A stretch of DNA of 52,751 bases. Origin: a virus. Taxonomy: Duplodnaviria; Caudoviricetes. Of this stretch, positions 1-52,751 are shown in pieces (position 1 is the first letter of the stretch; each line of letters opens with the position of its first letter). The translations under genes were made by a program, and so were the position numbers. Where the stretch lies: positions 1 to 52,751 of IMG/VR virus record IMGVR_UViG_3300032579_000020. One strand, given 5' to 3'. The notes beneath the pieces are model-generated. The model searched no databases. It was given only the letters and a program-made list of their open reading frames with translations, and had not been told where the DNA came from.

Positions 1-127
1 AGCCTCAATCTCGCCAGTGGCCTGATTCTGCATCGGCTGAATAACGGGTTCGCGTACCTTTCGCTTGCCCTTCTTTACGATCTGCTCCGCCATGATCGGC
101 ACGTTACCGATCTTGAAAATCTGGTGC
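1..127. repeat. Terminal direct repeat, copy 1 (circular assembly overlap)
   Basis: Bases 1-127 are identical to 52625-52751, and the repeat lies inside the portal ORF, which reads through the join. Confidence 0.97.
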
Positions 128-603
128 CAGAATTCAATGGACTTCTTGTTGAACTTGTCATGCTTCATCGTCCACTTTGCTAAGACGTTAAGCTGACCGG
201 CCATTGCCTCTCCCTTCTCATACGTCTCGGGATTGTCATCATTGATTATTGGCTCGTACTTGAACGGGACATCGCGTGAGAACTGAACGGAAGCACCCTG
301 AGCGGCTAGCTGGCGAACCTGCCGATGGAATAGAGTTGAACCAGACTGAGCAATCTCGCTAGCCGGGTTATCCTCGAAGTCGTTAAGATTAGCGCCCTTC
401 TGTTCCTCGAAGGCTGTAATGCTGCGGTTCTGAGCAGCCTTGTACATATAGTCGCTGACCTTCCAGAGAATCTCATTCATCCTTCGCTGGGAGTAGAAGC
501 GATCATAATGCCGCTTAGATTCAGTCTGGAACTTCTTTACCAGTTCCTCGTTCTTAGTAGCCGGGACTTGATCTTGAGACGGAACAGAATTATCTTCGTC
601 CAT
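1..603 (-). CDS. Portal protein, N-terminal part (joins 51065..52751 across the circular junction; about 720 aa in total)
   Basis: ATG at 603 opens MDEDNSVPSQDQVPATKNEELVKKF...; position 102 equals 52726 and is in frame (501 nt) with the 553 aa ORF. It lies downstream of TerL and upstream of scaffold and capsid. Confidence 0.8.
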   Translation of the reverse strand, partial: MDEDNSVPSQDQVPATKNEELVKKFQTESKRHYDRFYSQRRMNEILWKVSDYMYKAAQNRSITAFEEQKGANLNDFEDNPASEIAQSGSTLFHRQVRQLAAQGASVQFSRDVPFKYEPIINDDNPETYEKGEAMAGQLNVLAKWTMKHDKFNKKSIEFWHQIFKIGNVPIMAEQIVKKGKRKVREPVIQPMQNQATGEIEA

Positions 604-610
604 AGTTACC

Positions 611-910
611 TCAGTTAAATGTGGCAAGAACCTTGATGGCTCGCTCGCGAACGGCGAAGTCTTCACCAGTGATTCTGTGCAAATCGTTTGAAATCTCAGG
701 GCAGATAATGAACGAGCCTACATCCTCGTCAGAGAAGTACTTACACATAGGCCCAACTGCTATAATCTCGGCGAAGTTGGTGTTGTCTGCCGTTGCATTA
801 GAGACAACCAAGCCCCCTTGCCAGAAGTACTTCTGACCTTCAAAGTCTTCCTCTTTGCCGTTAATAGCCTTGCGAACAAAGATGTAATCGCCGTTAGGAC
901 GAATCTTCAT
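611..910 (-). CDS. groES: GroES/Cpn10-like co-chaperonin
   Basis: MKIRPNGDYIFVRK, GGLVV mobile-loop motif, AEIIAVGP, DVG, VRERAIKVL. The ATG at 910 overlaps the upstream TGA (ATGA). Confidence 0.8.
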   Translation of the reverse strand: MKIRPNGDYIFVRKAINGKEEDFEGQKYFWQGGLVVSNATADNTNFAEIIAVGPMCKYFSDEDVGSFIICPEISNDLHRITGEDFAVRERAIKVLATFN

Positions 911-1389
911 GCAATCCTTCTTGCTGCGTAATAGTTTTTGCGCCACTGAGACATCTTCAGAATAGTTTCTGGTGAGTGTTTCTTAACAGATGCTTTACCT
1001 GTGCGCGCAGCGGATAGATTGGCCCTGTGAGATTGAGACTTACTCTTACCACGAAGTGCATTACCTATTTTTGCTGCGTGTTCTGGAGATAGTCTCTTAT
1101 TCTTATGTCCGCCACTTTCTTGATTATATCCATGCTTTACGGAATCGTAATATCTAATCCAAGCAATTTCCCTATTATTTAGCATTTCAACGGATACATC
1201 CTCAAGAATGCAAACCTCAAAGCAGTCCTCTCCAAATTTATTAAAAGACCTCTGTAGGTGAGAGTTGTAGTGCCTATTACCTCTGAGTTCCTGAAAGTGG
1301 TGCTTTATTCTAGTTTCAAAATCAACAGTTTGTCCGACATATCTCATGTCAGTAACAACGTTTAGAATGCTGTATATGCAGCTCTTCAT
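907..1389 (-). CDS. Free-standing GIY-YIG homing endonuclease with NUMOD3-like C-terminus
   Basis: CIYSILN...YVGQT...RIKHH...LQRSFNKFG...E..WI...GYN; C-terminal HSPETILKMS-type repeats; AT-richer than its neighbours. Confidence 0.88.
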   Translation of the reverse strand: MKSCIYSILNVVTDMRYVGQTVDFETRIKHHFQELRGNRHYNSHLQRSFNKFGEDCFEVCILEDVSVEMLNNREIAWIRYYDSVKHGYNQESGGHKNKRLSPEHAAKIGNALRGKSKSQSHRANLSAARTGKASVKKHSPETILKMSQWRKNYYAARRIA

Positions 1390-1393
1390 CTTT

Positions 1394-3184
1394 TCAGTAA
1401 CCAGTGAACTTATCTAGTCCGTTACACGAGGAGTGTACCATTTTATCGCCAGAATAGTCAAGCCCATCATTTCCATATCCCTCTACATATCTCGGTGGTA
1501 TTTGCAGCATGTATCTTAGCGCGTCAAGCAAATGATCGTTCTTTTCCTTCGGACGCTCCTTTGTATTCTTCTCGAAGCCTAGCTTTGACTTGTACTCTTC
1601 ATATACGTAATGCTCCATCTCTGAGATGAAGTTCTTGCAGTTAGAGAACACGTATAGCTTTGGAGCGCCAAACTCCTTGGTAACATAGTGCTTCCGCTCC
1701 GGGTCTATCTTCATGTATTCCATGACGTATGGAATAGAGTCCTCTGTGTTCTTGCCGGAAGCCTGCTGTAACCGCAGTCCATTTATGGCATATACCCTAG
1801 ATATCGGCATCCCGTATGAAGCATCAGGATAAGTGAATGAGCGCGAATCGAACACAGTCTTATAATACTGCTCGCCCTTCTGTAGTTCCTCGTACCTGTC
1901 GTATGTAGTGCCAGCCTTCTCATTAACCTCAACTCCAACCTTCTTCCTTACATTACCAGAAGCTTCGATGATTCCATTGCAGTTCTGTGAGATAACGCAC
2001 AGGTTCTTGTAATACTCGCGGTATATGAACACTACGCCTTCTGGATTAACTGCGCCCCACAGACAGCCCGTAGGGTTTGTGTAGCCGTGGTCAATAGCCC
2101 TGAACTTAGTCCAAGTCTTAGGAATATCAAACGGCTCAATAACATGTGTAGCACGGTTCCAGTCGTCATAGACTAGACCTGCTGACTCATGCCACTTCCC
2201 ATAGAAACGAGACTGACCCTCACGAAGCTTCTTCACATCGTTGCGGGCGGATGGTTCTTCAATCCACTGTTTGTAGGCAGCCCTCTTTTGTTCTTCAGAA
2301 TAAATCCAGTCAGGCACGTCTTCAAGGGAAGAGTGAAACATCTTGACCCTGTGGCCCTTCGTGACCTCTCCGCTATCAAGTTTGTGTATCCAAGAGCCAG
2401 CTCCAGTGTCGGGGCGTCCGGGTATTTTATGAGGCGTAAGAGAAAAGATGTGCTGTCCGTTTCTGCGGGTACGGGTACGCTCGTTTGCACCATCAAACTT
2501 GTCTTCCTCGCCCTGCTCGTCCCAATGCCAGATATCGAGCGCTTGACCCTCGAACTGGTTTTGATCTTGTTCATAGCAGAAGAACCAAATGTTAGTGCCG
2601 CACTCAAGAGGAAGCACAGGATTTCTGTCCCAATTAATGTACTTCTGTTTCTCTGAATTCTTGGCGTACTGTCCTAGTTCTGAGCGAGGAATCCACTTAG
2701 AAAGCTCAGGCCAGATGATGCGCTTATGCTGCGCCCACTGGTATGTGGCGATGCCAACCTCTTTAGGGCCAGTCCAAGGCTTGTATTCTACGCCATGTTC
2801 AGTGAATATCTTCCAGTCGCGCTTGCAATCCATAGACTGGATTAGCCACTTCACCAAGGCAGAGACGGTCTTTCCATTGCGGTTCGGAGCAACCAGACCA
2901 GTAATAGTGTGGTAAGTATCATTGATAAAATCAGTAATAGCACCACCTGAAGGAGCGAAAAACTGTAAGGCATTGTTGTGTCTCTCATTCTCTAGGTGCG
3001 CCACGATCTGACGGGCCTGCTCGTTCTCTGACAGGTACTTCTTAGAGTAAGTAAGAAGCGTATTTCCTAGAATAAGCAGATACCTGTTAGGGTCGTGTGT
3101 CATATCAAAGAGCTTCTTGTTTCCAAGAAACTCCTTGTATGACATCTTGGCGTAGCCGTCTTCAGTGATGACAGTTACTTGCAT
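1394..3184 (-). CDS. terL: Terminase large subunit
   Basis: Walker A APNRNGKT, Walker B WHWDEQ, motif LTP, nuclease RAIDHGYTNPTG and C-terminal NDHLLDALRY. Confidence 0.93.
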   Translation of the reverse strand: MQVTVITEDGYAKMSYKEFLGNKKLFDMTHDPNRYLLILGNTLLTYSKKYLSENEQARQIVAHLENERHNNALQFFAPSGGAITDFINDTYHTITGLVAPNRNGKTVSALVKWLIQSMDCKRDWKIFTEHGVEYKPWTGPKEVGIATYQWAQHKRIIWPELSKWIPRSELGQYAKNSEKQKYINWDRNPVLPLECGTNIWFFCYEQDQNQFEGQALDIWHWDEQGEEDKFDGANERTRTRRNGQHIFSLTPHKIPGRPDTGAGSWIHKLDSGEVTKGHRVKMFHSSLEDVPDWIYSEEQKRAAYKQWIEEPSARNDVKKLREGQSRFYGKWHESAGLVYDDWNRATHVIEPFDIPKTWTKFRAIDHGYTNPTGCLWGAVNPEGVVFIYREYYKNLCVISQNCNGIIEASGNVRKKVGVEVNEKAGTTYDRYEELQKGEQYYKTVFDSRSFTYPDASYGMPISRVYAINGLRLQQASGKNTEDSIPYVMEYMKIDPERKHYVTKEFGAPKLYVFSNCKNFISEMEHYVYEEYKSKLGFEKNTKERPKEKNDHLLDALRYMLQIPPRYVEGYGNDGLDYSGDKMVHSSCNGLDKFTGY

Positions 3185-3360
3185 TACTCAGCCCACTGCT
3201 TACCGCCTAGGTAGCGCTTGGCATATGTCCAAGGGCACTTAGTGCCGTGCTTCTCAATAGAGTTGCCTGTGCGGCGCTGGCAGAAGTGGCAACGGCCATC
3301 AACGCCATTAGGATTAATAGCGACTAGGTTCTCAACAATCTGTACAAGTTTCAGTTTCAT
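3184..3360 (-). CDS. Small Zn-binding hypothetical protein (58 aa)
   Basis: Read manually as MKLKLVQIVENLVAINPNGVDGRCHFCQRRTGNSIEKHGTKCPW...; TAATG coupling to terL. Confidence 0.6.
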   Translation of the reverse strand: MKLKLVQIVENLVAINPNGVDGRCHFCQRRTGNSIEKHGTKCPWTYAKRYLGGKQWAE

Positions 3361-3733
3361 TTACTAGTTTCTCGTATGCTGATTTGTAATCAGGCTTTTG
3401 TGTTACGTGCTGGTTCTCGATCAGGAAGGCAAAGCGCTGCGGGAACTTGCTTTTAATGAACTCGATAAACGCGTGACCTGCTAGTGCATTCGTGGCGTGA
3501 GCAGCCATTTCATTAGAAAACATATGATGACTAGGGCACAGTGTGAAGATATTAAGCAGGTTGTGCCGTAAGAAAGACGACCTTGAGCGTGGTATGAGAT
3601 GGTGCCCGCAAGTACGAACGCAGGTGCCACAAACAACACAAGCGCGTCCAGTGTGAAGTCTAGTGATTTCCTTATCAGCCTTATCACGCCAGTAGGTATC
3701 ATGTGGCTTTGGCTCTTTCTTTTGTTTCTTCAT
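3332..3733 (-). CDS. NinG/Rap-like HNH endonuclease
   Basis: WRDKADK...CVVCG...GHHLIPRS....LRHNLLN...LCPSHH; located just upstream of terL. Confidence 0.75.
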   Translation of the reverse strand: MKKQKKEPKPHDTYWRDKADKEITRLHTGRACVVCGTCVRTCGHHLIPRSRSSFLRHNLLNIFTLCPSHHMFSNEMAAHATNALAGHAFIEFIKSKFPQRFAFLIENQHVTQKPDYKSAYEKLVNETETCTDC

Positions 3734-4129
3734 CGTGCCTTCGGCAGCGCCGCTCACGTCTCGAAGCGAGAGGTTCGCAGCGCATGTTAACTGTCAAATC
3801 GGTTCAAGCTATGAATACACTGCACCATTGAGAACTAATTCATACGCAACCAGCGTCACAGTTCGCAGTGGGTTCGTCACCCATCTTCAGGCCGTATCTA
3901 CCGACCCTAGCTTGCTACTCACGTACTATATGGACCAACGAAGCGGTGTCTGTTCTCTTAAGGGTCTGTCAAATTCGGACTAAGTGATGTTTCCTACAGC
4001 TTAACGCAGACTCAAGGACTCGCGCTCCCGAAGTATCCTGTGGTTCTTAACCATCTCGCCTGCGCCCTTTTTACGGGCTTTGGAGTAACCAACGCGATAT
4101 CTAACCCACCGCTGATAAAGAGTGTATCA

Positions 4130-4780
4130 TCATACCGATTGGCTGTCAAGTACCTTCTGACCAGCACGCCAGGCATCCTTCGCAATACTAATGATATCAA
4201 CGTCTTGCGCATGTTGCACTGGAAGGGTTTGTGCGTACCTAGGCCACCAAGTATCGAAAGTCTTTGCAGGAGCGTCACTTAACTTTTTGTATTCAGTAGG
4301 GAACTGCCTGTGCAGGAATTCCCTAAGCTGGGTAGAACTCATGTCCTGCTTTTCGGCCATATCGAGGATAGCAGTCCTATCGCCAAGCTCAAACCTAGCA
4401 CAATCTGCATGATGACGCCAAGACAGTCCTTGTCGTCTATCCTTAAGTTCATAGCGCCCACTAACGTAAGCACAATTACGCAGAGTACCATAATCATACT
4501 TTGTTATCTCCAACGCCTGAGTGTACTTCTCGCCGAACTTCTTTTCTCCGAAGTTCAACCAGTCCCCCACATACCACATCATTGCACCACCAAAGACAAA
4601 GACTAGCTTCCCGAACATCTCCCAATCGGCATAGGTTGCATTCTCTTTGAACGCCGCCCCGTTGGTATATAGCTGGTAGCATTTAGTAGCGGCCTCAGGA
4701 AGCTCCATTAGGTGCTTCTTGTTCTTCGCCAGTGTGTTCACTGGAATCATCGGTGTCTGACTGTTCTCTGTAGCTTCCAT
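4130..4780 (-). CDS. LmbU-family DNA-binding protein
   Basis: WYVGDWLNFGEKKFGEKYTQA...YGTLRNCAYVSGRYELKDRRQGLSWRHHADCA matches the LmbU pattern W.GDW..G....Y......Y.TLRN.A.V.......RR..LS..HH..A. Confidence 0.75.
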   Translation of the reverse strand: MEATENSQTPMIPVNTLAKNKKHLMELPEAATKCYQLYTNGAAFKENATYADWEMFGKLVFVFGGAMMWYVGDWLNFGEKKFGEKYTQALEITKYDYGTLRNCAYVSGRYELKDRRQGLSWRHHADCARFELGDRTAILDMAEKQDMSSTQLREFLHRQFPTEYKKLSDAPAKTFDTWWPRYAQTLPVQHAQDVDIISIAKDAWRAGQKVLDSQSV

Positions 4781-5300
4781 CTTCTCCCTTTACAAGTTCA
4801 ATAGGCTTCTGCTTAAGCTTCTTCATAATCTCATCCACAGTTCCGACTAGAACCCGTGTAGAGTCTCTCGGCTCAAGGCTTGCGACCGTTCGTAGCATTT
4901 TCTCTGCGATAGACGCGAGTGCGAACGCGTTCGACGCTTCGAGCTTTTCTGGCGTGATGTAAGCCAACGCTTCAGCCGCCCTAGACTCCAACATCTTCGT
5001 AAGGAACGCCCGCTTCGACTGCTTTGAAAGCGAAAACTTATTGTCAGGGTCATGCTTCTTCACCAAGTCTCTGATAGTGTTAGACCTAACACCCCAAGCC
5101 TTACCGATGGTTCTAGGCGAGAACCCGAAAGCAGTTAATGCTAGAATCTGTTGAATCCTAGCCTCTAGGTTCTTAATAGCCGGGAACCCCGACGCCTCTT
5201 CTAGCGACATCGTTTGAAGATGTACCCCCTGAGGCTTTAGATTGGAGTCGTCCATGATAGGGTCAGGAGACTCTTGTGGAATGTTTAGTCCTTCATCCAT
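4695..5300 (-). CDS. HTH protein, putative terminase small subunit
   Basis: HTH-like GFSPRTIGKAWGVRSNTIRDLVKK followed by a helical region and an acidic tail; first large gene of the packaging operon. The TerS role is positional inference. Confidence 0.45.
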   Translation of the reverse strand: MDEGLNIPQESPDPIMDDSNLKPQGVHLQTMSLEEASGFPAIKNLEARIQQILALTAFGFSPRTIGKAWGVRSNTIRDLVKKHDPDNKFSLSKQSKRAFLTKMLESRAAEALAYITPEKLEASNAFALASIAEKMLRTVASLEPRDSTRVLVGTVDEIMKKLKQKPIELVKGEDGSYREQSDTDDSSEHTGEEQEAPNGAS

Positions 5301-5437
5301 ATCAATGTCACGCTGTCCCTGTCGTTAATTGGGGCGCACTCGATGATTCTAAGCAGGGTCCAGCCGTCTGAATCCCGCGAGTTAAGAACCGAAGTAAGCT
5401 CCTGATGAGCAACGAACGAGTCTGTGATATACTTCAT
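5285..5437 (-). CDS. Small hypothetical protein (50 aa, DUF4177-like pattern)
   Basis: Read manually as MKYITDSFVAHQELTSVLNSRDSDGWTLLRII...; LN....GW.L pattern. Confidence 0.45.
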   Translation of the reverse strand: MKYITDSFVAHQELTSVLNSRDSDGWTLLRIIECAPINDRDSVTLIWMKD

Positions 5438-5523
5438 AAATTAGATGGGCAGGCGATTCGATGATAGCGCTATGTATATGCTACCCTGAACAAACGTCCT
5501 CAACGTCGCCTGACCATGCTTAT

Positions 5524-5552
5524 ACTGTACCAACTTCACGCCATCTCGTCAA
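5524..5552 (-). promoter_or_regulatory. Sigma70-type promoter for the packaging/virion operon
   Basis: TTGACG-17 nt-TACAGT with extended -10 TGn. Confidence 0.65.
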
Positions 5553-5859
5553 CTACTTTTTGTACTCATTTGCGTGACAATGCTATACGCCTATTTCTGC
5601 ATACGATTTGTAGGTTCTAAATAATGGTGTCTATACGTAGGAGAGAGTAACAAAGACAGTGATGGCATAGACAGCAGTGTACGCCAGAGTGACAGTGATG
5701 TAGTGTCTTTTTCTGGTGGCGAAAAGACGTCTTGGAAAGTCTCTATAGGCTGAGTTTGCGGGACTAGTTCTGCGCGCACCGACCACCCCACCGGAGGGGG
5801 CAAGGCCCGCCCCCGCGGCCCCTGACTCCCCCCCCCCCTGCTTTCCCATAGGTGTAAGC

Positions 5860-6530
5860 GTTGCAGGTCAGCCGGTCAAAGCGGCACCTGCGACAAGCGC
5901 CACACCGTTAGGTGCCGGTCAGGATGGAAAGCCCTGACGACGCAAGCAGCTCGACTATTCGAGCCGGTGCCCGCGGCCGTGTTCATTGAAAACCTAGCGG
6001 TCTGTTCGGCGTGGTAAAAGACATTCCCGCCGTGATAACAGAACCAAATAGATTATGAAGCTTGCCCCATTTTCCCCGCGCATGTAGCGCGCAGGGTGGG
6101 GCGGGAGTAGTCCGGCGCGAAACGTTAATACGTGCGCCGGATAGTCAGCGGCGGGAGGATGGCCGATAGCGGCGGATGTCCCTTAGCTGACGCACTCGAA
6201 AGCTTGTAGGCTCTAACCCTAGCCTAGCGTATGTTAGCGGTAAATCCTGTTACAGGCCGCCCCCACCCTTACAGCTAAATGCTAAACTGTGAGCGTGCCT
6301 TGTGACTGATAGCGACGACGCCGGCAATGCCGGACATAAGGTCAACGTATGCGAAGCGTATTGCCTAGACTAGGATTAGAACCTGCAAGCCGTAGAGGCT
6401 AAACACGAGTGTATTACCCTGTAATATGCGCGTGTTTGGTTGCTCCCGCCCGATTAGAGGACGGCGCAAAGTGTAAGCTTTGGCCGCAAACCACTAAACA
6501 CCAGTAAGCACGCGAAACAAGCGGGGCGGA
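5860..6530 (+). ncRNA. Candidate large structured RNA or leader
   Basis: No credible ORF; many nested helices with G-U pairs on the + strand (details in findings). Confidence 0.4.
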
Positions 6531-6539
6531 GTAGGTAAA

Positions 6540-7088
6540 ATGAACGATACGAACGCGGTGGCGGTTGTCGGTTCGCGGACGGTTCTCAAGAGCGGCGTAG
6601 TGAAAGAGACATTCGTGCAAAAGGGCGCGGATGGCAAGATGGCCGCTTTCGAGACTGTCATGGGTAAGCGCGAGACGGGTTTCGATGGCAAGGGCTATTC
6701 CTTCTGGCGCGGGCTGGCTGGAAAGCCGGAGTATAACGAAGCCGGTCAGATGGTGCGCGAAGCCCTTAAGGGCAAGGCCAAGAGCGAATGGGTCGAGGCG
6801 CGTATGAAAGAGCAGAATGAAATCCTCGCGCCCATGATTGCTGCGGAAGAGCAGCGGATGCAAGAGAAGGGCCTCCGCAAGCATGGTGTGCGGATGCACA
6901 ACGACGGCACGCGTGGGCGGGTTGTCTACGCTCTGCCGAAGAAGGCCGCGCTCAAGGCCAGCACGAGCGAAATGGTAGAGGCGCTGATTGCGGCGGGTTA
7001 CAAGATCGAGAAGCCCGTCGCCGCCAAGACGCAGGACGCTCAGGTTACGTCCAGCACGACGACCTATGAGCAGCAGGATCAGAAGTAA
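6540..7088 (+). CDS. Hypothetical protein, first gene of the rightward arm
   Basis: 182 aa ORF with GGAG/AGGT RBS and normal coding composition. Confidence 0.75.
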   Translation: MNDTNAVAVVGSRTVLKSGVVKETFVQKGADGKMAAFETVMGKRETGFDGKGYSFWRGLAGKPEYNEAGQMVREALKGKAKSEWVEARMKEQNEILAPMIAAEEQRMQEKGLRKHGVRMHNDGTRGRVVYALPKKAALKASTSEMVEALIAAGYKIEKPVAAKTQDAQVTSSTTTYEQQDQK

Positions 7089-7090
7089 GT

Positions 7091-8215
7091 TGCGGTAGCG
7101 GGAAAATAAGATGCTATAAAAGGCACCAAGTACCGCAGAAGCGGGGGCGCTATAAACCCCCGCACTCTTAGGCGGGCTTCACGATGCAGGCAACCAATTT
7201 AAGGTGGCGAACGGCGGGCGAGAGCCCTTAAACCTTCAACCGTGCTAAACTTTTAAGCCTGCAATCTATTTGGGAACTAATAAGTTCCGCTAGGCAATCA
7301 ATTTGGTGATACGGTGTGCACCGTGGAATGTACGACATTATGAATCGTTAGAGCGAAAGTAAAGGAGAGTACTCGGCAAGGTCAGGAGTGACGCTGGTGG
7401 CGGGGAAATTCCACTCTGTAAATACGAGCGCGATAGGTGCGGGCGTAGCCCAACGTGGGAATCACCACAAAGACTATCGGTTACAGATAAATCGCGGCAG
7501 GGGCGTTGCTCCGTAAACTGCGAAAAGAATGACGCTAACGGTTTGTTACTTAAATTCTGATAAGGCGTTCTCTAAGCAGAGACATGGCACCAGACAAGGG
7601 CATGACAGGGCGTGAATCCTGTACGTGGGTGAATCAACACCCTATAGTTTTTCTAGACTATACTCGGCAAGGGAAACCAAATCCCGCTTGAAGTGTTGCT
7701 TGTATGGGACTTCACTGGCAAATCCAAGGTAATGAAAGCCTTGGGGGTGTTTGCTTGGGATGCTGAGTATACCGCGAAAGCCGCGTGGAATGGTGGGAAC
7801 AAGTCAAACCTCCAAACCGCTGCCGATTGAGAAACTACCCCGATATTCCTAGTGGCTCCGAGCGTCACAGGCCACATGAGTTGATGGCGACTAGGACAGA
7901 CTGGCTAGAAACCTACCAGACAAACATTCTAAGGGGTATGGAGGACTATACCCTAATGAACAGCATAAGCCTAAAGACGGGCATTAACAGGGCTGGGTTA
8001 TTGTATGCCGCACAAAAGCCATCTGAATGAGATGGAATAGTAATGCGGATTTAGCTTGGCGCTTGCGAAACTCGAAGTTACTAAGAAGATGAAATAAGCG
8101 GCCATGAGACGTGAAAACCGTCAGCTATAATGGGCGGAAGCGCACCTACGGGAGCATGGGTCCGTACAACCAATGCGTGTTATACGACAGTTGCTAATAG
8201 TTGAAACAACACCAA
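7091..8215 (+). ncRNA. Candidate large structured ncRNA (about 1.1 kb)
   Basis: No ORF with a good RBS over 1.1 kb; dense hairpins and long-range stems such as TATACTCGGCA/TGCTGAGTATA. Confidence 0.45.
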
Positions 8216-8232
8216 CTCGACAGGAGAACAAC

Positions 8233-8331
8233 ATGAAAATCGAGTGGCTAATCTACGCGCTGTTCTGTATTGGAATGGCGTTTCTTGCATTCGCCGCAGT
8301 TGCATGGCTGGAGACGCTATGGGTACGATAA
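8233..8331 (+). CDS. Small membrane peptide (32 aa)
   Basis: ACAGGAG RBS; MKIEWLIYALFCIGMAFLAFAAVAWLETLWVR. Confidence 0.6.
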   Translation: MKIEWLIYALFCIGMAFLAFAAVAWLETLWVR

Positions 8332-8489
8332 ATAAAGAAGAAAGCGAGGTAATCAACAGGGCGCTAAACTCGGCGCTAGAATTGGCGAAGGAAGGCAAAC
8401 AGGTTAGGCTTTATGTTGATTGGCGCGACGCCGCTCCTGAAAGCAGCCGCACGTGGATGCGACCATTTATACAATTCGAGGCAAAATGA
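8319..8489 (+). CDS. Hypothetical protein
   Basis: GGAG RBS before MGTINKEE...; overlap-coupled chain of genes. Confidence 0.55.
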   Translation: MGTINKEESEVINRALNSALELAKEGKQVRLYVDWRDAAPESSRTWMRPFIQFEAK

Positions 8490-8683
8490 TAGCGCATAAG
8501 CAGTTCGCCATCGTCCAGTTCAAGAAGAACGGCGAAGGCGTTTGGGTCCACAACGAAGTGATTGCCCGCGGGTTGCTTCGCTACTGCGATGCAGTCGCAT
8601 TGAAGCGCAACTTTGCCAAGACCGAGTTTGGCAAGAACGCTAAACTCCGCATCAAGGCCAACGTGTCCGCTTGGGTGCGGTAA
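8486..8683 (+). CDS. Hypothetical protein
   Basis: ATGA overlap; MIAHKQFAIVQF... Confidence 0.6.
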   Translation: MIAHKQFAIVQFKKNGEGVWVHNEVIARGLLRYCDAVALKRNFAKTEFGKNAKLRIKANVSAWVR

Positions 8684-8697
8684 CAATCTTTCAACGT

Positions 8698-8764
8698 GCC
8701 GCCGTGATGTCTGGAAGCTGGAGAACATTAACTCCACGCCAGCCGTTACGGCGGCTTTTTATTT
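8698..8764 (+). terminator. Long hairpin followed by a U-tract
   Basis: GCCGCCGTGA...TTACGGCGGC then TTTTTATTT. Confidence 0.5.
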
Positions 8765-8788
8765 GGTGAAGCGAGCGTAGGTTTAGCC

Positions 8789-9523
8789 ATGAAAAATAAA
8801 ATTGCATATCATTTCGTAGGTGATAAACTCAGAGACGGACGGCCGGTTCCAAAGGACGGTGAATGGCTGGAACACTTTGGGCGTATTGAAATATGTACGT
8901 CTGGTCTTCACGCATCATTCGACGCTTTCGATGCGCTTCAATACGCGCCGGGTAATACTCTTTGCATTGTCGAGGTTGATTGTATCTGCGACACGAGCGC
9001 GGATAAGTTTGTGTGCCGCAAACGCAAGATTGTAAAGCGAGTAAATTCCGAAGAACTACTCAGGAAGTTCGCAATGGACCGCGCCCTTTCTGTGATTGAT
9101 AAGTGGGATGCGCCACCTATTGTCGTGGAGTATTTAAAGACAGGAAATGAGTCGCTGCGGGCCGCAGCTTGGGCCGCAGCTAGGGGCGCAGCTAGGGACG
9201 CAGCTAGGGCCGCAGCTTGGGCCGCAGCTAGGGGCGCAGCTAGGGACGCAGCTTGGTCCGCAGCTTGGGACGCAGCTAGGGCCGCAGCTTGGGCCGCAGC
9301 TTGGTCCGCAGCTTGGGACGCAGCTAGGGCCGCAGCTTGGGCCGCAGCTAGGGACGCAGCTTGGGCCGCAGCTAGGGGCGCAGCTAGGGACGCAGCTAGG
9401 GCCGCAGCTTGGGCCGCAGCTAGGGACGCAGATAGGGCCGCAGCTTGGTCCGCAGCTTGGGACGCAGCTAGAAAAGTATTTAACGAGATGGTTAAAAAGG
9501 CGTTCGATAAAATATCTTATTGA
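8789..9523 (+). CDS. Phage protein with Ala/Trp-rich tetrapeptide repeats
   Basis: N-terminal C..GLHAS....DAL.YA.G...C.VE domain, then AAW/AAR-x repeats. Confidence 0.8.
   Translation: MKNKIAYHFVGDKLRDGRPVPKDGEWLEHFGRIEICTSGLHASFDAFDALQYAPGNTLCIVEVDCICDTSADKFVCRKRKIVKRVNSEELLRKFAMDRALSVIDKWDAPPIVVEYLKTGNESLRAAAWAAARGAARDAARAAAWAAARGAARDAAWSAAWDAARAAAWAAAWSAAWDAARAAAWAAARDAAWAAARGAARDAARAAAWAAARDADRAAAWSAAWDAARKVFNEMVKKAFDKISY
9157..9470 (+). repeat. Coding tandem repeat, 12-bp unit (about 26 copies)
   Basis: Units such as GGGCCGCAGCTT, GGGACGCAGCTA and GGTCCGCAGCTT. Confidence 0.95.
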
Positions 9524-9526
9524 TTT

Positions 9527-9640
9527 GGCGACGTATCCAATGTTCAGCGCAAGACAACGCGTACTTGCAATGGTCTGCGGATATGCACGGAGTAGCGTTG
9601 TGCACAACGTGTGTAGGTTCGAATCCTGCCGTCGCCCTCA
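9527..9640 (+). ncRNA. tRNA-like element with the anticodon loop replaced by a 34-nt extended hairpin
   Basis: Acceptor GGCGACG/CGTCGCC; T-arm GTAGG-TTCGAAT-CCTGC; anticodon stem CAACGC/GCGTTG; short variable hairpin; ends CTCA. Confidence 0.65.
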
Positions 9641-9796
9641 ACTTGGTGATAACGTGGCCGAAGTAAAGGCAAGGGCGGAAGCCCTGTATGCAGCCTACCA
9701 TGGAAAAGCGTATTACGACTGCATTGCACACCTTACCGTGTAGCCGTTATCACCACCCTTTTGCAGTCCAACAACAAACCCCAAGGGATGAAGAAA

Positions 9797-10015
9797 ATGA
9801 GTGCTCGTCGTCATGTTCTCTGCCGTAAGTGCGTGAATCCGTTCTCCACGCACAGCTCCAAGCGCCGTGAATGCTACAAGTGCGTTCCTGAGGCTGGTAT
9901 GCCGGTTCCGTATCTTCCGAAGGCGAAAGCACAGGCTTTCAGCGTCTCGGAAGCCTCGCACATCGTCGTCTCGAACCTGGCGGATAGCCGCCTTGTGAAG
10001 GCGGTGTTCTCGTGA
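9797..10015 (+). CDS. Small Zn-finger protein
   Basis: CRKC...CYKC. Confidence 0.65.
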   Translation: MSARRHVLCRKCVNPFSTHSSKRRECYKCVPEAGMPVPYLPKAKAQAFSVSEASHIVVSNLADSRLVKAVFS

Positions 10016-10332
10016 AGCAATATTGCAGCGCGTGCCACAACATCACCGTCCACAACCAGCGCAAGAAGAAGGATTTGCTGGTGTGCACGAAGTGCGGAGA
10101 AGGTGCCGGTGCCCGCAAGAAAGCGCTGCAAGGCTTCTACAAGCGTATGTTCGGGCCGCATCTCCGCGTGTCCATCAAGATGATCGAGAAGGACGGCACT
10201 AAGCGGCAGACGTTCTTCATCCGCAACGGAAGCAGCGTCATCGTGACGTACAACGCTGGCAAGGACTGGATGCGTGCTTCGCATTCGTTTGATACGGTGG
10301 CCGCTGCCGCTGACTTCTGCAATCGCGGCTAA
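10012..10332 (+). CDS. Zn-ribbon hypothetical protein
   Basis: CSAC...H...CTKC; GTGA overlap. Confidence 0.7.
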   Translation: MKQYCSACHNITVHNQRKKKDLLVCTKCGEGAGARKKALQGFYKRMFGPHLRVSIKMIEKDGTKRQTFFIRNGSSVIVTYNAGKDWMRASHSFDTVAAAADFCNRG

Positions 10333-10489
10333 TCTGCGTCAAGGGGTTCGGAGTTCGTTCGGGAGTGTATGGTGCTTGCACGTTGCAACATATTAAAAGG
10401 AACGTAGCTGACTGGCGGGAAAGACCGCCTCCATTTGCAATGGCAAAACAACCGTGGGCCAGCGAAGGAGAGTGACTGCTGGCATCTTG

Positions 10490-10551
10490 CCGCGCACTTG
10501 TTTATCAAGTGGCTGATGAGGCGAAAGCCGAAATGCTAAAGCATACCGTGG
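10490..10551 (+). ncRNA. Hammerhead ribozyme (type I topology)
   Basis: CTGATGA (10513-19), stem II GGC-GAAA-GCC, GAAA (10530-33), stem III TGC-TAAA-GCA, then TA; predicted cleavage after A10545; intergenic. Confidence 0.8.
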
Positions 10552-10897
10552 AGTCGCCCAAGCGCGGGAATAACTGGCGACCTTCACTCTCTGACACGCC
10601 GGAAAGACGGCGACTATTTTGGCCTATACATTACGGGTAAGCAGAAGTACCCGCATCTAAGCTCCTTTATCGGAGTTTACGGCGGTAGGTAAGCTCTAGC
10701 GTGTATGGGAAGTGAGTGATTGTCTCTGTGTACTAAGTGCCGACACATGCAGTCGTCTGCGGATGATGAGATGTGAACGCCTTAAAACGCAGTCAGTCAC
10801 AAACGTAATCAGCTCTGCGTATTCGCAGATGCGTAGTACTGGACAGTCTGCGCCTCCTGTATAAAGAGGCGCTTGTTTTGTTTGCACAGGAGAAACT

Positions 10898-11167
10898 ATG
10901 GATAAAGACTCACTCGCTCCAATTCTAGGCGCGATGCTTGTGTTCGCCGCCATTGGAGCGTCTATCGTAGCTGGTCAGCGCGACGAGTTGAAAAAGGAAT
11001 GTGATGCTTGGAGGGATAAATATAACCAAGCCGCTCAAACCAACGCGAGCATCCAGCGCGTCCTTCGCTTCTCTGCGCTGCAATGCCCTGAGTTTGCAGA
11101 GTTCATGGTTCGGTGCAACATGAACCAAGACAAAACAAAGCTGGCAATTATAAGGAGTCGGAAATGA
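10898..11167 (+). CDS. Hypothetical protein with N-terminal TM segment and coiled coil
   Basis: ACAGGAG RBS; LAPILGAMLVFAAIGASIVAG. Confidence 0.7.
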   Translation: MDKDSLAPILGAMLVFAAIGASIVAGQRDELKKECDAWRDKYNQAAQTNASIQRVLRFSALQCPEFAEFMVRCNMNQDKTKLAIIRSRK

Positions 11168-11391
11168 AAGACTTCTCCTGCCGCAAGAAGCGCGAAAACT
11201 TCGACGGACGCCACCTAGGAGCTAAGGCGGCAGTCTTCCACAACGCCTGCGTGCGCTTCTGGAAGAAACGCGGGATGGAGATGCCACCTGTTCCTCAGAC
11301 TCCAGACTTAGTTGCAGACCTGTTCACTTGGGCTGCTCATATGGAGGCGGGCGACAGGAACAACGGCTTCCAAGACGCGGTGATGCTGTGA
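11164..11391 (+). CDS. Hypothetical protein
   Basis: AGGAG RBS; ATGA overlap. Confidence 0.6.
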   Translation: MKDFSCRKKRENFDGRHLGAKAAVFHNACVRFWKKRGMEMPPVPQTPDLVADLFTWAAHMEAGDRNNGFQDAVML

Positions 11392-11603
11392 AACACTTGA
11401 TTAAGTATCAAGCGACACAAGTCCGCTGCTCTTGCCACATCGGCGGGACAACCGAGAAGACGCGCTTCACGCTTACCGTCTGCGGAGAGCTTATCTGCCC
11501 GCAACACGAAGGCGAGAAGCTGGCAGATAAAGGGAAGCTTAACGCCGATTGTCCTGAGTGTCTGAAACTGGCGAAGGAGCATTCATGCTGCAAGAAACAT
11601 TGA
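11388..11603 (+). CDS. Cys-rich hypothetical protein
   Basis: GTGA overlap; H...TVCG...CPEC. Confidence 0.55.
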   Translation: MKHLIKYQATQVRCSCHIGGTTEKTRFTLTVCGELICPQHEGEKLADKGKLNADCPECLKLAKEHSCCKKH

Positions 11604-11691
11604 GGTTGCTGTTCTGCGGATTTATTTGCGGACTCGGCGGGCTTGCAGCGTGCGCTTTCGCGTATTGGCTGGTATATGGAAGGATTAAGAA

Positions 11692-11868
11692 ATGAAGAAG
11701 TCGTGCTACAACTGCAAAAACCAGGAGTGTGCGTTTATCGGAAGGGGGCCGCTTCGGTGTAAGGATTGGAAAAACCCAAAGTGCAAGGGCTGCTCAGGCG
11801 GCGAAGGCAACTTCTGCCCTGACTGCCTGAGCAAGTCGAGCGTTAAGGCGGTTTCGACGCTCAAATGA
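11692..11868 (+). CDS. Cys-rich small protein (58 aa)
   Basis: Read manually as MKKSCYNCKNQECAFIG...CKGC...CPDC; coupled on both sides. Confidence 0.55.
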   Translation: MKKSCYNCKNQECAFIGRGPLRCKDWKNPKCKGCSGGEGNFCPDCLSKSSVKAVSTLK

Positions 11869-12173
11869 TGAAGCAACTGCTAGTCCGCGAAGCGCTCAAA
11901 AGCCCATGCCGCTACCGTGTCGCCGCGATTGGATTAAACCGTCGCGGCGTTGTCGTCTGTCAGGCCCACAACATGCCGAGGATGAACTATCCCGGCGGTG
12001 GGCTTCATGCAGAGATAAACCTGCTACGCAAGAACTGCAACATCTCTTCGATTCTCCTTGCTCGTGTATCGAAGACCGGGCTTCTGTGTCCAATCGAGCC
12101 GTGTAAAGCTTGCTCTAAGCTTCTTCACAAGCTTGGCATTAATGTGTACAAGCTACAACAATTTCGCCGCTAA
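11865..12173 (+). CDS. Cytidine/dCMP deaminase-fold protein
   Basis: Zn motifs HAE (GLHAEINLL) and PCxxC (EPCKAC). Confidence 0.8.
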   Translation: MMKQLLVREALKSPCRYRVAAIGLNRRGVVVCQAHNMPRMNYPGGGLHAEINLLRKNCNISSILLARVSKTGLLCPIEPCKACSKLLHKLGINVYKLQQFRR

Positions 12174-12262
12174 ATTAAATGGAGTCCCGCGTTCCCTTGG
12201 GTACGGACAAAACCTAATCCCACAAAACGCGGCGGCCTTTGAAACAGCCGTACTAACACTCC

Positions 12263-12333
12263 GGCCATGTGACAAAGTAGTGGCAGTGGGCAACGGAATT
12301 ATCCTGTTGGTTCGACTCCAACCTCGGCCGCCA
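12263..12333 (+). pseudogene. Degenerate tRNA or tRNA-like element
   Basis: Perfect T-arm GTTGG-TTCGACT-CCAAC; acceptor GGCCATG/CTCGGCC with 2 mismatches; G-CCA end; no canonical 7-nt anticodon loop. Confidence 0.55.
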
Positions 12334-12432
12334 ATGTTTACAGAGTCATTGCTTAAAATCTGACGACACTGCGGAAAGAACGCGGCGTTTCTCCGTTCGT
12401 ATAAACGGAGACCATTTTACAGGAGAAAACAA

Positions 12433-12591
12433 ATGATTCTAATGTTTCGCATTATTTTATGCGTAGTGGCTTCTATTATCGCAGTTGTCGCCTTCGTCTT
12501 AATAGGAGTGCTAACGGGAGAGTGTGCGAGAATTGATAAGAAGTTTGGCGGAAAAGATGGCGTGCTCGGTGCTATTTGGTACTGGATTTAA
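12433..12591 (+). CDS. Small membrane protein (52 aa)
   Basis: ACAGGAG RBS; MILMFRIILCVVASIIAVVAFVLIGVLTG... Confidence 0.6.
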   Translation: MILMFRIILCVVASIIAVVAFVLIGVLTGECARIDKKFGGKDGVLGAIWYWI

Positions 12592-12668
12592 CTGTAGAAC
12601 ACAATGACAATACTCGAATGGATGGGCGTCGCTGCAATGGCGGCGCTTCTTCGTTGGTCGGTGAAGCA

Positions 12669-13001
12669 ATGAAGCGCATCGCCTGCTACGGCTCCCTCAA
12701 GAAAGGCTTCTGGAACCACTCGCGCTTTGGTAATATGACATTCGTCAGGAACTACACAATCAATGGCGTGCAGTTGTATCTTAGCTATGCTCCGTATCCG
12801 TTTGCCATTCAGAACGGCGGCTCCGTTGATGTGGAAATCTATGACGTTGACGAGAAGCTGTACGATATGCTGGACATGATGGAAACCGGAGCTGGCTATC
12901 ACGCAGTCACCATCGGAGACGCCGTGATTTGGGTGTACGACAATCCGCCAACCGGCTCAAAGAAGTTTGAGGGAACAAACTGGAAAGGAGAGCATCTGTG
13001 A
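12669..13001 (+). CDS. Gamma-glutamylcyclotransferase (AIG2-like)
   Basis: IACYGSLKKGFWNH...YP......VEIYDV......LD.ME...Y. Confidence 0.85.
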   Translation: MKRIACYGSLKKGFWNHSRFGNMTFVRNYTINGVQLYLSYAPYPFAIQNGGSVDVEIYDVDEKLYDMLDMMETGAGYHAVTIGDAVIWVYDNPPTGSKKFEGTNWKGEHL

Positions 13002-13393
13002 GACTGACAAAGAAACGACTGCACCACGCGAACGACATTGTTGATTGCTGGTCTTCATACAATTATGCGCCAAGCCTTCCGTTCATATGCGCGTATGTAC
13101 AGTACGCATCCGGTGTAGAGCCGACCAACAAAGCTGCGAAGGAAATCGCGCAGAGGGTCGAGCGATATATGTGGGAGTCGAAGCAGTTTTGTGTTGAGTA
13201 TTGCAACCTCACCAAGATGAATGTGTTTTCGCTTTATGGCAGGCGTGATTGCGACCCTGTGTTCGACACGGTATCGTCGTACCCATGGACTGGCGTATCC
13301 AAGAACCGCGGTAAGTGGGGTCCACTAAGTAAAGACGACCTAGAATGCTTCAAGTACTGCCTTTTGGAGAACCGTGACAAGATTCGACGCTGA
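12998..13393 (+). CDS. Hypothetical protein (YPWTGVSKN family, copy 1)
   Basis: GTGA overlap; shares YPWTGVSKN...WGPL...L..F with 15981..16478. Confidence 0.7.
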   Translation: MRLTKKRLHHANDIVDCWSSYNYAPSLPFICAYVQYASGVEPTNKAAKEIAQRVERYMWESKQFCVEYCNLTKMNVFSLYGRRDCDPVFDTVSSYPWTGVSKNRGKWGPLSKDDLECFKYCLLENRDKIRR

Positions 13394-13420
13394 CGAGCCT
13401 TGGTATCTACCGGCTCTTTC

Positions 13421-13457
13421 GACCATAGTCTTACTGGCTATGGTCTTTTTTGTTTTC
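13421..13457 (+). terminator. Intrinsic terminator
   Basis: GACCATAGTC-TTACT-GGCTATGGTC then TTTTTTGTTTT. Confidence 0.75.
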
Positions 13458-13472
13458 TGGAAGTGAAGAATT

Positions 13473-13504
13473 GTACCTATAGCTCAACTGGACCGAGCGC
13501 GGTT
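13473..13504 (+). pseudogene. 5' half of an interrupted tRNA (Arg-type)
   Basis: GTACCTA-TA-GCTC-AACTGGACC-GAGC-G-CGGTT gives acceptor 5' strand, full D-arm with GGA (A20) and the anticodon-stem 5' strand; ends at the HNH stop codon. Confidence 0.75.
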
Positions 13505-13982
13505 ATCGCGGCAGATTGTCAAACTCCCAATGACAGTTTGGGCAAAGCTGTATTATGTTTTGCGGTGAGTTCACCTCTGAAAGAATTGCAGTGTCAGGGA
13601 ATGAGTTAAGCGGCTTTATATGGCACAGCTCCACGTGCTTATCATATCCACACTTAGCGCAGGGTAGAAGCTTTAGGTCTTTGTTCCATTGTCTAGACAT
13701 CTGCCTAACCTGAGCGTGAACCCACGAACCATGACGCCCAGATAGGTGTAGCGCCGTCCTGTATTGCCCTATAGTCCTGTTCTTTATCTTCCTGTCTAGG
13801 TATTCACGTTGGCACTTGTCACACCTGCTGTGTTTAAACGAGCTTCTCTGACTTCCGCACACAGAGCAAGGGCGAACAAGCTTTCTCTTCGGGAAAAGAA
13901 CATTGTTATATTTAGCGGAGCACGATCTGCAACAAAACGATGGATTGCGCGTCTCTAAACCACAGCACTTACACTTATTCAT
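13503..13982 (-). CDS. HNH endonuclease (putative homing endonuclease), antisense within the rightward arm
   Basis: N-terminal CxxC...FCCRSC Zn motif; CAKCG.....ELCHIKP...N...N...LCPNCHWEFD; GGAG RBS. Confidence 0.9.
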   Translation of the reverse strand: MNKCKCCGLETRNPSFCCRSCSAKYNNVLFPKRKLVRPCSVCGSQRSSFKHSRCDKCQREYLDRKIKNRTIGQYRTALHLSGRHGSWVHAQVRQMSRQWNKDLKLLPCAKCGYDKHVELCHIKPLNSFPDTAILSEVNSPQNIIQLCPNCHWEFDNLPR

Positions 13983-13992
13983 AGATACTCCC

Positions 13993-14069
13993 GCGTCTGT
14001 ACCAGTCCGTTCTCCTAAAGCGGAAACTGTAACCGGATTATGCAGGTTCGATTCCTGTCAGACGCGCCA
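13993..14069 (+). tRNA. Non-canonical tRNA-Arg(CCU) with rearranged D-arm
   Basis: Acceptor GCGTCTG/CAGACGC; G-CCA end; T-arm GCAGG-TTCGATT-CCTGT; anticodon arm CCGTT-CTCCTAA-AGCGG; D-loop-like TAACCGGAT lies 3' of the anticodon arm. Confidence 0.75.
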
Positions 14070-14071
14070 TT

Positions 14072-14100
14072 ATAATAGCATTCTATGTTAATTCGGTCAA
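14072..14100 (-). promoter_or_regulatory. Sigma70-type promoter driving the HNH gene
   Basis: TTGACC-17 nt-TATTAT with extended -10 TGn. Confidence 0.7.
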
Positions 14101-14111
14101 CAACAATGCGT

Positions 14112-14148
14112 ATTCGAGTCGCAAGTTCAATTCTTGCCGGGTACGCCA
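14112..14148 (+). pseudogene. 3' half of the interrupted tRNA
   Basis: ATTCG-AGTC-GCAAG-TTCAATT-CTTGC-CGGGTAC-G-CCA; the acceptor strand pairs with GTACCTA at 13473 (6 of 7 pairs). Confidence 0.75.
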
Positions 14149-14228
14149 ACTAGTAGAACTATGATTCCATTCATCGTCATCATGCTGGTCATCTACTTCG
14201 TTCTTGTTTGTGAACACGGAGACAATGT

Positions 14229-14501
14229 ATGAAGGCAAAGAAGAACAAACGCTGGACAATCAAGCACCAAGAAGACGACTCGTTCAAGCTGTCTCCGCAT
14301 AAGTCGCTGCCGTATCGAGACGGCAAGACACTTGACTGCATCGTAATCAAGAAGGAAGACTCTCTTCGCCATGCAATCATGGAGAAGATTTACAACGAGC
14401 GTGCTGCGGAACACAAGATTCCGGTATTCTTCGAGACGTTCAGGTTTCAGCGCGGGAGCGTTGAGTACGATCTTTGCGTCGCGTGTTGGGAGATTTTATG
14501 A
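14229..14501 (+). CDS. Hypothetical protein
   Basis: GGAG RBS; coupled to the YopX-like gene. Confidence 0.65.
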   Translation: MKAKKNKRWTIKHQEDDSFKLSPHKSLPYRDGKTLDCIVIKKEDSLRHAIMEKIYNERAAEHKIPVFFETFRFQRGSVEYDLCVACWEIL

Positions 14502-14926
14502 ATACACCGAACAGATTCAGATTTAGGGCGTTTGACACTAAGAACAAGCGCATGGTCGAGATTAAAGAAGCAAAAAGCAATACCTCTCTTATTGCTATGT
14601 GTTCTTTCGGCAATCAGGTTGGGTTCATAAACGCAGACGGCTCAACGTTTTGGAGTCCATTCTGCGTGATGATGCAAAGCACCGGCCTATCCGACAAGAA
14701 CGGCAAGGAAATATTCGAGGGTGACATCGTTAGTGTTGACGGGTTTGAGCCAAATCGAATGCTGGTAGAGTGGGTTGAGAGCGCGTGGTGTATGACTCAC
14801 CCGTCACTAAACATGCCGATTGAGTTTACGTTCTTAGAGGACAGCACTGGCAAGCAGTCTGTGGTTGTCGGGAATATCCACGAAAATTATGAGCTTTTGA
14901 AAGGAACAAATGCGAGTATACATTGA
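14498..14926 (+). CDS. YopX family protein
   Basis: FRFRAFD, MQSTGLSDKNGKEIFEGDIV, VVGNIHEN. Confidence 0.9.
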   Translation: MNTPNRFRFRAFDTKNKRMVEIKEAKSNTSLIAMCSFGNQVGFINADGSTFWSPFCVMMQSTGLSDKNGKEIFEGDIVSVDGFEPNRMLVEWVESAWCMTHPSLNMPIEFTFLEDSTGKQSVVVGNIHENYELLKGTNASIH

Positions 14927-15506
14927 TGGTGACGGGGTTCGGCACGTATCTCACCTGCCTGACGGCGAGAACGAATACGAGGAACAGTTCTTTAAGCCAG
15001 CGCGGCGTCCTCGCTTCACGGAGCGTGGCTACCGTATGTTTTGGGGCGGTGCGGACATCAACCCGAAGCTGTACGGAGAGAAGGCGCAGAAGGAAACACA
15101 CTTCTCGCTTGATGCTGACAGGCAAGACCTTGCAACGTATCGCAAGTGCATTGACCTAGACCTTGGCGCTGTTGGCATATGCCGTGGTTGCCAGTTCCTT
15201 TGGGCAATGTCAGGTGGTAGGTTGATGCAGGACATCGTTCCGCGCCATCCGTCGCCGCATGGAGTCAGGGGTACTGTTGACTTCTTCGTGAACAGCTACC
15301 ACCATCAAGGCTGCATTCTGACCAACGGAAAGCCGCCTGATGGTTTGGAGGTTCTTGCAACGCACGGAGACATCGTTGAGGCGTACGCCGGAACCAACCA
15401 TGATGGAGTTCGCGTCATGGCCGTGCAGTGGCACCCCGAAATGCTGCATGATAACTTTGCTTGCTCTCGCTGGTTTGACAAGAAAATAAAGGAGATGTTC
15501 GGATGA
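14910..15506 (+). CDS. Class I glutamine amidotransferase (peptidase C26 / PuuD-like)
   Basis: GGADINPKLYGE, GICRGCQ, VNSYHHQG, VQWHPE. Confidence 0.9.
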   Translation: MRVYIDGDGVRHVSHLPDGENEYEEQFFKPARRPRFTERGYRMFWGGADINPKLYGEKAQKETHFSLDADRQDLATYRKCIDLDLGAVGICRGCQFLWAMSGGRLMQDIVPRHPSPHGVRGTVDFFVNSYHHQGCILTNGKPPDGLEVLATHGDIVEAYAGTNHDGVRVMAVQWHPEMLHDNFACSRWFDKKIKEMFG

Positions 15507-16006
15507 ACGGTTCAGTATTCGGAGATAATGTTGTTGCACCCAAGGAAGGCGACATGGTGATGACAAAAACGGCAAATGGCTCATGCACTCACCTTGAGCT
15601 GTACGGATTTTGGTCGGTTAAAGGTTCCCAAGGTTGGAAAAAGATACCGGAAGACAAGAAGATGGTTGACTTTGAAGCGCGAAGACTTGATACAGCAGAG
15701 CAGCTTCTTGGGCTTCAATGTTTTAGCGGAAGCACCAAAATATATGCAGATAAAGATACGCCAGCATCACGCTGTGGATGGCTTGGCTACAAGATAATCT
15801 CCTGCCTAGTAACGGAAGAACAGAATATGCAGGCCATCCTTGAGGACCTAGGGTTCAAGACAGGCTTCGTTTCTGGAACTGGACAGAACACAATGCACCC
15901 AGGAACTACACTGATTCTGATGGCCGCTGACCCTGCCGTTCTCCACAAGCGGTGCCTAGAAGTGACAAGTAAAGGAGTTTATGTCAAAAAAGATAAAGCT
16001 ACCTGA
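15503..16006 (+). CDS. Hypothetical protein (possibly a degenerate GNAT fold)
   Basis: Coupled ORF; Q...AILEDLGFK motif. The fold guess is weak. Confidence 0.6.
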   Translation: MNGSVFGDNVVAPKEGDMVMTKTANGSCTHLELYGFWSVKGSQGWKKIPEDKKMVDFEARRLDTAEQLLGLQCFSGSTKIYADKDTPASRCGWLGYKIISCLVTEEQNMQAILEDLGFKTGFVSGTGQNTMHPGTTLILMAADPAVLHKRCLEVTSKGVYVKKDKAT

Positions 16007-16478
16007 GAATCCTCCGCACAAATACGCCATCTTCGTATGGCGCACAAAGCTCGGACGCCACGGACTAACGCTGCCAATGCTGGCGGCGTTTTCTCTTTGG
16101 TACAAAGGTGGTAACTTCGAGGACATCGAAGAGGTCCGCAAAGAGGCGATGCTGATCGGTGACGAGATGTACGAGCATCCTGATTGCGCGTTTCCTGTTT
16201 GCAGGAGAAATGAAAAGCGCGGAAAGATTGGTCCGGGATTTGATGTTGTTGGTGTTGACCCAGTTCCGACCAGAATCCACCACTTCACATGCGGGCGCAT
16301 AGGCGAGCTTGTGTTTGCCCTGAACACTGGCGGTATTCCGATACAACGCAGGCTGGCAATGCCTCGCTATCCTTGGACTGGTGTCTCAAAGAACAACGAC
16401 GCGTGGGGTCCGCTAACTGCGTGGGACTTGACGTTCTTCCGTTGCGTCAAACACTTCATGGAGAAAGGAAGCATGTAA
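15981..16478 (+). CDS. Hypothetical protein (YPWTGVSKN family, copy 2)
   Basis: AAGGAG RBS; shares the motif with 12998..13393. Confidence 0.7.
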   Translation: MSKKIKLPENPPHKYAIFVWRTKLGRHGLTLPMLAAFSLWYKGGNFEDIEEVRKEAMLIGDEMYEHPDCAFPVCRRNEKRGKIGPGFDVVGVDPVPTRIHHFTCGRIGELVFALNTGGIPIQRRLAMPRYPWTGVSKNNDAWGPLTAWDLTFFRCVKHFMEKGSM

Positions 16479-16702
16479 TGGCCGGTATACGCAAGTTCTT
16501 CGGCGAGGTTGACGAGAAGACGAACGAAGTGAAAGGCGCATTTCGTTTCGGCGCTGTTACCTTCTATCAATACTGTCTTCGCCACATCGAGGGTTTCTTC
16601 CAATGGCGTGAAATCAAATATCACGGTGAAATCGTGCTATGGCCGCACATCATGGGCAAGCCGCTGGACTATGACAAGGACTTATTTGGGAGCAACCAAT
16701 GA
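16478..16702 (+). CDS. Hypothetical protein
   Basis: TAATG coupling; MAGIRKFFGEV... Confidence 0.6.
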   Translation: MAGIRKFFGEVDEKTNEVKGAFRFGAVTFYQYCLRHIEGFFQWREIKYHGEIVLWPHIMGKPLDYDKDLFGSNQ

Positions 16703-16920
16703 AAGTATATCGCAATCTTGTCGTCAGCGTCATTAAGACAGTGGATGGCGTTGCGATGGTGCATGACGGCAGCGGGAACGTATTCGAGGTCAATGAAAAG
16801 GAAATCATTGCATACCCCGAGGCAGAACTTGCTTCATGTGTAGAGCGCGATATGGCCTGCACATACTGCCCTCATAACAAAGACGGGTGTACGCGTGTCA
16901 AAGAAAAGAGCTTTGCATGA
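16699..16920 (+). CDS. Hypothetical protein
   Basis: ATGA coupling; GGAG RBS. Confidence 0.6.
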   Translation: MKVYRNLVVSVIKTVDGVAMVHDGSGNVFEVNEKEIIAYPEAELASCVERDMACTYCPHNKDGCTRVKEKSFA

Positions 16921-17315
16921 TATGGAAAACAGGTGAACCCGGCTCGAACTGCTCTAAGTGTGGCGGGAAAGTAGAGGGGCTTCTTGTTGCATCTCAGGGA
17001 ATAATTCGCACCTGCGCCGGATGTTTCATCGAAATCTCGCCTGATGGCCCAATAGCTTGGGAGGCGGCTAATTTCTTCGGGTGCTCTGAAGACAAGTCTA
17101 TTGAGTTTGCTGAACATATCATAAGCGAGCTTGAGACGTATGGAATAATTTTGGGGCGCAGAGAGAGGCTGTGCCCTATTTGCTTTGGTTCTGGAAAGAT
17201 TTATCAGGGCCAGAAATGCAGCCTGTGTAGCGGCAGTGGAACGTTGGACTGTAAGGCGTGCGGAAACAAGGGTTTTAATACTGTGGGGCAAAAATGCCCT
17301 ATCTGCAATCGGTAA
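16917..17315 (+). CDS. Zn-finger protein with DnaJ-type CxxCxGxG repeats
   Basis: CPICFGSG, CSLCSGSG, CKACGNKG, CPIC. Confidence 0.7.
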   Translation: MIWKTGEPGSNCSKCGGKVEGLLVASQGIIRTCAGCFIEISPDGPIAWEAANFFGCSEDKSIEFAEHIISELETYGIILGRRERLCPICFGSGKIYQGQKCSLCSGSGTLDCKACGNKGFNTVGQKCPICNR

Positions 17316-17325
17316 GAGGGAAAAG

Positions 17326-18480
17326 ATGAAGAAAAACAAGAAGGTTCTGACGCGTGAGCTGGCTAAGTTGGCGCAAAATCACGGCAATTTATTGATGGGT
17401 GGTGATGTGGAGGCGTTCGCCATCGGTCCTGATGGTGTCGTTATCCCAGCGGATGCCGCCGGGTTCTTCCCGTACTCGCGTGAATACGTCAGGCCTGTTG
17501 GCGAAAGCCAATATCACAAAGTATTTGCGGATGGTGTTCAGGTTGAACTCAATTTCACTCCCGCAACTTGCCGTGACGGCATCGTTCTCTCGATGAATCG
17601 ATCAGTCAATGAGTGTATTCAGTACGCAAGTCGCAAGAGGGCGGCCAAGATGCACGCGCTGTCGGCGGTCAAGATGACTCAGGCGCAGATTGACGTTGGT
17701 CAATACCTGTCCCATGTCATGGGCTGCAACCCGGACTTCTCGGCGTACACCGACACCCCAAACCGTCCCATTGAGGACTACGCTAATCATCCGATTCGCA
17801 CCGCTGGTTATCATGTGCAGTTCGGCAAGTGTGTGAATCCGGAATACGAAAAGAAGTTCGCCAAACTGTGCGACAGAATCGTTGGACTCGTTGCCATGTG
17901 GGGCGACCGCGATGAGTCGCACAGGCTCCGTAAGGGCGACGGCGTTGGACTCGCTGGCTGCTACCGCAATCATCCGGCAGATGCAAACCCACGCTTCGAG
18001 TACCGCACCTGCGGTTCGTTCTGGCTCCGTAAGGCGGCTCTGTCTCACGCGCTGTTCGGAATGGCGCGGATGGTGCATCACATTTGGGAAAGCGGCATGG
18101 CTGACGTTGTGATTGACCAGATCGAAGACGACGAAGCCCGTGCAGCCATCAACAACTGCGACAATGATGCCTGCAAGGCGCTGTTTATGCGGCTGCTTCC
18201 GTTCCTGTCTGATGTGGCGGTCAACATCAAGGACTGGCAGTTGCCAATTTCAAGTTGCAATAACACGGCCTACGCCTCGTACACACCCATACGAGACAAG
18301 GAGCGTACATTCCAGCTTGCTGCGCTGGTGTGGATGCTGGACGGAAACATGAAGTTCGATTCAGAACTGAACGACTTCACCGCCGGAGATTACTATGGCT
18401 GGAATAACTACTCGCACGCGCAACTTAGATACAATGCCGCCTATCGCAAGTTCGAGACCGAGTTCATGGCGAATCTGTAA
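17326..18480 (+). CDS. phiEco32-like COOH-NH2 ligase (type 2)
   Basis: GGDVEAF, DGVQVELN, GCNPDFSAY, RTAGYHVQFG, GLAGCYR, FEYRT. Confidence 0.85.
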   Translation: MKKNKKVLTRELAKLAQNHGNLLMGGDVEAFAIGPDGVVIPADAAGFFPYSREYVRPVGESQYHKVFADGVQVELNFTPATCRDGIVLSMNRSVNECIQYASRKRAAKMHALSAVKMTQAQIDVGQYLSHVMGCNPDFSAYTDTPNRPIEDYANHPIRTAGYHVQFGKCVNPEYEKKFAKLCDRIVGLVAMWGDRDESHRLRKGDGVGLAGCYRNHPADANPRFEYRTCGSFWLRKAALSHALFGMARMVHHIWESGMADVVIDQIEDDEARAAINNCDNDACKALFMRLLPFLSDVAVNIKDWQLPISSCNNTAYASYTPIRDKERTFQLAALVWMLDGNMKFDSELNDFTAGDYYGWNNYSHAQLRYNAAYRKFETEFMANL

Positions 18481-18496
18481 AAAGACCGGAGGCAGT

Positions 18497-18721
18497 ATGA
18501 AGGAACTCGTTCTGCATATGTACAGAACGCTTCTGAGCAAGAAGTTCAGGAGCGAGTCTCAAGCAAAAGAGGCTTTGACAGCTCGCATCCGTAACGGTCA
18601 GACACGCGAGGAAGCCATCACATCAATGTACGTATCGTATGTTGATGTGTTGCTGGGGATGAAGGCACCACACGCAGACGACCAAGAGGATGTGCTTCAA
18701 CTTGAAAATCGACAGAATTAA
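18497..18721 (+). CDS. Hypothetical protein
   Basis: GGAGG RBS before MKELVLHMY... Confidence 0.6.
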   Translation: MKELVLHMYRTLLSKKFRSESQAKEALTARIRNGQTREEAITSMYVSYVDVLLGMKAPHADDQEDVLQLENRQN

Positions 18722-20141
18722 GTGCAAGTGCAACTCGCCAGCAATAGGGTTTGTGCTAGATGTGCCGATCTGCAAGCAATGCTTCCGTCGTGACTACACA
18801 AGGTTCGGTGAAGGCTTCGAGCTTCGCAAGAACGTAGTCATTGAAGAGGGCGGAAGCCTTCGCAGGCGCGACGAGGTGCACGAACTCATAGACCCAAAGA
18901 CCGGGCGAAAGATTTACTCACGCAACCGATACGAGATTCGGGGGCAAGGGTTTGTGTCAGAGAAAACTCTGACAAGCGCTGTTGAAAGTCGAGAGGTTAT
19001 TGAAACCCACAGAGGCTTTTATCGAGCAGGAGACCTTGTGTACGACGACTTCGGAAGACCGTTTCCTAAGGAGTATGCTCTAAAGTATTCCCGTAAGTGC
19101 GCGTCTTGTGGCAAGGCGTACACAGTTTCAGGTGGTCAGCAAACCATGTCGGAGACAATGTGCTTCGAATGCCAAGTAAAGAAAGGATGCTCGTGCCAGA
19201 ACTGCGGAAAGCCTTTCACGCCAAACCCTCAGATTAGATCAATGTTAATGCTTGGCATTGACAAGTACATCTATGGTTACTGTCCTGCGTGTGTAGAGAA
19301 AAGCCTGCCGTTTGTGTATCACGGAAAGAAGGAGGTAGAAGGAACAGGCAGGACCGTAGGCGTTGAGGTAGAGTGCGAGCCTACGGTTGGCTCCCAGCTT
19401 GAACTTGCCATGTGGGGCGACAAGGAGCATATGGTGACAGGGATTACCGACGGCTCGCTACGAGGGAAGTTCCCGTGCGAGTTTGTGTCGCCAATTCTGC
19501 ACGAGTCGAACTATGAATGGTGGCTTGGCGAGTTCGGCAAGCGTCTGAACGCAGTTGTTTATATGCGCTGCGGGCTGCACATCCACATCGGAACGCAGGA
19601 GTTCGGGTGGTTCGAGATGAACAACCTGATGCGCTACCTGAAGAAGTACGAGCAGTTCTTCTTTAGCGTGGTGTCTCCGTCTCGCAGGCTTCCAGAGGTT
19701 GTGAACGGAAACAACGCAGGTCTTCCGGTTACACTGCCAGACATCCCTGCATTCCATAGCCGAGAAGATTTGCTGGACTGGTGCTATGGCAGGTCTAGGG
19801 TTAAGCAGAGCATTGGGAGTAACATTCACAAGACCAAGCGGTGCAACGACAGGGGTGCTAAGTACGATGGCAACCTGAACAGGTATCAGTGGGCCAACTT
19901 TCACGGGCACTGGTTCAAGGGTGCTATTGAAATCAGAATTCATCAAGGCACATCCAACGTCCAGAAGATTGCTAACTGGATGGAGTTCTGGTTCAACATC
20001 ATTCCTCACGCTGCCCTGCCGGAAGAGAAGTGGAAGCACCCGCTAAAGGTTATTCCGAAGCACCTAGAGGTGTACTACCTCGATAGAATTGAACGCTTTA
20101 AAAAGCTGGCTAAATCTGGCCTAGTTCAACGTTTGCAATAA
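18690..20141 (+). CDS. Putative amidoligase with N-terminal Zn fingers
   Basis: GVEVEC, TDGSL, EFVSPIL, CGLHIHIG, RY.WAN, IEIRIHQGT. Confidence 0.88.
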   Translation: MCFNLKIDRIKCKCNSPAIGFVLDVPICKQCFRRDYTRFGEGFELRKNVVIEEGGSLRRRDEVHELIDPKTGRKIYSRNRYEIRGQGFVSEKTLTSAVESREVIETHRGFYRAGDLVYDDFGRPFPKEYALKYSRKCASCGKAYTVSGGQQTMSETMCFECQVKKGCSCQNCGKPFTPNPQIRSMLMLGIDKYIYGYCPACVEKSLPFVYHGKKEVEGTGRTVGVEVECEPTVGSQLELAMWGDKEHMVTGITDGSLRGKFPCEFVSPILHESNYEWWLGEFGKRLNAVVYMRCGLHIHIGTQEFGWFEMNNLMRYLKKYEQFFFSVVSPSRRLPEVVNGNNAGLPVTLPDIPAFHSREDLLDWCYGRSRVKQSIGSNIHKTKRCNDRGAKYDGNLNRYQWANFHGHWFKGAIEIRIHQGTSNVQKIANWMEFWFNIIPHAALPEEKWKHPLKVIPKHLEVYYLDRIERFKKLAKSGLVQRLQ

Positions 20142-20158
20142 GAAAGCAGGGTACTTAA

Positions 20159-21712
20159 GTGTGTGGAATTTGGGGCGGATTTAACGGCGAGACCTATAGG
20201 AATATGGTTCTCGCTATTCTGAACATTGAGCGTGGACGCGATTCGTTTGGCTTCACTACGGAGAACGAGAAGGGAGACGGGTACGACATTGGTCACGGAC
20301 TAGGCTCAATCGTTCAGGCAATGAAGGATGAGGGGTTCCCGATGGATGTGTATAGCAAGAAGATGTTTCTCGGGCACACCCGAAACTCGTCGGTTGGTAC
20401 GGTTACTCTTAAGAATGCCCATCCCTTCACCAGCGGGCACATTACTGGTGCGCACAATGGAAGGGTTGCAAACTTCTGGATTCTAAAGAACGAATACAAA
20501 GACCAGCACAAGGAGGTTGACGCCTTCGACGTTGACTCTGAAATCATCTTCTGGCTTCTGAACGAGTTTGGCGTGAATGCGCTGGCTCGGCTTGAAGGAC
20601 GCATCGCTTGCTGGTGGGTGGACGACAGGAAGCCGGGCAAAGTGTTTGCGTGGATTTGGAATCAGGACTTCGCTGTGGCATTGAAGCCATACCCTGCGTT
20701 CTCGTCTGACGACAACCATCTGCGCGTTGCTGGATTCGATGACATCAAGAAGCTGGAAGACACTGGTCAGTTAATCAAGTTCGACATGAAGGAGGCAGAC
20801 AAGGGATTTACTCAGGTGGCGTTTATACCGGGGCACACGGCTCCCATTGTCACGGTCAAAGACAATCGCATTTCATGGCCTTCTGATACAGGTTTCATAC
20901 AGTATCCAAATACCAAGAAGTCCCTTAATGATAAAGAGATGACCTGCATTGGCAGGGTGTGGGACGTGGCTTCGCAGGACTGGATAAAGCCTAAGGCGTT
21001 TTTGAACGCAGTCAATGACGACGGAGTTACAGACAGCGACGAGAAGCATCGCGTTATACTGTCGTCGATACATATCGGAGCCAGCGTGTATCAGTGCGCC
21101 TCGTGCCATGAGATGGTTACAAAGAAGCACACCACACAGAACGCTGCGTGTCAGGACATCCATAGCGGTTGCGGCGGAGTATGCGAGCAGCCAATAGCTG
21201 GCGTCATGTATGACCTAAGACAAGTAGCCTCGTCTGAGATTGCCAAGTTTGTTGGCAAGGTTGAAACAAGGTTTCATCCTCGGGAGATTCGTGCTTTTAT
21301 AAAGAATGATAGAACTATTCTTACCCAAAAGGAGTCAAAACAAACTGAGGCAACCGCAGGGAAACAACTGCACCTTCCAATCGGGGCAGAGATTAGGAGC
21401 ATCTGCGACATCTGCCTTGGTTGCCAGCTTAAGACGCCAGACCTTGTTCTAGCTTCGTGTGCCACGTTCCGACACGTTGACGGAGCCAGTATGTGCAAGA
21501 TGTGCATTTCAGATTGCCAGCTAATTGGAAAGGGACACAGCATCGTCGGGTGCAGGACGTTCAGAGCTAGGATAACTCAGGAGCGACCTCAGTTGAAGGA
21601 GCTGCTCGGAACGACCGTGGATGGATGGGAAAACCCATGTGATAAATGCGCCATTGAGTACTGCTATAAACGTGGAAAGGTATTGGACTGTTCGGAGGCT
21701 ACACCGTTCTAA
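20159..21712 (+). CDS. Class II (Ntn) glutamine amidotransferase with Cys-rich C-terminus
   Basis: N-terminal CGIWG, RGRDSFG, GHTR, NAHPF, HNG, VDSE. Confidence 0.9.
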   Translation: MCGIWGGFNGETYRNMVLAILNIERGRDSFGFTTENEKGDGYDIGHGLGSIVQAMKDEGFPMDVYSKKMFLGHTRNSSVGTVTLKNAHPFTSGHITGAHNGRVANFWILKNEYKDQHKEVDAFDVDSEIIFWLLNEFGVNALARLEGRIACWWVDDRKPGKVFAWIWNQDFAVALKPYPAFSSDDNHLRVAGFDDIKKLEDTGQLIKFDMKEADKGFTQVAFIPGHTAPIVTVKDNRISWPSDTGFIQYPNTKKSLNDKEMTCIGRVWDVASQDWIKPKAFLNAVNDDGVTDSDEKHRVILSSIHIGASVYQCASCHEMVTKKHTTQNAACQDIHSGCGGVCEQPIAGVMYDLRQVASSEIAKFVGKVETRFHPREIRAFIKNDRTILTQKESKQTEATAGKQLHLPIGAEIRSICDICLGCQLKTPDLVLASCATFRHVDGASMCKMCISDCQLIGKGHSIVGCRTFRARITQERPQLKELLGTTVDGWENPCDKCAIEYCYKRGKVLDCSEATPF

Positions 21713-22518
21713 TGAAAAAGATTGTAAAGTATAACTGTATCGAGACGATGAAGAAGATCATCGCTCACATGAAGCAGAAGGTTGATGTTGTTGATTCGCT
21801 GAACGGTGATGCCTTGACTCATCTGATACGTTATGGCAACACTCAACCGTTCGACAACGCTGACCTGACGTATAACTGGCAGTCAGCTATTCTCAACGCC
21901 GCCGACAAGATTGACGCTCGCCGACTGATGAGGGCTGCTGGTGTTATGATTCCGCGCACAGTCCTGCCTGACGATGATGTTGGCATTATGCAACTCATCG
22001 GAAAGTGGATTGCTCGCCCGTCAGAACACTTCGCTGGCTCCAACTTCGAGGTGATTGTTGGGCGCAAGAAGGCACGCGAGTTCTTGGACAACGGCTGGTA
22101 CCTGTCGAAGATATTCAAGAAGGAGCGCGAGCTTAGGATTCACTGCGCCCACGGCAGGGTGCTGCTGATTCACGACAAGGGCATTGATGGCCGCACACTC
22201 AACAGCAACACTAACACAACGGCAGACTGGTCAGTACTTGAGTGGAAAGATTATCCGTTGCTGGCGTGTCAGCAAGCGTTGAAGGCTTGCGATGCCTTGG
22301 GACTGGATTGGGGCGGAGTGGATGTTCTAACGCACGGAGACGACTGTGTTGTGCTCGAAGTCAACACTGCTCCGTCTGTTCCGGGTCAGATAGGCCCGAA
22401 GAAATATGCTCGCTACTTCGACTGGTTGCTGTCGTCTGACAAGCGCCGCGAGCATTACGATTGGAAGAAAATCAAAACAGGCCATGATATGCCTTGGAGA
22501 CACGAAGAGCTAAAATGA
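21712..22518 (+). CDS. ATP-grasp ligase (RimK-like)
   Basis: DK.......GV..P, ELRIHC, ALGLDWGGVDV, VLEVNTAP. Confidence 0.88.
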   Translation: MKKIVKYNCIETMKKIIAHMKQKVDVVDSLNGDALTHLIRYGNTQPFDNADLTYNWQSAILNAADKIDARRLMRAAGVMIPRTVLPDDDVGIMQLIGKWIARPSEHFAGSNFEVIVGRKKAREFLDNGWYLSKIFKKERELRIHCAHGRVLLIHDKGIDGRTLNSNTNTTADWSVLEWKDYPLLACQQALKACDALGLDWGGVDVLTHGDDCVVLEVNTAPSVPGQIGPKKYARYFDWLLSSDKRREHYDWKKIKTGHDMPWRHEELK

Positions 22519-22862
22519 TTAAGTCGTTCACACTTTTAGGTAAGACGTTCCGCGTAATCAATGACGACAAGCATCTAAAGAAAATCGGACTACTTGGACT
22601 ACTACGCTTCGACGAAGGCATCATATACCTACGAAATGAAGCATTCCAAGAACCATTGCACCAGACACACCAGCACACGTTCCTTCACGAACTTGTGCAC
22701 GCCGTCTTGTATTCAATGGGAGAGGCCGAGCTATGCAAGAACGAGAAGTTCGTTGATGTATTCGCCGGTCTATTGCAGCAGTTTCATAACACAAAAGTAA
22801 ATGGAGTAAAACATGCCAAGGTACTTTTACAGCGAACGACACGCGGTAGTATACAGAACTGA
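22515..22862 (+). CDS. Small zincin-like metallopeptidase (HExxH)
   Basis: TFLHELVHAVL...E..V. Confidence 0.7.
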   Translation: MIKSFTLLGKTFRVINDDKHLKKIGLLGLLRFDEGIIYLRNEAFQEPLHQTHQHTFLHELVHAVLYSMGEAELCKNEKFVDVFAGLLQQFHNTKVNGVKHAKVLLQRTTRGSIQN

Positions 22863-23460
22863 CGAAGCGCAAGCCGAACCAACAGATATTGTTGTCGTTG
22901 CCGCTAACAAGCGAGACGCGCTGACGTTAATTCTACAGCAAAAGGACAAACTTGCGGCGGCCTCAATGGTGCCAAACCCGCTTGAGGCAATAGTTAGCCT
23001 GCGATGTCCATTCTGTAAGTGTAGATTCAGTACGGTAATCATTAAGAAGCAACAGAACATTGCAACCTGCCGGTCATGCGGAAGCAAGAGCGTTCCGTTC
23101 ACTAATGGAAACCCTCGTGGTTGGGCAATGAAAGAGCAGGCAAAGAAGTCAAAGACACTTGGCGAGCAGGCGAATGCTGCGTTCTTTGAGCGCAAAGCGC
23201 CTATCCTTCCTCAACCGTGGCGCGACTTCGTTATCCGAGAAGCACAGCAACCAGCTATTCGTGACCTGCAAGGCGATGTGTTCGCCGAGGTTCCGACTCC
23301 TTCGCCTGAAGATCAGCGTCGCAGGGACGATAGAGGAAGGATTAACCCACAAGACCTAAGCGTTAGAGAGCTGGCAAACTTGAGCCGGGCTTTTCTTATT
23401 TACTTTAACAAAGACACTTTACGTTGGGAGTACAATGACAACAAACCGGCTCAGTTCTAA
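22813..23460 (+). CDS. Zn-ribbon hypothetical protein
   Basis: CPFC...CRSC; GGAG RBS. Confidence 0.65.
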   Translation: MPRYFYSERHAVVYRTDEAQAEPTDIVVVAANKRDALTLILQQKDKLAAASMVPNPLEAIVSLRCPFCKCRFSTVIIKKQQNIATCRSCGSKSVPFTNGNPRGWAMKEQAKKSKTLGEQANAAFFERKAPILPQPWRDFVIREAQQPAIRDLQGDVFAEVPTPSPEDQRRRDDRGRINPQDLSVRELANLSRAFLIYFNKDTLRWEYNDNKPAQF

Positions 23461-23816
23461 TGAAATCAATAGTAACAATTAAGAGGCAGAAGACTTCCAC
23501 GGGATGGAAGTTTATCGTGTCCGACCTTGGTAACGTAATCAAGGTAATTGACGATGTGAACAAGGCGCGTGGAGCTAAGAAAGCGCATGAGTGTGCCGAC
23601 CAGTACCGAGAGAGTGTGTTGGATAACAGCGAGAACTCAGAGAAAGTTGTCTCGTTCACATGCCGCTGTGGTAGGTCGTGCAGCGCAACGTATATGCTGG
23701 CACACGGAAGTTCTCCTGTGTGTGAGATATGTGCAAAGCAGCAGCAGTCCGCAACGCATACGGACGATGATGAAGCTAGGTTTGACGACCTAGTATCAAT
23801 GGTGGAAGATGGGTAA
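23460..23816 (+). CDS. Hypothetical Zn-binding protein
   Basis: TAATG coupling; CRCG...CEIC. Confidence 0.6.
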   Translation: MKSIVTIKRQKTSTGWKFIVSDLGNVIKVIDDVNKARGAKKAHECADQYRESVLDNSENSEKVVSFTCRCGRSCSATYMLAHGSSPVCEICAKQQQSATHTDDDEARFDDLVSMVEDG

Positions 23817-24146
23817 TGAAACCAGTAATATCTAAATACAAAATCTACGCTAGGCACAATGGACGAACCGTTGATGTCGGAGAGTTCGAGTCTGATGCTC
23901 TTGGTAATGCTATCAATCTAGCAAGGAAGAAGCATCCAGAGCTGTCGTACTACACATTCTATGAGCCGAAGAAAGATGAATGAGAAAACTCAAACACGAA
24001 TGGATTTGCCACGGCTGCGCTGTAAAGCGTGGAGCTACGTGGCCTAAGGGTGTTATAGTAACCGCCAGAATGGATACGTGTCCATACTGCAAGATTCGCA
24101 GCGGGCTGACCAAGGTAACCGATTGGAAATGGACGGAGAAGAAGGC

Positions 24147-24329
24147 GTGAAGCTTATTATTGGAGGCTCTGACGTTAAGTGCACTAGGTGTGGATATATG
24201 CTTTCAGTTGACAATGAAAACGAACATGGAGATTTACCGTATGTTTTCAAGGCTGACTGCCCGCAGTGCGGGTTGCAACTAACCGTAGAGACTCACGTTG
24301 AGTTGACGTACACTTGCCATGAAACTTGA
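24147..24329 (+). CDS. Zn-ribbon protein (similar to the next gene)
   Basis: GTGA overlap; (M)KLIIGGSDVKCTRCG...CPQCG. Confidence 0.55.
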   Translation: MKLIIGGSDVKCTRCGYMLSVDNENEHGDLPYVFKADCPQCGLQLTVETHVELTYTCHET

Positions 24330-24516
24330 ACGAACAACACAAGGAGCAGATATAGTCTGCCCGTTTTGTGGAGAGTTTCTTTGCGTTGATTTCTGCGATG
24401 AGTTTGACAGGCCAGTAAGCGGTGTCGAACTTGCTTCGTGTCCTAAGTGTCAGAACACTCTTAGCGTTAGCGCCTATATGCAGTACCACGTAAACACGGT
24501 AAACAATGAAACTTGA
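24319..24516 (+). CDS. Zn-ribbon protein
   Basis: MKLERTTQGADIVCPFCG...CPKCQ. Confidence 0.6.
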   Translation: MKLERTTQGADIVCPFCGEFLCVDFCDEFDRPVSGVELASCPKCQNTLSVSAYMQYHVNTVNNET

Positions 24517-25204
24517 AAAAGGAACGTTCTCTGTAGTACCCTCAAAGCTGCTTGAGATGTGCGAAGACGCTCCACAACAGCTCGCGCTTATCTGGCTATG
24601 GAAGTACAGGAACAGCGAGAACGGAGACTGCTTCCCGTCTATAACAACGCTCTGCAAGCACTGCAAGATGGCGCGAACAACCGTATGCCGTGCGCTAGAT
24701 GGCCTTGAAGCTCTCGGACTTATCTCTAAGGAGAAGCGGTTCCACGAGGACGGCGGCGCTACAAGCAACCTATACAGCGTCTACACGGAGCCTGTCAGGG
24801 TGTGGACACCTAGTAGCGATAAGGTACAGGGGGCCAGTAGCGGTGAGGTACTAGAGGTAGTAGCTAATAGAGACACTAACTATACCAATATAACTAAAAT
24901 AACTTGCGAGCAGCCCAAAGCGGCAGACTCGCGTATAGGTTATAAAGAATGCAAGAGGTGCATTGACGCCTTCTATGCTCATGTTAAGGGATACCCGGCC
25001 ATTGGTAGGGCTGTACGCGCTCTAGCAGCCCCTATACGGGACTTTGGCGAGCAGGAGGTATACGACAGGCTCTTGGCCTATCTGAAGGTCACTGAGGCCC
25101 GTTTCGCTTCATTAGAGCGATTCAAGGCGGTTATCGGTCAATACGAAACAAGGAAGGCGGCGGTGGAGTTCTTTAACCCACACGAGAAGCTGCCGGGGGA
25201 ATGA
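24506..25204 (+). CDS. Phage replication initiator with N-terminal winged HTH
   Basis: CFPSITTLCKHCKMARTTVCRALDGLEALGLI...SNLY; lies upstream of DnaB. Confidence 0.8.
   Translation: MKLEKGTFSVVPSKLLEMCEDAPQQLALIWLWKYRNSENGDCFPSITTLCKHCKMARTTVCRALDGLEALGLISKEKRFHEDGGATSNLYSVYTEPVRVWTPSSDKVQGASSGEVLEVVANRDTNYTNITKITCEQPKAADSRIGYKECKRCIDAFYAHVKGYPAIGRAVRALAAPIRDFGEQEVYDRLLAYLKVTEARFASLERFKAVIGQYETRKAAVEFFNPHEKLPGE
24811..24904. other. Putative replication origin inside the initiator gene
   Basis: Three AGTAGC-core repeats (24812, 24836, 24859), then an AT-rich tract with three TAACT copies. Confidence 0.55.
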
Positions 25205-25494
25205 TGAAGACACGAATCACAAAGATTGATGCGGCCAAAGACGCACGCTATAGGACTGCAACAAATGAAGAGTACAAGCCCGGACAGTTCAACGGACTTG
25301 TTGCTCCGCCTATTGAGTATACCGTTCTAGGCGTACTGGCATCTCCTGTTGAGGTTGGCTTTCCAATCTTGCTGGACAGGGAAGAGCGCAACGGAGTAAA
25401 GGTTGATGGAGCGTTTATGTCAAGCCGTGTGCTTGAGTTCGACGGCAAGGTTGCCAAGACGCTTAACTCGGTATATCTAATACAGGATGTATAA
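25201..25494 (+). CDS. Hypothetical protein
   Basis: ATGA coupling; RNGV..G.F.SS.V...KTLNSVY pattern. Confidence 0.7.
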   Translation: MMKTRITKIDAAKDARYRTATNEEYKPGQFNGLVAPPIEYTVLGVLASPVEVGFPILLDREERNGVKVDGAFMSSRVLEFDGKVAKTLNSVYLIQDV

Positions 25495-25727
25495 TGCCAC
25501 CATGTAAAGAGTCATCCCCGTGTGAGGTATGCACGCTAAAGCAACAGGTCGAGCGGCTGCGGGAGCTTGTCCTTGACTGCCAGCGCACATTGGCTGCGTG
25601 GATTGTTCCTGACAGCGGAATAACCGACGCTGCCGTATTGGATACGCTGCTTGAATTACTTGATGGGCAACGCTCACGCAAAGCTCTCGCGGACACCGCG
25701 CCAGATAAGGAGACAAAAGACGAGTAA
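25494..25727 (+). CDS. Hypothetical protein
   Basis: TAATG coupling. Confidence 0.6.
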   Translation: MPPCKESSPCEVCTLKQQVERLRELVLDCQRTLAAWIVPDSGITDAAVLDTLLELLDGQRSRKALADTAPDKETKDE

Positions 25728-27051
25728 CCAAATAGAGATGGCATTTCTTGGGGCCATTATATTCGACCCAAGCACAACGTTCGATGCGATTGCAGAGAAC
25801 AACATAACACCAGATTGGTTCGGTAATCCAACAAACAGAGCGCTATTTGAGCATATATGCAAGATGCGCTCAGAGAACAAGCCGATTGATCTGTTGACCG
25901 TAAATGCAGGGTTCCACCGCAATATTCTAGAGCTTAGGTACGTAGAAGAGTGCGTAGACGCCTGCCCGACAATAACGCGGCTTCCAGAATATATTCAAGA
26001 GCTTTGCTCTGAATATAAGAAGCGTAAGCTCACAATGGGACTTGAGGTATTGTTGAGAATGTCGCAAGAGTCCCAGCCTGACGATGTGGTTGCATCCGTG
26101 CATACGCTGCTGGATTCAATACATCAAAGGTCGCATGAGAAGGAGGAAACCTTCTATGAGATTGGAAGCCGCATCATTACGAATTGGGAGAATCCAGAAA
26201 GGCAGGTAGGAGTAAGGCCACGTTGGCTTGGAGTTGAGCGGTTGATCGGCACGTATCCAGACGGTGGACTCATCTATCTATCTGGTCGCCCGTCACAAGG
26301 TAAGACCACAGCAGCTACGAATCAAGCTGGGTATAACATCACCCACGATATTCCTACTGCGCTAGCAACCCTTGAGATGACCCGCGACCGAATCGTGAAG
26401 AGGATGATTGCCGAGATGTCTGGTGTGGCAACCTTCTCGATAGACATGGGCGGTAAAGAGTTCCTTGGCAAGGTCAAGGAAACCGTTGATGACTTCAAGA
26501 AGCTTCCACTATACATCGCAGACTGGTCAATGAACATAGACCAGCTATCCGCTTGGGCACATCAAGAGAAGCGCCGTCACGGCATCAGGATGCTAATGGT
26601 TGACCGCATTGAACTTCTCCGTGCGCCTCGCGGTATCAAAGAGAGCGATATGTTCGCCAAGACATCCGCCAACTCGCTAGGGTTGCAGATGCTAGCCAAA
26701 GAGTTGCGTATTCCAGTGGTCGTACTTACGCAGCTTAACAGGGCTTGTGAGGTTGAGAACCGCGAGCCAGAGATGTACGACCTACGTCAGTCAGGTTCAC
26801 TTGAGCAGGATGCGACCATCGTGATGATGATCTATCGTGACCTCAATAATCCTGACACGACTTGGATTAGGGTAGCCAAGTCGCAGGACACTCGTACCGG
26901 AAAGATACCCATGAAGTTCATGTTAGATATCAACCGCTTGGTTGAGGATATGGATTTCTACCAGTACGTACCGGTGAACACGAAAGACTTCAAAGGCACT
27001 GGTGCATTCGAGCCGTGGAAGAAGCAGAAAACCCTTGCAAACATTGGGTAA
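25720..27051 (+). CDS. dnaB: DnaB-like replicative helicase (start codon uncertain)
   Basis: E.A.LG.I N-terminus, PIDLLTV, Walker A SGRPSQGKT, LEM, LAKELRIPVVVLTQLNR, DLRQSGSLEQDA. Confidence 0.93.
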   Translation, partial: TSNQIEMAFLGAIIFDPSTTFDAIAENNITPDWFGNPTNRALFEHICKMRSENKPIDLLTVNAGFHRNILELRYVEECVDACPTITRLPEYIQELCSEYKKRKLTMGLEVLLRMSQESQPDDVVASVHTLLDSIHQRSHEKEETFYEIGSRIITNWENPERQVGVRPRWLGVERLIGTYPDGGLIYLSGRPSQGKTTAATNQAGYNITHDIPTALATLEMTRDRIVKRMIAEMSGVATFSIDMGGKEFLGKVKETVDDFKKLPLYIADWSMNIDQLSAWAHQEKRRHGIRMLMVDRIELLRAPRGIKESDMFAKTSANSLGLQMLAKELRIPVVVLTQLNRACEVENREPEMYDLRQSGSLEQDATIVMMIYRDLNNPDTTWIRVAKSQDTRTGKIPMKFMLDINRLVEDMDFYQYVPVNTKDFKGTGAFEPWKKQKTLANIG

Positions 27052-27056
27052 ACTGC

Positions 27057-27085
27057 TTGACGGCTCAATCAGAAAGTGATACGAT
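27057..27085 (+). promoter_or_regulatory. Sigma70-type promoter
   Basis: TTGACG-17 nt-TACGAT with extended -10 TGn. Confidence 0.65.
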
Positions 27086-27092
27086 ATTAGCA

Positions 27093-27287
27093 ATGGATGA
27101 AACACCTGTCGGCTGGTTCTCGCACTATGCGGATAAACATTGGTTCGTGCGAGATTCTCGGTCCTCCCCATACGTGAGGGTTATCAACGGCGTCGAGAGC
27201 CGGTTTAACCCAAGCCCCGAACTAGACAAGTACGAGGCTGCTTTCGGAAAAGTAGACACACAACACATGATTATCCCAACGGTATAA
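27093..27287 (+). CDS. Hypothetical protein, nearly leaderless
   Basis: ATG lies 7 nt after the -10 box. Confidence 0.5.
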   Translation: MDETPVGWFSHYADKHWFVRDSRSSPYVRVINGVESRFNPSPELDKYEAAFGKVDTQHMIIPTV

Positions 27288-27318
27288 TCACAGAACAACA
27301 CAAGGTAAAGATAACAGA

Positions 27319-27750
27319 ATGAATATCACAGTCGCAAATAATGAATTGAAGTGGACGAGCAAAGACGGCCAGAAGCGCATCTTCGCAGTGCTCACAACCA
27401 CAGGTAAGAAGTACAAGGACGACACTGGCTTGTTCGAGACTGGTCAGTCATATGACGTTCTCATGGAAGAACGTGACGGTAAGTTCGGCAAAGAGTACTG
27501 GATTCGGATGGGCGGCGGTCAAAGCTCTAGCGCTGCTCCTGCGGCGGCAGCGCAGGTTGCCTCGGCTACACCGCCTGCAAGCAAGAACGCAGCCTTCGCG
27601 CTATCCTACGCCAAGGACATCATGTGTTCGATGTTTGCTAACGTTCCCGGTCTTGCCGAGAAGACTGACCCGGTTGCTTCTGTCCTGAGTATCGCAGAAG
27701 ACTACCGGAAGTATCTGGACGGTGAACGCACAGACGACCTCCCTTACTAA
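27319..27750 (+). CDS. Putative single-stranded DNA-binding protein
   Basis: Beta-rich N-terminus, Ala/Pro linker, acidic tail ending DDLPY; located in the replication module. Confidence 0.55.
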   Translation: MNITVANNELKWTSKDGQKRIFAVLTTTGKKYKDDTGLFETGQSYDVLMEERDGKFGKEYWIRMGGGQSSSAAPAAAAQVASATPPASKNAAFALSYAKDIMCSMFANVPGLAEKTDPVASVLSIAEDYRKYLDGERTDDLPY

Positions 27751-27751
27751 C

Positions 27752-28018
27752 ATGAACGAGATTATCTCAGACGATATGCCTGATATGGAAATGCCAAGGT
27801 ATCAGTGCACTAAACAGGTGCACGCCTTGAAGATTCTCAGTATTGATGGATACCAGATGATTCCGTGTGACATCGGATTTGCTCCAATGATACTAAGCGA
27901 GGAATACGTCAAGAAGCACAACCCTAAAGTCGGCGGCTACTACGTAGTCTACGCGGACGGCTACTGCTCTTTCAGTCCCGCCGAAGCATTCGAGAATGGA
28001 TATACACTAATCAAATGA
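27752..28018 (+). CDS. Conserved phage protein
   Basis: Y...K.V.A and GGYYVVYADGYCSFSPAEAFENGY motif. Confidence 0.7.
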   Translation: MNEIISDDMPDMEMPRYQCTKQVHALKILSIDGYQMIPCDIGFAPMILSEEYVKKHNPKVGGYYVVYADGYCSFSPAEAFENGYTLIK

Positions 28019-28365
28019 ACGCAGAACAAAAGATTGGTTTGCTGTCAGAGGCTCTGTCTCGCCATGTGCGTAACCTGCGGTTGACTGGCGGGCTATCTAG
28101 CCTGTCAGCAATCGAGGAACAGCACGGCGACCAGTATCGGTGCGAGATTGCATTCAGCGGTCTGCACCAAGAAGCCGTGACTGTCACGAAGAAGAACAAG
28201 GACGAAGCTGGTGATGACATTGCAAAGTGTCTAGCTGTAATCCTAAAGGAAGAGAGCGTTGAGCTGAAGAAGCTTATCGCCAAGAAGCAGGCCGACGTTG
28301 ACATCATTGATGCCGCGGTAGCCAAATCAGAAGCTCCAGAGACTCCGCTTGTAACCATCAAGTAA
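28015..28365 (+). CDS. Hypothetical protein
   Basis: ATGA coupling. Confidence 0.65.
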   Translation: MNAEQKIGLLSEALSRHVRNLRLTGGLSSLSAIEEQHGDQYRCEIAFSGLHQEAVTVTKKNKDEAGDDIAKCLAVILKEESVELKKLIAKKQADVDIIDAAVAKSEAPETPLVTIK

Positions 28366-28409
28366 TTCCGTGTCGGTCAAAGTTCACATTACATTGCATA
28401 GATCACATT

Positions 28410-29096
28410 ATGATTAAGATTCGACCATTGGATATTGCTAAGTGCACGAAGCAAGAGTTGACGTACCTAGCCACTCATCGGTGTAAGCACGGCCATTCCT
28501 ACCTGTCTCACTATACATGCTGGCAGAAGGAACGAGACAATCAGAAAGCTGAACGCATCGGCTTCCTTGATATCGAGACGAGTGACCTTAACGCCGCGCA
28601 CGGCGTCTGTCTCTCATATGCCATCAAGGAACTAGGCGGTAAGGTTGTTGGTAGAACGCTTCGCCCTGACGAGGTTAAGACAGGAACATACGACCTAGAC
28701 CTGATGCGCGAGTGCGTTCGTGATATGGTATCATTCGACAGGCTTGTTGGATATTACTGCATTGACAGGCGTTTTGATCTGCCGTTCCTTCGTTCTCGCT
28801 GCCTAAAGAATCGCGTGTGGTTTCCGAAGTATAAGGACATCGTTGTTAGCGACTGCTACTCGATGGCAAAGAACAAGCTCAAGCTTCGCAGCAACAGGCT
28901 ACAGGCTGTCTGTGAGTTCCTTGATATCCCGAGCAAGGCACATAAGCTTGACCCTCAAAACTGGCTAAGGTGTTTGGCTGGCGATCAGGACGCACTCAAC
29001 TATGTCTGGACGCACAACGTCGAGGATGTTGAGTCTACAGAGGAAGTATGGCGGCGGTTGGTTGAGTTCCAAGCTCCGTCTAAAGTAAGCATCTAA
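28410..29096 (+). CDS. RNase H-like / DnaQ-type 3'-5' exonuclease
   Basis: FLDIETS, RFDLPFL, HNVEDV. Confidence 0.85.
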   Translation: MIKIRPLDIAKCTKQELTYLATHRCKHGHSYLSHYTCWQKERDNQKAERIGFLDIETSDLNAAHGVCLSYAIKELGGKVVGRTLRPDEVKTGTYDLDLMRECVRDMVSFDRLVGYYCIDRRFDLPFLRSRCLKNRVWFPKYKDIVVSDCYSMAKNKLKLRSNRLQAVCEFLDIPSKAHKLDPQNWLRCLAGDQDALNYVWTHNVEDVESTEEVWRRLVEFQAPSKVSI

Positions 29097-29189
29097 TCCG
29101 CTATACCGAGTAGGCTCGGAACAAGGTGTGGGGCCAGCAAGTTGAAACGCTTTCCAAGCGTGGAGACCTCTACTGGCCTCTTTTCTATT

Positions 29190-29375
29190 ATGAACGAACA
29201 GATATACGAAGAAGATGTGCAGGGTATTGTTCTGACTGCTATTGACACGGTAGAGCGCGAGCTTCAGAAGCTTGGCATTAAGCTAACCACAAAAGACAAT
29301 GATGCAATCTATGATGCTCTGTTGCTTCCGGTAGAGATGGCGGCAGGTCAACCACTGTACAGGAATCAAAACTGA
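29190..29375 (+). CDS. Hypothetical protein
   Basis: MNEQIYEEDV...; first of a chain of coupled small ORFs running to about 29950. Confidence 0.5.
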   Translation: MNEQIYEEDVQGIVLTAIDTVERELQKLGIKLTTKDNDAIYDALLLPVEMAAGQPLYRNQN

Positions 29376-29638
29376 TGATTACTGTAGAAATTGAATATAC
29401 GAACCAGACTGTGTATAAAGATTTCGTTGATTGGGATGCAGCGTGCGACTACTGCCGAAGAGACGGCGACCACTGCTTGGACTGGAACATCGTTAAAGAT
29501 CATGGAGAACAAACAGACCGAAGGCTACATCTGGCAAACGTGCGACGCGTGTCACCTTGAGTTTCCGGTAAGCATGATGCACTGGATTGCAGAGGGTGAC
29601 ATGCTGGTGTGTGAACGGTGTGAAGGAATTGCTATTAT

Positions 29639-29947
29639 ATGGACAAGCTGATAGTAAAAACAATCCGTCGTGAGAACGGTGTCATAGAGAACATCTGCAA
29701 GTGTGGCGTTGGACACCCTGCGTTTGGTAGCGCAGACTACTTGTGGAGAGTTTCGCCTGAGTATAAAGAAGGTGAAGACAATCCACTTGGCGTTCACGGA
29801 TGCTGTGGCTGCTGCGCTAGCAAGGACTGGAAGATTGAAGACATGCGTGCCGGTATAACAATAGGTAACGTTTACCTTATCAGATTGCAGAACTCGCTAA
29901 AGGCGCTTAGGGCGTACAACTTCGGTAACTTATTCGGTGGAGCATAA
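29639..29947 (+). CDS. Cys/His-rich hypothetical protein
   Basis: E.IC.CGVGHP...VHGCCGCC. Confidence 0.65.
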   Translation: MDKLIVKTIRRENGVIENICKCGVGHPAFGSADYLWRVSPEYKEGEDNPLGVHGCCGCCASKDWKIEDMRAGITIGNVYLIRLQNSLKALRAYNFGNLFGGA

Positions 29948-30235
29948 ATGGAAATCGAACAACGAGTAATAGCAAAGATTGAGAAGCGTCGTGATGTAGG
30001 CAGGAAGAAGTACGGTGTTACTATGGAGCGCACCGATGTAGACTTCCAGACATGGCTACAACACGCTCAGGACGAGGCGCTAGACTTCGCCATCTATCTT
30101 GAGAAGATGATTAGGATGAACGAGAAACCGGAGTTGCATGATGCTGCTCCAGTAAAAGAGGAAACTTATGGCGGATGGTTCTGGTGCGCGGTGTGCGGGA
30201 GAGTCCACTACAACGGATTATTTTGCACAAAATGA
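29948..30235 (+). CDS. All-alpha NTP-pyrophosphatase-like phage protein
   Basis: R...G.KKYG.T..R.D...WLQHAQDEALD..IYL. Confidence 0.6.
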   Translation: MEIEQRVIAKIEKRRDVGRKKYGVTMERTDVDFQTWLQHAQDEALDFAIYLEKMIRMNEKPELHDAAPVKEETYGGWFWCAVCGRVHYNGLFCTK

Positions 30236-30405
30236 ATCAGCCGAGCGTCAGGTGATGATCGGCAAGATTCTGTGGGTAGAACAGGGAAACGCACTTGAAG
30301 TCAACAAGGCAACGCTGGTCCTTGGTTTCAAGAAGGCGTGGTATCTGATGGAGAATGAAGACATCAAGCGGCTATTAGCCATGCTTGAGAAGAAAGGTTT
30401 AGTTA

Positions 30406-30699
30406 ATGGAACAGTGGCTTAAAGTACATATTGAGTGGAGTCGTAAGACGTTTGGTGAAGGTATGCGTACGCTTGGCCTGTGCAAGCATATCGCAAGTGA
30501 ACTGGAAGAGATTAAGAAGGCACCTAAAGACCTAGAGGAATGGATAGATGTTCTTGTCTTGGGGTTCGATGGCGCTTGGCGGGCGGGATACACGCCAAAG
30601 GAAATCATTGCTATGCTTGAGTTTAAGCAGGCCAAGAACATGAAGCGAGAGTATCCGAAACCGACCAGCGAGGATGAGCCTAGCTTCCACAAGAAATAA
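30406..30699 (+). CDS. DUF550-type dATP/dGTP pyrophosphohydrolase-like protein
   Basis: WSRKTFG...H...EL.E.......EWIDV..L.FDGAWRAG...K..KN..R.YP. Confidence 0.8.
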   Translation: MEQWLKVHIEWSRKTFGEGMRTLGLCKHIASELEEIKKAPKDLEEWIDVLVLGFDGAWRAGYTPKEIIAMLEFKQAKNMKREYPKPTSEDEPSFHKK

Positions 30700-30700
30700 T

Positions 30701-31543
30701 ATGGCAACACGTTATCTAAACAGCAGTGAAGGTGGTTCCCACTGGTATCGCGCTGACGGGACACCACAGTATGAAACGCCATCAGCGGACGGCAAGAAGA
30801 TGGTCGGAACAACTCTTGCACACGCGAGGAAGTTTAAGCTTCTCCCGTCTGTGACCACCATCACTAGCATCCGTAACAAGCGCGAACTGAACAACTGGAT
30901 TAAAGAGCAGGCCATCCTTGCCGCACTTACAACAGAGCGCATGGAACACGAAGCAGAACTTGACTTCGTTAGGCGTATCAATACAGAGTCAGAGAAGCAG
31001 GGTAAGGACGCGGCAGAACAAGGGGCAAGGATTCATGCAGTACTCGAAGCATACTTCGGGAACGCCGTCGAACCGGATGGTGGAGATGCTGTTGGCGTTG
31101 CAGCGGTTGTTGGAATGCAGCGCATCCTTACAGACCTTGAACTCGATGTACTGTCCTGTGAGACTCCGTTTGGCAATCCTACCGAAGGTTATGCGGGCTG
31201 CGTTGATATGCACTGCGTTCGACGCACTGATAAGAAACCGTTTGTTCTGGACTTTAAAACCAAGGATGGACTTGATAGGTTCACGGACAAGTATGGCAGG
31301 CCAACAATCCCGAAGTACATGATTGACTACGGTATTCAGGGTGCTGCGTACATTCGTGGCTCTGGTAGGTTCGGGGCTACATTCGTAACCGTACCTATTG
31401 ACCGCTCTACGGGTAACTGCATGGCGATTGCTTGGGATGACAAGGAGATCGAACGGTGCGACAAGATATTCACACTAGAGAAGGAACTGTGGTTCCTGTG
31501 CAATAACTATGACCCGCGTGGCATACAGGAGGATGGAGCATGA
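30701..31543 (+). CDS. PD-(D/E)xK exonuclease (Cas4-like/RecB-type)
   Basis: LPSVTTI, GARIHAVLE, YAGCVD, VLDFKT, QGAAY. Confidence 0.85.
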   Translation: MATRYLNSSEGGSHWYRADGTPQYETPSADGKKMVGTTLAHARKFKLLPSVTTITSIRNKRELNNWIKEQAILAALTTERMEHEAELDFVRRINTESEKQGKDAAEQGARIHAVLEAYFGNAVEPDGGDAVGVAAVVGMQRILTDLELDVLSCETPFGNPTEGYAGCVDMHCVRRTDKKPFVLDFKTKDGLDRFTDKYGRPTIPKYMIDYGIQGAAYIRGSGRFGATFVTVPIDRSTGNCMAIAWDDKEIERCDKIFTLEKELWFLCNNYDPRGIQEDGA

Positions 31544-31761
31544 CACACCCGAGAGGTTGTTACGTAGAACTTGTTGACGGCAGGACGGCCTGCTACGGAA
31601 GGAGTCGAACCGCGAATGGAATCAAGCTGCACGAAATCTCGATCAATGGCGGAGGAATCGCAGTCGTCGGGGAAAACGAAATCAAGTCGGTTGACGACTC
31701 GCGTCCTGGGTGGTGCGACGCGGAAACGCACGCGCTCCATCAAGAGCAGCGAGCTTTATGA
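31540..31761 (+). CDS. Hypothetical protein
   Basis: GGAG RBS; ATGA coupling. Confidence 0.55.
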   Translation: MTHPRGCYVELVDGRTACYGRSRTANGIKLHEISINGGGIAVVGENEIKSVDDSRPGWCDAETHALHQEQRAL

Positions 31762-31973
31762 AGACCTATCAGCAAATGAACCATCCCTTAGGGTATACAA
31801 ACGGAAAGCAAAACTACTCGGAGCAAGAAGTCATTGACTTAATCACTCTGATTGATAGTTGCTTTACGACTGTAGAGATCGCGCCCTGTCCGTTCCCTGC
31901 TCAAAGGAAGTGGCAAGAGTGGTGGACGCGAAGGGCTAGAGAGTTGGTTCCACAGATTCCGGCAGACTACTAG
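31758..31973 (+). CDS. Hypothetical protein, last gene of the rightward arm
   Basis: ATGA coupling; MKTYQQM... Confidence 0.55.
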   Translation: MKTYQQMNHPLGYTNGKQNYSEQEVIDLITLIDSCFTTVEIAPCPFPAQRKWQEWWTRRARELVPQIPADY

Positions 31974-32002
31974 AAGCGTTCGTTAGGCAAGTGTTCTACT
32001 CC

Positions 32003-32051
32003 AAGCGCGGCGGTTAATCCTCTTCGGAGGGTTTTCCGCTGCGCTTTTTTT
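32003..32051 (+). terminator. Terminator where the two arms converge
   Basis: AAGCGCGGCGG..AATCCTC-TTCG-GAGGGTT..CCGCTGCGC then TTTTTTT. Confidence 0.8.
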
Positions 32052-32148
32052 GTCTCTTGGTATCAACTGGTTCTACGTCCTTAGAGCCACAAACAGGACA
32101 CTCCCACCCGCTACTAAACACTTCACCGCATTCGCACGACCATTGCAT
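32014..32148 (-). CDS. Small Zn-ribbon protein (44 aa)
   Basis: Read manually as MQWSCECGEVFSSGWECPVCGSKDV... Confidence 0.55.
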   Translation of the reverse strand: MQWSCECGEVFSSGWECPVCGSKDVEPVDTKRQKKRSGKPSEED

Positions 32149-32149
32149 A

Positions 32150-32560
32150 TCAAGTCAATGAGGCGTAAGCCGCACCCTCCGCAATACTGGCCTTAGTGTG
32201 CCAAGCCCACGTTGTAATCCACCCGAAGTAATGTACTGCCTTGTAGAACGTCTCAGCCTTATCCATAGCGATAGGACCATTAAGGTCTAGAAGGCATTTA
32301 AACTCTTGGTCGCATTCATCCCTAGTAAGCAGTTCCGCCTCGTACAAGGCGTCGTGACACAGGGCTGGTGCCATGTAGTTAGGGTCGAACGGAGCACCAA
32401 CCAAAGACCAAAGGCATCTAGGAATAGAAGCGCCATCAGTGGTGAACCCAGCCTGAATAGTAAGAGTTTTGCCAGACACCGGAAGAACAATGCTGTAGAC
32501 CTCATCTACAACGCACAGTTCTGTACCCGGCACAGGAGACATCTTTGGTTGCTTAATCAT
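32150..32560 (-). CDS. DUF1353 domain protein
   Basis: GFTTDGASIPR.LW...P.....A.L.HDALY......R...D..F. Confidence 0.85.
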   Translation of the reverse strand: MIKQPKMSPVPGTELCVVDEVYSIVLPVSGKTLTIQAGFTTDGASIPRCLWSLVGAPFDPNYMAPALCHDALYEAELLTRDECDQEFKCLLDLNGPIAMDKAETFYKAVHYFGWITTWAWHTKASIAEGAAYASLT

Positions 32561-32563
32561 GGC

Positions 32564-33568
32564 TTACTTCCATTGACCGCAGCCGCACTGATAACCTTTT
32601 GCAGTGAGTCTAGCCGTGATAGCAAGTCTGTCTGCATCCGACTCAGCATACCACTCACCAGCCCAAGTATTCTTTGCTCCAACGAGGGCAGCAATAGAAT
32701 CAAGTTCTGAGATATAAGCAGCACTAGTTGCATCAGTAAGTGCTTCATTAATAGGGTGACCATCTGTTTCCTTCCATAGCTGAATGTTGGCATCCGACGC
32801 GTGAACCTGCTTTAAGAAGTCTAGACTGGCGCTTCCAGCGATAACAGGAGCATCTGCACCAGCATACTTGCGTACAATGTTGGCAATCTGTACAACCTGA
32901 GCTACCGATAGATTGCGGTTGCACTCTAGGCCAATAAGATACAACGGTGTAATACCGCGAGAACCCTTGTAGCAGCTAACTACGTACTTGATAAATGCGT
33001 CCATGCCGCTCATTGGGATTGTCATTTCAGGGCTGTCGGTAAGCACGTTGATGAAGTAGAACGGAGAGCCACAGGCATGAACCAACCATACAGCCGAGTT
33101 CTCGTCCGATGGAACATGGGTAACTCCATCCTCTTCCACTGTATCGCAGGTGAAGCAGGCAAACGCCGTACTCATATCCTTGAGCTTATCAGCAAAGGCA
33201 ATCATGGCATTACCTCCCCACTTGGCGATTGCTGTTGGCAGGTATCGGCGGTAGTCATTCTCGTAAGACGTTCCGGCACACCTGAAGTAAGCCTGCGTGC
33301 TGTCAGGCCAAGGCGGTCCCATAGTGACCCACGTAGACTGTGGAACAGCAGGCGGGCAGAACATGACGCCACGAACTAGTCCTGTATTCTGGACCACTAC
33401 AGGAGATGCCACAGGTGCAACAGGGGGCGTCGGAGCAACCGGAACGACTACTGGTGCCACCGGATTAACAGGAGCCGCCTCAGGGGCAGCAGGGCCGTTA
33501 TCCTTATTGCTGAATAGATTCTCCACCCAATCCCTAATGCTATAGAACCAGCTAGATACTTTGCTCAT
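32564..33568 (-). CDS. Hypothetical protein in the lysis-module position (possible glycoside-hydrolase-like barrel)
   Basis: Amphipathic N-terminus, Pro/Val linker, alternating alpha/beta core with IGLECN and AGEW. Function is inferred only. Confidence 0.55.
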   Translation of the reverse strand: MSKVSSWFYSIRDWVENLFSNKDNGPAAPEAAPVNPVAPVVVPVAPTPPVAPVASPVVVQNTGLVRGVMFCPPAVPQSTWVTMGPPWPDSTQAYFRCAGTSYENDYRRYLPTAIAKWGGNAMIAFADKLKDMSTAFACFTCDTVEEDGVTHVPSDENSAVWLVHACGSPFYFINVLTDSPEMTIPMSGMDAFIKYVVSCYKGSRGITPLYLIGLECNRNLSVAQVVQIANIVRKYAGADAPVIAGSASLDFLKQVHASDANIQLWKETDGHPINEALTDATSAAYISELDSIAALVGAKNTWAGEWYAESDADRLAITARLTAKGYQCGCGQWK

Positions 33569-33576
33569 TGTTTTCC

Positions 33577-33858
33577 TTATTTAAGTTTGGCAGACACAGA
33601 AGGCGCGACGCCAGTAATGGAGTTGCCATTACCAGCGCTGTTGTTGTTACCAGCCGAGATGCCGGTTAGAGAGTCTGCAAGCTTTGCAGTAAGAGGAACG
33701 CTCTCTGTAATAACCATGTTTGAGCTAGATTGCTCGTGGAACTGCACTCCAACCTTCTGAGCCATAGGGGCATATACAACAGTGCATCCGGCGAACGGCT
33801 GCATAACGGGGCAGCTAGCCATCAGTAGAAGTGCGAGAAATAAAAGTTTGTTTTTCAT
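33577..33858 (-). CDS. Secreted or lipoprotein-like protein (spanin candidate)
   Basis: Signal peptide MKNKLLFLALLLMASC with a lipobox-like Cys. Confidence 0.55.
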   Translation of the reverse strand: MKNKLLFLALLLMASCPVMQPFAGCTVVYAPMAQKVGVQFHEQSSSNMVITESVPLTAKLADSLTGISAGNNNSAGNGNSITGVAPSVSAKLK

Positions 33859-34112
33859 GTTGCTTTGAATAAGTGAACGAATGCAACGCCAAGTCCAGAA
33901 AGAAGCGCCGCCACTAGTATTGAGCCAAGAATATACTTACAGGCGTTGACAAACGTCTCTACCTGTTTAAGCCTTACGGTGATCGCTGGCTCACCATTGC
34001 CAACCAGAAGAACCTTGTGCATTTCGTGGCACATTGCCTCGATGTTGTCTATCTGGTAAGCCTTGCTGCAATTACCGTGCTCGTCGTGTGACATGGTTTC
34101 TTTCGGGGCCAT
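33855..34112 (-). CDS. Holin-like membrane protein
   Basis: GNG.P....RL..VE motif followed by a C-terminal TM helix. Confidence 0.55.
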   Translation of the reverse strand: MAPKETMSHDEHGNCSKAYQIDNIEAMCHEMHKVLLVGNGEPAITVRLKQVETFVNACKYILGSILVAALLSGLGVAFVHLFKAT

Positions 34113-34192
34113 ACAGCACCACTATTTACTTGGTTGTCTGTTCTTGCTGCGCCAGCGAAGTAAGCAAGATGCGTGTGGTTTGATAGTTCATG

Positions 34193-34396
34193 TCACGGCC
34201 CCGCCGAGATGGAGAGCACGCTGGCGTTGCTCCAGAGCGCTCCCTTGATGTGGGGATCGGCATTGGTCAGGTTTTGCAGGATGTACTGCGCCGCGTTGAG
34301 CGCAATCGAGTTGGTCACCGCGTTCGTGCTCGCGCCGTTGGCCGAGAGCATCCAGCCGCGCGGGGAGTTCGTCGCCGACGCGCCAAACGGGATTGC
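34193..34396 (-). pseudogene. Orphan fibre-protein C-terminal fragment
   Basis: Frame AIPFGASATNSPRGWMLSANG...NLTNADPHIKGALWSNASVLSISAGP resembles the C-terminus of 47744..48091; no proper start upstream. Confidence 0.5.
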
Positions 34397-34498
34397 TCAT
34401 AATGCCCCCATGCGTTGCACCCAATGAAACATGAGCACCGCGCACACCGCGGCAAGGGCAACGGTCGCGAGATAGAACGCTGTATCCGCGCGGCTCAT
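34397..34498 (-). CDS. Small membrane peptide (33 aa)
   Basis: MSRADTAFYLATVALAAVCAVLMFHWVQRMGAL; ATGA coupling. Confidence 0.45.
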   Translation of the reverse strand: MSRADTAFYLATVALAAVCAVLMFHWVQRMGAL

Positions 34499-34881
34499 GG
34501 CGCGGGTTCCTGCGCGTCTTTGGCTTCCTCTGCCGCCTTGGCCTCGGCGTCAAGCTGCGCCTGCGTTCGGGTGTCGCCCGCGAATGCGTACAGGCCCGCG
34601 AGTGCCACGGCGGTCATGGCCTGCGTGCGCGTCATGCCCGCTCCCTGCGGCGTCGCCAAGAAGGCGTCAATCTGCGCATCGGGAATTGTCACCTGCTCAT
34701 AGCGTCGCACGATGCCGCCCGCGCTTTGGATCTTCAGCGGCGCAACGTTGCCATCCGCTGAAACTCCGAACACTTGGAATGTCCATTCGCCGCGTGTGGG
34801 GTTGTAGGTGATCTGGTCGTCGGGCACTTGCACAGCGACCACCGGCGGGGCGGGGATTGGTTGCGGGAGTTGGATTTGCAT
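34495..34881 (-). CDS. Hypothetical protein, possible fibre chaperone
   Basis: AAGGAG RBS directly after the fibre-like gene; high GC. Confidence 0.7.
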   Translation of the reverse strand: MQIQLPQPIPAPPVVAVQVPDDQITYNPTRGEWTFQVFGVSADGNVAPLKIQSAGGIVRRYEQVTIPDAQIDAFLATPQGAGMTRTQAMTAVALAGLYAFAGDTRTQAQLDAEAKAAEEAKDAQEPAP

Positions 34882-34890
34882 TTGTGCTCC

Positions 34891-36846
34891 TTATTTTGAG
34901 ACTTCCACGGTTGCGCAGCCGAGCAGGTTGCTAACTGGTCCTGCGTATCCAAGGTTGCGAAGGAAAACTTGCGCGTATCCGAATGTGAAGTTGTAATTGC
35001 CGGGCGTGGCAAAAGTTTTATTGGTTAGCGGGCGGCTGAAGCGATAATAATCGTACCCGCTGCCGGTGCCTGCATAATCGGATGACTGCAAAGGTATCAA
35101 GCACAGCCCGTCAGGGCCGCTTCCGCCTATATTTTCCCGATATACCTCAACGCAAAGATTGCTGATTGCAGCGCCCACAAGATTGCTGCGCGTAAAAGCG
35201 ATGTTGCCCGACACGTTGATAATATTTGTAGCGTATGCCGGAAGTGGCGTTAGTACGCTGTACGTAGCCGAGTTGACCGCATTAGACGCGAGAATAAATG
35301 TGCCGCCCGTGATGTAGCAAAACCCGGCGCACCATGTTTGAGCTTGCGTCACCGTCACACCGTTAAACGTGCCGCCGATATAGTTACCCGTCGCCGGATT
35401 AATGCTTGCAGTGACCACGCCAGCCCCGTTTGTCCACGCGCTCGTGGTTCCATTGGTTCCGCTTGACGCTCCGCCTGATATGGTTCCGAGGTTTACATTG
35501 CCGCCTGCGTTGACGTTACTTGTGGAGCCGTTAACCGTGACCGAGCGCACGAACTGGTTGCTACCGGCAAAGGCCGCGCTACCAAGATTGGTAGTTGCTG
35601 TATATGCCGTCATAGCATTCCAAAACGCCCCTGTGCTGATAAGCGCATTCGTTGCGCCCCATGTCGCGAACTCGTTGGTGTTGTGCGTGACGATGTTGCC
35701 GAAGGTTGCGATGGTGGTGCTGTTGGTCGTCGCCATGGCGAGCGCGTTGGAGGCCGTCAGGCCGATGTTAGCGATGTTGGCCGTGCTCACCTCGACGCCG
35801 TTGATCGTAAACGCCGGGTCGCCTTGGAGCGAACCGTCCGTCACAATGTTAAGCGCAGGTCCGATTGTGACATACCCGTGCGCGTAAATCCCCAGCCCCG
35901 GTGCCGGAAGATAGGGGATGTTGATGTATCCACCGTATAAATCATCACTGATCGAATCCGACGCTTTGATCGTGAAGTTGTGGACACCGTTGATGGTGTT
36001 GAGCTGCGCCACATTGTTCGAGTCCAGCAGCGCCGCCGTCCCCAGCGCCACGGTGCCCGTCAGCGCCGCCCCGCCGCCAAGCGTGATGCCCGACACGTAA
36101 CTGCCCGTGATGCTTCCGCCGCTGCTGTTGGTTAGGCTGGCTGCGAGCTGATATGCGTCGTCGGCCCTGCCCTGCGCCGTCGCCACCGCCGCTACGCTTG
36201 CAACCGCAACATCTCCTGTTGAACCGTTTACAGTCCTTACATAAGGTCCATTAATCCAGCCACCACCGCCAGAGACGCCAGCGTGATATACAAGCTGACT
36301 AAGGCTTGAGTAGTTAAGGTCAACCCACGCAAGACCGAACGTGGTATTGGTACTCTGATAAGTAGCACTCCACGGAGGATATAAGAACGTGTATTTAGAG
36401 CAATCTATTGGTGCCAAGGTGTTTGTGGGCCATGCGCTATTCTTGTATCCATCGCGGATAAACTGGATAGAACCATGAGATGCGGTCGTTACATTGGTAT
36501 TTGAGTTCTCGCAGAATCCAGCACCGTATAAGAAGTTGCCGTATATGTTGCAGTTTGTCGGGGCAAGCACAGCCTTGTAGGTGCCATTCGCTGCGTCAAT
36601 CACAGTACAAACTGCCTCAAAGTAGTTGCTTGAGTTCTGGTTCTGTTGAACGAAGAAGAATGGAGTACGGTTTGTAAGGGCCACTGAATCTGTATCGTTA
36701 GTAAGCCGAACAGTCCAGCCCTGAAGGTTTCCCTGATAGGCCGTCAACTGCGGGGCCGAAGGGCTGTTGAAGTCAACAGTTACAGGGCGTAGAATCTGTC
36801 CAAAGCACGATGCAGTAAGCAGAAGGAAAGCTAATAGTTTCTTCAC
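34891..36846 (-). CDS. Tail fibre / receptor-binding-like protein with N-terminal signal peptide
   Basis: 651 aa, rich in T/N/G/A; LGTAA and LGSAA fibre motifs, V.TVNG.TG.V; begins MKKLLAFLLLTASCFG. Confidence 0.65.
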   Translation of the reverse strand: MKKLLAFLLLTASCFGQILRPVTVDFNSPSAPQLTAYQGNLQGWTVRLTNDTDSVALTNRTPFFFVQQNQNSSNYFEAVCTVIDAANGTYKAVLAPTNCNIYGNFLYGAGFCENSNTNVTTASHGSIQFIRDGYKNSAWPTNTLAPIDCSKYTFLYPPWSATYQSTNTTFGLAWVDLNYSSLSQLVYHAGVSGGGGWINGPYVRTVNGSTGDVAVASVAAVATAQGRADDAYQLAASLTNSSGGSITGSYVSGITLGGGAALTGTVALGTAALLDSNNVAQLNTINGVHNFTIKASDSISDDLYGGYINIPYLPAPGLGIYAHGYVTIGPALNIVTDGSLQGDPAFTINGVEVSTANIANIGLTASNALAMATTNSTTIATFGNIVTHNTNEFATWGATNALISTGAFWNAMTAYTATTNLGSAAFAGSNQFVRSVTVNGSTSNVNAGGNVNLGTISGGASSGTNGTTSAWTNGAGVVTASINPATGNYIGGTFNGVTVTQAQTWCAGFCYITGGTFILASNAVNSATYSVLTPLPAYATNIINVSGNIAFTRSNLVGAAISNLCVEVYRENIGGSGPDGLCLIPLQSSDYAGTGSGYDYYRFSRPLTNKTFATPGNYNFTFGYAQVFLRNLGYAGPVSNLLGCATVEVSK

Positions 36847-36868
36847 TTGGTTCTCCGTAATGTTTGCT

Positions 36869-36897
36869 ATTATGCCAGATTAAGGCACTAGTGTCAA
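36869..36897 (-). promoter_or_regulatory. Sigma70-type promoter for the fibre and lysis genes
   Basis: TTGACA-17 nt-CATAAT with TGn. Confidence 0.7.
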
Positions 36898-39800
36898 GGT
36901 ATCAGGTGTGATGCGCCGGTAAGCTTGTTCATAGAACCAAGCGGGATGCCAAACGTTTCGCTGAACAGATCGGTTGAGCTGTTAGTGATGCGCGTTATAG
37001 CCTTCCTGCGAGCTTCATCATGGGCCATCCACTGCTTTCCTGTCTTCTGATTCTGGTTCTGTAGGTTGTTCTTTAGGCGTACCGTATCTGTAAGTATGCG
37101 AGCTAGGTTGCTGAACTGAGAACCAAAGGCCATGTCCTGACCTACGCGGTTCTGCGCGCCAGCCATGTATGAGGCATCGCCGGTCTCTAGAGCTGTAAAG
37201 AACCCTGAAATCATTCCAGAGAACATACGGCCAGCCGGTAGCACGTCTGCACTTGAGGCGGCCCAAGTCCACTTGAACCTAGCCACTGCGTCCTTTAGGT
37301 TCTTAGCTTCCTTCTTCTCGTCTTCGTGACCATAGTTCTGTGCCACCCAATTATAGTACTTCTCTTTTGAGAAGTCTGCGCCAGCTAGGATAGCGCCTGA
37401 AGCTACAGCTCCGAATGCTATGGTCTTCACGAAGTCAATCTGCGCGTTCACGTCTTTAGGATGTCTAGCAAGCGTCATTCCGGCGCGCTGCATCTGGTTA
37501 AACATAGCGAGAGGAACGTGTTGATAGCGAGTAGCAAGCCGTCCGGCAGTACCGCGAGATGCCAAATCAACCTTCCAGCCGCGCTCGCCTACAGGTTGCA
37601 GCTTGAACAGCGCCTCTGATGCGGCGTAGTTGACCGCAGCGATCTTATCGTCGCCTTTAAGTTCAGGGTGCATACGCTCAACGAACGAGGCTGCGGCCGT
37701 GATTGTCTGCTTAACCGTGTAGTTGTCAGACCAGCGAATAAGCGCAGTAGAAGCATTACGCATCTTGTTGAGTGCGCTTGTGTCGCCTAGGACGGCCCTA
37801 GCGCCCTGCTGCTCCATGTGCTCGAACAGTTCAGGCGTCTGCATCTGCGACTCTAGGCGGTACTTTAGGTACGCGCCACCTGAGCCATTAAGATAGGTAT
37901 TGATGTCTTGTTGAGGCAGAGAACGAAGCGACTTCATCCAGTCACGCACGGAGAACATAACCGCGATGTTAGGCGTGTTAGCAAACTGCTTGATAGCAAC
38001 GAATGGGTTAGAGAAGCGTGCCACATCTTGGAACCTGAACAAGTTGTTTACGAGCGGCAGGCCATTCTTGTCGTAGATGCCTTCTATGTTGGCTAGATGC
38101 CGCAAGAGTTGCTTTCGGTACTTATCGCCCATCTTTGTCTGTATTGCGTCAATCATTGACTTGTTGTTGATAATCCTGCGCCACTTCGATACCAACTGAG
38201 CATGACCCACGAAGTTTGACGACTCGTTAACCATGTTGTTGAACACAGAGAACGCGTTCTTGACCGTCATGGCGTTCGAGTTTCCGGTTCTTTCCTTGAG
38301 TGGATTCCAGTTGCCGAATCGGTTAAACATACCGTTATCAACCTCGCCGAACTGGTTCTTCATCTCTGGTGGGTGCGACACGAACCGACGCCAGTAGTTG
38401 TCAATGCGCTTGAAGTCTTTCCCGTAGTATTCCTTTGCGATAGGCTCGATTAGCTCGCCCATCTTCTTGGTTACTTCCAGCATCTTGCGTGCGATCATAT
38501 CACCGTGGCTACCTGCCGCGTACTGCACCTGCTTCTCGAAAGCTGCGAAGTTCTTCTCTTTCTCTTCCTTGGTGAATCCGAAGATAACCTTCTTGCCTTC
38601 TTCGGTGGCAAATCCGTTGTTCTTGATAAAGTCTCTATCTGTAGCATTACGCATCTGGATAGCAAGGTTCAGGCGCTCTGCTTCTTGAAGCGAGTGCTGC
38701 TGATGATTGATAACTAGGTCAACCTTTCCCTTGTCGCCGTTCATCTGCTTCCATAGGCTACGAATCTCAGGGAAGATAGCCTTGGCGATATTCTGCACGT
38801 TAGATGCGCGAACGCCTGCATGAACCAAGTCTGTGCTTAGTTCCTTGCCCATCTCTTCACTGAGTCTAGCGAACGCTGTAGAAGCGTTGCTGTACGCGTT
38901 CAGGATGACGTTCTTGAGCTTGTGAACGTTGCTATGCTCAAGCATGGAGCCAACCTTGTCGGCGGCTACCGCTGTCTTCATGGCGTGTACAGCCCAATCA
39001 GGCATGGCGCTGTTAGAACCGAAGATGCGGTCAATAAGTTGCATGCGCGTCTTTACGCCTTCTAGGCTGATAGGCAGTCCGTTCTTCATCATACCAAGAG
39101 CCATATCGCGTAGCTTGCCATAGGAATGACCGATGGGGTCTTCGATGGCTAGGCGGCGAGCTTCTAGGTTGCTGGCTGCTGGATGAGTAGGCGATGCGTC
39201 TAGGTGCGGATTCTCAATCTTCGCATTCTCTAGCTCCTTCATCTTGTCATAGCTGAAGTCCGAGCGTGTGGACGCAAGCTTTACCATTGCTTCCAAAGAA
39301 GCACCAGCAGCGGTCTGCGACTTTGCAATAGAGTCCATCAACTCTGTAAGAGCGTTAGACTGCGGCAGACCGATAAGCTTGGCGATATGCTCCACCATTG
39401 CCTTGAATGCGTTGGCAACATTACCAAGCATCGTTGTAGGCTCTTTGATACTAGATAGGTAATCGTAGGCTTCTTTGTGAGTAAGGGCGTACGAAACGAA
39501 CTCCCACATGGAGCCGCGAACCTGAGCAGCGCCTTGCTTGTTACCGTGTTCATTCTCTAGCTTCAACGCTAGGTCTTCACGGTGAGCGCGCCACAGCTTC
39601 TCAAGCTGCTTCCATCCTGACTGTTGTTCTGGCGTTAGGCTTTCAAGGTTATGAATGCCCTGTAAAATTGCCTTGTGAGTAGCAGCGTGGATTGCCTCGT
39701 GTAAAGGAATCTCAGCGCCATGCTTCTCTAGGTAGTGCAGGTTAATCTCGATGCTGTTTAGTTTGCTGCGATATAGACCAGCAGAGCGATATGGGTCGTT

Positions 39801-42800
39801 TGTGTAAACAACGTCAATCTTGTCGGTTCCGGGGAGCTTGCCGAGAAGTTCCGCAAGCCTATTCATCATGTATCCGTGCTTCTTGTCTTTAGAAGCTTGC
39901 GCCAGAACGTCACGCAGCGAGCCGTGCTTAACCTCTCCGCCGATTGGAACGTTGAGTTTTGTTCCATCAGGAGCAACTACGTCTCGTGGCTTGACTATAG
40001 CGCCAGCAAGCTTCTCTCCAGACACAAGCTTAGGATTCTCACGCGATTTACGCAGTTCTTCTTTAACGGCATCCTGTAATGCGTTGATCTTCTCAACTGC
40101 TTTATCGAGTGTAATCTTCTCGCCAGTATATGGGTCTTTAAGCTTGCCCAAAACCGAACCCTTCTTGTTCTCGTTTTCTTTAAACCTATACGAGTCGTTT
40201 ACAACCTTCTCCCAAGCATCAAGCTGCTGGCGAGCGGTTGCAAGTGTTCCGTCTGCATTCTTTGGCGCTTCAACCTTCTTGAACTCAGCGTCTATCACTG
40301 GTTCCGTTTTATTCGGAAGTTGTTTTGGCTCTTCCTTAGCTGGCAGCTCGGCTTTCTTGCTCTTCTCGTATTCAGCCAGACGCTCATCAACGTGCTTGTA
40401 GAACTCAGCAAGTGCAGCCTTGCGCTGCTCTGGCGTCATCTTCTCTTTAGGGCTTCCAAGCTTCTCGGCAAACTCAGCCAAGAACTCACGACGCATATTA
40501 GCTACATCCTTGCCAGTAGACTTAATTCCGAGACGCTTTGTTACCGCCTCAATCCTCTGATCTACAGGGTCAACGATTGCTTGGATGTGGTCAGGAAGCT
40601 CTGTATTTGGTGCGGCTGCGTTTGGCGCGTCTGGAGTCGTGGTCATCTCTACCGAGTGACTCTTTGGCTCAGTACGGCCAGCTCGCTCTATATCAGCAAC
40701 GGCTAGCGCCTGCACTGTTCCGGTTGGCTCTAACTTGCCAGTTGGACCCTCTTTAGCGCGGCGAACCTTGACATAATCTCCGCGCTCGTTAGTCTCGCCA
40801 GTCATTATCCAAGGCGTTGTCTCGCCCTTCTTACCACTGGCTAGGTGAATCTCTCTGTCTGGTTCAATGGCTACGTCGCGCTCAACACCTTCGCCATCAC
40901 GCATCTTAACGTGAGTGCGAGCAGGTTTAACCGGAGATACAGGCTTCTTTGGAACAGTAACAGCAGGACCGGCGGCAGTACCACTTTCTGGCGGCTTCTT
41001 ATCCTTCGCCGCCTTCTCCTTAGCAGCCTTCTCGTTGGCGCGCTCTTGAGCCTTCTTGGACTTATCGAAGTCACGAGCCTGCTTCTTCTGATCGCGCTCG
41101 AAAGCAACTAGTTCTGGATGCGGCTTTACACCTGCAACGATCTTGGCGTAGTCTTTAAGCTTCGCCTCGTTTACGGTATCTTCAACCGGAGGCAGGTAAA
41201 GCTCTGGATGCTGCTTGTTAATCTCAGCACGCTGCTTGTTGTACTCAGCCATTACATCAGCGTGGTACTTCATCTTCTCTGGAATAGTAGCGTCTTGAGG
41301 CAGTGGTTTCCACTTGCCCATAGACTTAGCATCTCGACGCTCTGTATCCTTAGCTGCGGCTTCTTCTACAAATTGTGCTAGGCGACCTTCAGAGTGCTTA
41401 ACACCATGCTTGTCAGCAATGTCATTAAGCTCTAGCTGAATAGCCCGCTTGTTGTCCTTCCAGTCCATACCGGCATCAGCAAGCTCGGAAACGCGTGCAT
41501 CCGAATGAGCCTTCATCTCTTTCCAAGCGTTTAGCGAGGAATTAGTAGCATGAAGCTCCGCCTGCTGTGCTGCCTCTTCTGGCGTAGTATTGAAGAACTC
41601 GAACAGTCCGGCCTTGGACTTCTCGATAATGTTGACATCCTGCTGTCCAGTGATGTCTCGGAACTCCTGATTAATCTCGTCGCGCTTCTCTTTAATCTCG
41701 GAAGCCGTCATGTCGTCAAGATCAACCGGAGAAATCATGTGCTTCTCTCGAAGCATATTAATGGCGTTCTCGCTCTTTGTGGCGAGTTCATTCTGAGACT
41801 TAGCAACCTCTGCCGACTCAGTAACCTGACGCTTGCTGGTAGCATCAGCTTCCTTGGCAAGCTTAGTCTGCGCCTCACGAACCTCGCCTACACCACGAGC
41901 AACCCCACCAACAATACCCATGCCAAGTGCCATAGGAATAGAGTCCTTGGCTACCTGCCACTCACGCTGCACCAAGTCCCACCCCTCAAGTACGGCATAC
42001 TTCGGGTCGTTAAGCTTCTCAGAAGTAGCACCAATAACACCACGCTCGATGTCTCGCATCTTCTGCGTGCGCGAAGCATCGTTCATCTGCCAGCGTGAAG
42101 CTAGGTCAGACGCAACCATTGCGCCTTCCATCTTGGCTGCACCAGCTACGGTCTCTTTGAACGCGTTCTTGATTCCGTTCTTAACGCCAGCGCCAGCAGC
42201 CTCCATAAAGGCTGGCTTTAGATACTGCTTAAGAGCCTTAGGCATACCAACAGAGAACACGGATGCGCCCAATAGACCAGCGGTGTCCGTAGCGTGGTCT
42301 AGGATGTCCATATCCACGCCAGGGTTCTGCTTAATCATCTCAGTCTTGAGTTCTCCAGAGATTTGACGACCCCATGTGGCGTAGTTGATTACACCAGAAC
42401 CAACTATGTTGGCTGCATTGGCAACGCCATGAGCGCCCTTCCAGCCAAGCCTAGCTGCGTCCAGCATACCCTTCAATGTTCTGGTGGAGCGCGCAGCTTC
42501 AATAGCCGCAAGCGTTTCGCCGCTAAACTCTGCTGTGCCGGTTAGGTGCAGAGCCGCCTGAATCGCAGCTTCCTTACCAACCTCCATAGCCATAGACTTC
42601 AGAATTGTAGGATTTGCAGTCCCAAGGAAGAACTGCTTCATCATACTGTCTGCCTTGATCGGGTCGCTCTCCTGCATACTAACGTGTTTATCTGTTAGTT
42701 CTGCAATATACTTATGAAGCTCGCGCCGTTGTTCAGGGTCTTTAACGTTGTCAGCGATAGAGTTCTGCGTAGATGCAAGTAGGTCTGTTCCTTTAGAACG

Positions 42801-43121
42801 GCCATACTGCTCCCACCAGTCGGCCAGCAGGCCACGGTCAGGATTGCCGTCTGCGGCTTGCTGCTCCTGCATATTGACTACAGCAGCTCTTGCGGCAGTA
42901 ATCTGCTCAAGCATTGACTCAGGTGTGGACTTAGGTGGTGCAGCAATAGGCGCAGGCGGTGCTTTAGGCGTCACTCTGAACTGATTGTATCCGCCTTCGT
43001 CAACGCCTAGACCCATATCCTGCAAGGCAGACATTGCCTGCTTAGACGAGGATTGAACTAAATCTGCCGTTGAATCGCTATCAGAACTACCAGTGTTTAG
43101 GAAGTCTGTATTAATAGGCAT
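36894..43121 (-). CDS. Large virion/ejection protein (2075 aa) with internal HExxH motif
   Basis: Very large helical, charged protein at the end of the tail module; AGLY.....I.I......IPLHEAIHAAT...EFVSYA zincin-like segment. Confidence 0.7.
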   Translation of the reverse strand: MPINTDFLNTGSSDSDSTADLVQSSSKQAMSALQDMGLGVDEGGYNQFRVTPKAPPAPIAAPPKSTPESMLEQITAARAAVVNMQEQQAADGNPDRGLLADWWEQYGRSKGTDLLASTQNSIADNVKDPEQRRELHKYIAELTDKHVSMQESDPIKADSMMKQFFLGTANPTILKSMAMEVGKEAAIQAALHLTGTAEFSGETLAAIEAARSTRTLKGMLDAARLGWKGAHGVANAANIVGSGVINYATWGRQISGELKTEMIKQNPGVDMDILDHATDTAGLLGASVFSVGMPKALKQYLKPAFMEAAGAGVKNGIKNAFKETVAGAAKMEGAMVASDLASRWQMNDASRTQKMRDIERGVIGATSEKLNDPKYAVLEGWDLVQREWQVAKDSIPMALGMGIVGGVARGVGEVREAQTKLAKEADATSKRQVTESAEVAKSQNELATKSENAINMLREKHMISPVDLDDMTASEIKEKRDEINQEFRDITGQQDVNIIEKSKAGLFEFFNTTPEEAAQQAELHATNSSLNAWKEMKAHSDARVSELADAGMDWKDNKRAIQLELNDIADKHGVKHSEGRLAQFVEEAAAKDTERRDAKSMGKWKPLPQDATIPEKMKYHADVMAEYNKQRAEINKQHPELYLPPVEDTVNEAKLKDYAKIVAGVKPHPELVAFERDQKKQARDFDKSKKAQERANEKAAKEKAAKDKKPPESGTAAGPAVTVPKKPVSPVKPARTHVKMRDGEGVERDVAIEPDREIHLASGKKGETTPWIMTGETNERGDYVKVRRAKEGPTGKLEPTGTVQALAVADIERAGRTEPKSHSVEMTTTPDAPNAAAPNTELPDHIQAIVDPVDQRIEAVTKRLGIKSTGKDVANMRREFLAEFAEKLGSPKEKMTPEQRKAALAEFYKHVDERLAEYEKSKKAELPAKEEPKQLPNKTEPVIDAEFKKVEAPKNADGTLATARQQLDAWEKVVNDSYRFKENENKKGSVLGKLKDPYTGEKITLDKAVEKINALQDAVKEELRKSRENPKLVSGEKLAGAIVKPRDVVAPDGTKLNVPIGGEVKHGSLRDVLAQASKDKKHGYMMNRLAELLGKLPGTDKIDVVYTNDPYRSAGLYRSKLNSIEINLHYLEKHGAEIPLHEAIHAATHKAILQGIHNLESLTPEQQSGWKQLEKLWRAHREDLALKLENEHGNKQGAAQVRGSMWEFVSYALTHKEAYDYLSSIKEPTTMLGNVANAFKAMVEHIAKLIGLPQSNALTELMDSIAKSQTAAGASLEAMVKLASTRSDFSYDKMKELENAKIENPHLDASPTHPAASNLEARRLAIEDPIGHSYGKLRDMALGMMKNGLPISLEGVKTRMQLIDRIFGSNSAMPDWAVHAMKTAVAADKVGSMLEHSNVHKLKNVILNAYSNASTAFARLSEEMGKELSTDLVHAGVRASNVQNIAKAIFPEIRSLWKQMNGDKGKVDLVINHQQHSLQEAERLNLAIQMRNATDRDFIKNNGFATEEGKKVIFGFTKEEKEKNFAAFEKQVQYAAGSHGDMIARKMLEVTKKMGELIEPIAKEYYGKDFKRIDNYWRRFVSHPPEMKNQFGEVDNGMFNRFGNWNPLKERTGNSNAMTVKNAFSVFNNMVNESSNFVGHAQLVSKWRRIINNKSMIDAIQTKMGDKYRKQLLRHLANIEGIYDKNGLPLVNNLFRFQDVARFSNPFVAIKQFANTPNIAVMFSVRDWMKSLRSLPQQDINTYLNGSGGAYLKYRLESQMQTPELFEHMEQQGARAVLGDTSALNKMRNASTALIRWSDNYTVKQTITAAASFVERMHPELKGDDKIAAVNYAASEALFKLQPVGERGWKVDLASRGTAGRLATRYQHVPLAMFNQMQRAGMTLARHPKDVNAQIDFVKTIAFGAVASGAILAGADFSKEKYYNWVAQNYGHEDEKKEAKNLKDAVARFKWTWAASSADVLPAGRMFSGMISGFFTALETGDASYMAGAQNRVGQDMAFGSQFSNLARILTDTVRLKNNLQNQNQKTGKQWMAHDEARRKAITRITNSSTDLFSETFGIPLGSMNKLTGASHLIP

Positions 43122-43123
43122 TG

Positions 43124-44560
43124 TTATTTACCGGATAGAGCCTTTTGCAGGTCGGCATCATTCTTCAGCGCATCTGGATTGTTCTTGTTGGCAATCATCA
43201 TAGCCTGTGCAACGCTATATATAGGGTGCTTCTTGTAAGTATCACCATTCAGCGGTGTCTTCGTCTGCTCTGTAAATTTATGCTCTTTAGGCAACTTCAT
43301 AATTCGATTAGCCAGCGCAAGAACGTCGGCGTCATTTAGCGACGCCTTATCGGCTTCCTTGCCCTTGAGATAGTCCATTGTTTGCTTCATGGCTGCGGCT
43401 TCAACAATTTTGTTGTTCTGACCCTTAGGCTGCATATTCGCAGCGGCGATACCTTCGTTCTTCAGGTGGCCGCGAGCCATCTCCTGACCGAACTGCTGGT
43501 TCTTCATTTGGTCGAGCTTCATGCCGTACTGGTCTGCTGAGTTGATTGGCCCTGCCTTGTCGTTCCAAGTGCGATGGGCGCTAAGACCACCGGCCCCCTG
43601 ATTGAACTGTTCCCAAGAAGGTGAGGCCGATTTAGACTGTGCAAGCCAGTTGACGTCAGACTTCTCGTTTCGAGCGCCATTAGCAAGCTGCTGTTGAAGC
43701 TGTTCGTATGTCTGACCAGTCGCCTGCGCCGGTGGAACGTTTGTGAACCCAAAGCCATTAGCGCCGTTCTGGCCAGCGGTAAAACCTCTAACACTACCTC
43801 CGCCAGTCTTTGCGCGCTGCAATGCCTGCTGGTAAGCAGCTTGAGCGTCATGAGACATGGAGCGAGGGTCTTGTGCGAATGGTCGGCTGTTAGTTACATC
43901 ACCATAGCCAGTCGACCCGATCTGATTCCCGGTAGGTCCATTGACGGTGCTGTAATCGTTCTGTCCGCCATGAGCATAGTATGCGTGGCGATCATTCAGA
44001 GTACCATACATTGTCTTGTTCTGAGCTGTAGTAGAACTGCCGATCTGAGGGCCAAGTTGACCATACGCCGTGATGTTTGATTGAATTGGAAGCTGCTTTG
44101 CCTGCTGCTGCTGTGACGTATTTTGCCAAATAGGTTGCTGTACGCTATCGGTTGTAATCTTGGCCGCCTGAGCATCGCCAAAGAGTGAGCTACGTGCAGC
44201 ACCGGCTAGTCCATTTGCCATCCAGTTCAACCCGCCAGCAATTCCGCCGTTCTGCGGCGTGAACTTATCAATACCAACAGCACGACCGAAGCGACCAAAG
44301 GCACCTTGGTCAGACCAGAATGGAGCGCCTCCATTCTGCGGTTCGGCAGGTAGTACTTGCCGAGAATTGCTCTGAGGAAACATATTGATAGATTGAGCAG
44401 GTTGCTGCTGACCAGCAGCAGAGTAGGCTGCGCCTGAATTTGTTAGGGTAGCTGGCTTATTGGCAGCCATCCACTTCTCGTATTCGTCACCAGCAATGTT
44501 GTTATTCATGCCAGCGCCGTAGTTCCAACCAGCCTGCGAAGCGTAAGGGTTATCAGCCAT
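43124..44560 (-). CDS. Putative internal virion / DNA ejection protein
   Basis: Q/G/N/A-rich low-complexity protein preceding the giant gene. Confidence 0.55.
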   Translation of the reverse strand: MADNPYASQAGWNYGAGMNNNIAGDEYEKWMAANKPATLTNSGAAYSAAGQQQPAQSINMFPQSNSRQVLPAEPQNGGAPFWSDQGAFGRFGRAVGIDKFTPQNGGIAGGLNWMANGLAGAARSSLFGDAQAAKITTDSVQQPIWQNTSQQQQAKQLPIQSNITAYGQLGPQIGSSTTAQNKTMYGTLNDRHAYYAHGGQNDYSTVNGPTGNQIGSTGYGDVTNSRPFAQDPRSMSHDAQAAYQQALQRAKTGGGSVRGFTAGQNGANGFGFTNVPPAQATGQTYEQLQQQLANGARNEKSDVNWLAQSKSASPSWEQFNQGAGGLSAHRTWNDKAGPINSADQYGMKLDQMKNQQFGQEMARGHLKNEGIAAANMQPKGQNNKIVEAAAMKQTMDYLKGKEADKASLNDADVLALANRIMKLPKEHKFTEQTKTPLNGDTYKKHPIYSVAQAMMIANKNNPDALKNDADLQKALSGK

Positions 44561-44584
44561 GTGTCACCATTCCTATCTGTGTAA

Positions 44585-44613
44585 ATTGTAGCAGTGTTAT
44601 AGAACTAAATCAA
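44585..44613 (-). promoter_or_regulatory. Sigma70-type promoter for the ejection-protein genes
   Basis: TTGATT-17 nt-TACAAT with TGn. Confidence 0.6.
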
Positions 44614-44616
44614 GTA

Positions 44617-45264
44617 TCAAGCGCTTCCGGCAATGAAGAACGTTCCAAAGTTTAGATTTATGTTATTAGACGTAAGCGTATATCCTGATGTTAGGTCGCC
44701 TTCAAGCGATACAGCAGAAACAACTTCACCGAAGTTCCAGCTATACCCGAGGATATTTCCGTCATAGTACCACTCTTCTAAAGTCACCTTGCCAGATGTA
44801 ATTACAACGTGGCCTAGTGTGACGTATACGTGATCGTCGTCGTCAGCTTGATCTGTTTCATTAGTTGTGTTCTCAACATAGCAAGACCCGGCACTCCCGC
44901 CGTTATCAAGCTGTGCGTAAATCCAGTTTCCACCCTCAGACAAGGAAAGATTGTCCGTGCCAGAGATAAGGATTGCCGTACGAGAGTGGCCTATTGTTCC
45001 GCCGTCTTCAAGGGTGAACGCAGTGACCGTTACCATGATATTCGGAATCAACGATACGCCTGTAACATTAGTGCCTGTATAGATGTACTTGTCGAAGCAT
45101 CCAACCTTCTTAACTTGAGTATCTGGAGTTGTCTCTGCGTGAAACCCTTCTCCGTATGTAGACACGTCACCTTGATCTTCCATTGCAGACGTGTTCTGCA
45201 TTGCTGTCTGGATGGCAAAGTTTGCAGCTTCTAATGCCTGCTGTGGAGTTGTGTTTGTTTGCAT
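44617..45264 (-). CDS. Putative tail protein
   Basis: Acidic, beta-rich 215 aa ORF in the structural module. Confidence 0.55.
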   Translation of the reverse strand: MQTNTTPQQALEAANFAIQTAMQNTSAMEDQGDVSTYGEGFHAETTPDTQVKKVGCFDKYIYTGTNVTGVSLIPNIMVTVTAFTLEDGGTIGHSRTAILISGTDNLSLSEGGNWIYAQLDNGGSAGSCYVENTTNETDQADDDDHVYVTLGHVVITSGKVTLEEWYYDGNILGYSWNFGEVVSAVSLEGDLTSGYTLTSNNINLNFGTFFIAGSA

Positions 45265-45265
45265 A

Positions 45266-47242
45266 TTAAATCTTTGTAGGCTGACCGGTGATTGTCATAA
45301 ACGTGGCGCGGAAGTGCCTGCCGCCGTTGATTGATTCAATCCTAGTGTTACCACTTCCCGAGCAGAATGCAGAAGCGTCAGCCAGAGAGTTCGTCTGCTT
45401 TAGTCCGCAGGTTACATTTACGCGCCAAGACACGCCACCTACAGTGTAATCCTTCGTTGCCATCCAGTTTGTCTCGCAGTTGCCCCAATTAGTAGCTGGT
45501 GGAGTGGGATAGCGCGGCGGCGTAGCGTATAGCCTAGCTGACCACAGCCCGTTAAACTTTGTAGGAGTCAACTGAACTGTGTTTAATAGAGCGCCAGCGT
45601 ATCCAGTTGTATCTGCAATCGCCGCCTCAACGTCGGTAATGGAGTACCCGTCCATCGTGCGAACGTAAGCTGTGCCATACTGCTCGGCGTGGGAAATCCA
45701 GCCACTATCAAGTGGAACTGCTGTCGAGGTCTCAACCTCATTGTCATACAGGCCAAACTCGTTCTTGTCAGAGATTACCCTGACTGCTGTTCCGGCTGAA
45801 GCTGTGGTTGGTGCAGTAGTAGCGGCGGATTGGTTTCTGTCCTCTGCGAGTACGATCTTCTCTGTACTATCAATGGTGGTTGATGTCTTAACTGATGCAA
45901 CCGGATTGGCCGTGATAGTGGCAACCTCGTTATCGAACCGCTGGAACTCATTCTCTGTAGACATCTGCTTGATGATTGTACCAGCCGAGAACGCAGGCAA
46001 ATCTGGCCTAGTCTCCGAGTTCTTGCTTTTATTTACAGCGATTGACTGGAACAGGTCTGTCTTTAGGAAGCCGCTATGGTTGCTCTGCTCCTGCACAGCA
46101 ATAGTGTTGGCGTCTTTCTCTTCCTTGGTATTGTCGAAGATGCCGAACTCATTCTTCTTGGAAGATGTTGTGACTATCTTGCCGGGTGTTTGCTCAGACT
46201 CCTGAGTTAGAGCTGCTGTACTATTCCTATCTTCAACAACTGTTGAAGTTTGGAACGCCTCGATTGTCTTGGTGCTTGTAGCGCCAGTAACGGCGATTGC
46301 CGTCTTAATCTCTGTGGTGTTATCAAATACGCCAGATTCAGTTCTCTTGTAAGATGCACTCTCGATAGAGCCAGCAGTTTGTGTTGTTACCATGCCTACA
46401 GCGTTCTGCACGTTGCGATCTGTAACAGACGCAGTAGAGTCGAAGGCTGTTGCAGAGGAAGACTTATCTGCACCGTCAACCTCTTGAGCTACGGACTTCT
46501 CAATAGTGACGTTGTATAGGCTTGTCTCAGCCTCCCACGATACAGTCTTCTTGTACGTAAAGCCTGGTGCCCAATTATAACCACCTACCCCTATGATGAG
46601 TCCAGATGCTTCGGGGTCAACAACCTGAAAGTAGTAGTCAGTGAATACGTCATTATAGATATCAATGGATGTCTCGACATCTACTTGAGACAGATTAATT
46701 CCTTCTTTGGCGCAGTACAGTAGGCAGATAGCCGAGCCGTCGTCATCTTGCACCATGCGAACGCGAACGCACTTCCAAGTTCCTTCAAACTTTCCGATGT
46801 TTGTTACTTGGTTGGTGAACTCCGTTGGAGCAGTGGCAACGAAAGCCTGAACCTGAGTGGGGTCAACATGACGGTGGCGGAGGATTGAGAACTTAATGTC
46901 TGAGTCTAGGCGGGATGGTGTTCCAAGCTCAACACGCGTCCAGTCCCACGCTGAATACAGCGAGAACCGATAGTGCGCCTGAACCTTACACCCTTCCTCG
47001 TCCTTTAGCCAGTCAAGTTTGGAGAACCGCCACGTACCGGACAGCTTGTTAAACCCAACAGTCACGTCGTGGATTACAAGCAGCTTGGATTCAAGGTAAG
47101 CGCGGCACTCTTCAGATGCTCCGGTTGGAATCTGAGACCATTCGATTATAGCTGTACGGTCTTTGTATAGCGGCGCTCCGCCATCCTTGACGAGTATAGC
47201 CCTCTCGAACTTGAGTAGACCGTCCAGATCGAAGTCGCTCAT
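45266..47242 (-). CDS. Putative tail protein with internal repeats
   Basis: Repeats of the form DRN...AG.I.....NEFG.(F/Y)DN. Confidence 0.6.
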   Translation of the reverse strand: MSDFDLDGLLKFERAILVKDGGAPLYKDRTAIIEWSQIPTGASEECRAYLESKLLVIHDVTVGFNKLSGTWRFSKLDWLKDEEGCKVQAHYRFSLYSAWDWTRVELGTPSRLDSDIKFSILRHRHVDPTQVQAFVATAPTEFTNQVTNIGKFEGTWKCVRVRMVQDDDGSAICLLYCAKEGINLSQVDVETSIDIYNDVFTDYYFQVVDPEASGLIIGVGGYNWAPGFTYKKTVSWEAETSLYNVTIEKSVAQEVDGADKSSSATAFDSTASVTDRNVQNAVGMVTTQTAGSIESASYKRTESGVFDNTTEIKTAIAVTGATSTKTIEAFQTSTVVEDRNSTAALTQESEQTPGKIVTTSSKKNEFGIFDNTKEEKDANTIAVQEQSNHSGFLKTDLFQSIAVNKSKNSETRPDLPAFSAGTIIKQMSTENEFQRFDNEVATITANPVASVKTSTTIDSTEKIVLAEDRNQSAATTAPTTASAGTAVRVISDKNEFGLYDNEVETSTAVPLDSGWISHAEQYGTAYVRTMDGYSITDVEAAIADTTGYAGALLNTVQLTPTKFNGLWSARLYATPPRYPTPPATNWGNCETNWMATKDYTVGGVSWRVNVTCGLKQTNSLADASAFCSGSGNTRIESINGGRHFRATFMTITGQPTKI

Positions 47243-47245
47243 AGA

Positions 47246-47695
47246 TTATCCAAAGTTTGCTGGTTCAATAGGGCCGTTGACAGCGCCGGGGCGATGATAG
47301 AACGGGTTGAAGTCGCCTTCTGGATAGTTCATAAGCGGATACTTATGATTGCCTAGGCGACCATACACCGGCTGTTCCTGCATCGCGGCAGTATGAGAAC
47401 TCTTCAGTGCCTTCTGGTAGAACGGGAGCGACTCACGCTTGTTCTGGTGCGTCCACTCAAAGCATGAAGTAAGATAGTGGTCAAGACCTTCTTGAAAGGT
47501 ATTGAAGTGCTGCGGATTAATATCGAGCGAGTCTGTAGTCTCTACTGCGTTAGGCATAGCCTGCTGTAGATTGGTGGTCAAGTCGTTGATAACCATGTTA
47601 AAAGCCATGATGAAGTCATCGTGGAATTTCTGGTTGGCGGTTGACACGCCGAAGTTACGTATCTTGTTGTTGAACAGAGCCTCGACACTAATCAT
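47246..47695 (-). CDS. Putative head-tail adaptor
   Basis: 149 aa helical protein downstream of the capsid genes; AGGAG RBS. Confidence 0.5.
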   Translation of the reverse strand: MISVEALFNNKIRNFGVSTANQKFHDDFIMAFNMVINDLTTNLQQAMPNAVETTDSLDINPQHFNTFQEGLDHYLTSCFEWTHQNKRESLPFYQKALKSSHTAAMQEQPVYGRLGNHKYPLMNYPEGDFNPFYHRPGAVNGPIEPANFG

Positions 47696-47711
47696 GTAAG
47701 CTCCTTAAAGG

Positions 47712-47735
47712 GTGGTGGGTTTTATGCTTCCCCAC
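47712..47735 (-). terminator. Intergenic hairpin (terminator or processing site)
   Basis: TGGTGGG-AAGCATAAAA-CCCACCA with a weak U-tract. Confidence 0.4.
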
Positions 47736-47743
47736 CAGAAGAA

Positions 47744-48091
47744 TTAGCCAGCGGAAACCTGCAACGCAGTACCAGTCAAGAACAACTGACCAGCTACGTG
47801 CGGGTCTGCCGCAGGGATAGCGCCAGTAAGCTTTACAGTAGCGTTAGACAGCGTAACAGCGCCGGATGCGGTAACTGCGGCAAGCGTAGTCGCGCCAGTA
47901 ACAGCAAGCGTGCCGCCAACGGTCTCGTTGGTAGTAACTGCGAGGGCTGCTGGCATGGTTACATTGCCAGTAGAACTAACCTGGCTAGCAGCGGTGATAG
48001 CACCAGCAACGATCAAGTTGCCAGCGTCATCAACGCTAATAGCCTCGGTGGCATTGTCTGCCTGAATCAATTTCCAAATCTTATTGGACAT
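47744..48091 (-). CDS. Putative head fibre/decoration protein
   Basis: VGGTLAVTGATTL beta repeats; C-terminal PAADPHVAGQLF....LQVSAG. Confidence 0.6.
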   Translation of the reverse strand: MSNKIWKLIQADNATEAISVDDAGNLIVAGAITAASQVSSTGNVTMPAALAVTTNETVGGTLAVTGATTLAAVTASGAVTLSNATVKLTGAIPAADPHVAGQLFLTGTALQVSAG

Positions 48092-48108
48092 TTAGGCTCC
48101 TAAGTTAA

Positions 48109-48137
48109 GGGGAGCAGGGTTTGACCCTGAACTCCCC
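48109..48137 (-). terminator. Hairpin after the major capsid gene
   Basis: GGGGAG-TT-CAGGGT-CAA-ACCCTG-CTCCCC-TT. Confidence 0.5.
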
Positions 48138-48145
48138 GATGTTGG

Positions 48146-49123
48146 TTAGCCGATGATACCGGCGCGGAGAATGGTCGGACGACCACAACCCACACCCATA
48201 GCAAACCGGACACGCTGCCGGACAATATCCGGGCCATCGTTCCAAGTCTCGATGGACGGACGCACGCGCCACAGGAATTGCAGCTCGTTGTCAGAACTCT
48301 TCGGGTCGCCCGCCCAATAGAAGATGTACGGGCTGGTCAGATGGTTGTATACCTGATACTCGAACCGACCACGGAAGAAGTTCGCAGCATTCATGGCATC
48401 CGTTGGGCGAAGATCGCTCTTGAGGATTGTCCAGATCGCCTGCTCGTCAATAGGACGAACGATGATCTTCTTCATGGTCAGAGGACTGAGCTTATCACGC
48501 TCATCACGGTTGGTGGCAAAGTTGATTGCCGCAGCGTACAACGAGGTCGGTGTAATCGCCGAGGTAGCTTCAACATTGCTCCAAGTACCGGCAGGAGCAT
48601 AAGCGTTAGGACGGCCAGAGTCAATCAGGTACATACCGTCTTCGCAAACGAACGGGGCACCAGAAGTGCCGAGCGCACGGTTGAACACGTCTGCCATAAC
48701 CAGCTCAACGGTATCCGTGGCAGACCGCAGGAGTTCCTGCTGCTTGTCATTGATCGAACCGTAGAGTTCAAGTTCCTGCAACTCGCGCTCAACAGCGATG
48801 CCGCCACGGAAGACGTTCGTGGTGATGCCGTAACCGAAGCCAAGACCCTTCTCGTCATACGGGAGCATATCCACGTCACGGTTCTGAGACACAAGGCCCA
48901 TGCCGAAGTGACTCTGGAACTTCATCGTCTGGTGGTCGGTATTGCGGACACGGAAGTACTGGTCGCCCTGCATGGGCATTTCCCAGCGCCGTTTGAAAAC
49001 TTCGTCCAGACCTTTCTGAAGGACTGCACCGAAATTATCCTTAACCAGCACGCCTGGGTGCGAGGCTGAAACGCTGCGCGCACCATGCACCAGCGGTGTA
49101 TTACCAAGATCAACAGTACTCAT
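48146..49123 (-). CDS. Major capsid protein (HK97 fold, Mu gpT-like)
   Basis: 325 aa after scaffold and cement genes; A.VFN.A......DG..L....., N...G..E..V...LT, R.RF..G motifs; strongly biased codons. Confidence 0.8.
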   Translation of the reverse strand: MSTVDLGNTPLVHGARSVSASHPGVLVKDNFGAVLQKGLDEVFKRRWEMPMQGDQYFRVRNTDHQTMKFQSHFGMGLVSQNRDVDMLPYDEKGLGFGYGITTNVFRGGIAVERELQELELYGSINDKQQELLRSATDTVELVMADVFNRALGTSGAPFVCEDGMYLIDSGRPNAYAPAGTWSNVEATSAITPTSLYAAAINFATNRDERDKLSPLTMKKIIVRPIDEQAIWTILKSDLRPTDAMNAANFFRGRFEYQVYNHLTSPYIFYWAGDPKSSDNELQFLWRVRPSIETWNDGPDIVRQRVRFAMGVGCGRPTILRAGIIG

Positions 49124-49674
49124 TATGCAGCCCTCCCGTCAAGAATCGCACGGCTAAACTTCACATCAACAAGACCGTTGATGATAGAAGCGCCAAGTGC
49201 AACATCCGCGGCGTTGCTATTAGACGGCTTACGGGCGATGGTCGCCACGCCGTTCGTGGTGGTGGTGATAACATTCCAGTTACCGTTAGTACCCTTGACG
49301 AGCACATAAGTACTGCCGACTGCGAAGTTGGACGGCACGGAGTTGGTATCCGTAGCATCATAAACCTGCAAGCGAACAATCGTATTGTGGTCGAACAGTG
49401 TAACAGCGACAGGGGTCGTGGTGCTTGGTGCTGTATAATCCTTGAGAATCATACCATGAACCGCGCCTGCCGTGGTGCTATCAACCGCAGCGGGCTTCAC
49501 TGTGCCAGCAGTAGTAATACGGATAAGATCGCCAGCGGAAAAACTATCGCTGCCGTTACCCATATAATCCAAGTCGTTGATGAGAATGTCATCATCGGCC
49601 GGGAAGATTACTCTTGGCGTAAGTGACTTTGCAGCATAGCTGACGCCATGCACAAACACTTCTGTATTAGCCAT
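49123..49674 (-). CDS. Capsid cement/decoration protein
   Basis: FSAGDLI....G.V..A......HGMIL motif; TAATG-coupled to the major capsid gene. Confidence 0.6.
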   Translation of the reverse strand: MANTEVFVHGVSYAAKSLTPRVIFPADDDILINDLDYMGNGSDSFSAGDLIRITTAGTVKPAAVDSTTAGAVHGMILKDYTAPSTTTPVAVTLFDHNTIVRLQVYDATDTNSVPSNFAVGSTYVLVKGTNGNWNVITTTTNGVATIARKPSNSNAADVALGASIINGLVDVKFSRAILDGRAA

Positions 49675-49686
49675 TTTCGTTCCTTA

Positions 49687-50091
49687 TTAAACTTCGAGCG
49701 GCTTGACCTTATCAAGACCCGAAGTGGGTTTCTTTGGATTCCTTGTTACAGTCAGGTTTTCATTCGAAACCACTGTAGACAGTTGTTCCTCGCTCTGCTT
49801 GGATTCAGCAGCGCGCTGGGCATCCCATTCTTTACGCGGGACACGAACAACCGGGTCTCCCTTGTGGTGCGCTACGCCTCCCTTGATGTTCACAAACTCC
49901 TGCCGCTTTGCCGCCATCTCCCATTCGGAGGTTTCAGGCGCGGCATACATATGAACATACTCAGGATTTTCGTCGTTGAACTTTTTGAGAATTGCAGCCC
50001 GTTCTAGGTGTTGCTCGCACACCACAATCACTTCGGGCGCTGGCTTGCGAACAGCCGGAACATCAGTATCGAGTACAGTATTTTTAGCCAT
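49687..50091 (-). CDS. Hypothetical head-module protein
   Basis: 134 aa ORF between scaffold and cement genes. Confidence 0.65.
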   Translation of the reverse strand: MAKNTVLDTDVPAVRKPAPEVIVVCEQHLERAAILKKFNDENPEYVHMYAAPETSEWEMAAKRQEFVNIKGGVAHHKGDPVVRVPRKEWDAQRAAESKQSEEQLSTVVSNENLTVTRNPKKPTSGLDKVKPLEV

Positions 50092-50102
50092 TGTCTTATC
50101 CG

Positions 50103-50759
50103 TTATTTCTTAGGTTTCATGTCTAGGTCGGGATAGAGCTTGCTCCATAGGTCGCTCTTTGTAACGTCGTCAGACTTGTTCTGAACTGTACGTTGCCCAC
50201 CGGGCGCACCGCGGTATGACTGCCGAGGCGCACTCTTCTTCGCCATAATCACAAGCTGCTGGTCCGAGAAACCCTGTAGGTCAGGGTCTTTGCGGAACTC
50301 AGCGATCTTGTCTTTGAACGCGATCACTTCAGGATTAGACTTTCCAATCTGCTCCTGATAGAAGCGATCACGCGCTTCAAGAACACTTGCGAACTGACTC
50401 TGCTGCTCTGCTAGCTTCTGTTTCATCAGACCTAGAATAGCAGAAGGGTCATCCCTAAGCTTCGCGGCGATGCTCTCGTCATCAAGAACATCCTTAACAA
50501 CAGGCTGGTTCTGCTGAGTAAGCACGGACATCTGGCCTTTAACTTCAGCCAACTGCCGTGATACCTCATGGAACTCTCGCTGACGCTCCTGTAGAGCCTT
50601 CTCTGTATCAGCTAGCCTTTTCTCTTGAATCGAGGGAGTGTCTTTCGACGCCTCTTCTTCTTGAGTATCCTCTACAACTTCAACTTCATCTGATGGGGAA
50701 GTAGCGGAATCCTTTTCAGGCGCTTCAACTTCCGAGTCATCATTCTCGTCTCGCATCAC
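50103..50759 (-). CDS. Putative capsid scaffolding protein
   Basis: Acidic N-terminus and coiled coil (EKRLADTEKALQERQRE); AGGAG RBS; position after portal. Confidence 0.65.
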   Translation of the reverse strand: MMRDENDDSEVEAPEKDSATSPSDEVEVVEDTQEEEASKDTPSIQEKRLADTEKALQERQREFHEVSRQLAEVKGQMSVLTQQNQPVVKDVLDDESIAAKLRDDPSAILGLMKQKLAEQQSQFASVLEARDRFYQEQIGKSNPEVIAFKDKIAEFRKDPDLQGFSDQQLVIMAKKSAPRQSYRGAPGGQRTVQNKSDDVTKSDLWSKLYPDLDMKPKK

Positions 50760-50783
50760 TATCTCCTGTGTAACTGGTTATAT

Positions 50784-51068
50784 TTAACCATTTTGCGGAA
50801 GCGAAGTCAATTCATTTTCTTGACCAGCTTCTAGCGTTGACTTAACTTGAGCAGAAAGACTAACGACCTTGAGCAACTCAAGCCTCGCGTATCTATACTG
50901 TTCATCCATTGTGTCTTCCTTGATTATCTTGTCTTCAAGCATATTGATACGACCCCAAATCAATGGTAGCACGTACCGCTTGAATGGTTCGGAAGAAAGT
51001 GTGTCATACGAGTTCAGCAAGAACTGCCTATCGTAATCCTCTAAAGTGTTGTAGCGCTTCTCGTTCAC
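50784..51068 (-). CDS. Hypothetical protein downstream of portal
   Basis: GTGA coupling to the portal stop. Confidence 0.65.
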   Translation of the reverse strand: MNEKRYNTLEDYDRQFLLNSYDTLSSEPFKRYVLPLIWGRINMLEDKIIKEDTMDEQYRYARLELLKVVSLSAQVKSTLEAGQENELTSLPQNG

Positions 51069-52751
51069 GCGCCACCGCCCATAGCACCAGCGATAGCGTT
51101 GCCGCTAACCTGACCGGCGGTTTGGTTGCCAGAAGCGCCCTGCTGCTGCGCCTGAGCCTGAGCGGAAGCAGCTTCCATCTGCTGCATGAGGAACTCTGTC
51201 TCTGCGATGTGGTGGTCCAGCAGAGTAACCTGAGGCATCTGTTCCTCGATACCATTGTAGCGCAGGCGCTCACCCTTATGTTCCGCAAGGTGGACGCCGT
51301 GGTTCTGGTTGGGCTGCGGGCGAACGTAGATGCCACCGAGCAGTGAAGTGTTCTCGTTGCGAGCAACAACCTCTGCGTCCTTATCTACACGGCCTGTAAC
51401 GATCTTGCCGTAGTCGAACTTGTATCGTTTGAACCAAGCGCGAGCCAGTTCAGACACATCAATAACCTGCAAGAACGCAGGGTTCTGGCCGAACGTTCGG
51501 ATGGCCTCATTGATCTTCTGTGACTCGACAACATCATCCTCGAACTCGTCAACGATGTCAACCTCTACGTCGAACTCGCCATAGATTGTCGAAGGACGAA
51601 TAACGCTGGTCTGCTGTTCGCCGGTAATGCGGACAACCTGTAGCGGGTCTGAGAAGTTCTGCCAGTAGCTCTTGAGCTTCTTGGCATAGAATCCAAGGTA
51701 CTGCTCAAGGATGTAGCGAATAGAAATCATGTGCGGCTGAACAGAGTTCTTATACGTGTTAGAAGCCTCAGTTGCCGACGTGCGTGCGCCGAAACTCTCG
51801 CCCATGAACGGCTTGTCAGTAGCAAGCGCAGACATCGTATCGTCACGGATGTAGTTAAGGAAGTTGGTGGTAATCTGCGTAGTATCGCGGATTTGGAACT
51901 CTTCTAGAGAATTCTGACTATCGCAGATGAACACCTTACCGGGAGTGAACTCAAACTTCTTACCGCGCACCTGACCCTCAAGCATCTTGAGCGGAGGGCG
52001 ATTAACAAGAGTGCAGTTATCAATAGCCTGATTCTTTAGCGTGCATTCGACGGAGTAGTTAGACCTGATGATCTGAGCTGGTGAAGTGTGATACAGGATG
52101 TCAGGGTCGTCAGGTAGACAGTGAATCATCTCAACAGGGAATTCACCATCAGGGTCAGAGTTCTCTTCTAGTCGGATGCACAGAGAGTTGTTAATGTCAT
52201 TGCCTACGAAAGTGCCCCACCAAATATTTGGCTGGTTCTTTGTATCCCATGTGCCGTTCTCAATAGGAGAGCGCATGAATACATCCCACACAAGGAACTG
52301 ACCAGTATAGGAATCCCCAGCTAGTGCCTCATTATTGGCAAGCTTGAACCGCGTAAGAGGTTCTCCGCTAACGCCATCCCACCGATACTTACCCCACAGT
52401 TCAGTGCCAGCCAAAGACTGCACCGCTTCTGCGTCATAGTACGAAGCGCGTGCGCCATCCAAAAGCTCAGAGTAGTTCTTCAGGCCGGGGATAACAATGC
52501 AGTTCTGTCCCTGAATACTACCGATATACATATCAGCGTACAGTGTTTCAGTAGGAAGAATGCGAACGGAGGGATAGTTGTCTACTGTGAACTCCTGCTC
52601 GTATTCCTTAAAGCCAACAATCTGAGCCTCAATCTCGCCAGTGGCCTGATTCTGCATCGGCTGAATAACGGGTTCGCGTACCTTTCGCTTGCCCTTCTTT
52701 ACGATCTGCTCCGCCATGATCGGCACGTTACCGATCTTGAAAATCTGGTGC
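51065..52751 (-). CDS. Portal protein, C-terminal part
   Basis: NQAIDNCTLVNRP, RTSATEA, GEFDVEV motifs and a Q-rich tail; continues from 1..603. Confidence 0.8.
   Translation of the reverse strand, partial: HQIFKIGNVPIMAEQIVKKGKRKVREPVIQPMQNQATGEIEAQIVGFKEYEQEFTVDNYPSVRILPTETLYADMYIGSIQGQNCIVIPGLKNYSELLDGARASYYDAEAVQSLAGTELWGKYRWDGVSGEPLTRFKLANNEALAGDSYTGQFLVWDVFMRSPIENGTWDTKNQPNIWWGTFVGNDINNSLCIRLEENSDPDGEFPVEMIHCLPDDPDILYHTSPAQIIRSNYSVECTLKNQAIDNCTLVNRPPLKMLEGQVRGKKFEFTPGKVFICDSQNSLEEFQIRDTTQITTNFLNYIRDDTMSALATDKPFMGESFGARTSATEASNTYKNSVQPHMISIRYILEQYLGFYAKKLKSYWQNFSDPLQVVRITGEQQTSVIRPSTIYGEFDVEVDIVDEFEDDVVESQKINEAIRTFGQNPAFLQVIDVSELARAWFKRYKFDYGKIVTGRVDKDAEVVARNENTSLLGGIYVRPQPNQNHGVHLAEHKGERLRYNGIEEQMPQVTLLDHHIAETEFLMQQMEAASAQAQAQQQGASGNQTAGQVSGNAIAGAMGGGA
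52625..52751. repeat. Terminal direct repeat, copy 2
   Basis: Identical to 1..127. Confidence 0.97.

Follow-up and report, generated by a model that had tools for sequence, protein, structure and literature searches.

The window, meaning the whole stretch of 52,751 nt that was analyzed, is the 52.7-kb genome of a lake-water phage and has terminal repeats. On its plus strand it carries a 77-nt tRNA-derived element with a CCU anticodon, designated E1, which lies between an HNH endonuclease gene and a tRNA-like minihelix (Table 1). The window holds no canonical tRNA according to ARAGORN, which found 0 tRNA genes over its whole length and nothing at E1 even at -ps50.

Table 1. Features around E1 and subdivisions of E1; numbers in parentheses after E1 segments are canonical tRNA positions.
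Feature	Coordinates	Strand	Basis
E0, degenerate tRNA-like element	12263..12333	+	ARAGORN tRNA-Arg(acg) only at -ps80
Terminator-like hairpin upstream, same strand as E1	13421..13445	+	sequence scan
HNH endonuclease ORF, 159 aa, abutting E1	13503..13982	-	PHROG 2255, E = 3.6e-5; Pfam HNH_2, E = 1.1e-8
E1, whole, read as internally permuted tRNA-Arg(CCU)	13993..14069	+	sequence, fold, position mapping
E1: acceptor 5' strand (1-7), U8, A9	13993..14001	+	identical to bacterial tRNA-Arg(CCG), L083 and L084
E1: D-stem 3' strand (22-25, CCAG) and U26, joined straight to A9	14002..14006	+	position mapping
E1: anticodon arm (27-43), CCGTT-CTCCTAA-AGCGG, 5-bp stem, loop CU-CCU-AA	14007..14023	+	sequence, mapping
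E1: AAA, variable-loop positions (44-46), bulge of the long hairpin	14024..14026	+	fold, mapping; U26-A44 pairing possible
E1: relocated 13-nt block, D-stem 5' strand (10-13, CTGT) and D-loop (14-21, AACCGGATT)	14027..14039	+	mapping
E1: AT (47-48), U48 able to form a Levitt pair with A15	14040..14041	+	mapping
E1: T-arm GCAGG-TTCGATT-CCTGT (14042-14058), acceptor 3' strand, G73, encoded CCA	14042..14069	+	25-mer match to tRNA-Arg(CCG)
Sigma-70-like promoter match, TTGACC, 17 nt, TATTAT, with TG	14072..14100	-	consensus match only
E2, 39-nt minihelix: 7-bp acceptor stem (two G-U), 4 nt, canonical T-arm, G, CCA	14110..14148	+	sequence

Anatomy of E1 and its neighbors

E1 has a 7-bp acceptor stem, a 5-bp T-stem with a TTCRA-type T-loop, a 5-bp anticodon stem with a 7-nt loop, a discriminator nucleotide, and CCA, all of them features of canonical tRNA. 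The acceptor strands GCGTCTG (13993-13999) and CAGACGC (14059-14065) form Watson-Crick pairs at 7/7 positions. The T-stem consists of four Watson-Crick pairs and one G-U pair, as does the anticodon stem; the T-arm contains G53, T54, T55, C56, A58, and C61, and the anticodon loop C32, U33, C34, C35, U36, A37, and A38. G73 at 14066 and CCA at 14067-14069 complete the 3' end. The departure from the cloverleaf lies in the interior, where the segment TAC follows the 5' acceptor strand, CAGT is found at 14003-14006, AA comes after the anticodon arm, ACTG occupies 14026-14029, and a 12-nt connector, TAACCGGATTAT, separates ACTG from the T-arm. A sequence-only reading had listed these segments as parts of a tRNA-Arg(CCU), and each of them is present at the position that it gave, for a total of 77 nt. 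Only 5 nt separate A9 from the anticodon stem, and no D-arm hairpin is found in cloverleaf order between positions 9 and 26; the partner strand of the D-stem and the D-loop both lie 3' of the anticodon arm. The minimum free energy fold of E1 (-23.3 kcal/mol, z = -2.11; 7 of 200 shuffled sequences fold as well or better) comprises the acceptor stem, a 9-bp bulged anticodon hairpin, and the T-arm, the hairpin consisting of 5 + 4 bp with a 2-nt bulge and following a 3-nt linker. E1 is not an assembly artefact, because Logan contigs from 4/4 runs match it with 0 differences.

Two further tRNA-like elements accompany E1. E2 has neither a D-arm nor an anticodon arm, and over a stretch of 32 nt its 3' part shares 87.5% identity with a tRNA-Arg of Methylophilales phages. 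E0, which was found through a search for its T-loop, retains a good T-arm, a 3' acceptor strand, G, and CCA, together with an acceptor stem paired at 5/7 positions, weak D and anticodon stems, and A33. Plainly, neither neighbor is a decoder, which suggests an array in decay. A homolog of the HNH ORF (28.8% identity) lies inside the tRNA array of Salmonella phage FelixO1, which resembles the E1 locus in having a gene of this HNH family beside tRNA genes and in that some members are defective. The two arrays differ in content: the 15 tRNA features in the FelixO1 stretch that was compared are ordinary tRNAs of 75-88 nt, whereas in the E1 window none is canonical and the best-preserved member is permuted.

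These surroundings are among the reasons to consider that E1 is a young pseudogene, i.e., a tRNA-Arg(CCU) that was scrambled in an HNH-invaded array, is inactive, and is too young to have gathered point mutations. We regard this as a serious possibility, although one that falls short of probable. It is favored by the decay of E0 (5/7 acceptor pairs, A33), the loss of the D-arm and the anticodon arm from E2, and the HNH gene abutting E1, the homolog of which sits among FelixO1 tRNA genes, one of them marked as a pseudogene. The failure to see a plus-strand promoter near E1 points the same way. The invariance of the E1 sequence, fixed in the contigs of all four runs, argues against it. Those contigs, being without differences, are silent on microdiversity. 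Phage genomes are compact and prone to deleting dead DNA, a general tendency that also weighs against a pseudogene. The marks of a pseudogene, broken helices and lost invariant nucleotides, are present in E0 and absent from E1. A very young relic would likewise be free of such marks, and in this respect E1 is compatible with the pseudogene family.

A different use for the element is suggested by what E1 and E2 have in common: a 7-bp acceptor stem and a canonical T-arm, together with G73 and CCA, are kept in both, the remainder being wholly different. The two may be kept for this acceptor/T-arm top half ending in GCCA in another RNA role than decoding, although we consider this unlikely. E1 and E2 precede the ORF at 14229 by ~80-240 nt, and E0 precedes that at 12433 by ~100 nt, positions in which a top half might act as an RNase P or tRNA-processing signal before downstream genes; bacterial RNase P needs no more than a minihelix with CCA. 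Two other options, which we likewise consider improbable, are a decoy for a tRNA-Arg-binding enzyme or defense nuclease and a structured antisense leader of the HNH mRNA. The promoter match on the minus strand would drive a transcript through E1 into the HNH ORF, with E1 as its antisense leader; three promoter-like sites were found in the region against 2.1 expected. The search that uncovered E0 by its T-loop makes the shared top half partly an effect of ascertainment.

Bacterial counterpart and permuted gene order

The ends of E1 have an exact bacterial counterpart. Its first 9 and last 28 nt (37 nt) are identical to those of a canonical tRNA-Arg(CCG) from a small low-GC betaproteobacteria family, across which the tRNA-Arg with these flanking nucleotides is conserved. 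That E1 should still match a family-conserved tRNA so exactly argues against the young pseudogene. The 25-mer at 14042-14066 was found at 2 loci in a genome collection of 185,579 species, both of them in tRNA-Arg(CCG), and the CCA that follows is also the same at both; the bacterial tRNA is 76 nt long vs 77 nt for E1. A covariance model built from E1 alone (R1) matches 59/59 genomes of the host-like bacterial family, with a top score of 43 bits, and the six best R1 hits inspected in that family are canonical 76-nt tRNA-Arg(CCG). The identity set of bacterial tRNA-Arg, in the part of the account drawn on here, comprises A/G73, C35, U/G36, and A20 in the D-loop's variable pocket (PMC9976931). 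E1 has G73 (14066), C35 (14015), and U36 (14016), and the A at 14037 follows GG as in bacterial tRNA-Arg D-loops, the backbone around it being permuted. The isotype is coherent, in that the acceptor and T-arm match bacterial tRNA-Arg and CCU is also an Arg anticodon.

The gene order was examined by mapping the nucleotides of E1 onto canonical tRNA numbering. We are highly confident that it reads 1-9 / 22-46 / 10-21 / 47-76, an internal, non-circular permutation of tRNA-Arg(CCU). Under this mapping the D-stem consists of three pairs (C10-G25, U11-A24, and G12-C23), with a U.C mismatch at 13/22; the relocated block carries A14, A15, G18, G19, and A20; the variable loop is 5 nt long; and partners are available for U8-A14 and A15-U48. 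The conserved tertiary set U8, A14, R15, G18, G19, Y48, T54, U55, C56, and A58 is complete, solely under the permuted numbering. The mapping bears out the anatomical claims of the sequence-only reading, namely that the strands of the D-stem are swapped so as to enclose the anticodon arm, and that a GG-containing D-loop with an equivalent of A20 occupies the place of the variable loop; in canonical numbering, positions 10-21 come after 46. That reading further proposed that the L-shape would be preserved and that the RNA may decode AGG while evading tRNA-targeting nucleases. A role for the top half would require none of the intact anticodon arm, D-stem, A14, A15, G18, G19, A20, and U48, yet E1 has all of them.

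E1 exceeds chance on three counts, its identity to a bacterial tRNA, the extension of its anticodon stem, and the set of nucleotides recovered by the permutation. The D-stem, A14, R15, G18, G19, A20, and Y48, the subset that was tested, occur together in random flanks in 94 of 400,000 trials. An anticodon stem prolonged by 4 Watson-Crick bp, with a bulge of <=2 nt, turns up in 1.9% of random flanks and, once G-U pairs are admitted, in 9.4%; on its own, the extension is only suggestive. By the author's hand count, ~180 of the 67,525 three-break rearrangements of a 76-nt tRNA spare every helix. A random rearrangement of this kind would rarely preserve all helices together with the tertiary nucleotides, which argues against the young pseudogene. 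Breakpoints at the bases of helices are perhaps favored by the mutational mechanism, and this would weaken the argument from clean breakpoints. E1 is also subject to ascertainment bias, having been picked out for looking intact.

Two other readings were rejected. A simple inversion of the middle was set aside on inspection, as reverse-complementing either the middle or the inside of the hairpin yields no canonical arm. An attP core for integration into tRNA-Arg was discarded because the 5' acceptor strand, U8, and A9 are present as well and the record has terminal repeats; no integrase family matched any of the 30 ORFs scanned.

Relation to known tRNAs

E1 goes unrecognized as a canonical bacterial or phage tRNA by ARAGORN or by the Rfam models (RF00005/CL00001) at their thresholds, as had been anticipated from the sequence when it was suggested that standard tRNA finders might miss it. 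No Rfam family matches E1 at the gathering score. The top match in clan CL00001 is tRNA-Sec (RF01852), a type with a long variable arm and a 6-bp D-stem, at 29.2 bits vs a cut-off of 47, and identity with tRNA-Sec was rejected on this score, on the anticodon, which is CCU and not UCA, and on the pairs of the model's variable arm, which are marked non-standard. The mitochondrial mode of ARAGORN offers another parse, of 55 nt (13995-14049), which was dismissed since it ignores the real acceptor stem and T-arm. Rejection of E1 by both programs would be expected of a pseudogene.

Searches for homologs covered several collections. In IMG/VR, a pattern of connector plus T-loop gave 0 matches, and an anticodon loop at fixed spacing from the T-loop gave one unrelated match (L082). 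A pattern of anticodon loop, bulge, and connector, with both stems free, gave 0 matches in metagenome contigs and 0 in genome contigs, and the 19-mer anticodon arm had two matches in genome contigs, neither of them a tRNA. With blastn, the 77 nt matched 1,270 of 50,697 GenBank phage records, 0 of these covering >=80% of the query, and the matches are confined to the T-arm region. A D-strand and D-loop placed directly before a T-arm, sought in IMG/VR with D-strands beginning GCTCAG only, occurred at 25 loci, 0 of them with the order of E1; four are variable arms of class II tRNA-Leu, several are tRNA-like without an anticodon arm, and the rest are chance matches. A structure descriptor run over 252 sequences (1.97 Mb) produced 59 parses, 46 with the canonical spacing of 18-21 nt and six with a spacing of <=12 nt; the latter are E1, four sub-parses of normal tRNAs, and a locus at 7071 of L095, which was rejected as E1-like because a tRNA carrying an insertion had been wrongly parsed there. 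R1 scored E1 itself at 111.8 bits, and the runner-up in 200 sources (1.73 Mb), at 30.5 bits, is a canonical tRNA.

E1 is a single sequence with no homolog in any collection searched, and it offers no sign of covariation or purifying selection. Covariation of CAGT with ACTG in phage genomes, which had been put forward as a check of the swapped stem, therefore has no sequences to rest on, as the pattern and covariance-model searches returned no homolog to compare. The want of a conserved homolog in these collections is a further point in favor of the young pseudogene. As for the phage itself, exact peptide words of its amidotransferase or terminase identified no relatives, terminase identity to GenBank phages is <= ~25%, four IMG/VR records with a YopX-like gene in common lack the terminase, and profile-based searches for the locus reached distant loci only (<=49% identity). 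Closer relatives exist, as indicated by two proteins that match the phage amidotransferase, P0002 (61%) and P0003 (59%; its contig spans 51,154 bases).

Permuted tRNA genes are known in a circular form, in which the 3' half is encoded upstream of the 5' half and the mature termini lie inside the precursor (PMC3978253). Like E1, these genes hold tRNA segments in a non-canonical order with all structural elements kept, and duplication followed by loss is a proposed origin, as it is for E1. They differ in that their normal cloverleaf is regained by way of a BHB motif and a circular RNA intermediate, whereas E1 has its termini where they normally are, with the acceptor 5' strand first and the 3' strand and CCA last, and the internal segments 10-21 and 22-46 are exchanged, an order that one circularization cannot restore. 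The endonuclease by which BHB motifs are spliced is not known to be a bacterial enzyme. From its sequence, any mature RNA from E1 would stay permuted. Pan and Uhlenbeck reportedly engineered circularly permuted tRNAs in the early 1990s as a means of studying tRNA folding, and the fold is said to tolerate chain ends at many positions, a tolerance on which the permuted-core reading of E1 relies. Those tRNAs are laboratory constructs with one new pair of ends, whereas E1 is natural and has three changed joins.

A closer likeness in secondary structure is provided by the D-armless mitochondrial tRNA-Ser(GCU/AGY), in which, according to the part of the study used here, a short linker takes the place of the D-arm and stacks into a lengthened anticodon stem (Kuhle et al., 2022, PMC9427863). 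The order of acceptor, short linker (3 nt in E1), extended anticodon stem, and T-arm is common to both, and in both the stem is extended by pairing of the strand that replaces the D-arm with a strand of the variable region. In the human tRNA, as covered by the same part of the study, the D-loop is lost along with the tertiary core and the canonical T-loop, and the stem is extended by one pair only, whereas E1 has a canonical T-loop, a full D-loop (A14, A15, G18, G19, and A20) in its 12-nt connector, and three to four added pairs, and is encoded by a phage of bacteria rather than by a mitochondrion. At the level of secondary structure, a tRNA without a D-arm hairpin but with an extended anticodon stem is already known from metazoan mitochondria, and the topology has a precedent. 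In the literature searched, there is no precedent for a D-loop and tertiary nucleotides kept in a permuted place, and a review reports tRNAs without a normal D-arm for mitochondria only, with none from bacteria or phages (PMC7609411).

A possible working tRNA and its meaning

The reading that we favor is that E1 is a working, AGG-decoding tRNA-Arg with a permuted backbone. On the sequence evidence a working tRNA is taken as the most likely single outcome, with the young pseudogene nearly as likely, and the statement as a whole, function included, is held at slightly less than even confidence. Its starting point is the 13 nt of the D-stem 5' strand and D-loop (canonical 10-21), which sit after position 46 rather than after position 9. 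In the transcript, the normal partners of the D-stem would pair, so that the D-stem closes over the anticodon arm in one long, bulged hairpin, and the D-loop would be presented from the connector just 5' of the T-arm. Three new joins would result, 9 to 22, 46 to 10, and 21 to 47, each of which presumably links residues that are adjacent in the core of normal tRNA, as in tRNA crystal structures. Because the joined residues are neighbors there, the usual tertiary contacts, U8-A14, A15-U48, U26-A44, G18-U55, and G19-C56, could form along a different strand path. RNase P and host enzymes would then mature E1, ArgRS might recognize G73, C35, U36, and the displaced A20 and so charge it, and the charged RNA would read AGG, a codon that is frequent in the phage. 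Its origin can plausibly be pictured as an insertion followed by a deletion: a second copy of the block would enter the variable loop, making the variable region of the tRNA a long one, and the original block would be lost later.

Among the 14,757 codons of the phage, 156 are AGG (10.6 per 1000; 20% of Arg codons), vs 7.9 per 1000 in host-like loci; for the plus-strand genes around E1 the figure rises to 15.7 per 1000. Several points weigh against a working tRNA. AGG is scarce or absent in the genes that are likely to be the major structural ones, e.g., the ORF at 48146-49123 has 0 AGG and 24 CGN codons, and the host-like genome already carries a canonical tRNA-Arg(CCU). The want of a homolog in the collections searched, the non-decoding neighbors, the terminator-like hairpin upstream on the plus strand, a best promoter match that runs antisense through E1, and the review's confinement of tRNAs lacking a normal D-arm to mitochondria also count against it. 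It is a real possibility, to be held slightly more tentatively than the reading just given, that the E1 RNA is a natural topological isomer of tRNA, with the same helices and contacts, charged by ArgRS and reading AGG. The altered sequence path through the D region could also protect the gene from the neighboring HNH endonuclease, or the RNA from a host nuclease directed at tRNA-Arg.

Disrupted tRNA genes, whether split, intron-bearing, or circularly permuted, get repaired to the normal cloverleaf at the RNA level, and mitochondria, with their co-evolved partners, are the only known setting of armless tRNAs. E1 belongs with neither of these, being a bacterial-type gene with exchanged internal segments and no obvious route to the canonical order. 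If E1 is dead, it would be a clean snapshot of how tRNA genes are scrambled in endonuclease-invaded phage arrays. If it works, a rewired backbone would be shown to be tolerated both by the tRNA fold and by the translation machinery of bacteria, and E1 would provide a natural case for a question so far addressed only by engineered permutations, while revealing a class of tRNA genes that neither ARAGORN nor the Rfam tRNA models can see.

Sequence and gene order of the element

The tRNA-like element designated E1 lies in a complete virus record, the 52,751 bases of which carry 127-bp direct terminal repeats at their ends. A sequence-only reading had divided E1 into the segments of a tRNA-Arg(CCU), and these segments, 77 nt in total, are exact (see table). 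The E1 stretch is present in 20 listed lake or fresh-water sequencing runs from 18 studies. Because independently assembled contigs of all four runs compared cover it without differences (one spanning 13883–14800, another 13993–14143), E1 is not a chimeric assembly.

A 25-mer comprising the T-arm, acceptor 3' strand and discriminator of E1 was found at two loci when the genomes of 185,579 species were searched; each locus lies in a canonical 76-nt tRNA-Arg(CCG) from betaproteobacteria that are small and low in GC. Alignment with these tRNAs revealed identity over the first 9 and the last 28 nt, with 40 nt between them that could not be aligned. A model built from E1 found matches in 59 of 59 genomes of this bacterial family, the best scoring 43 bits (111.8 for E1 itself), and the best six, which were inspected, are all canonical tRNA-Arg(CCG) with acceptor GCGTCTG. 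Judged by sequence, the E1 DNA is evidently derived from a tRNA.

Canonical tRNA positions were mapped onto E1 directly, without rebuilding any sequence. Under this mapping the D-stem contains C10-G25, U11-A24 and G12-C23, with U13 and C22 mismatched; U8 is matched with A14, A15 with U48 (the Levitt pair) and U26 with A44; G18 and G19 face U55 and C56, A20 is present and the variable loop has 5 nt. The D-stem, A14, R15, G18, G19, A20 and Y48 conditions were satisfied together in 94 of 400,000 random-flank trials, with six frames allowed, while the extra 4-bp helix alone arose in 1.9% of random flanks (9.4% if G-U pairs are allowed). The middle 40 nt of E1 are not random filler. Because the mapping recovers both the D-stem and the tertiary nucleotides at this low random frequency, E1 is a tRNA-Arg(CCU) with the gene order 1–9 / 22–46 / 10–21 / 47–76. 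A 13-nt block (D-stem 5' strand and D-loop) has exchanged places with a 25-nt block (D-stem 3' strand, anticodon arm and the first three variable-loop nucleotides). The helices are intact in this order, and every conserved and identity nucleotide is present. The earlier description, in which the D-stem strands are swapped around the anticodon arm and the D-loop occupies the variable-loop position, was therefore correct, and the mapping sharpens it into a defined gene order.

Features of E1 and its surroundings
Feature	Position	Strand	Description
E1	13993–14069	+	Internally permuted tRNA-Arg(CCU)
E1 acceptor stem			7 bp, all Watson-Crick; closes with 3' strand, then G and CCA
E1 linker after acceptor 5' strand			TAC, 3 nt, then CAGT
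E1, CCAG	14002–14005	+	Canonical positions 22–25
E1	14006	+	Canonical position 26
E1 anticodon arm	14007–14023	+	Canonical positions 27–43; CCGTT-CUCCUAA-AGCGG, then AA, then ACTG
E1, AAA	14024–14026	+	Canonical positions 44–46
E1, CTGT	14027–14030	+	Canonical positions 10–13
E1 D-loop	14031–14039	+	AACCGGATT; canonical positions 14–21
E1, AT	14040–14041	+	Canonical positions 47–48
E1 connector ahead of T-arm			12 nt, TAACCGGATTAT
E1 T-arm			GCAGG-TTCGATT-CCTGT
E2	14110–14148	+	39 nt: acceptor stem, 4 nt (AGTC), canonical T-arm, G, CCA
E0	12263–12333	+	ARAGORN tRNA-Arg(acg) only at 80% threshold (-ps80)
HNH endonuclease ORF	13503–13982	-	PHROG E = 3.6e-5; Pfam HNH_2 E = 1.1e-8
Sigma-70-like site	14100–14072	-	Consensus match only
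Terminator-like hairpin	13421–13445	+	Consensus match only

The predicted minimum free energy fold of E1 consists of the acceptor stem, a 9-bp bulged hairpin bearing the anticodon loop, an open connector and the T-arm, at -23.3 kcal/mol (z = -2.11; 7 of 200 shuffles equal or better). Standard finders fail to recognise E1: ARAGORN calls no tRNA anywhere in the window, and none at E1 even at a 50% threshold. Rfam gave no match for E1 at gathering score; under permissive settings its sole clan match was tRNA-Sec, which scored 29.2 bits where 47 are required.

Relationship to known tRNAs and searches for similar elements

The secondary structure of E1 resembles that of D-armless mitochondrial tRNA-Ser, in which the anticodon stem is lengthened by pairing between a short linker and what is left of the variable loop; unlike E1, which keeps these nucleotides, the mitochondrial tRNA as described there lacks the D-loop and tertiary core (PMC9427863). 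As a gene, E1 is similar to the circularly permuted tRNA genes described in algae and one archaeon, in which the halves are exchanged and the cloverleaf is restored through a circular intermediate (PMC3978253). In E1, however, the 5' and 3' ends occupy their usual positions, and no single circularisation can bring the segments back into order. E1 departs from each of four groups, the canonical tRNAs, tRNA-Sec, the D-armless mitochondrial tRNAs and the circularly permuted genes, in one or more defining features; it is grouped with the disrupted or permuted tRNA genes as a variant of them. Full-text searches on armless or D-armless tRNAs and phage retrieved nothing but reviews of mitochondrial tRNAs or of tRNA in general, and one review places tRNAs without a normal D-arm in mitochondria only and nowhere uses the word phage (PMC7609411). 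Both points count against function.

Pattern scans of IMG/VR, metagenome contigs and the genome collection found no E1 homologue. In blastn against 50,697 GenBank phage records, none of the 1,270 matching records covered 80% of the query, the matches being confined to the T-arm region. A generic pattern with the D-strand and D-loop directly before the T-arm had 25 loci in IMG/VR, none with the E1 order. Over 1.97 Mb, a structural descriptor found an anticodon arm 7 nt past an intact acceptor strand only in E1; one other match was a mis-parsed tRNA. A covariance model run over 1.73 Mb detected, besides E1, nothing but canonical tRNAs, none of them above 30.5 bits. The collections searched yielded no close relative of the phage; amidotransferase homologues with 59–61% identity exist on other contigs. 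That E1 is known as a single sequence from one phage counts against function and is compatible with a young relic, which E1 quite possibly is.

Other unusual tRNA-like elements were observed on other contigs. Many of the unrelated phage contigs that have a YopX-like gene in common (L003–L081) bear, about 1 kb downstream of it, elements consisting of an acceptor stem, a short GG-containing linker and a T-arm, without an anticodon arm (e.g., L019 near 4094 and L005 near 3402). These are conserved among contigs and mostly missed by ARAGORN, and an Rfam scan of 16 loci gave no family match at them. In two phage contigs (L028 4823–5218 and L081 5876–6269), GOLLD RNA (266–276 bits) adjoins odd T-loop-bearing elements. 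A 12.5-kb stretch of metagenome contig L095 carries a dense array of nine ARAGORN tRNAs together with several tRNA-like elements that have insertions or lack arms and score around the Rfam cut-off or beneath it (e.g., 1775–1867, 5584–5681, 6585–6679 and 7072–7163). Elements in IMG/VR contigs L259/L283 and L266 have an acceptor stem, a normal D-arm and a T-arm, without an anticodon arm.

An apparently degenerate and invaded neighbourhood

The HNH ORF boundary is 10 nt from E1, and an HNH homologue with 28.8% identity is located within the tRNA array of Salmonella phage FelixO1, adjoining tRNA-Ile. E2, an acceptor/T-arm minihelix, begins 40 nt downstream of E1; its AGTC stands in for the D-arm, anticodon arm and most of the variable loop, and its 3' part shares 87.5% identity over 32 nt with tRNA-Arg of Methylophilales phages. 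E0, a degenerate tRNA-like element, retains a perfect T-arm and G-CCA, with only 5 of 7 acceptor pairs, weak stems and an A at position 33. None of the genomes of the 185,579-species collection contains an exact copy of the 25-mers taken from the 3' portions of E0 and E2. Because of the HNH ORF and the state of E0 and E2, the locus resembles a small array of tRNA genes, perhaps all for arginine, that was invaded by a homing-endonuclease gene and in which two or more of the three members can no longer decode. This resemblance of the neighbours to wreckage also speaks for the relic.

Consensus scanning found no good plus-strand promoter match near E1, and the best match faces the wrong way, a further point against function; a transcript from this putative sigma-70-like site would cross E1 antisense into the HNH ORF. 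Another RNA role for E1, as processing signal, decoy or antisense leader, is unlikely.

Several additional features were observed in the window. A D-arm-like hairpin at 14086–14102 (+), with a 4-bp stem and a 9-nt loop that opens with AA and contains GG, ends 7 nt upstream of the E2 acceptor strand; its loop doubles as the -35 hexamer of the minus-strand promoter-like site, and it may be chance or a further displaced tRNA piece. Positions 12231–12237 are a perfect 7-nt complement of the E0 3' end (12326–12332), 88 nt upstream. A T-loop-like site within an ORF at 9566–9637 (+), called tRNA-Thr(tgt) by ARAGORN only at -ps80 and with several mismatches, probably reflects coincidence or a very ancient remnant; GTTCRANTC is found 12 times across the window, where 3.5 occurrences are expected. 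A weak Rfam freshwater-2 match at 12369–12435 (+) (21.2 bits; cut-off 49.9) falls in the leader of a 52-aa hydrophobic ORF, and another ORF contains, at 9099–9541, a 12-nt unit repeated in tandem at least 25 times, which gives a 4-residue repeat in the protein. Genes flanking the tRNA-like elements (cluster 12576–22518, +) encode a gamma-glutamyl cyclotransferase, two amidotransferases, a COOH-NH2 ligase, an amidoligase and a RimK-like protein. In a PHROG scan of ten large ORFs, six, all on the minus strand, matched no family.

Proposed fold, decoding and fate

In the tRNA core, the 13-22-46 layer has U8-A14 stacked on it, 26-44 is sandwiched by the anticodon stem and the 10-25 pair, and the 8-14 and 15-48 layers are flanked by A21 and residue 48. 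The three new joins of E1 (9 to 22, 46 to 10 and 21 to 47) would each bridge core-adjacent residues, with the strand running 43, 44, then 10 carrying the helix on while 45 and 46 bulge out. Because the changed joins link residues that are close in the core, E1 could adopt the normal tRNA tertiary structure along another strand path, which is plausible since engineered circular permutations of tRNA reportedly fold. If the RNA folds in this way, the bacterial arginine identity set, A/G73, A20, C35 and U/G36 (PMC9976931), would be available.

By codon counts from ORFs picked with a crude greedy rule, AGG occurs in the phage at 10.6 per 1000 codons (156/14,757), above AGA, whereas AGA dominates in the host-like loci. 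It is commonest in the plus-strand genes around E1 (15.7 per 1000), and the large minus-strand genes use it rarely. The phage is about 50% G+C and the bacteria with matching tRNA-Arg ends 34–39% at the examined loci; arginine codon use differs strongly, with CGC at 16.5 per 1000 in the phage and 2.1 in the host-like loci.

On this sequence-based evidence, E1 may well be a working permuted tRNA, the reading that we tentatively prefer. A normal tRNA-Arg(CCU) is already encoded in the host-like genome, a recent rearrangement of a dispensable gene would also appear intact, and breaks at hairpin bases may be mechanistically favoured, all of which count against function. Helix-sparing three-break exchanges are nevertheless rare among random ones (about 180 of 67,525 by our own count), and the 37 flanking nt of E1 still match exactly a tRNA that is conserved throughout a bacterial family. 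E1 is most probably either a natural tRNA with a rewired backbone or a clean example of phage tRNA-gene scrambling.
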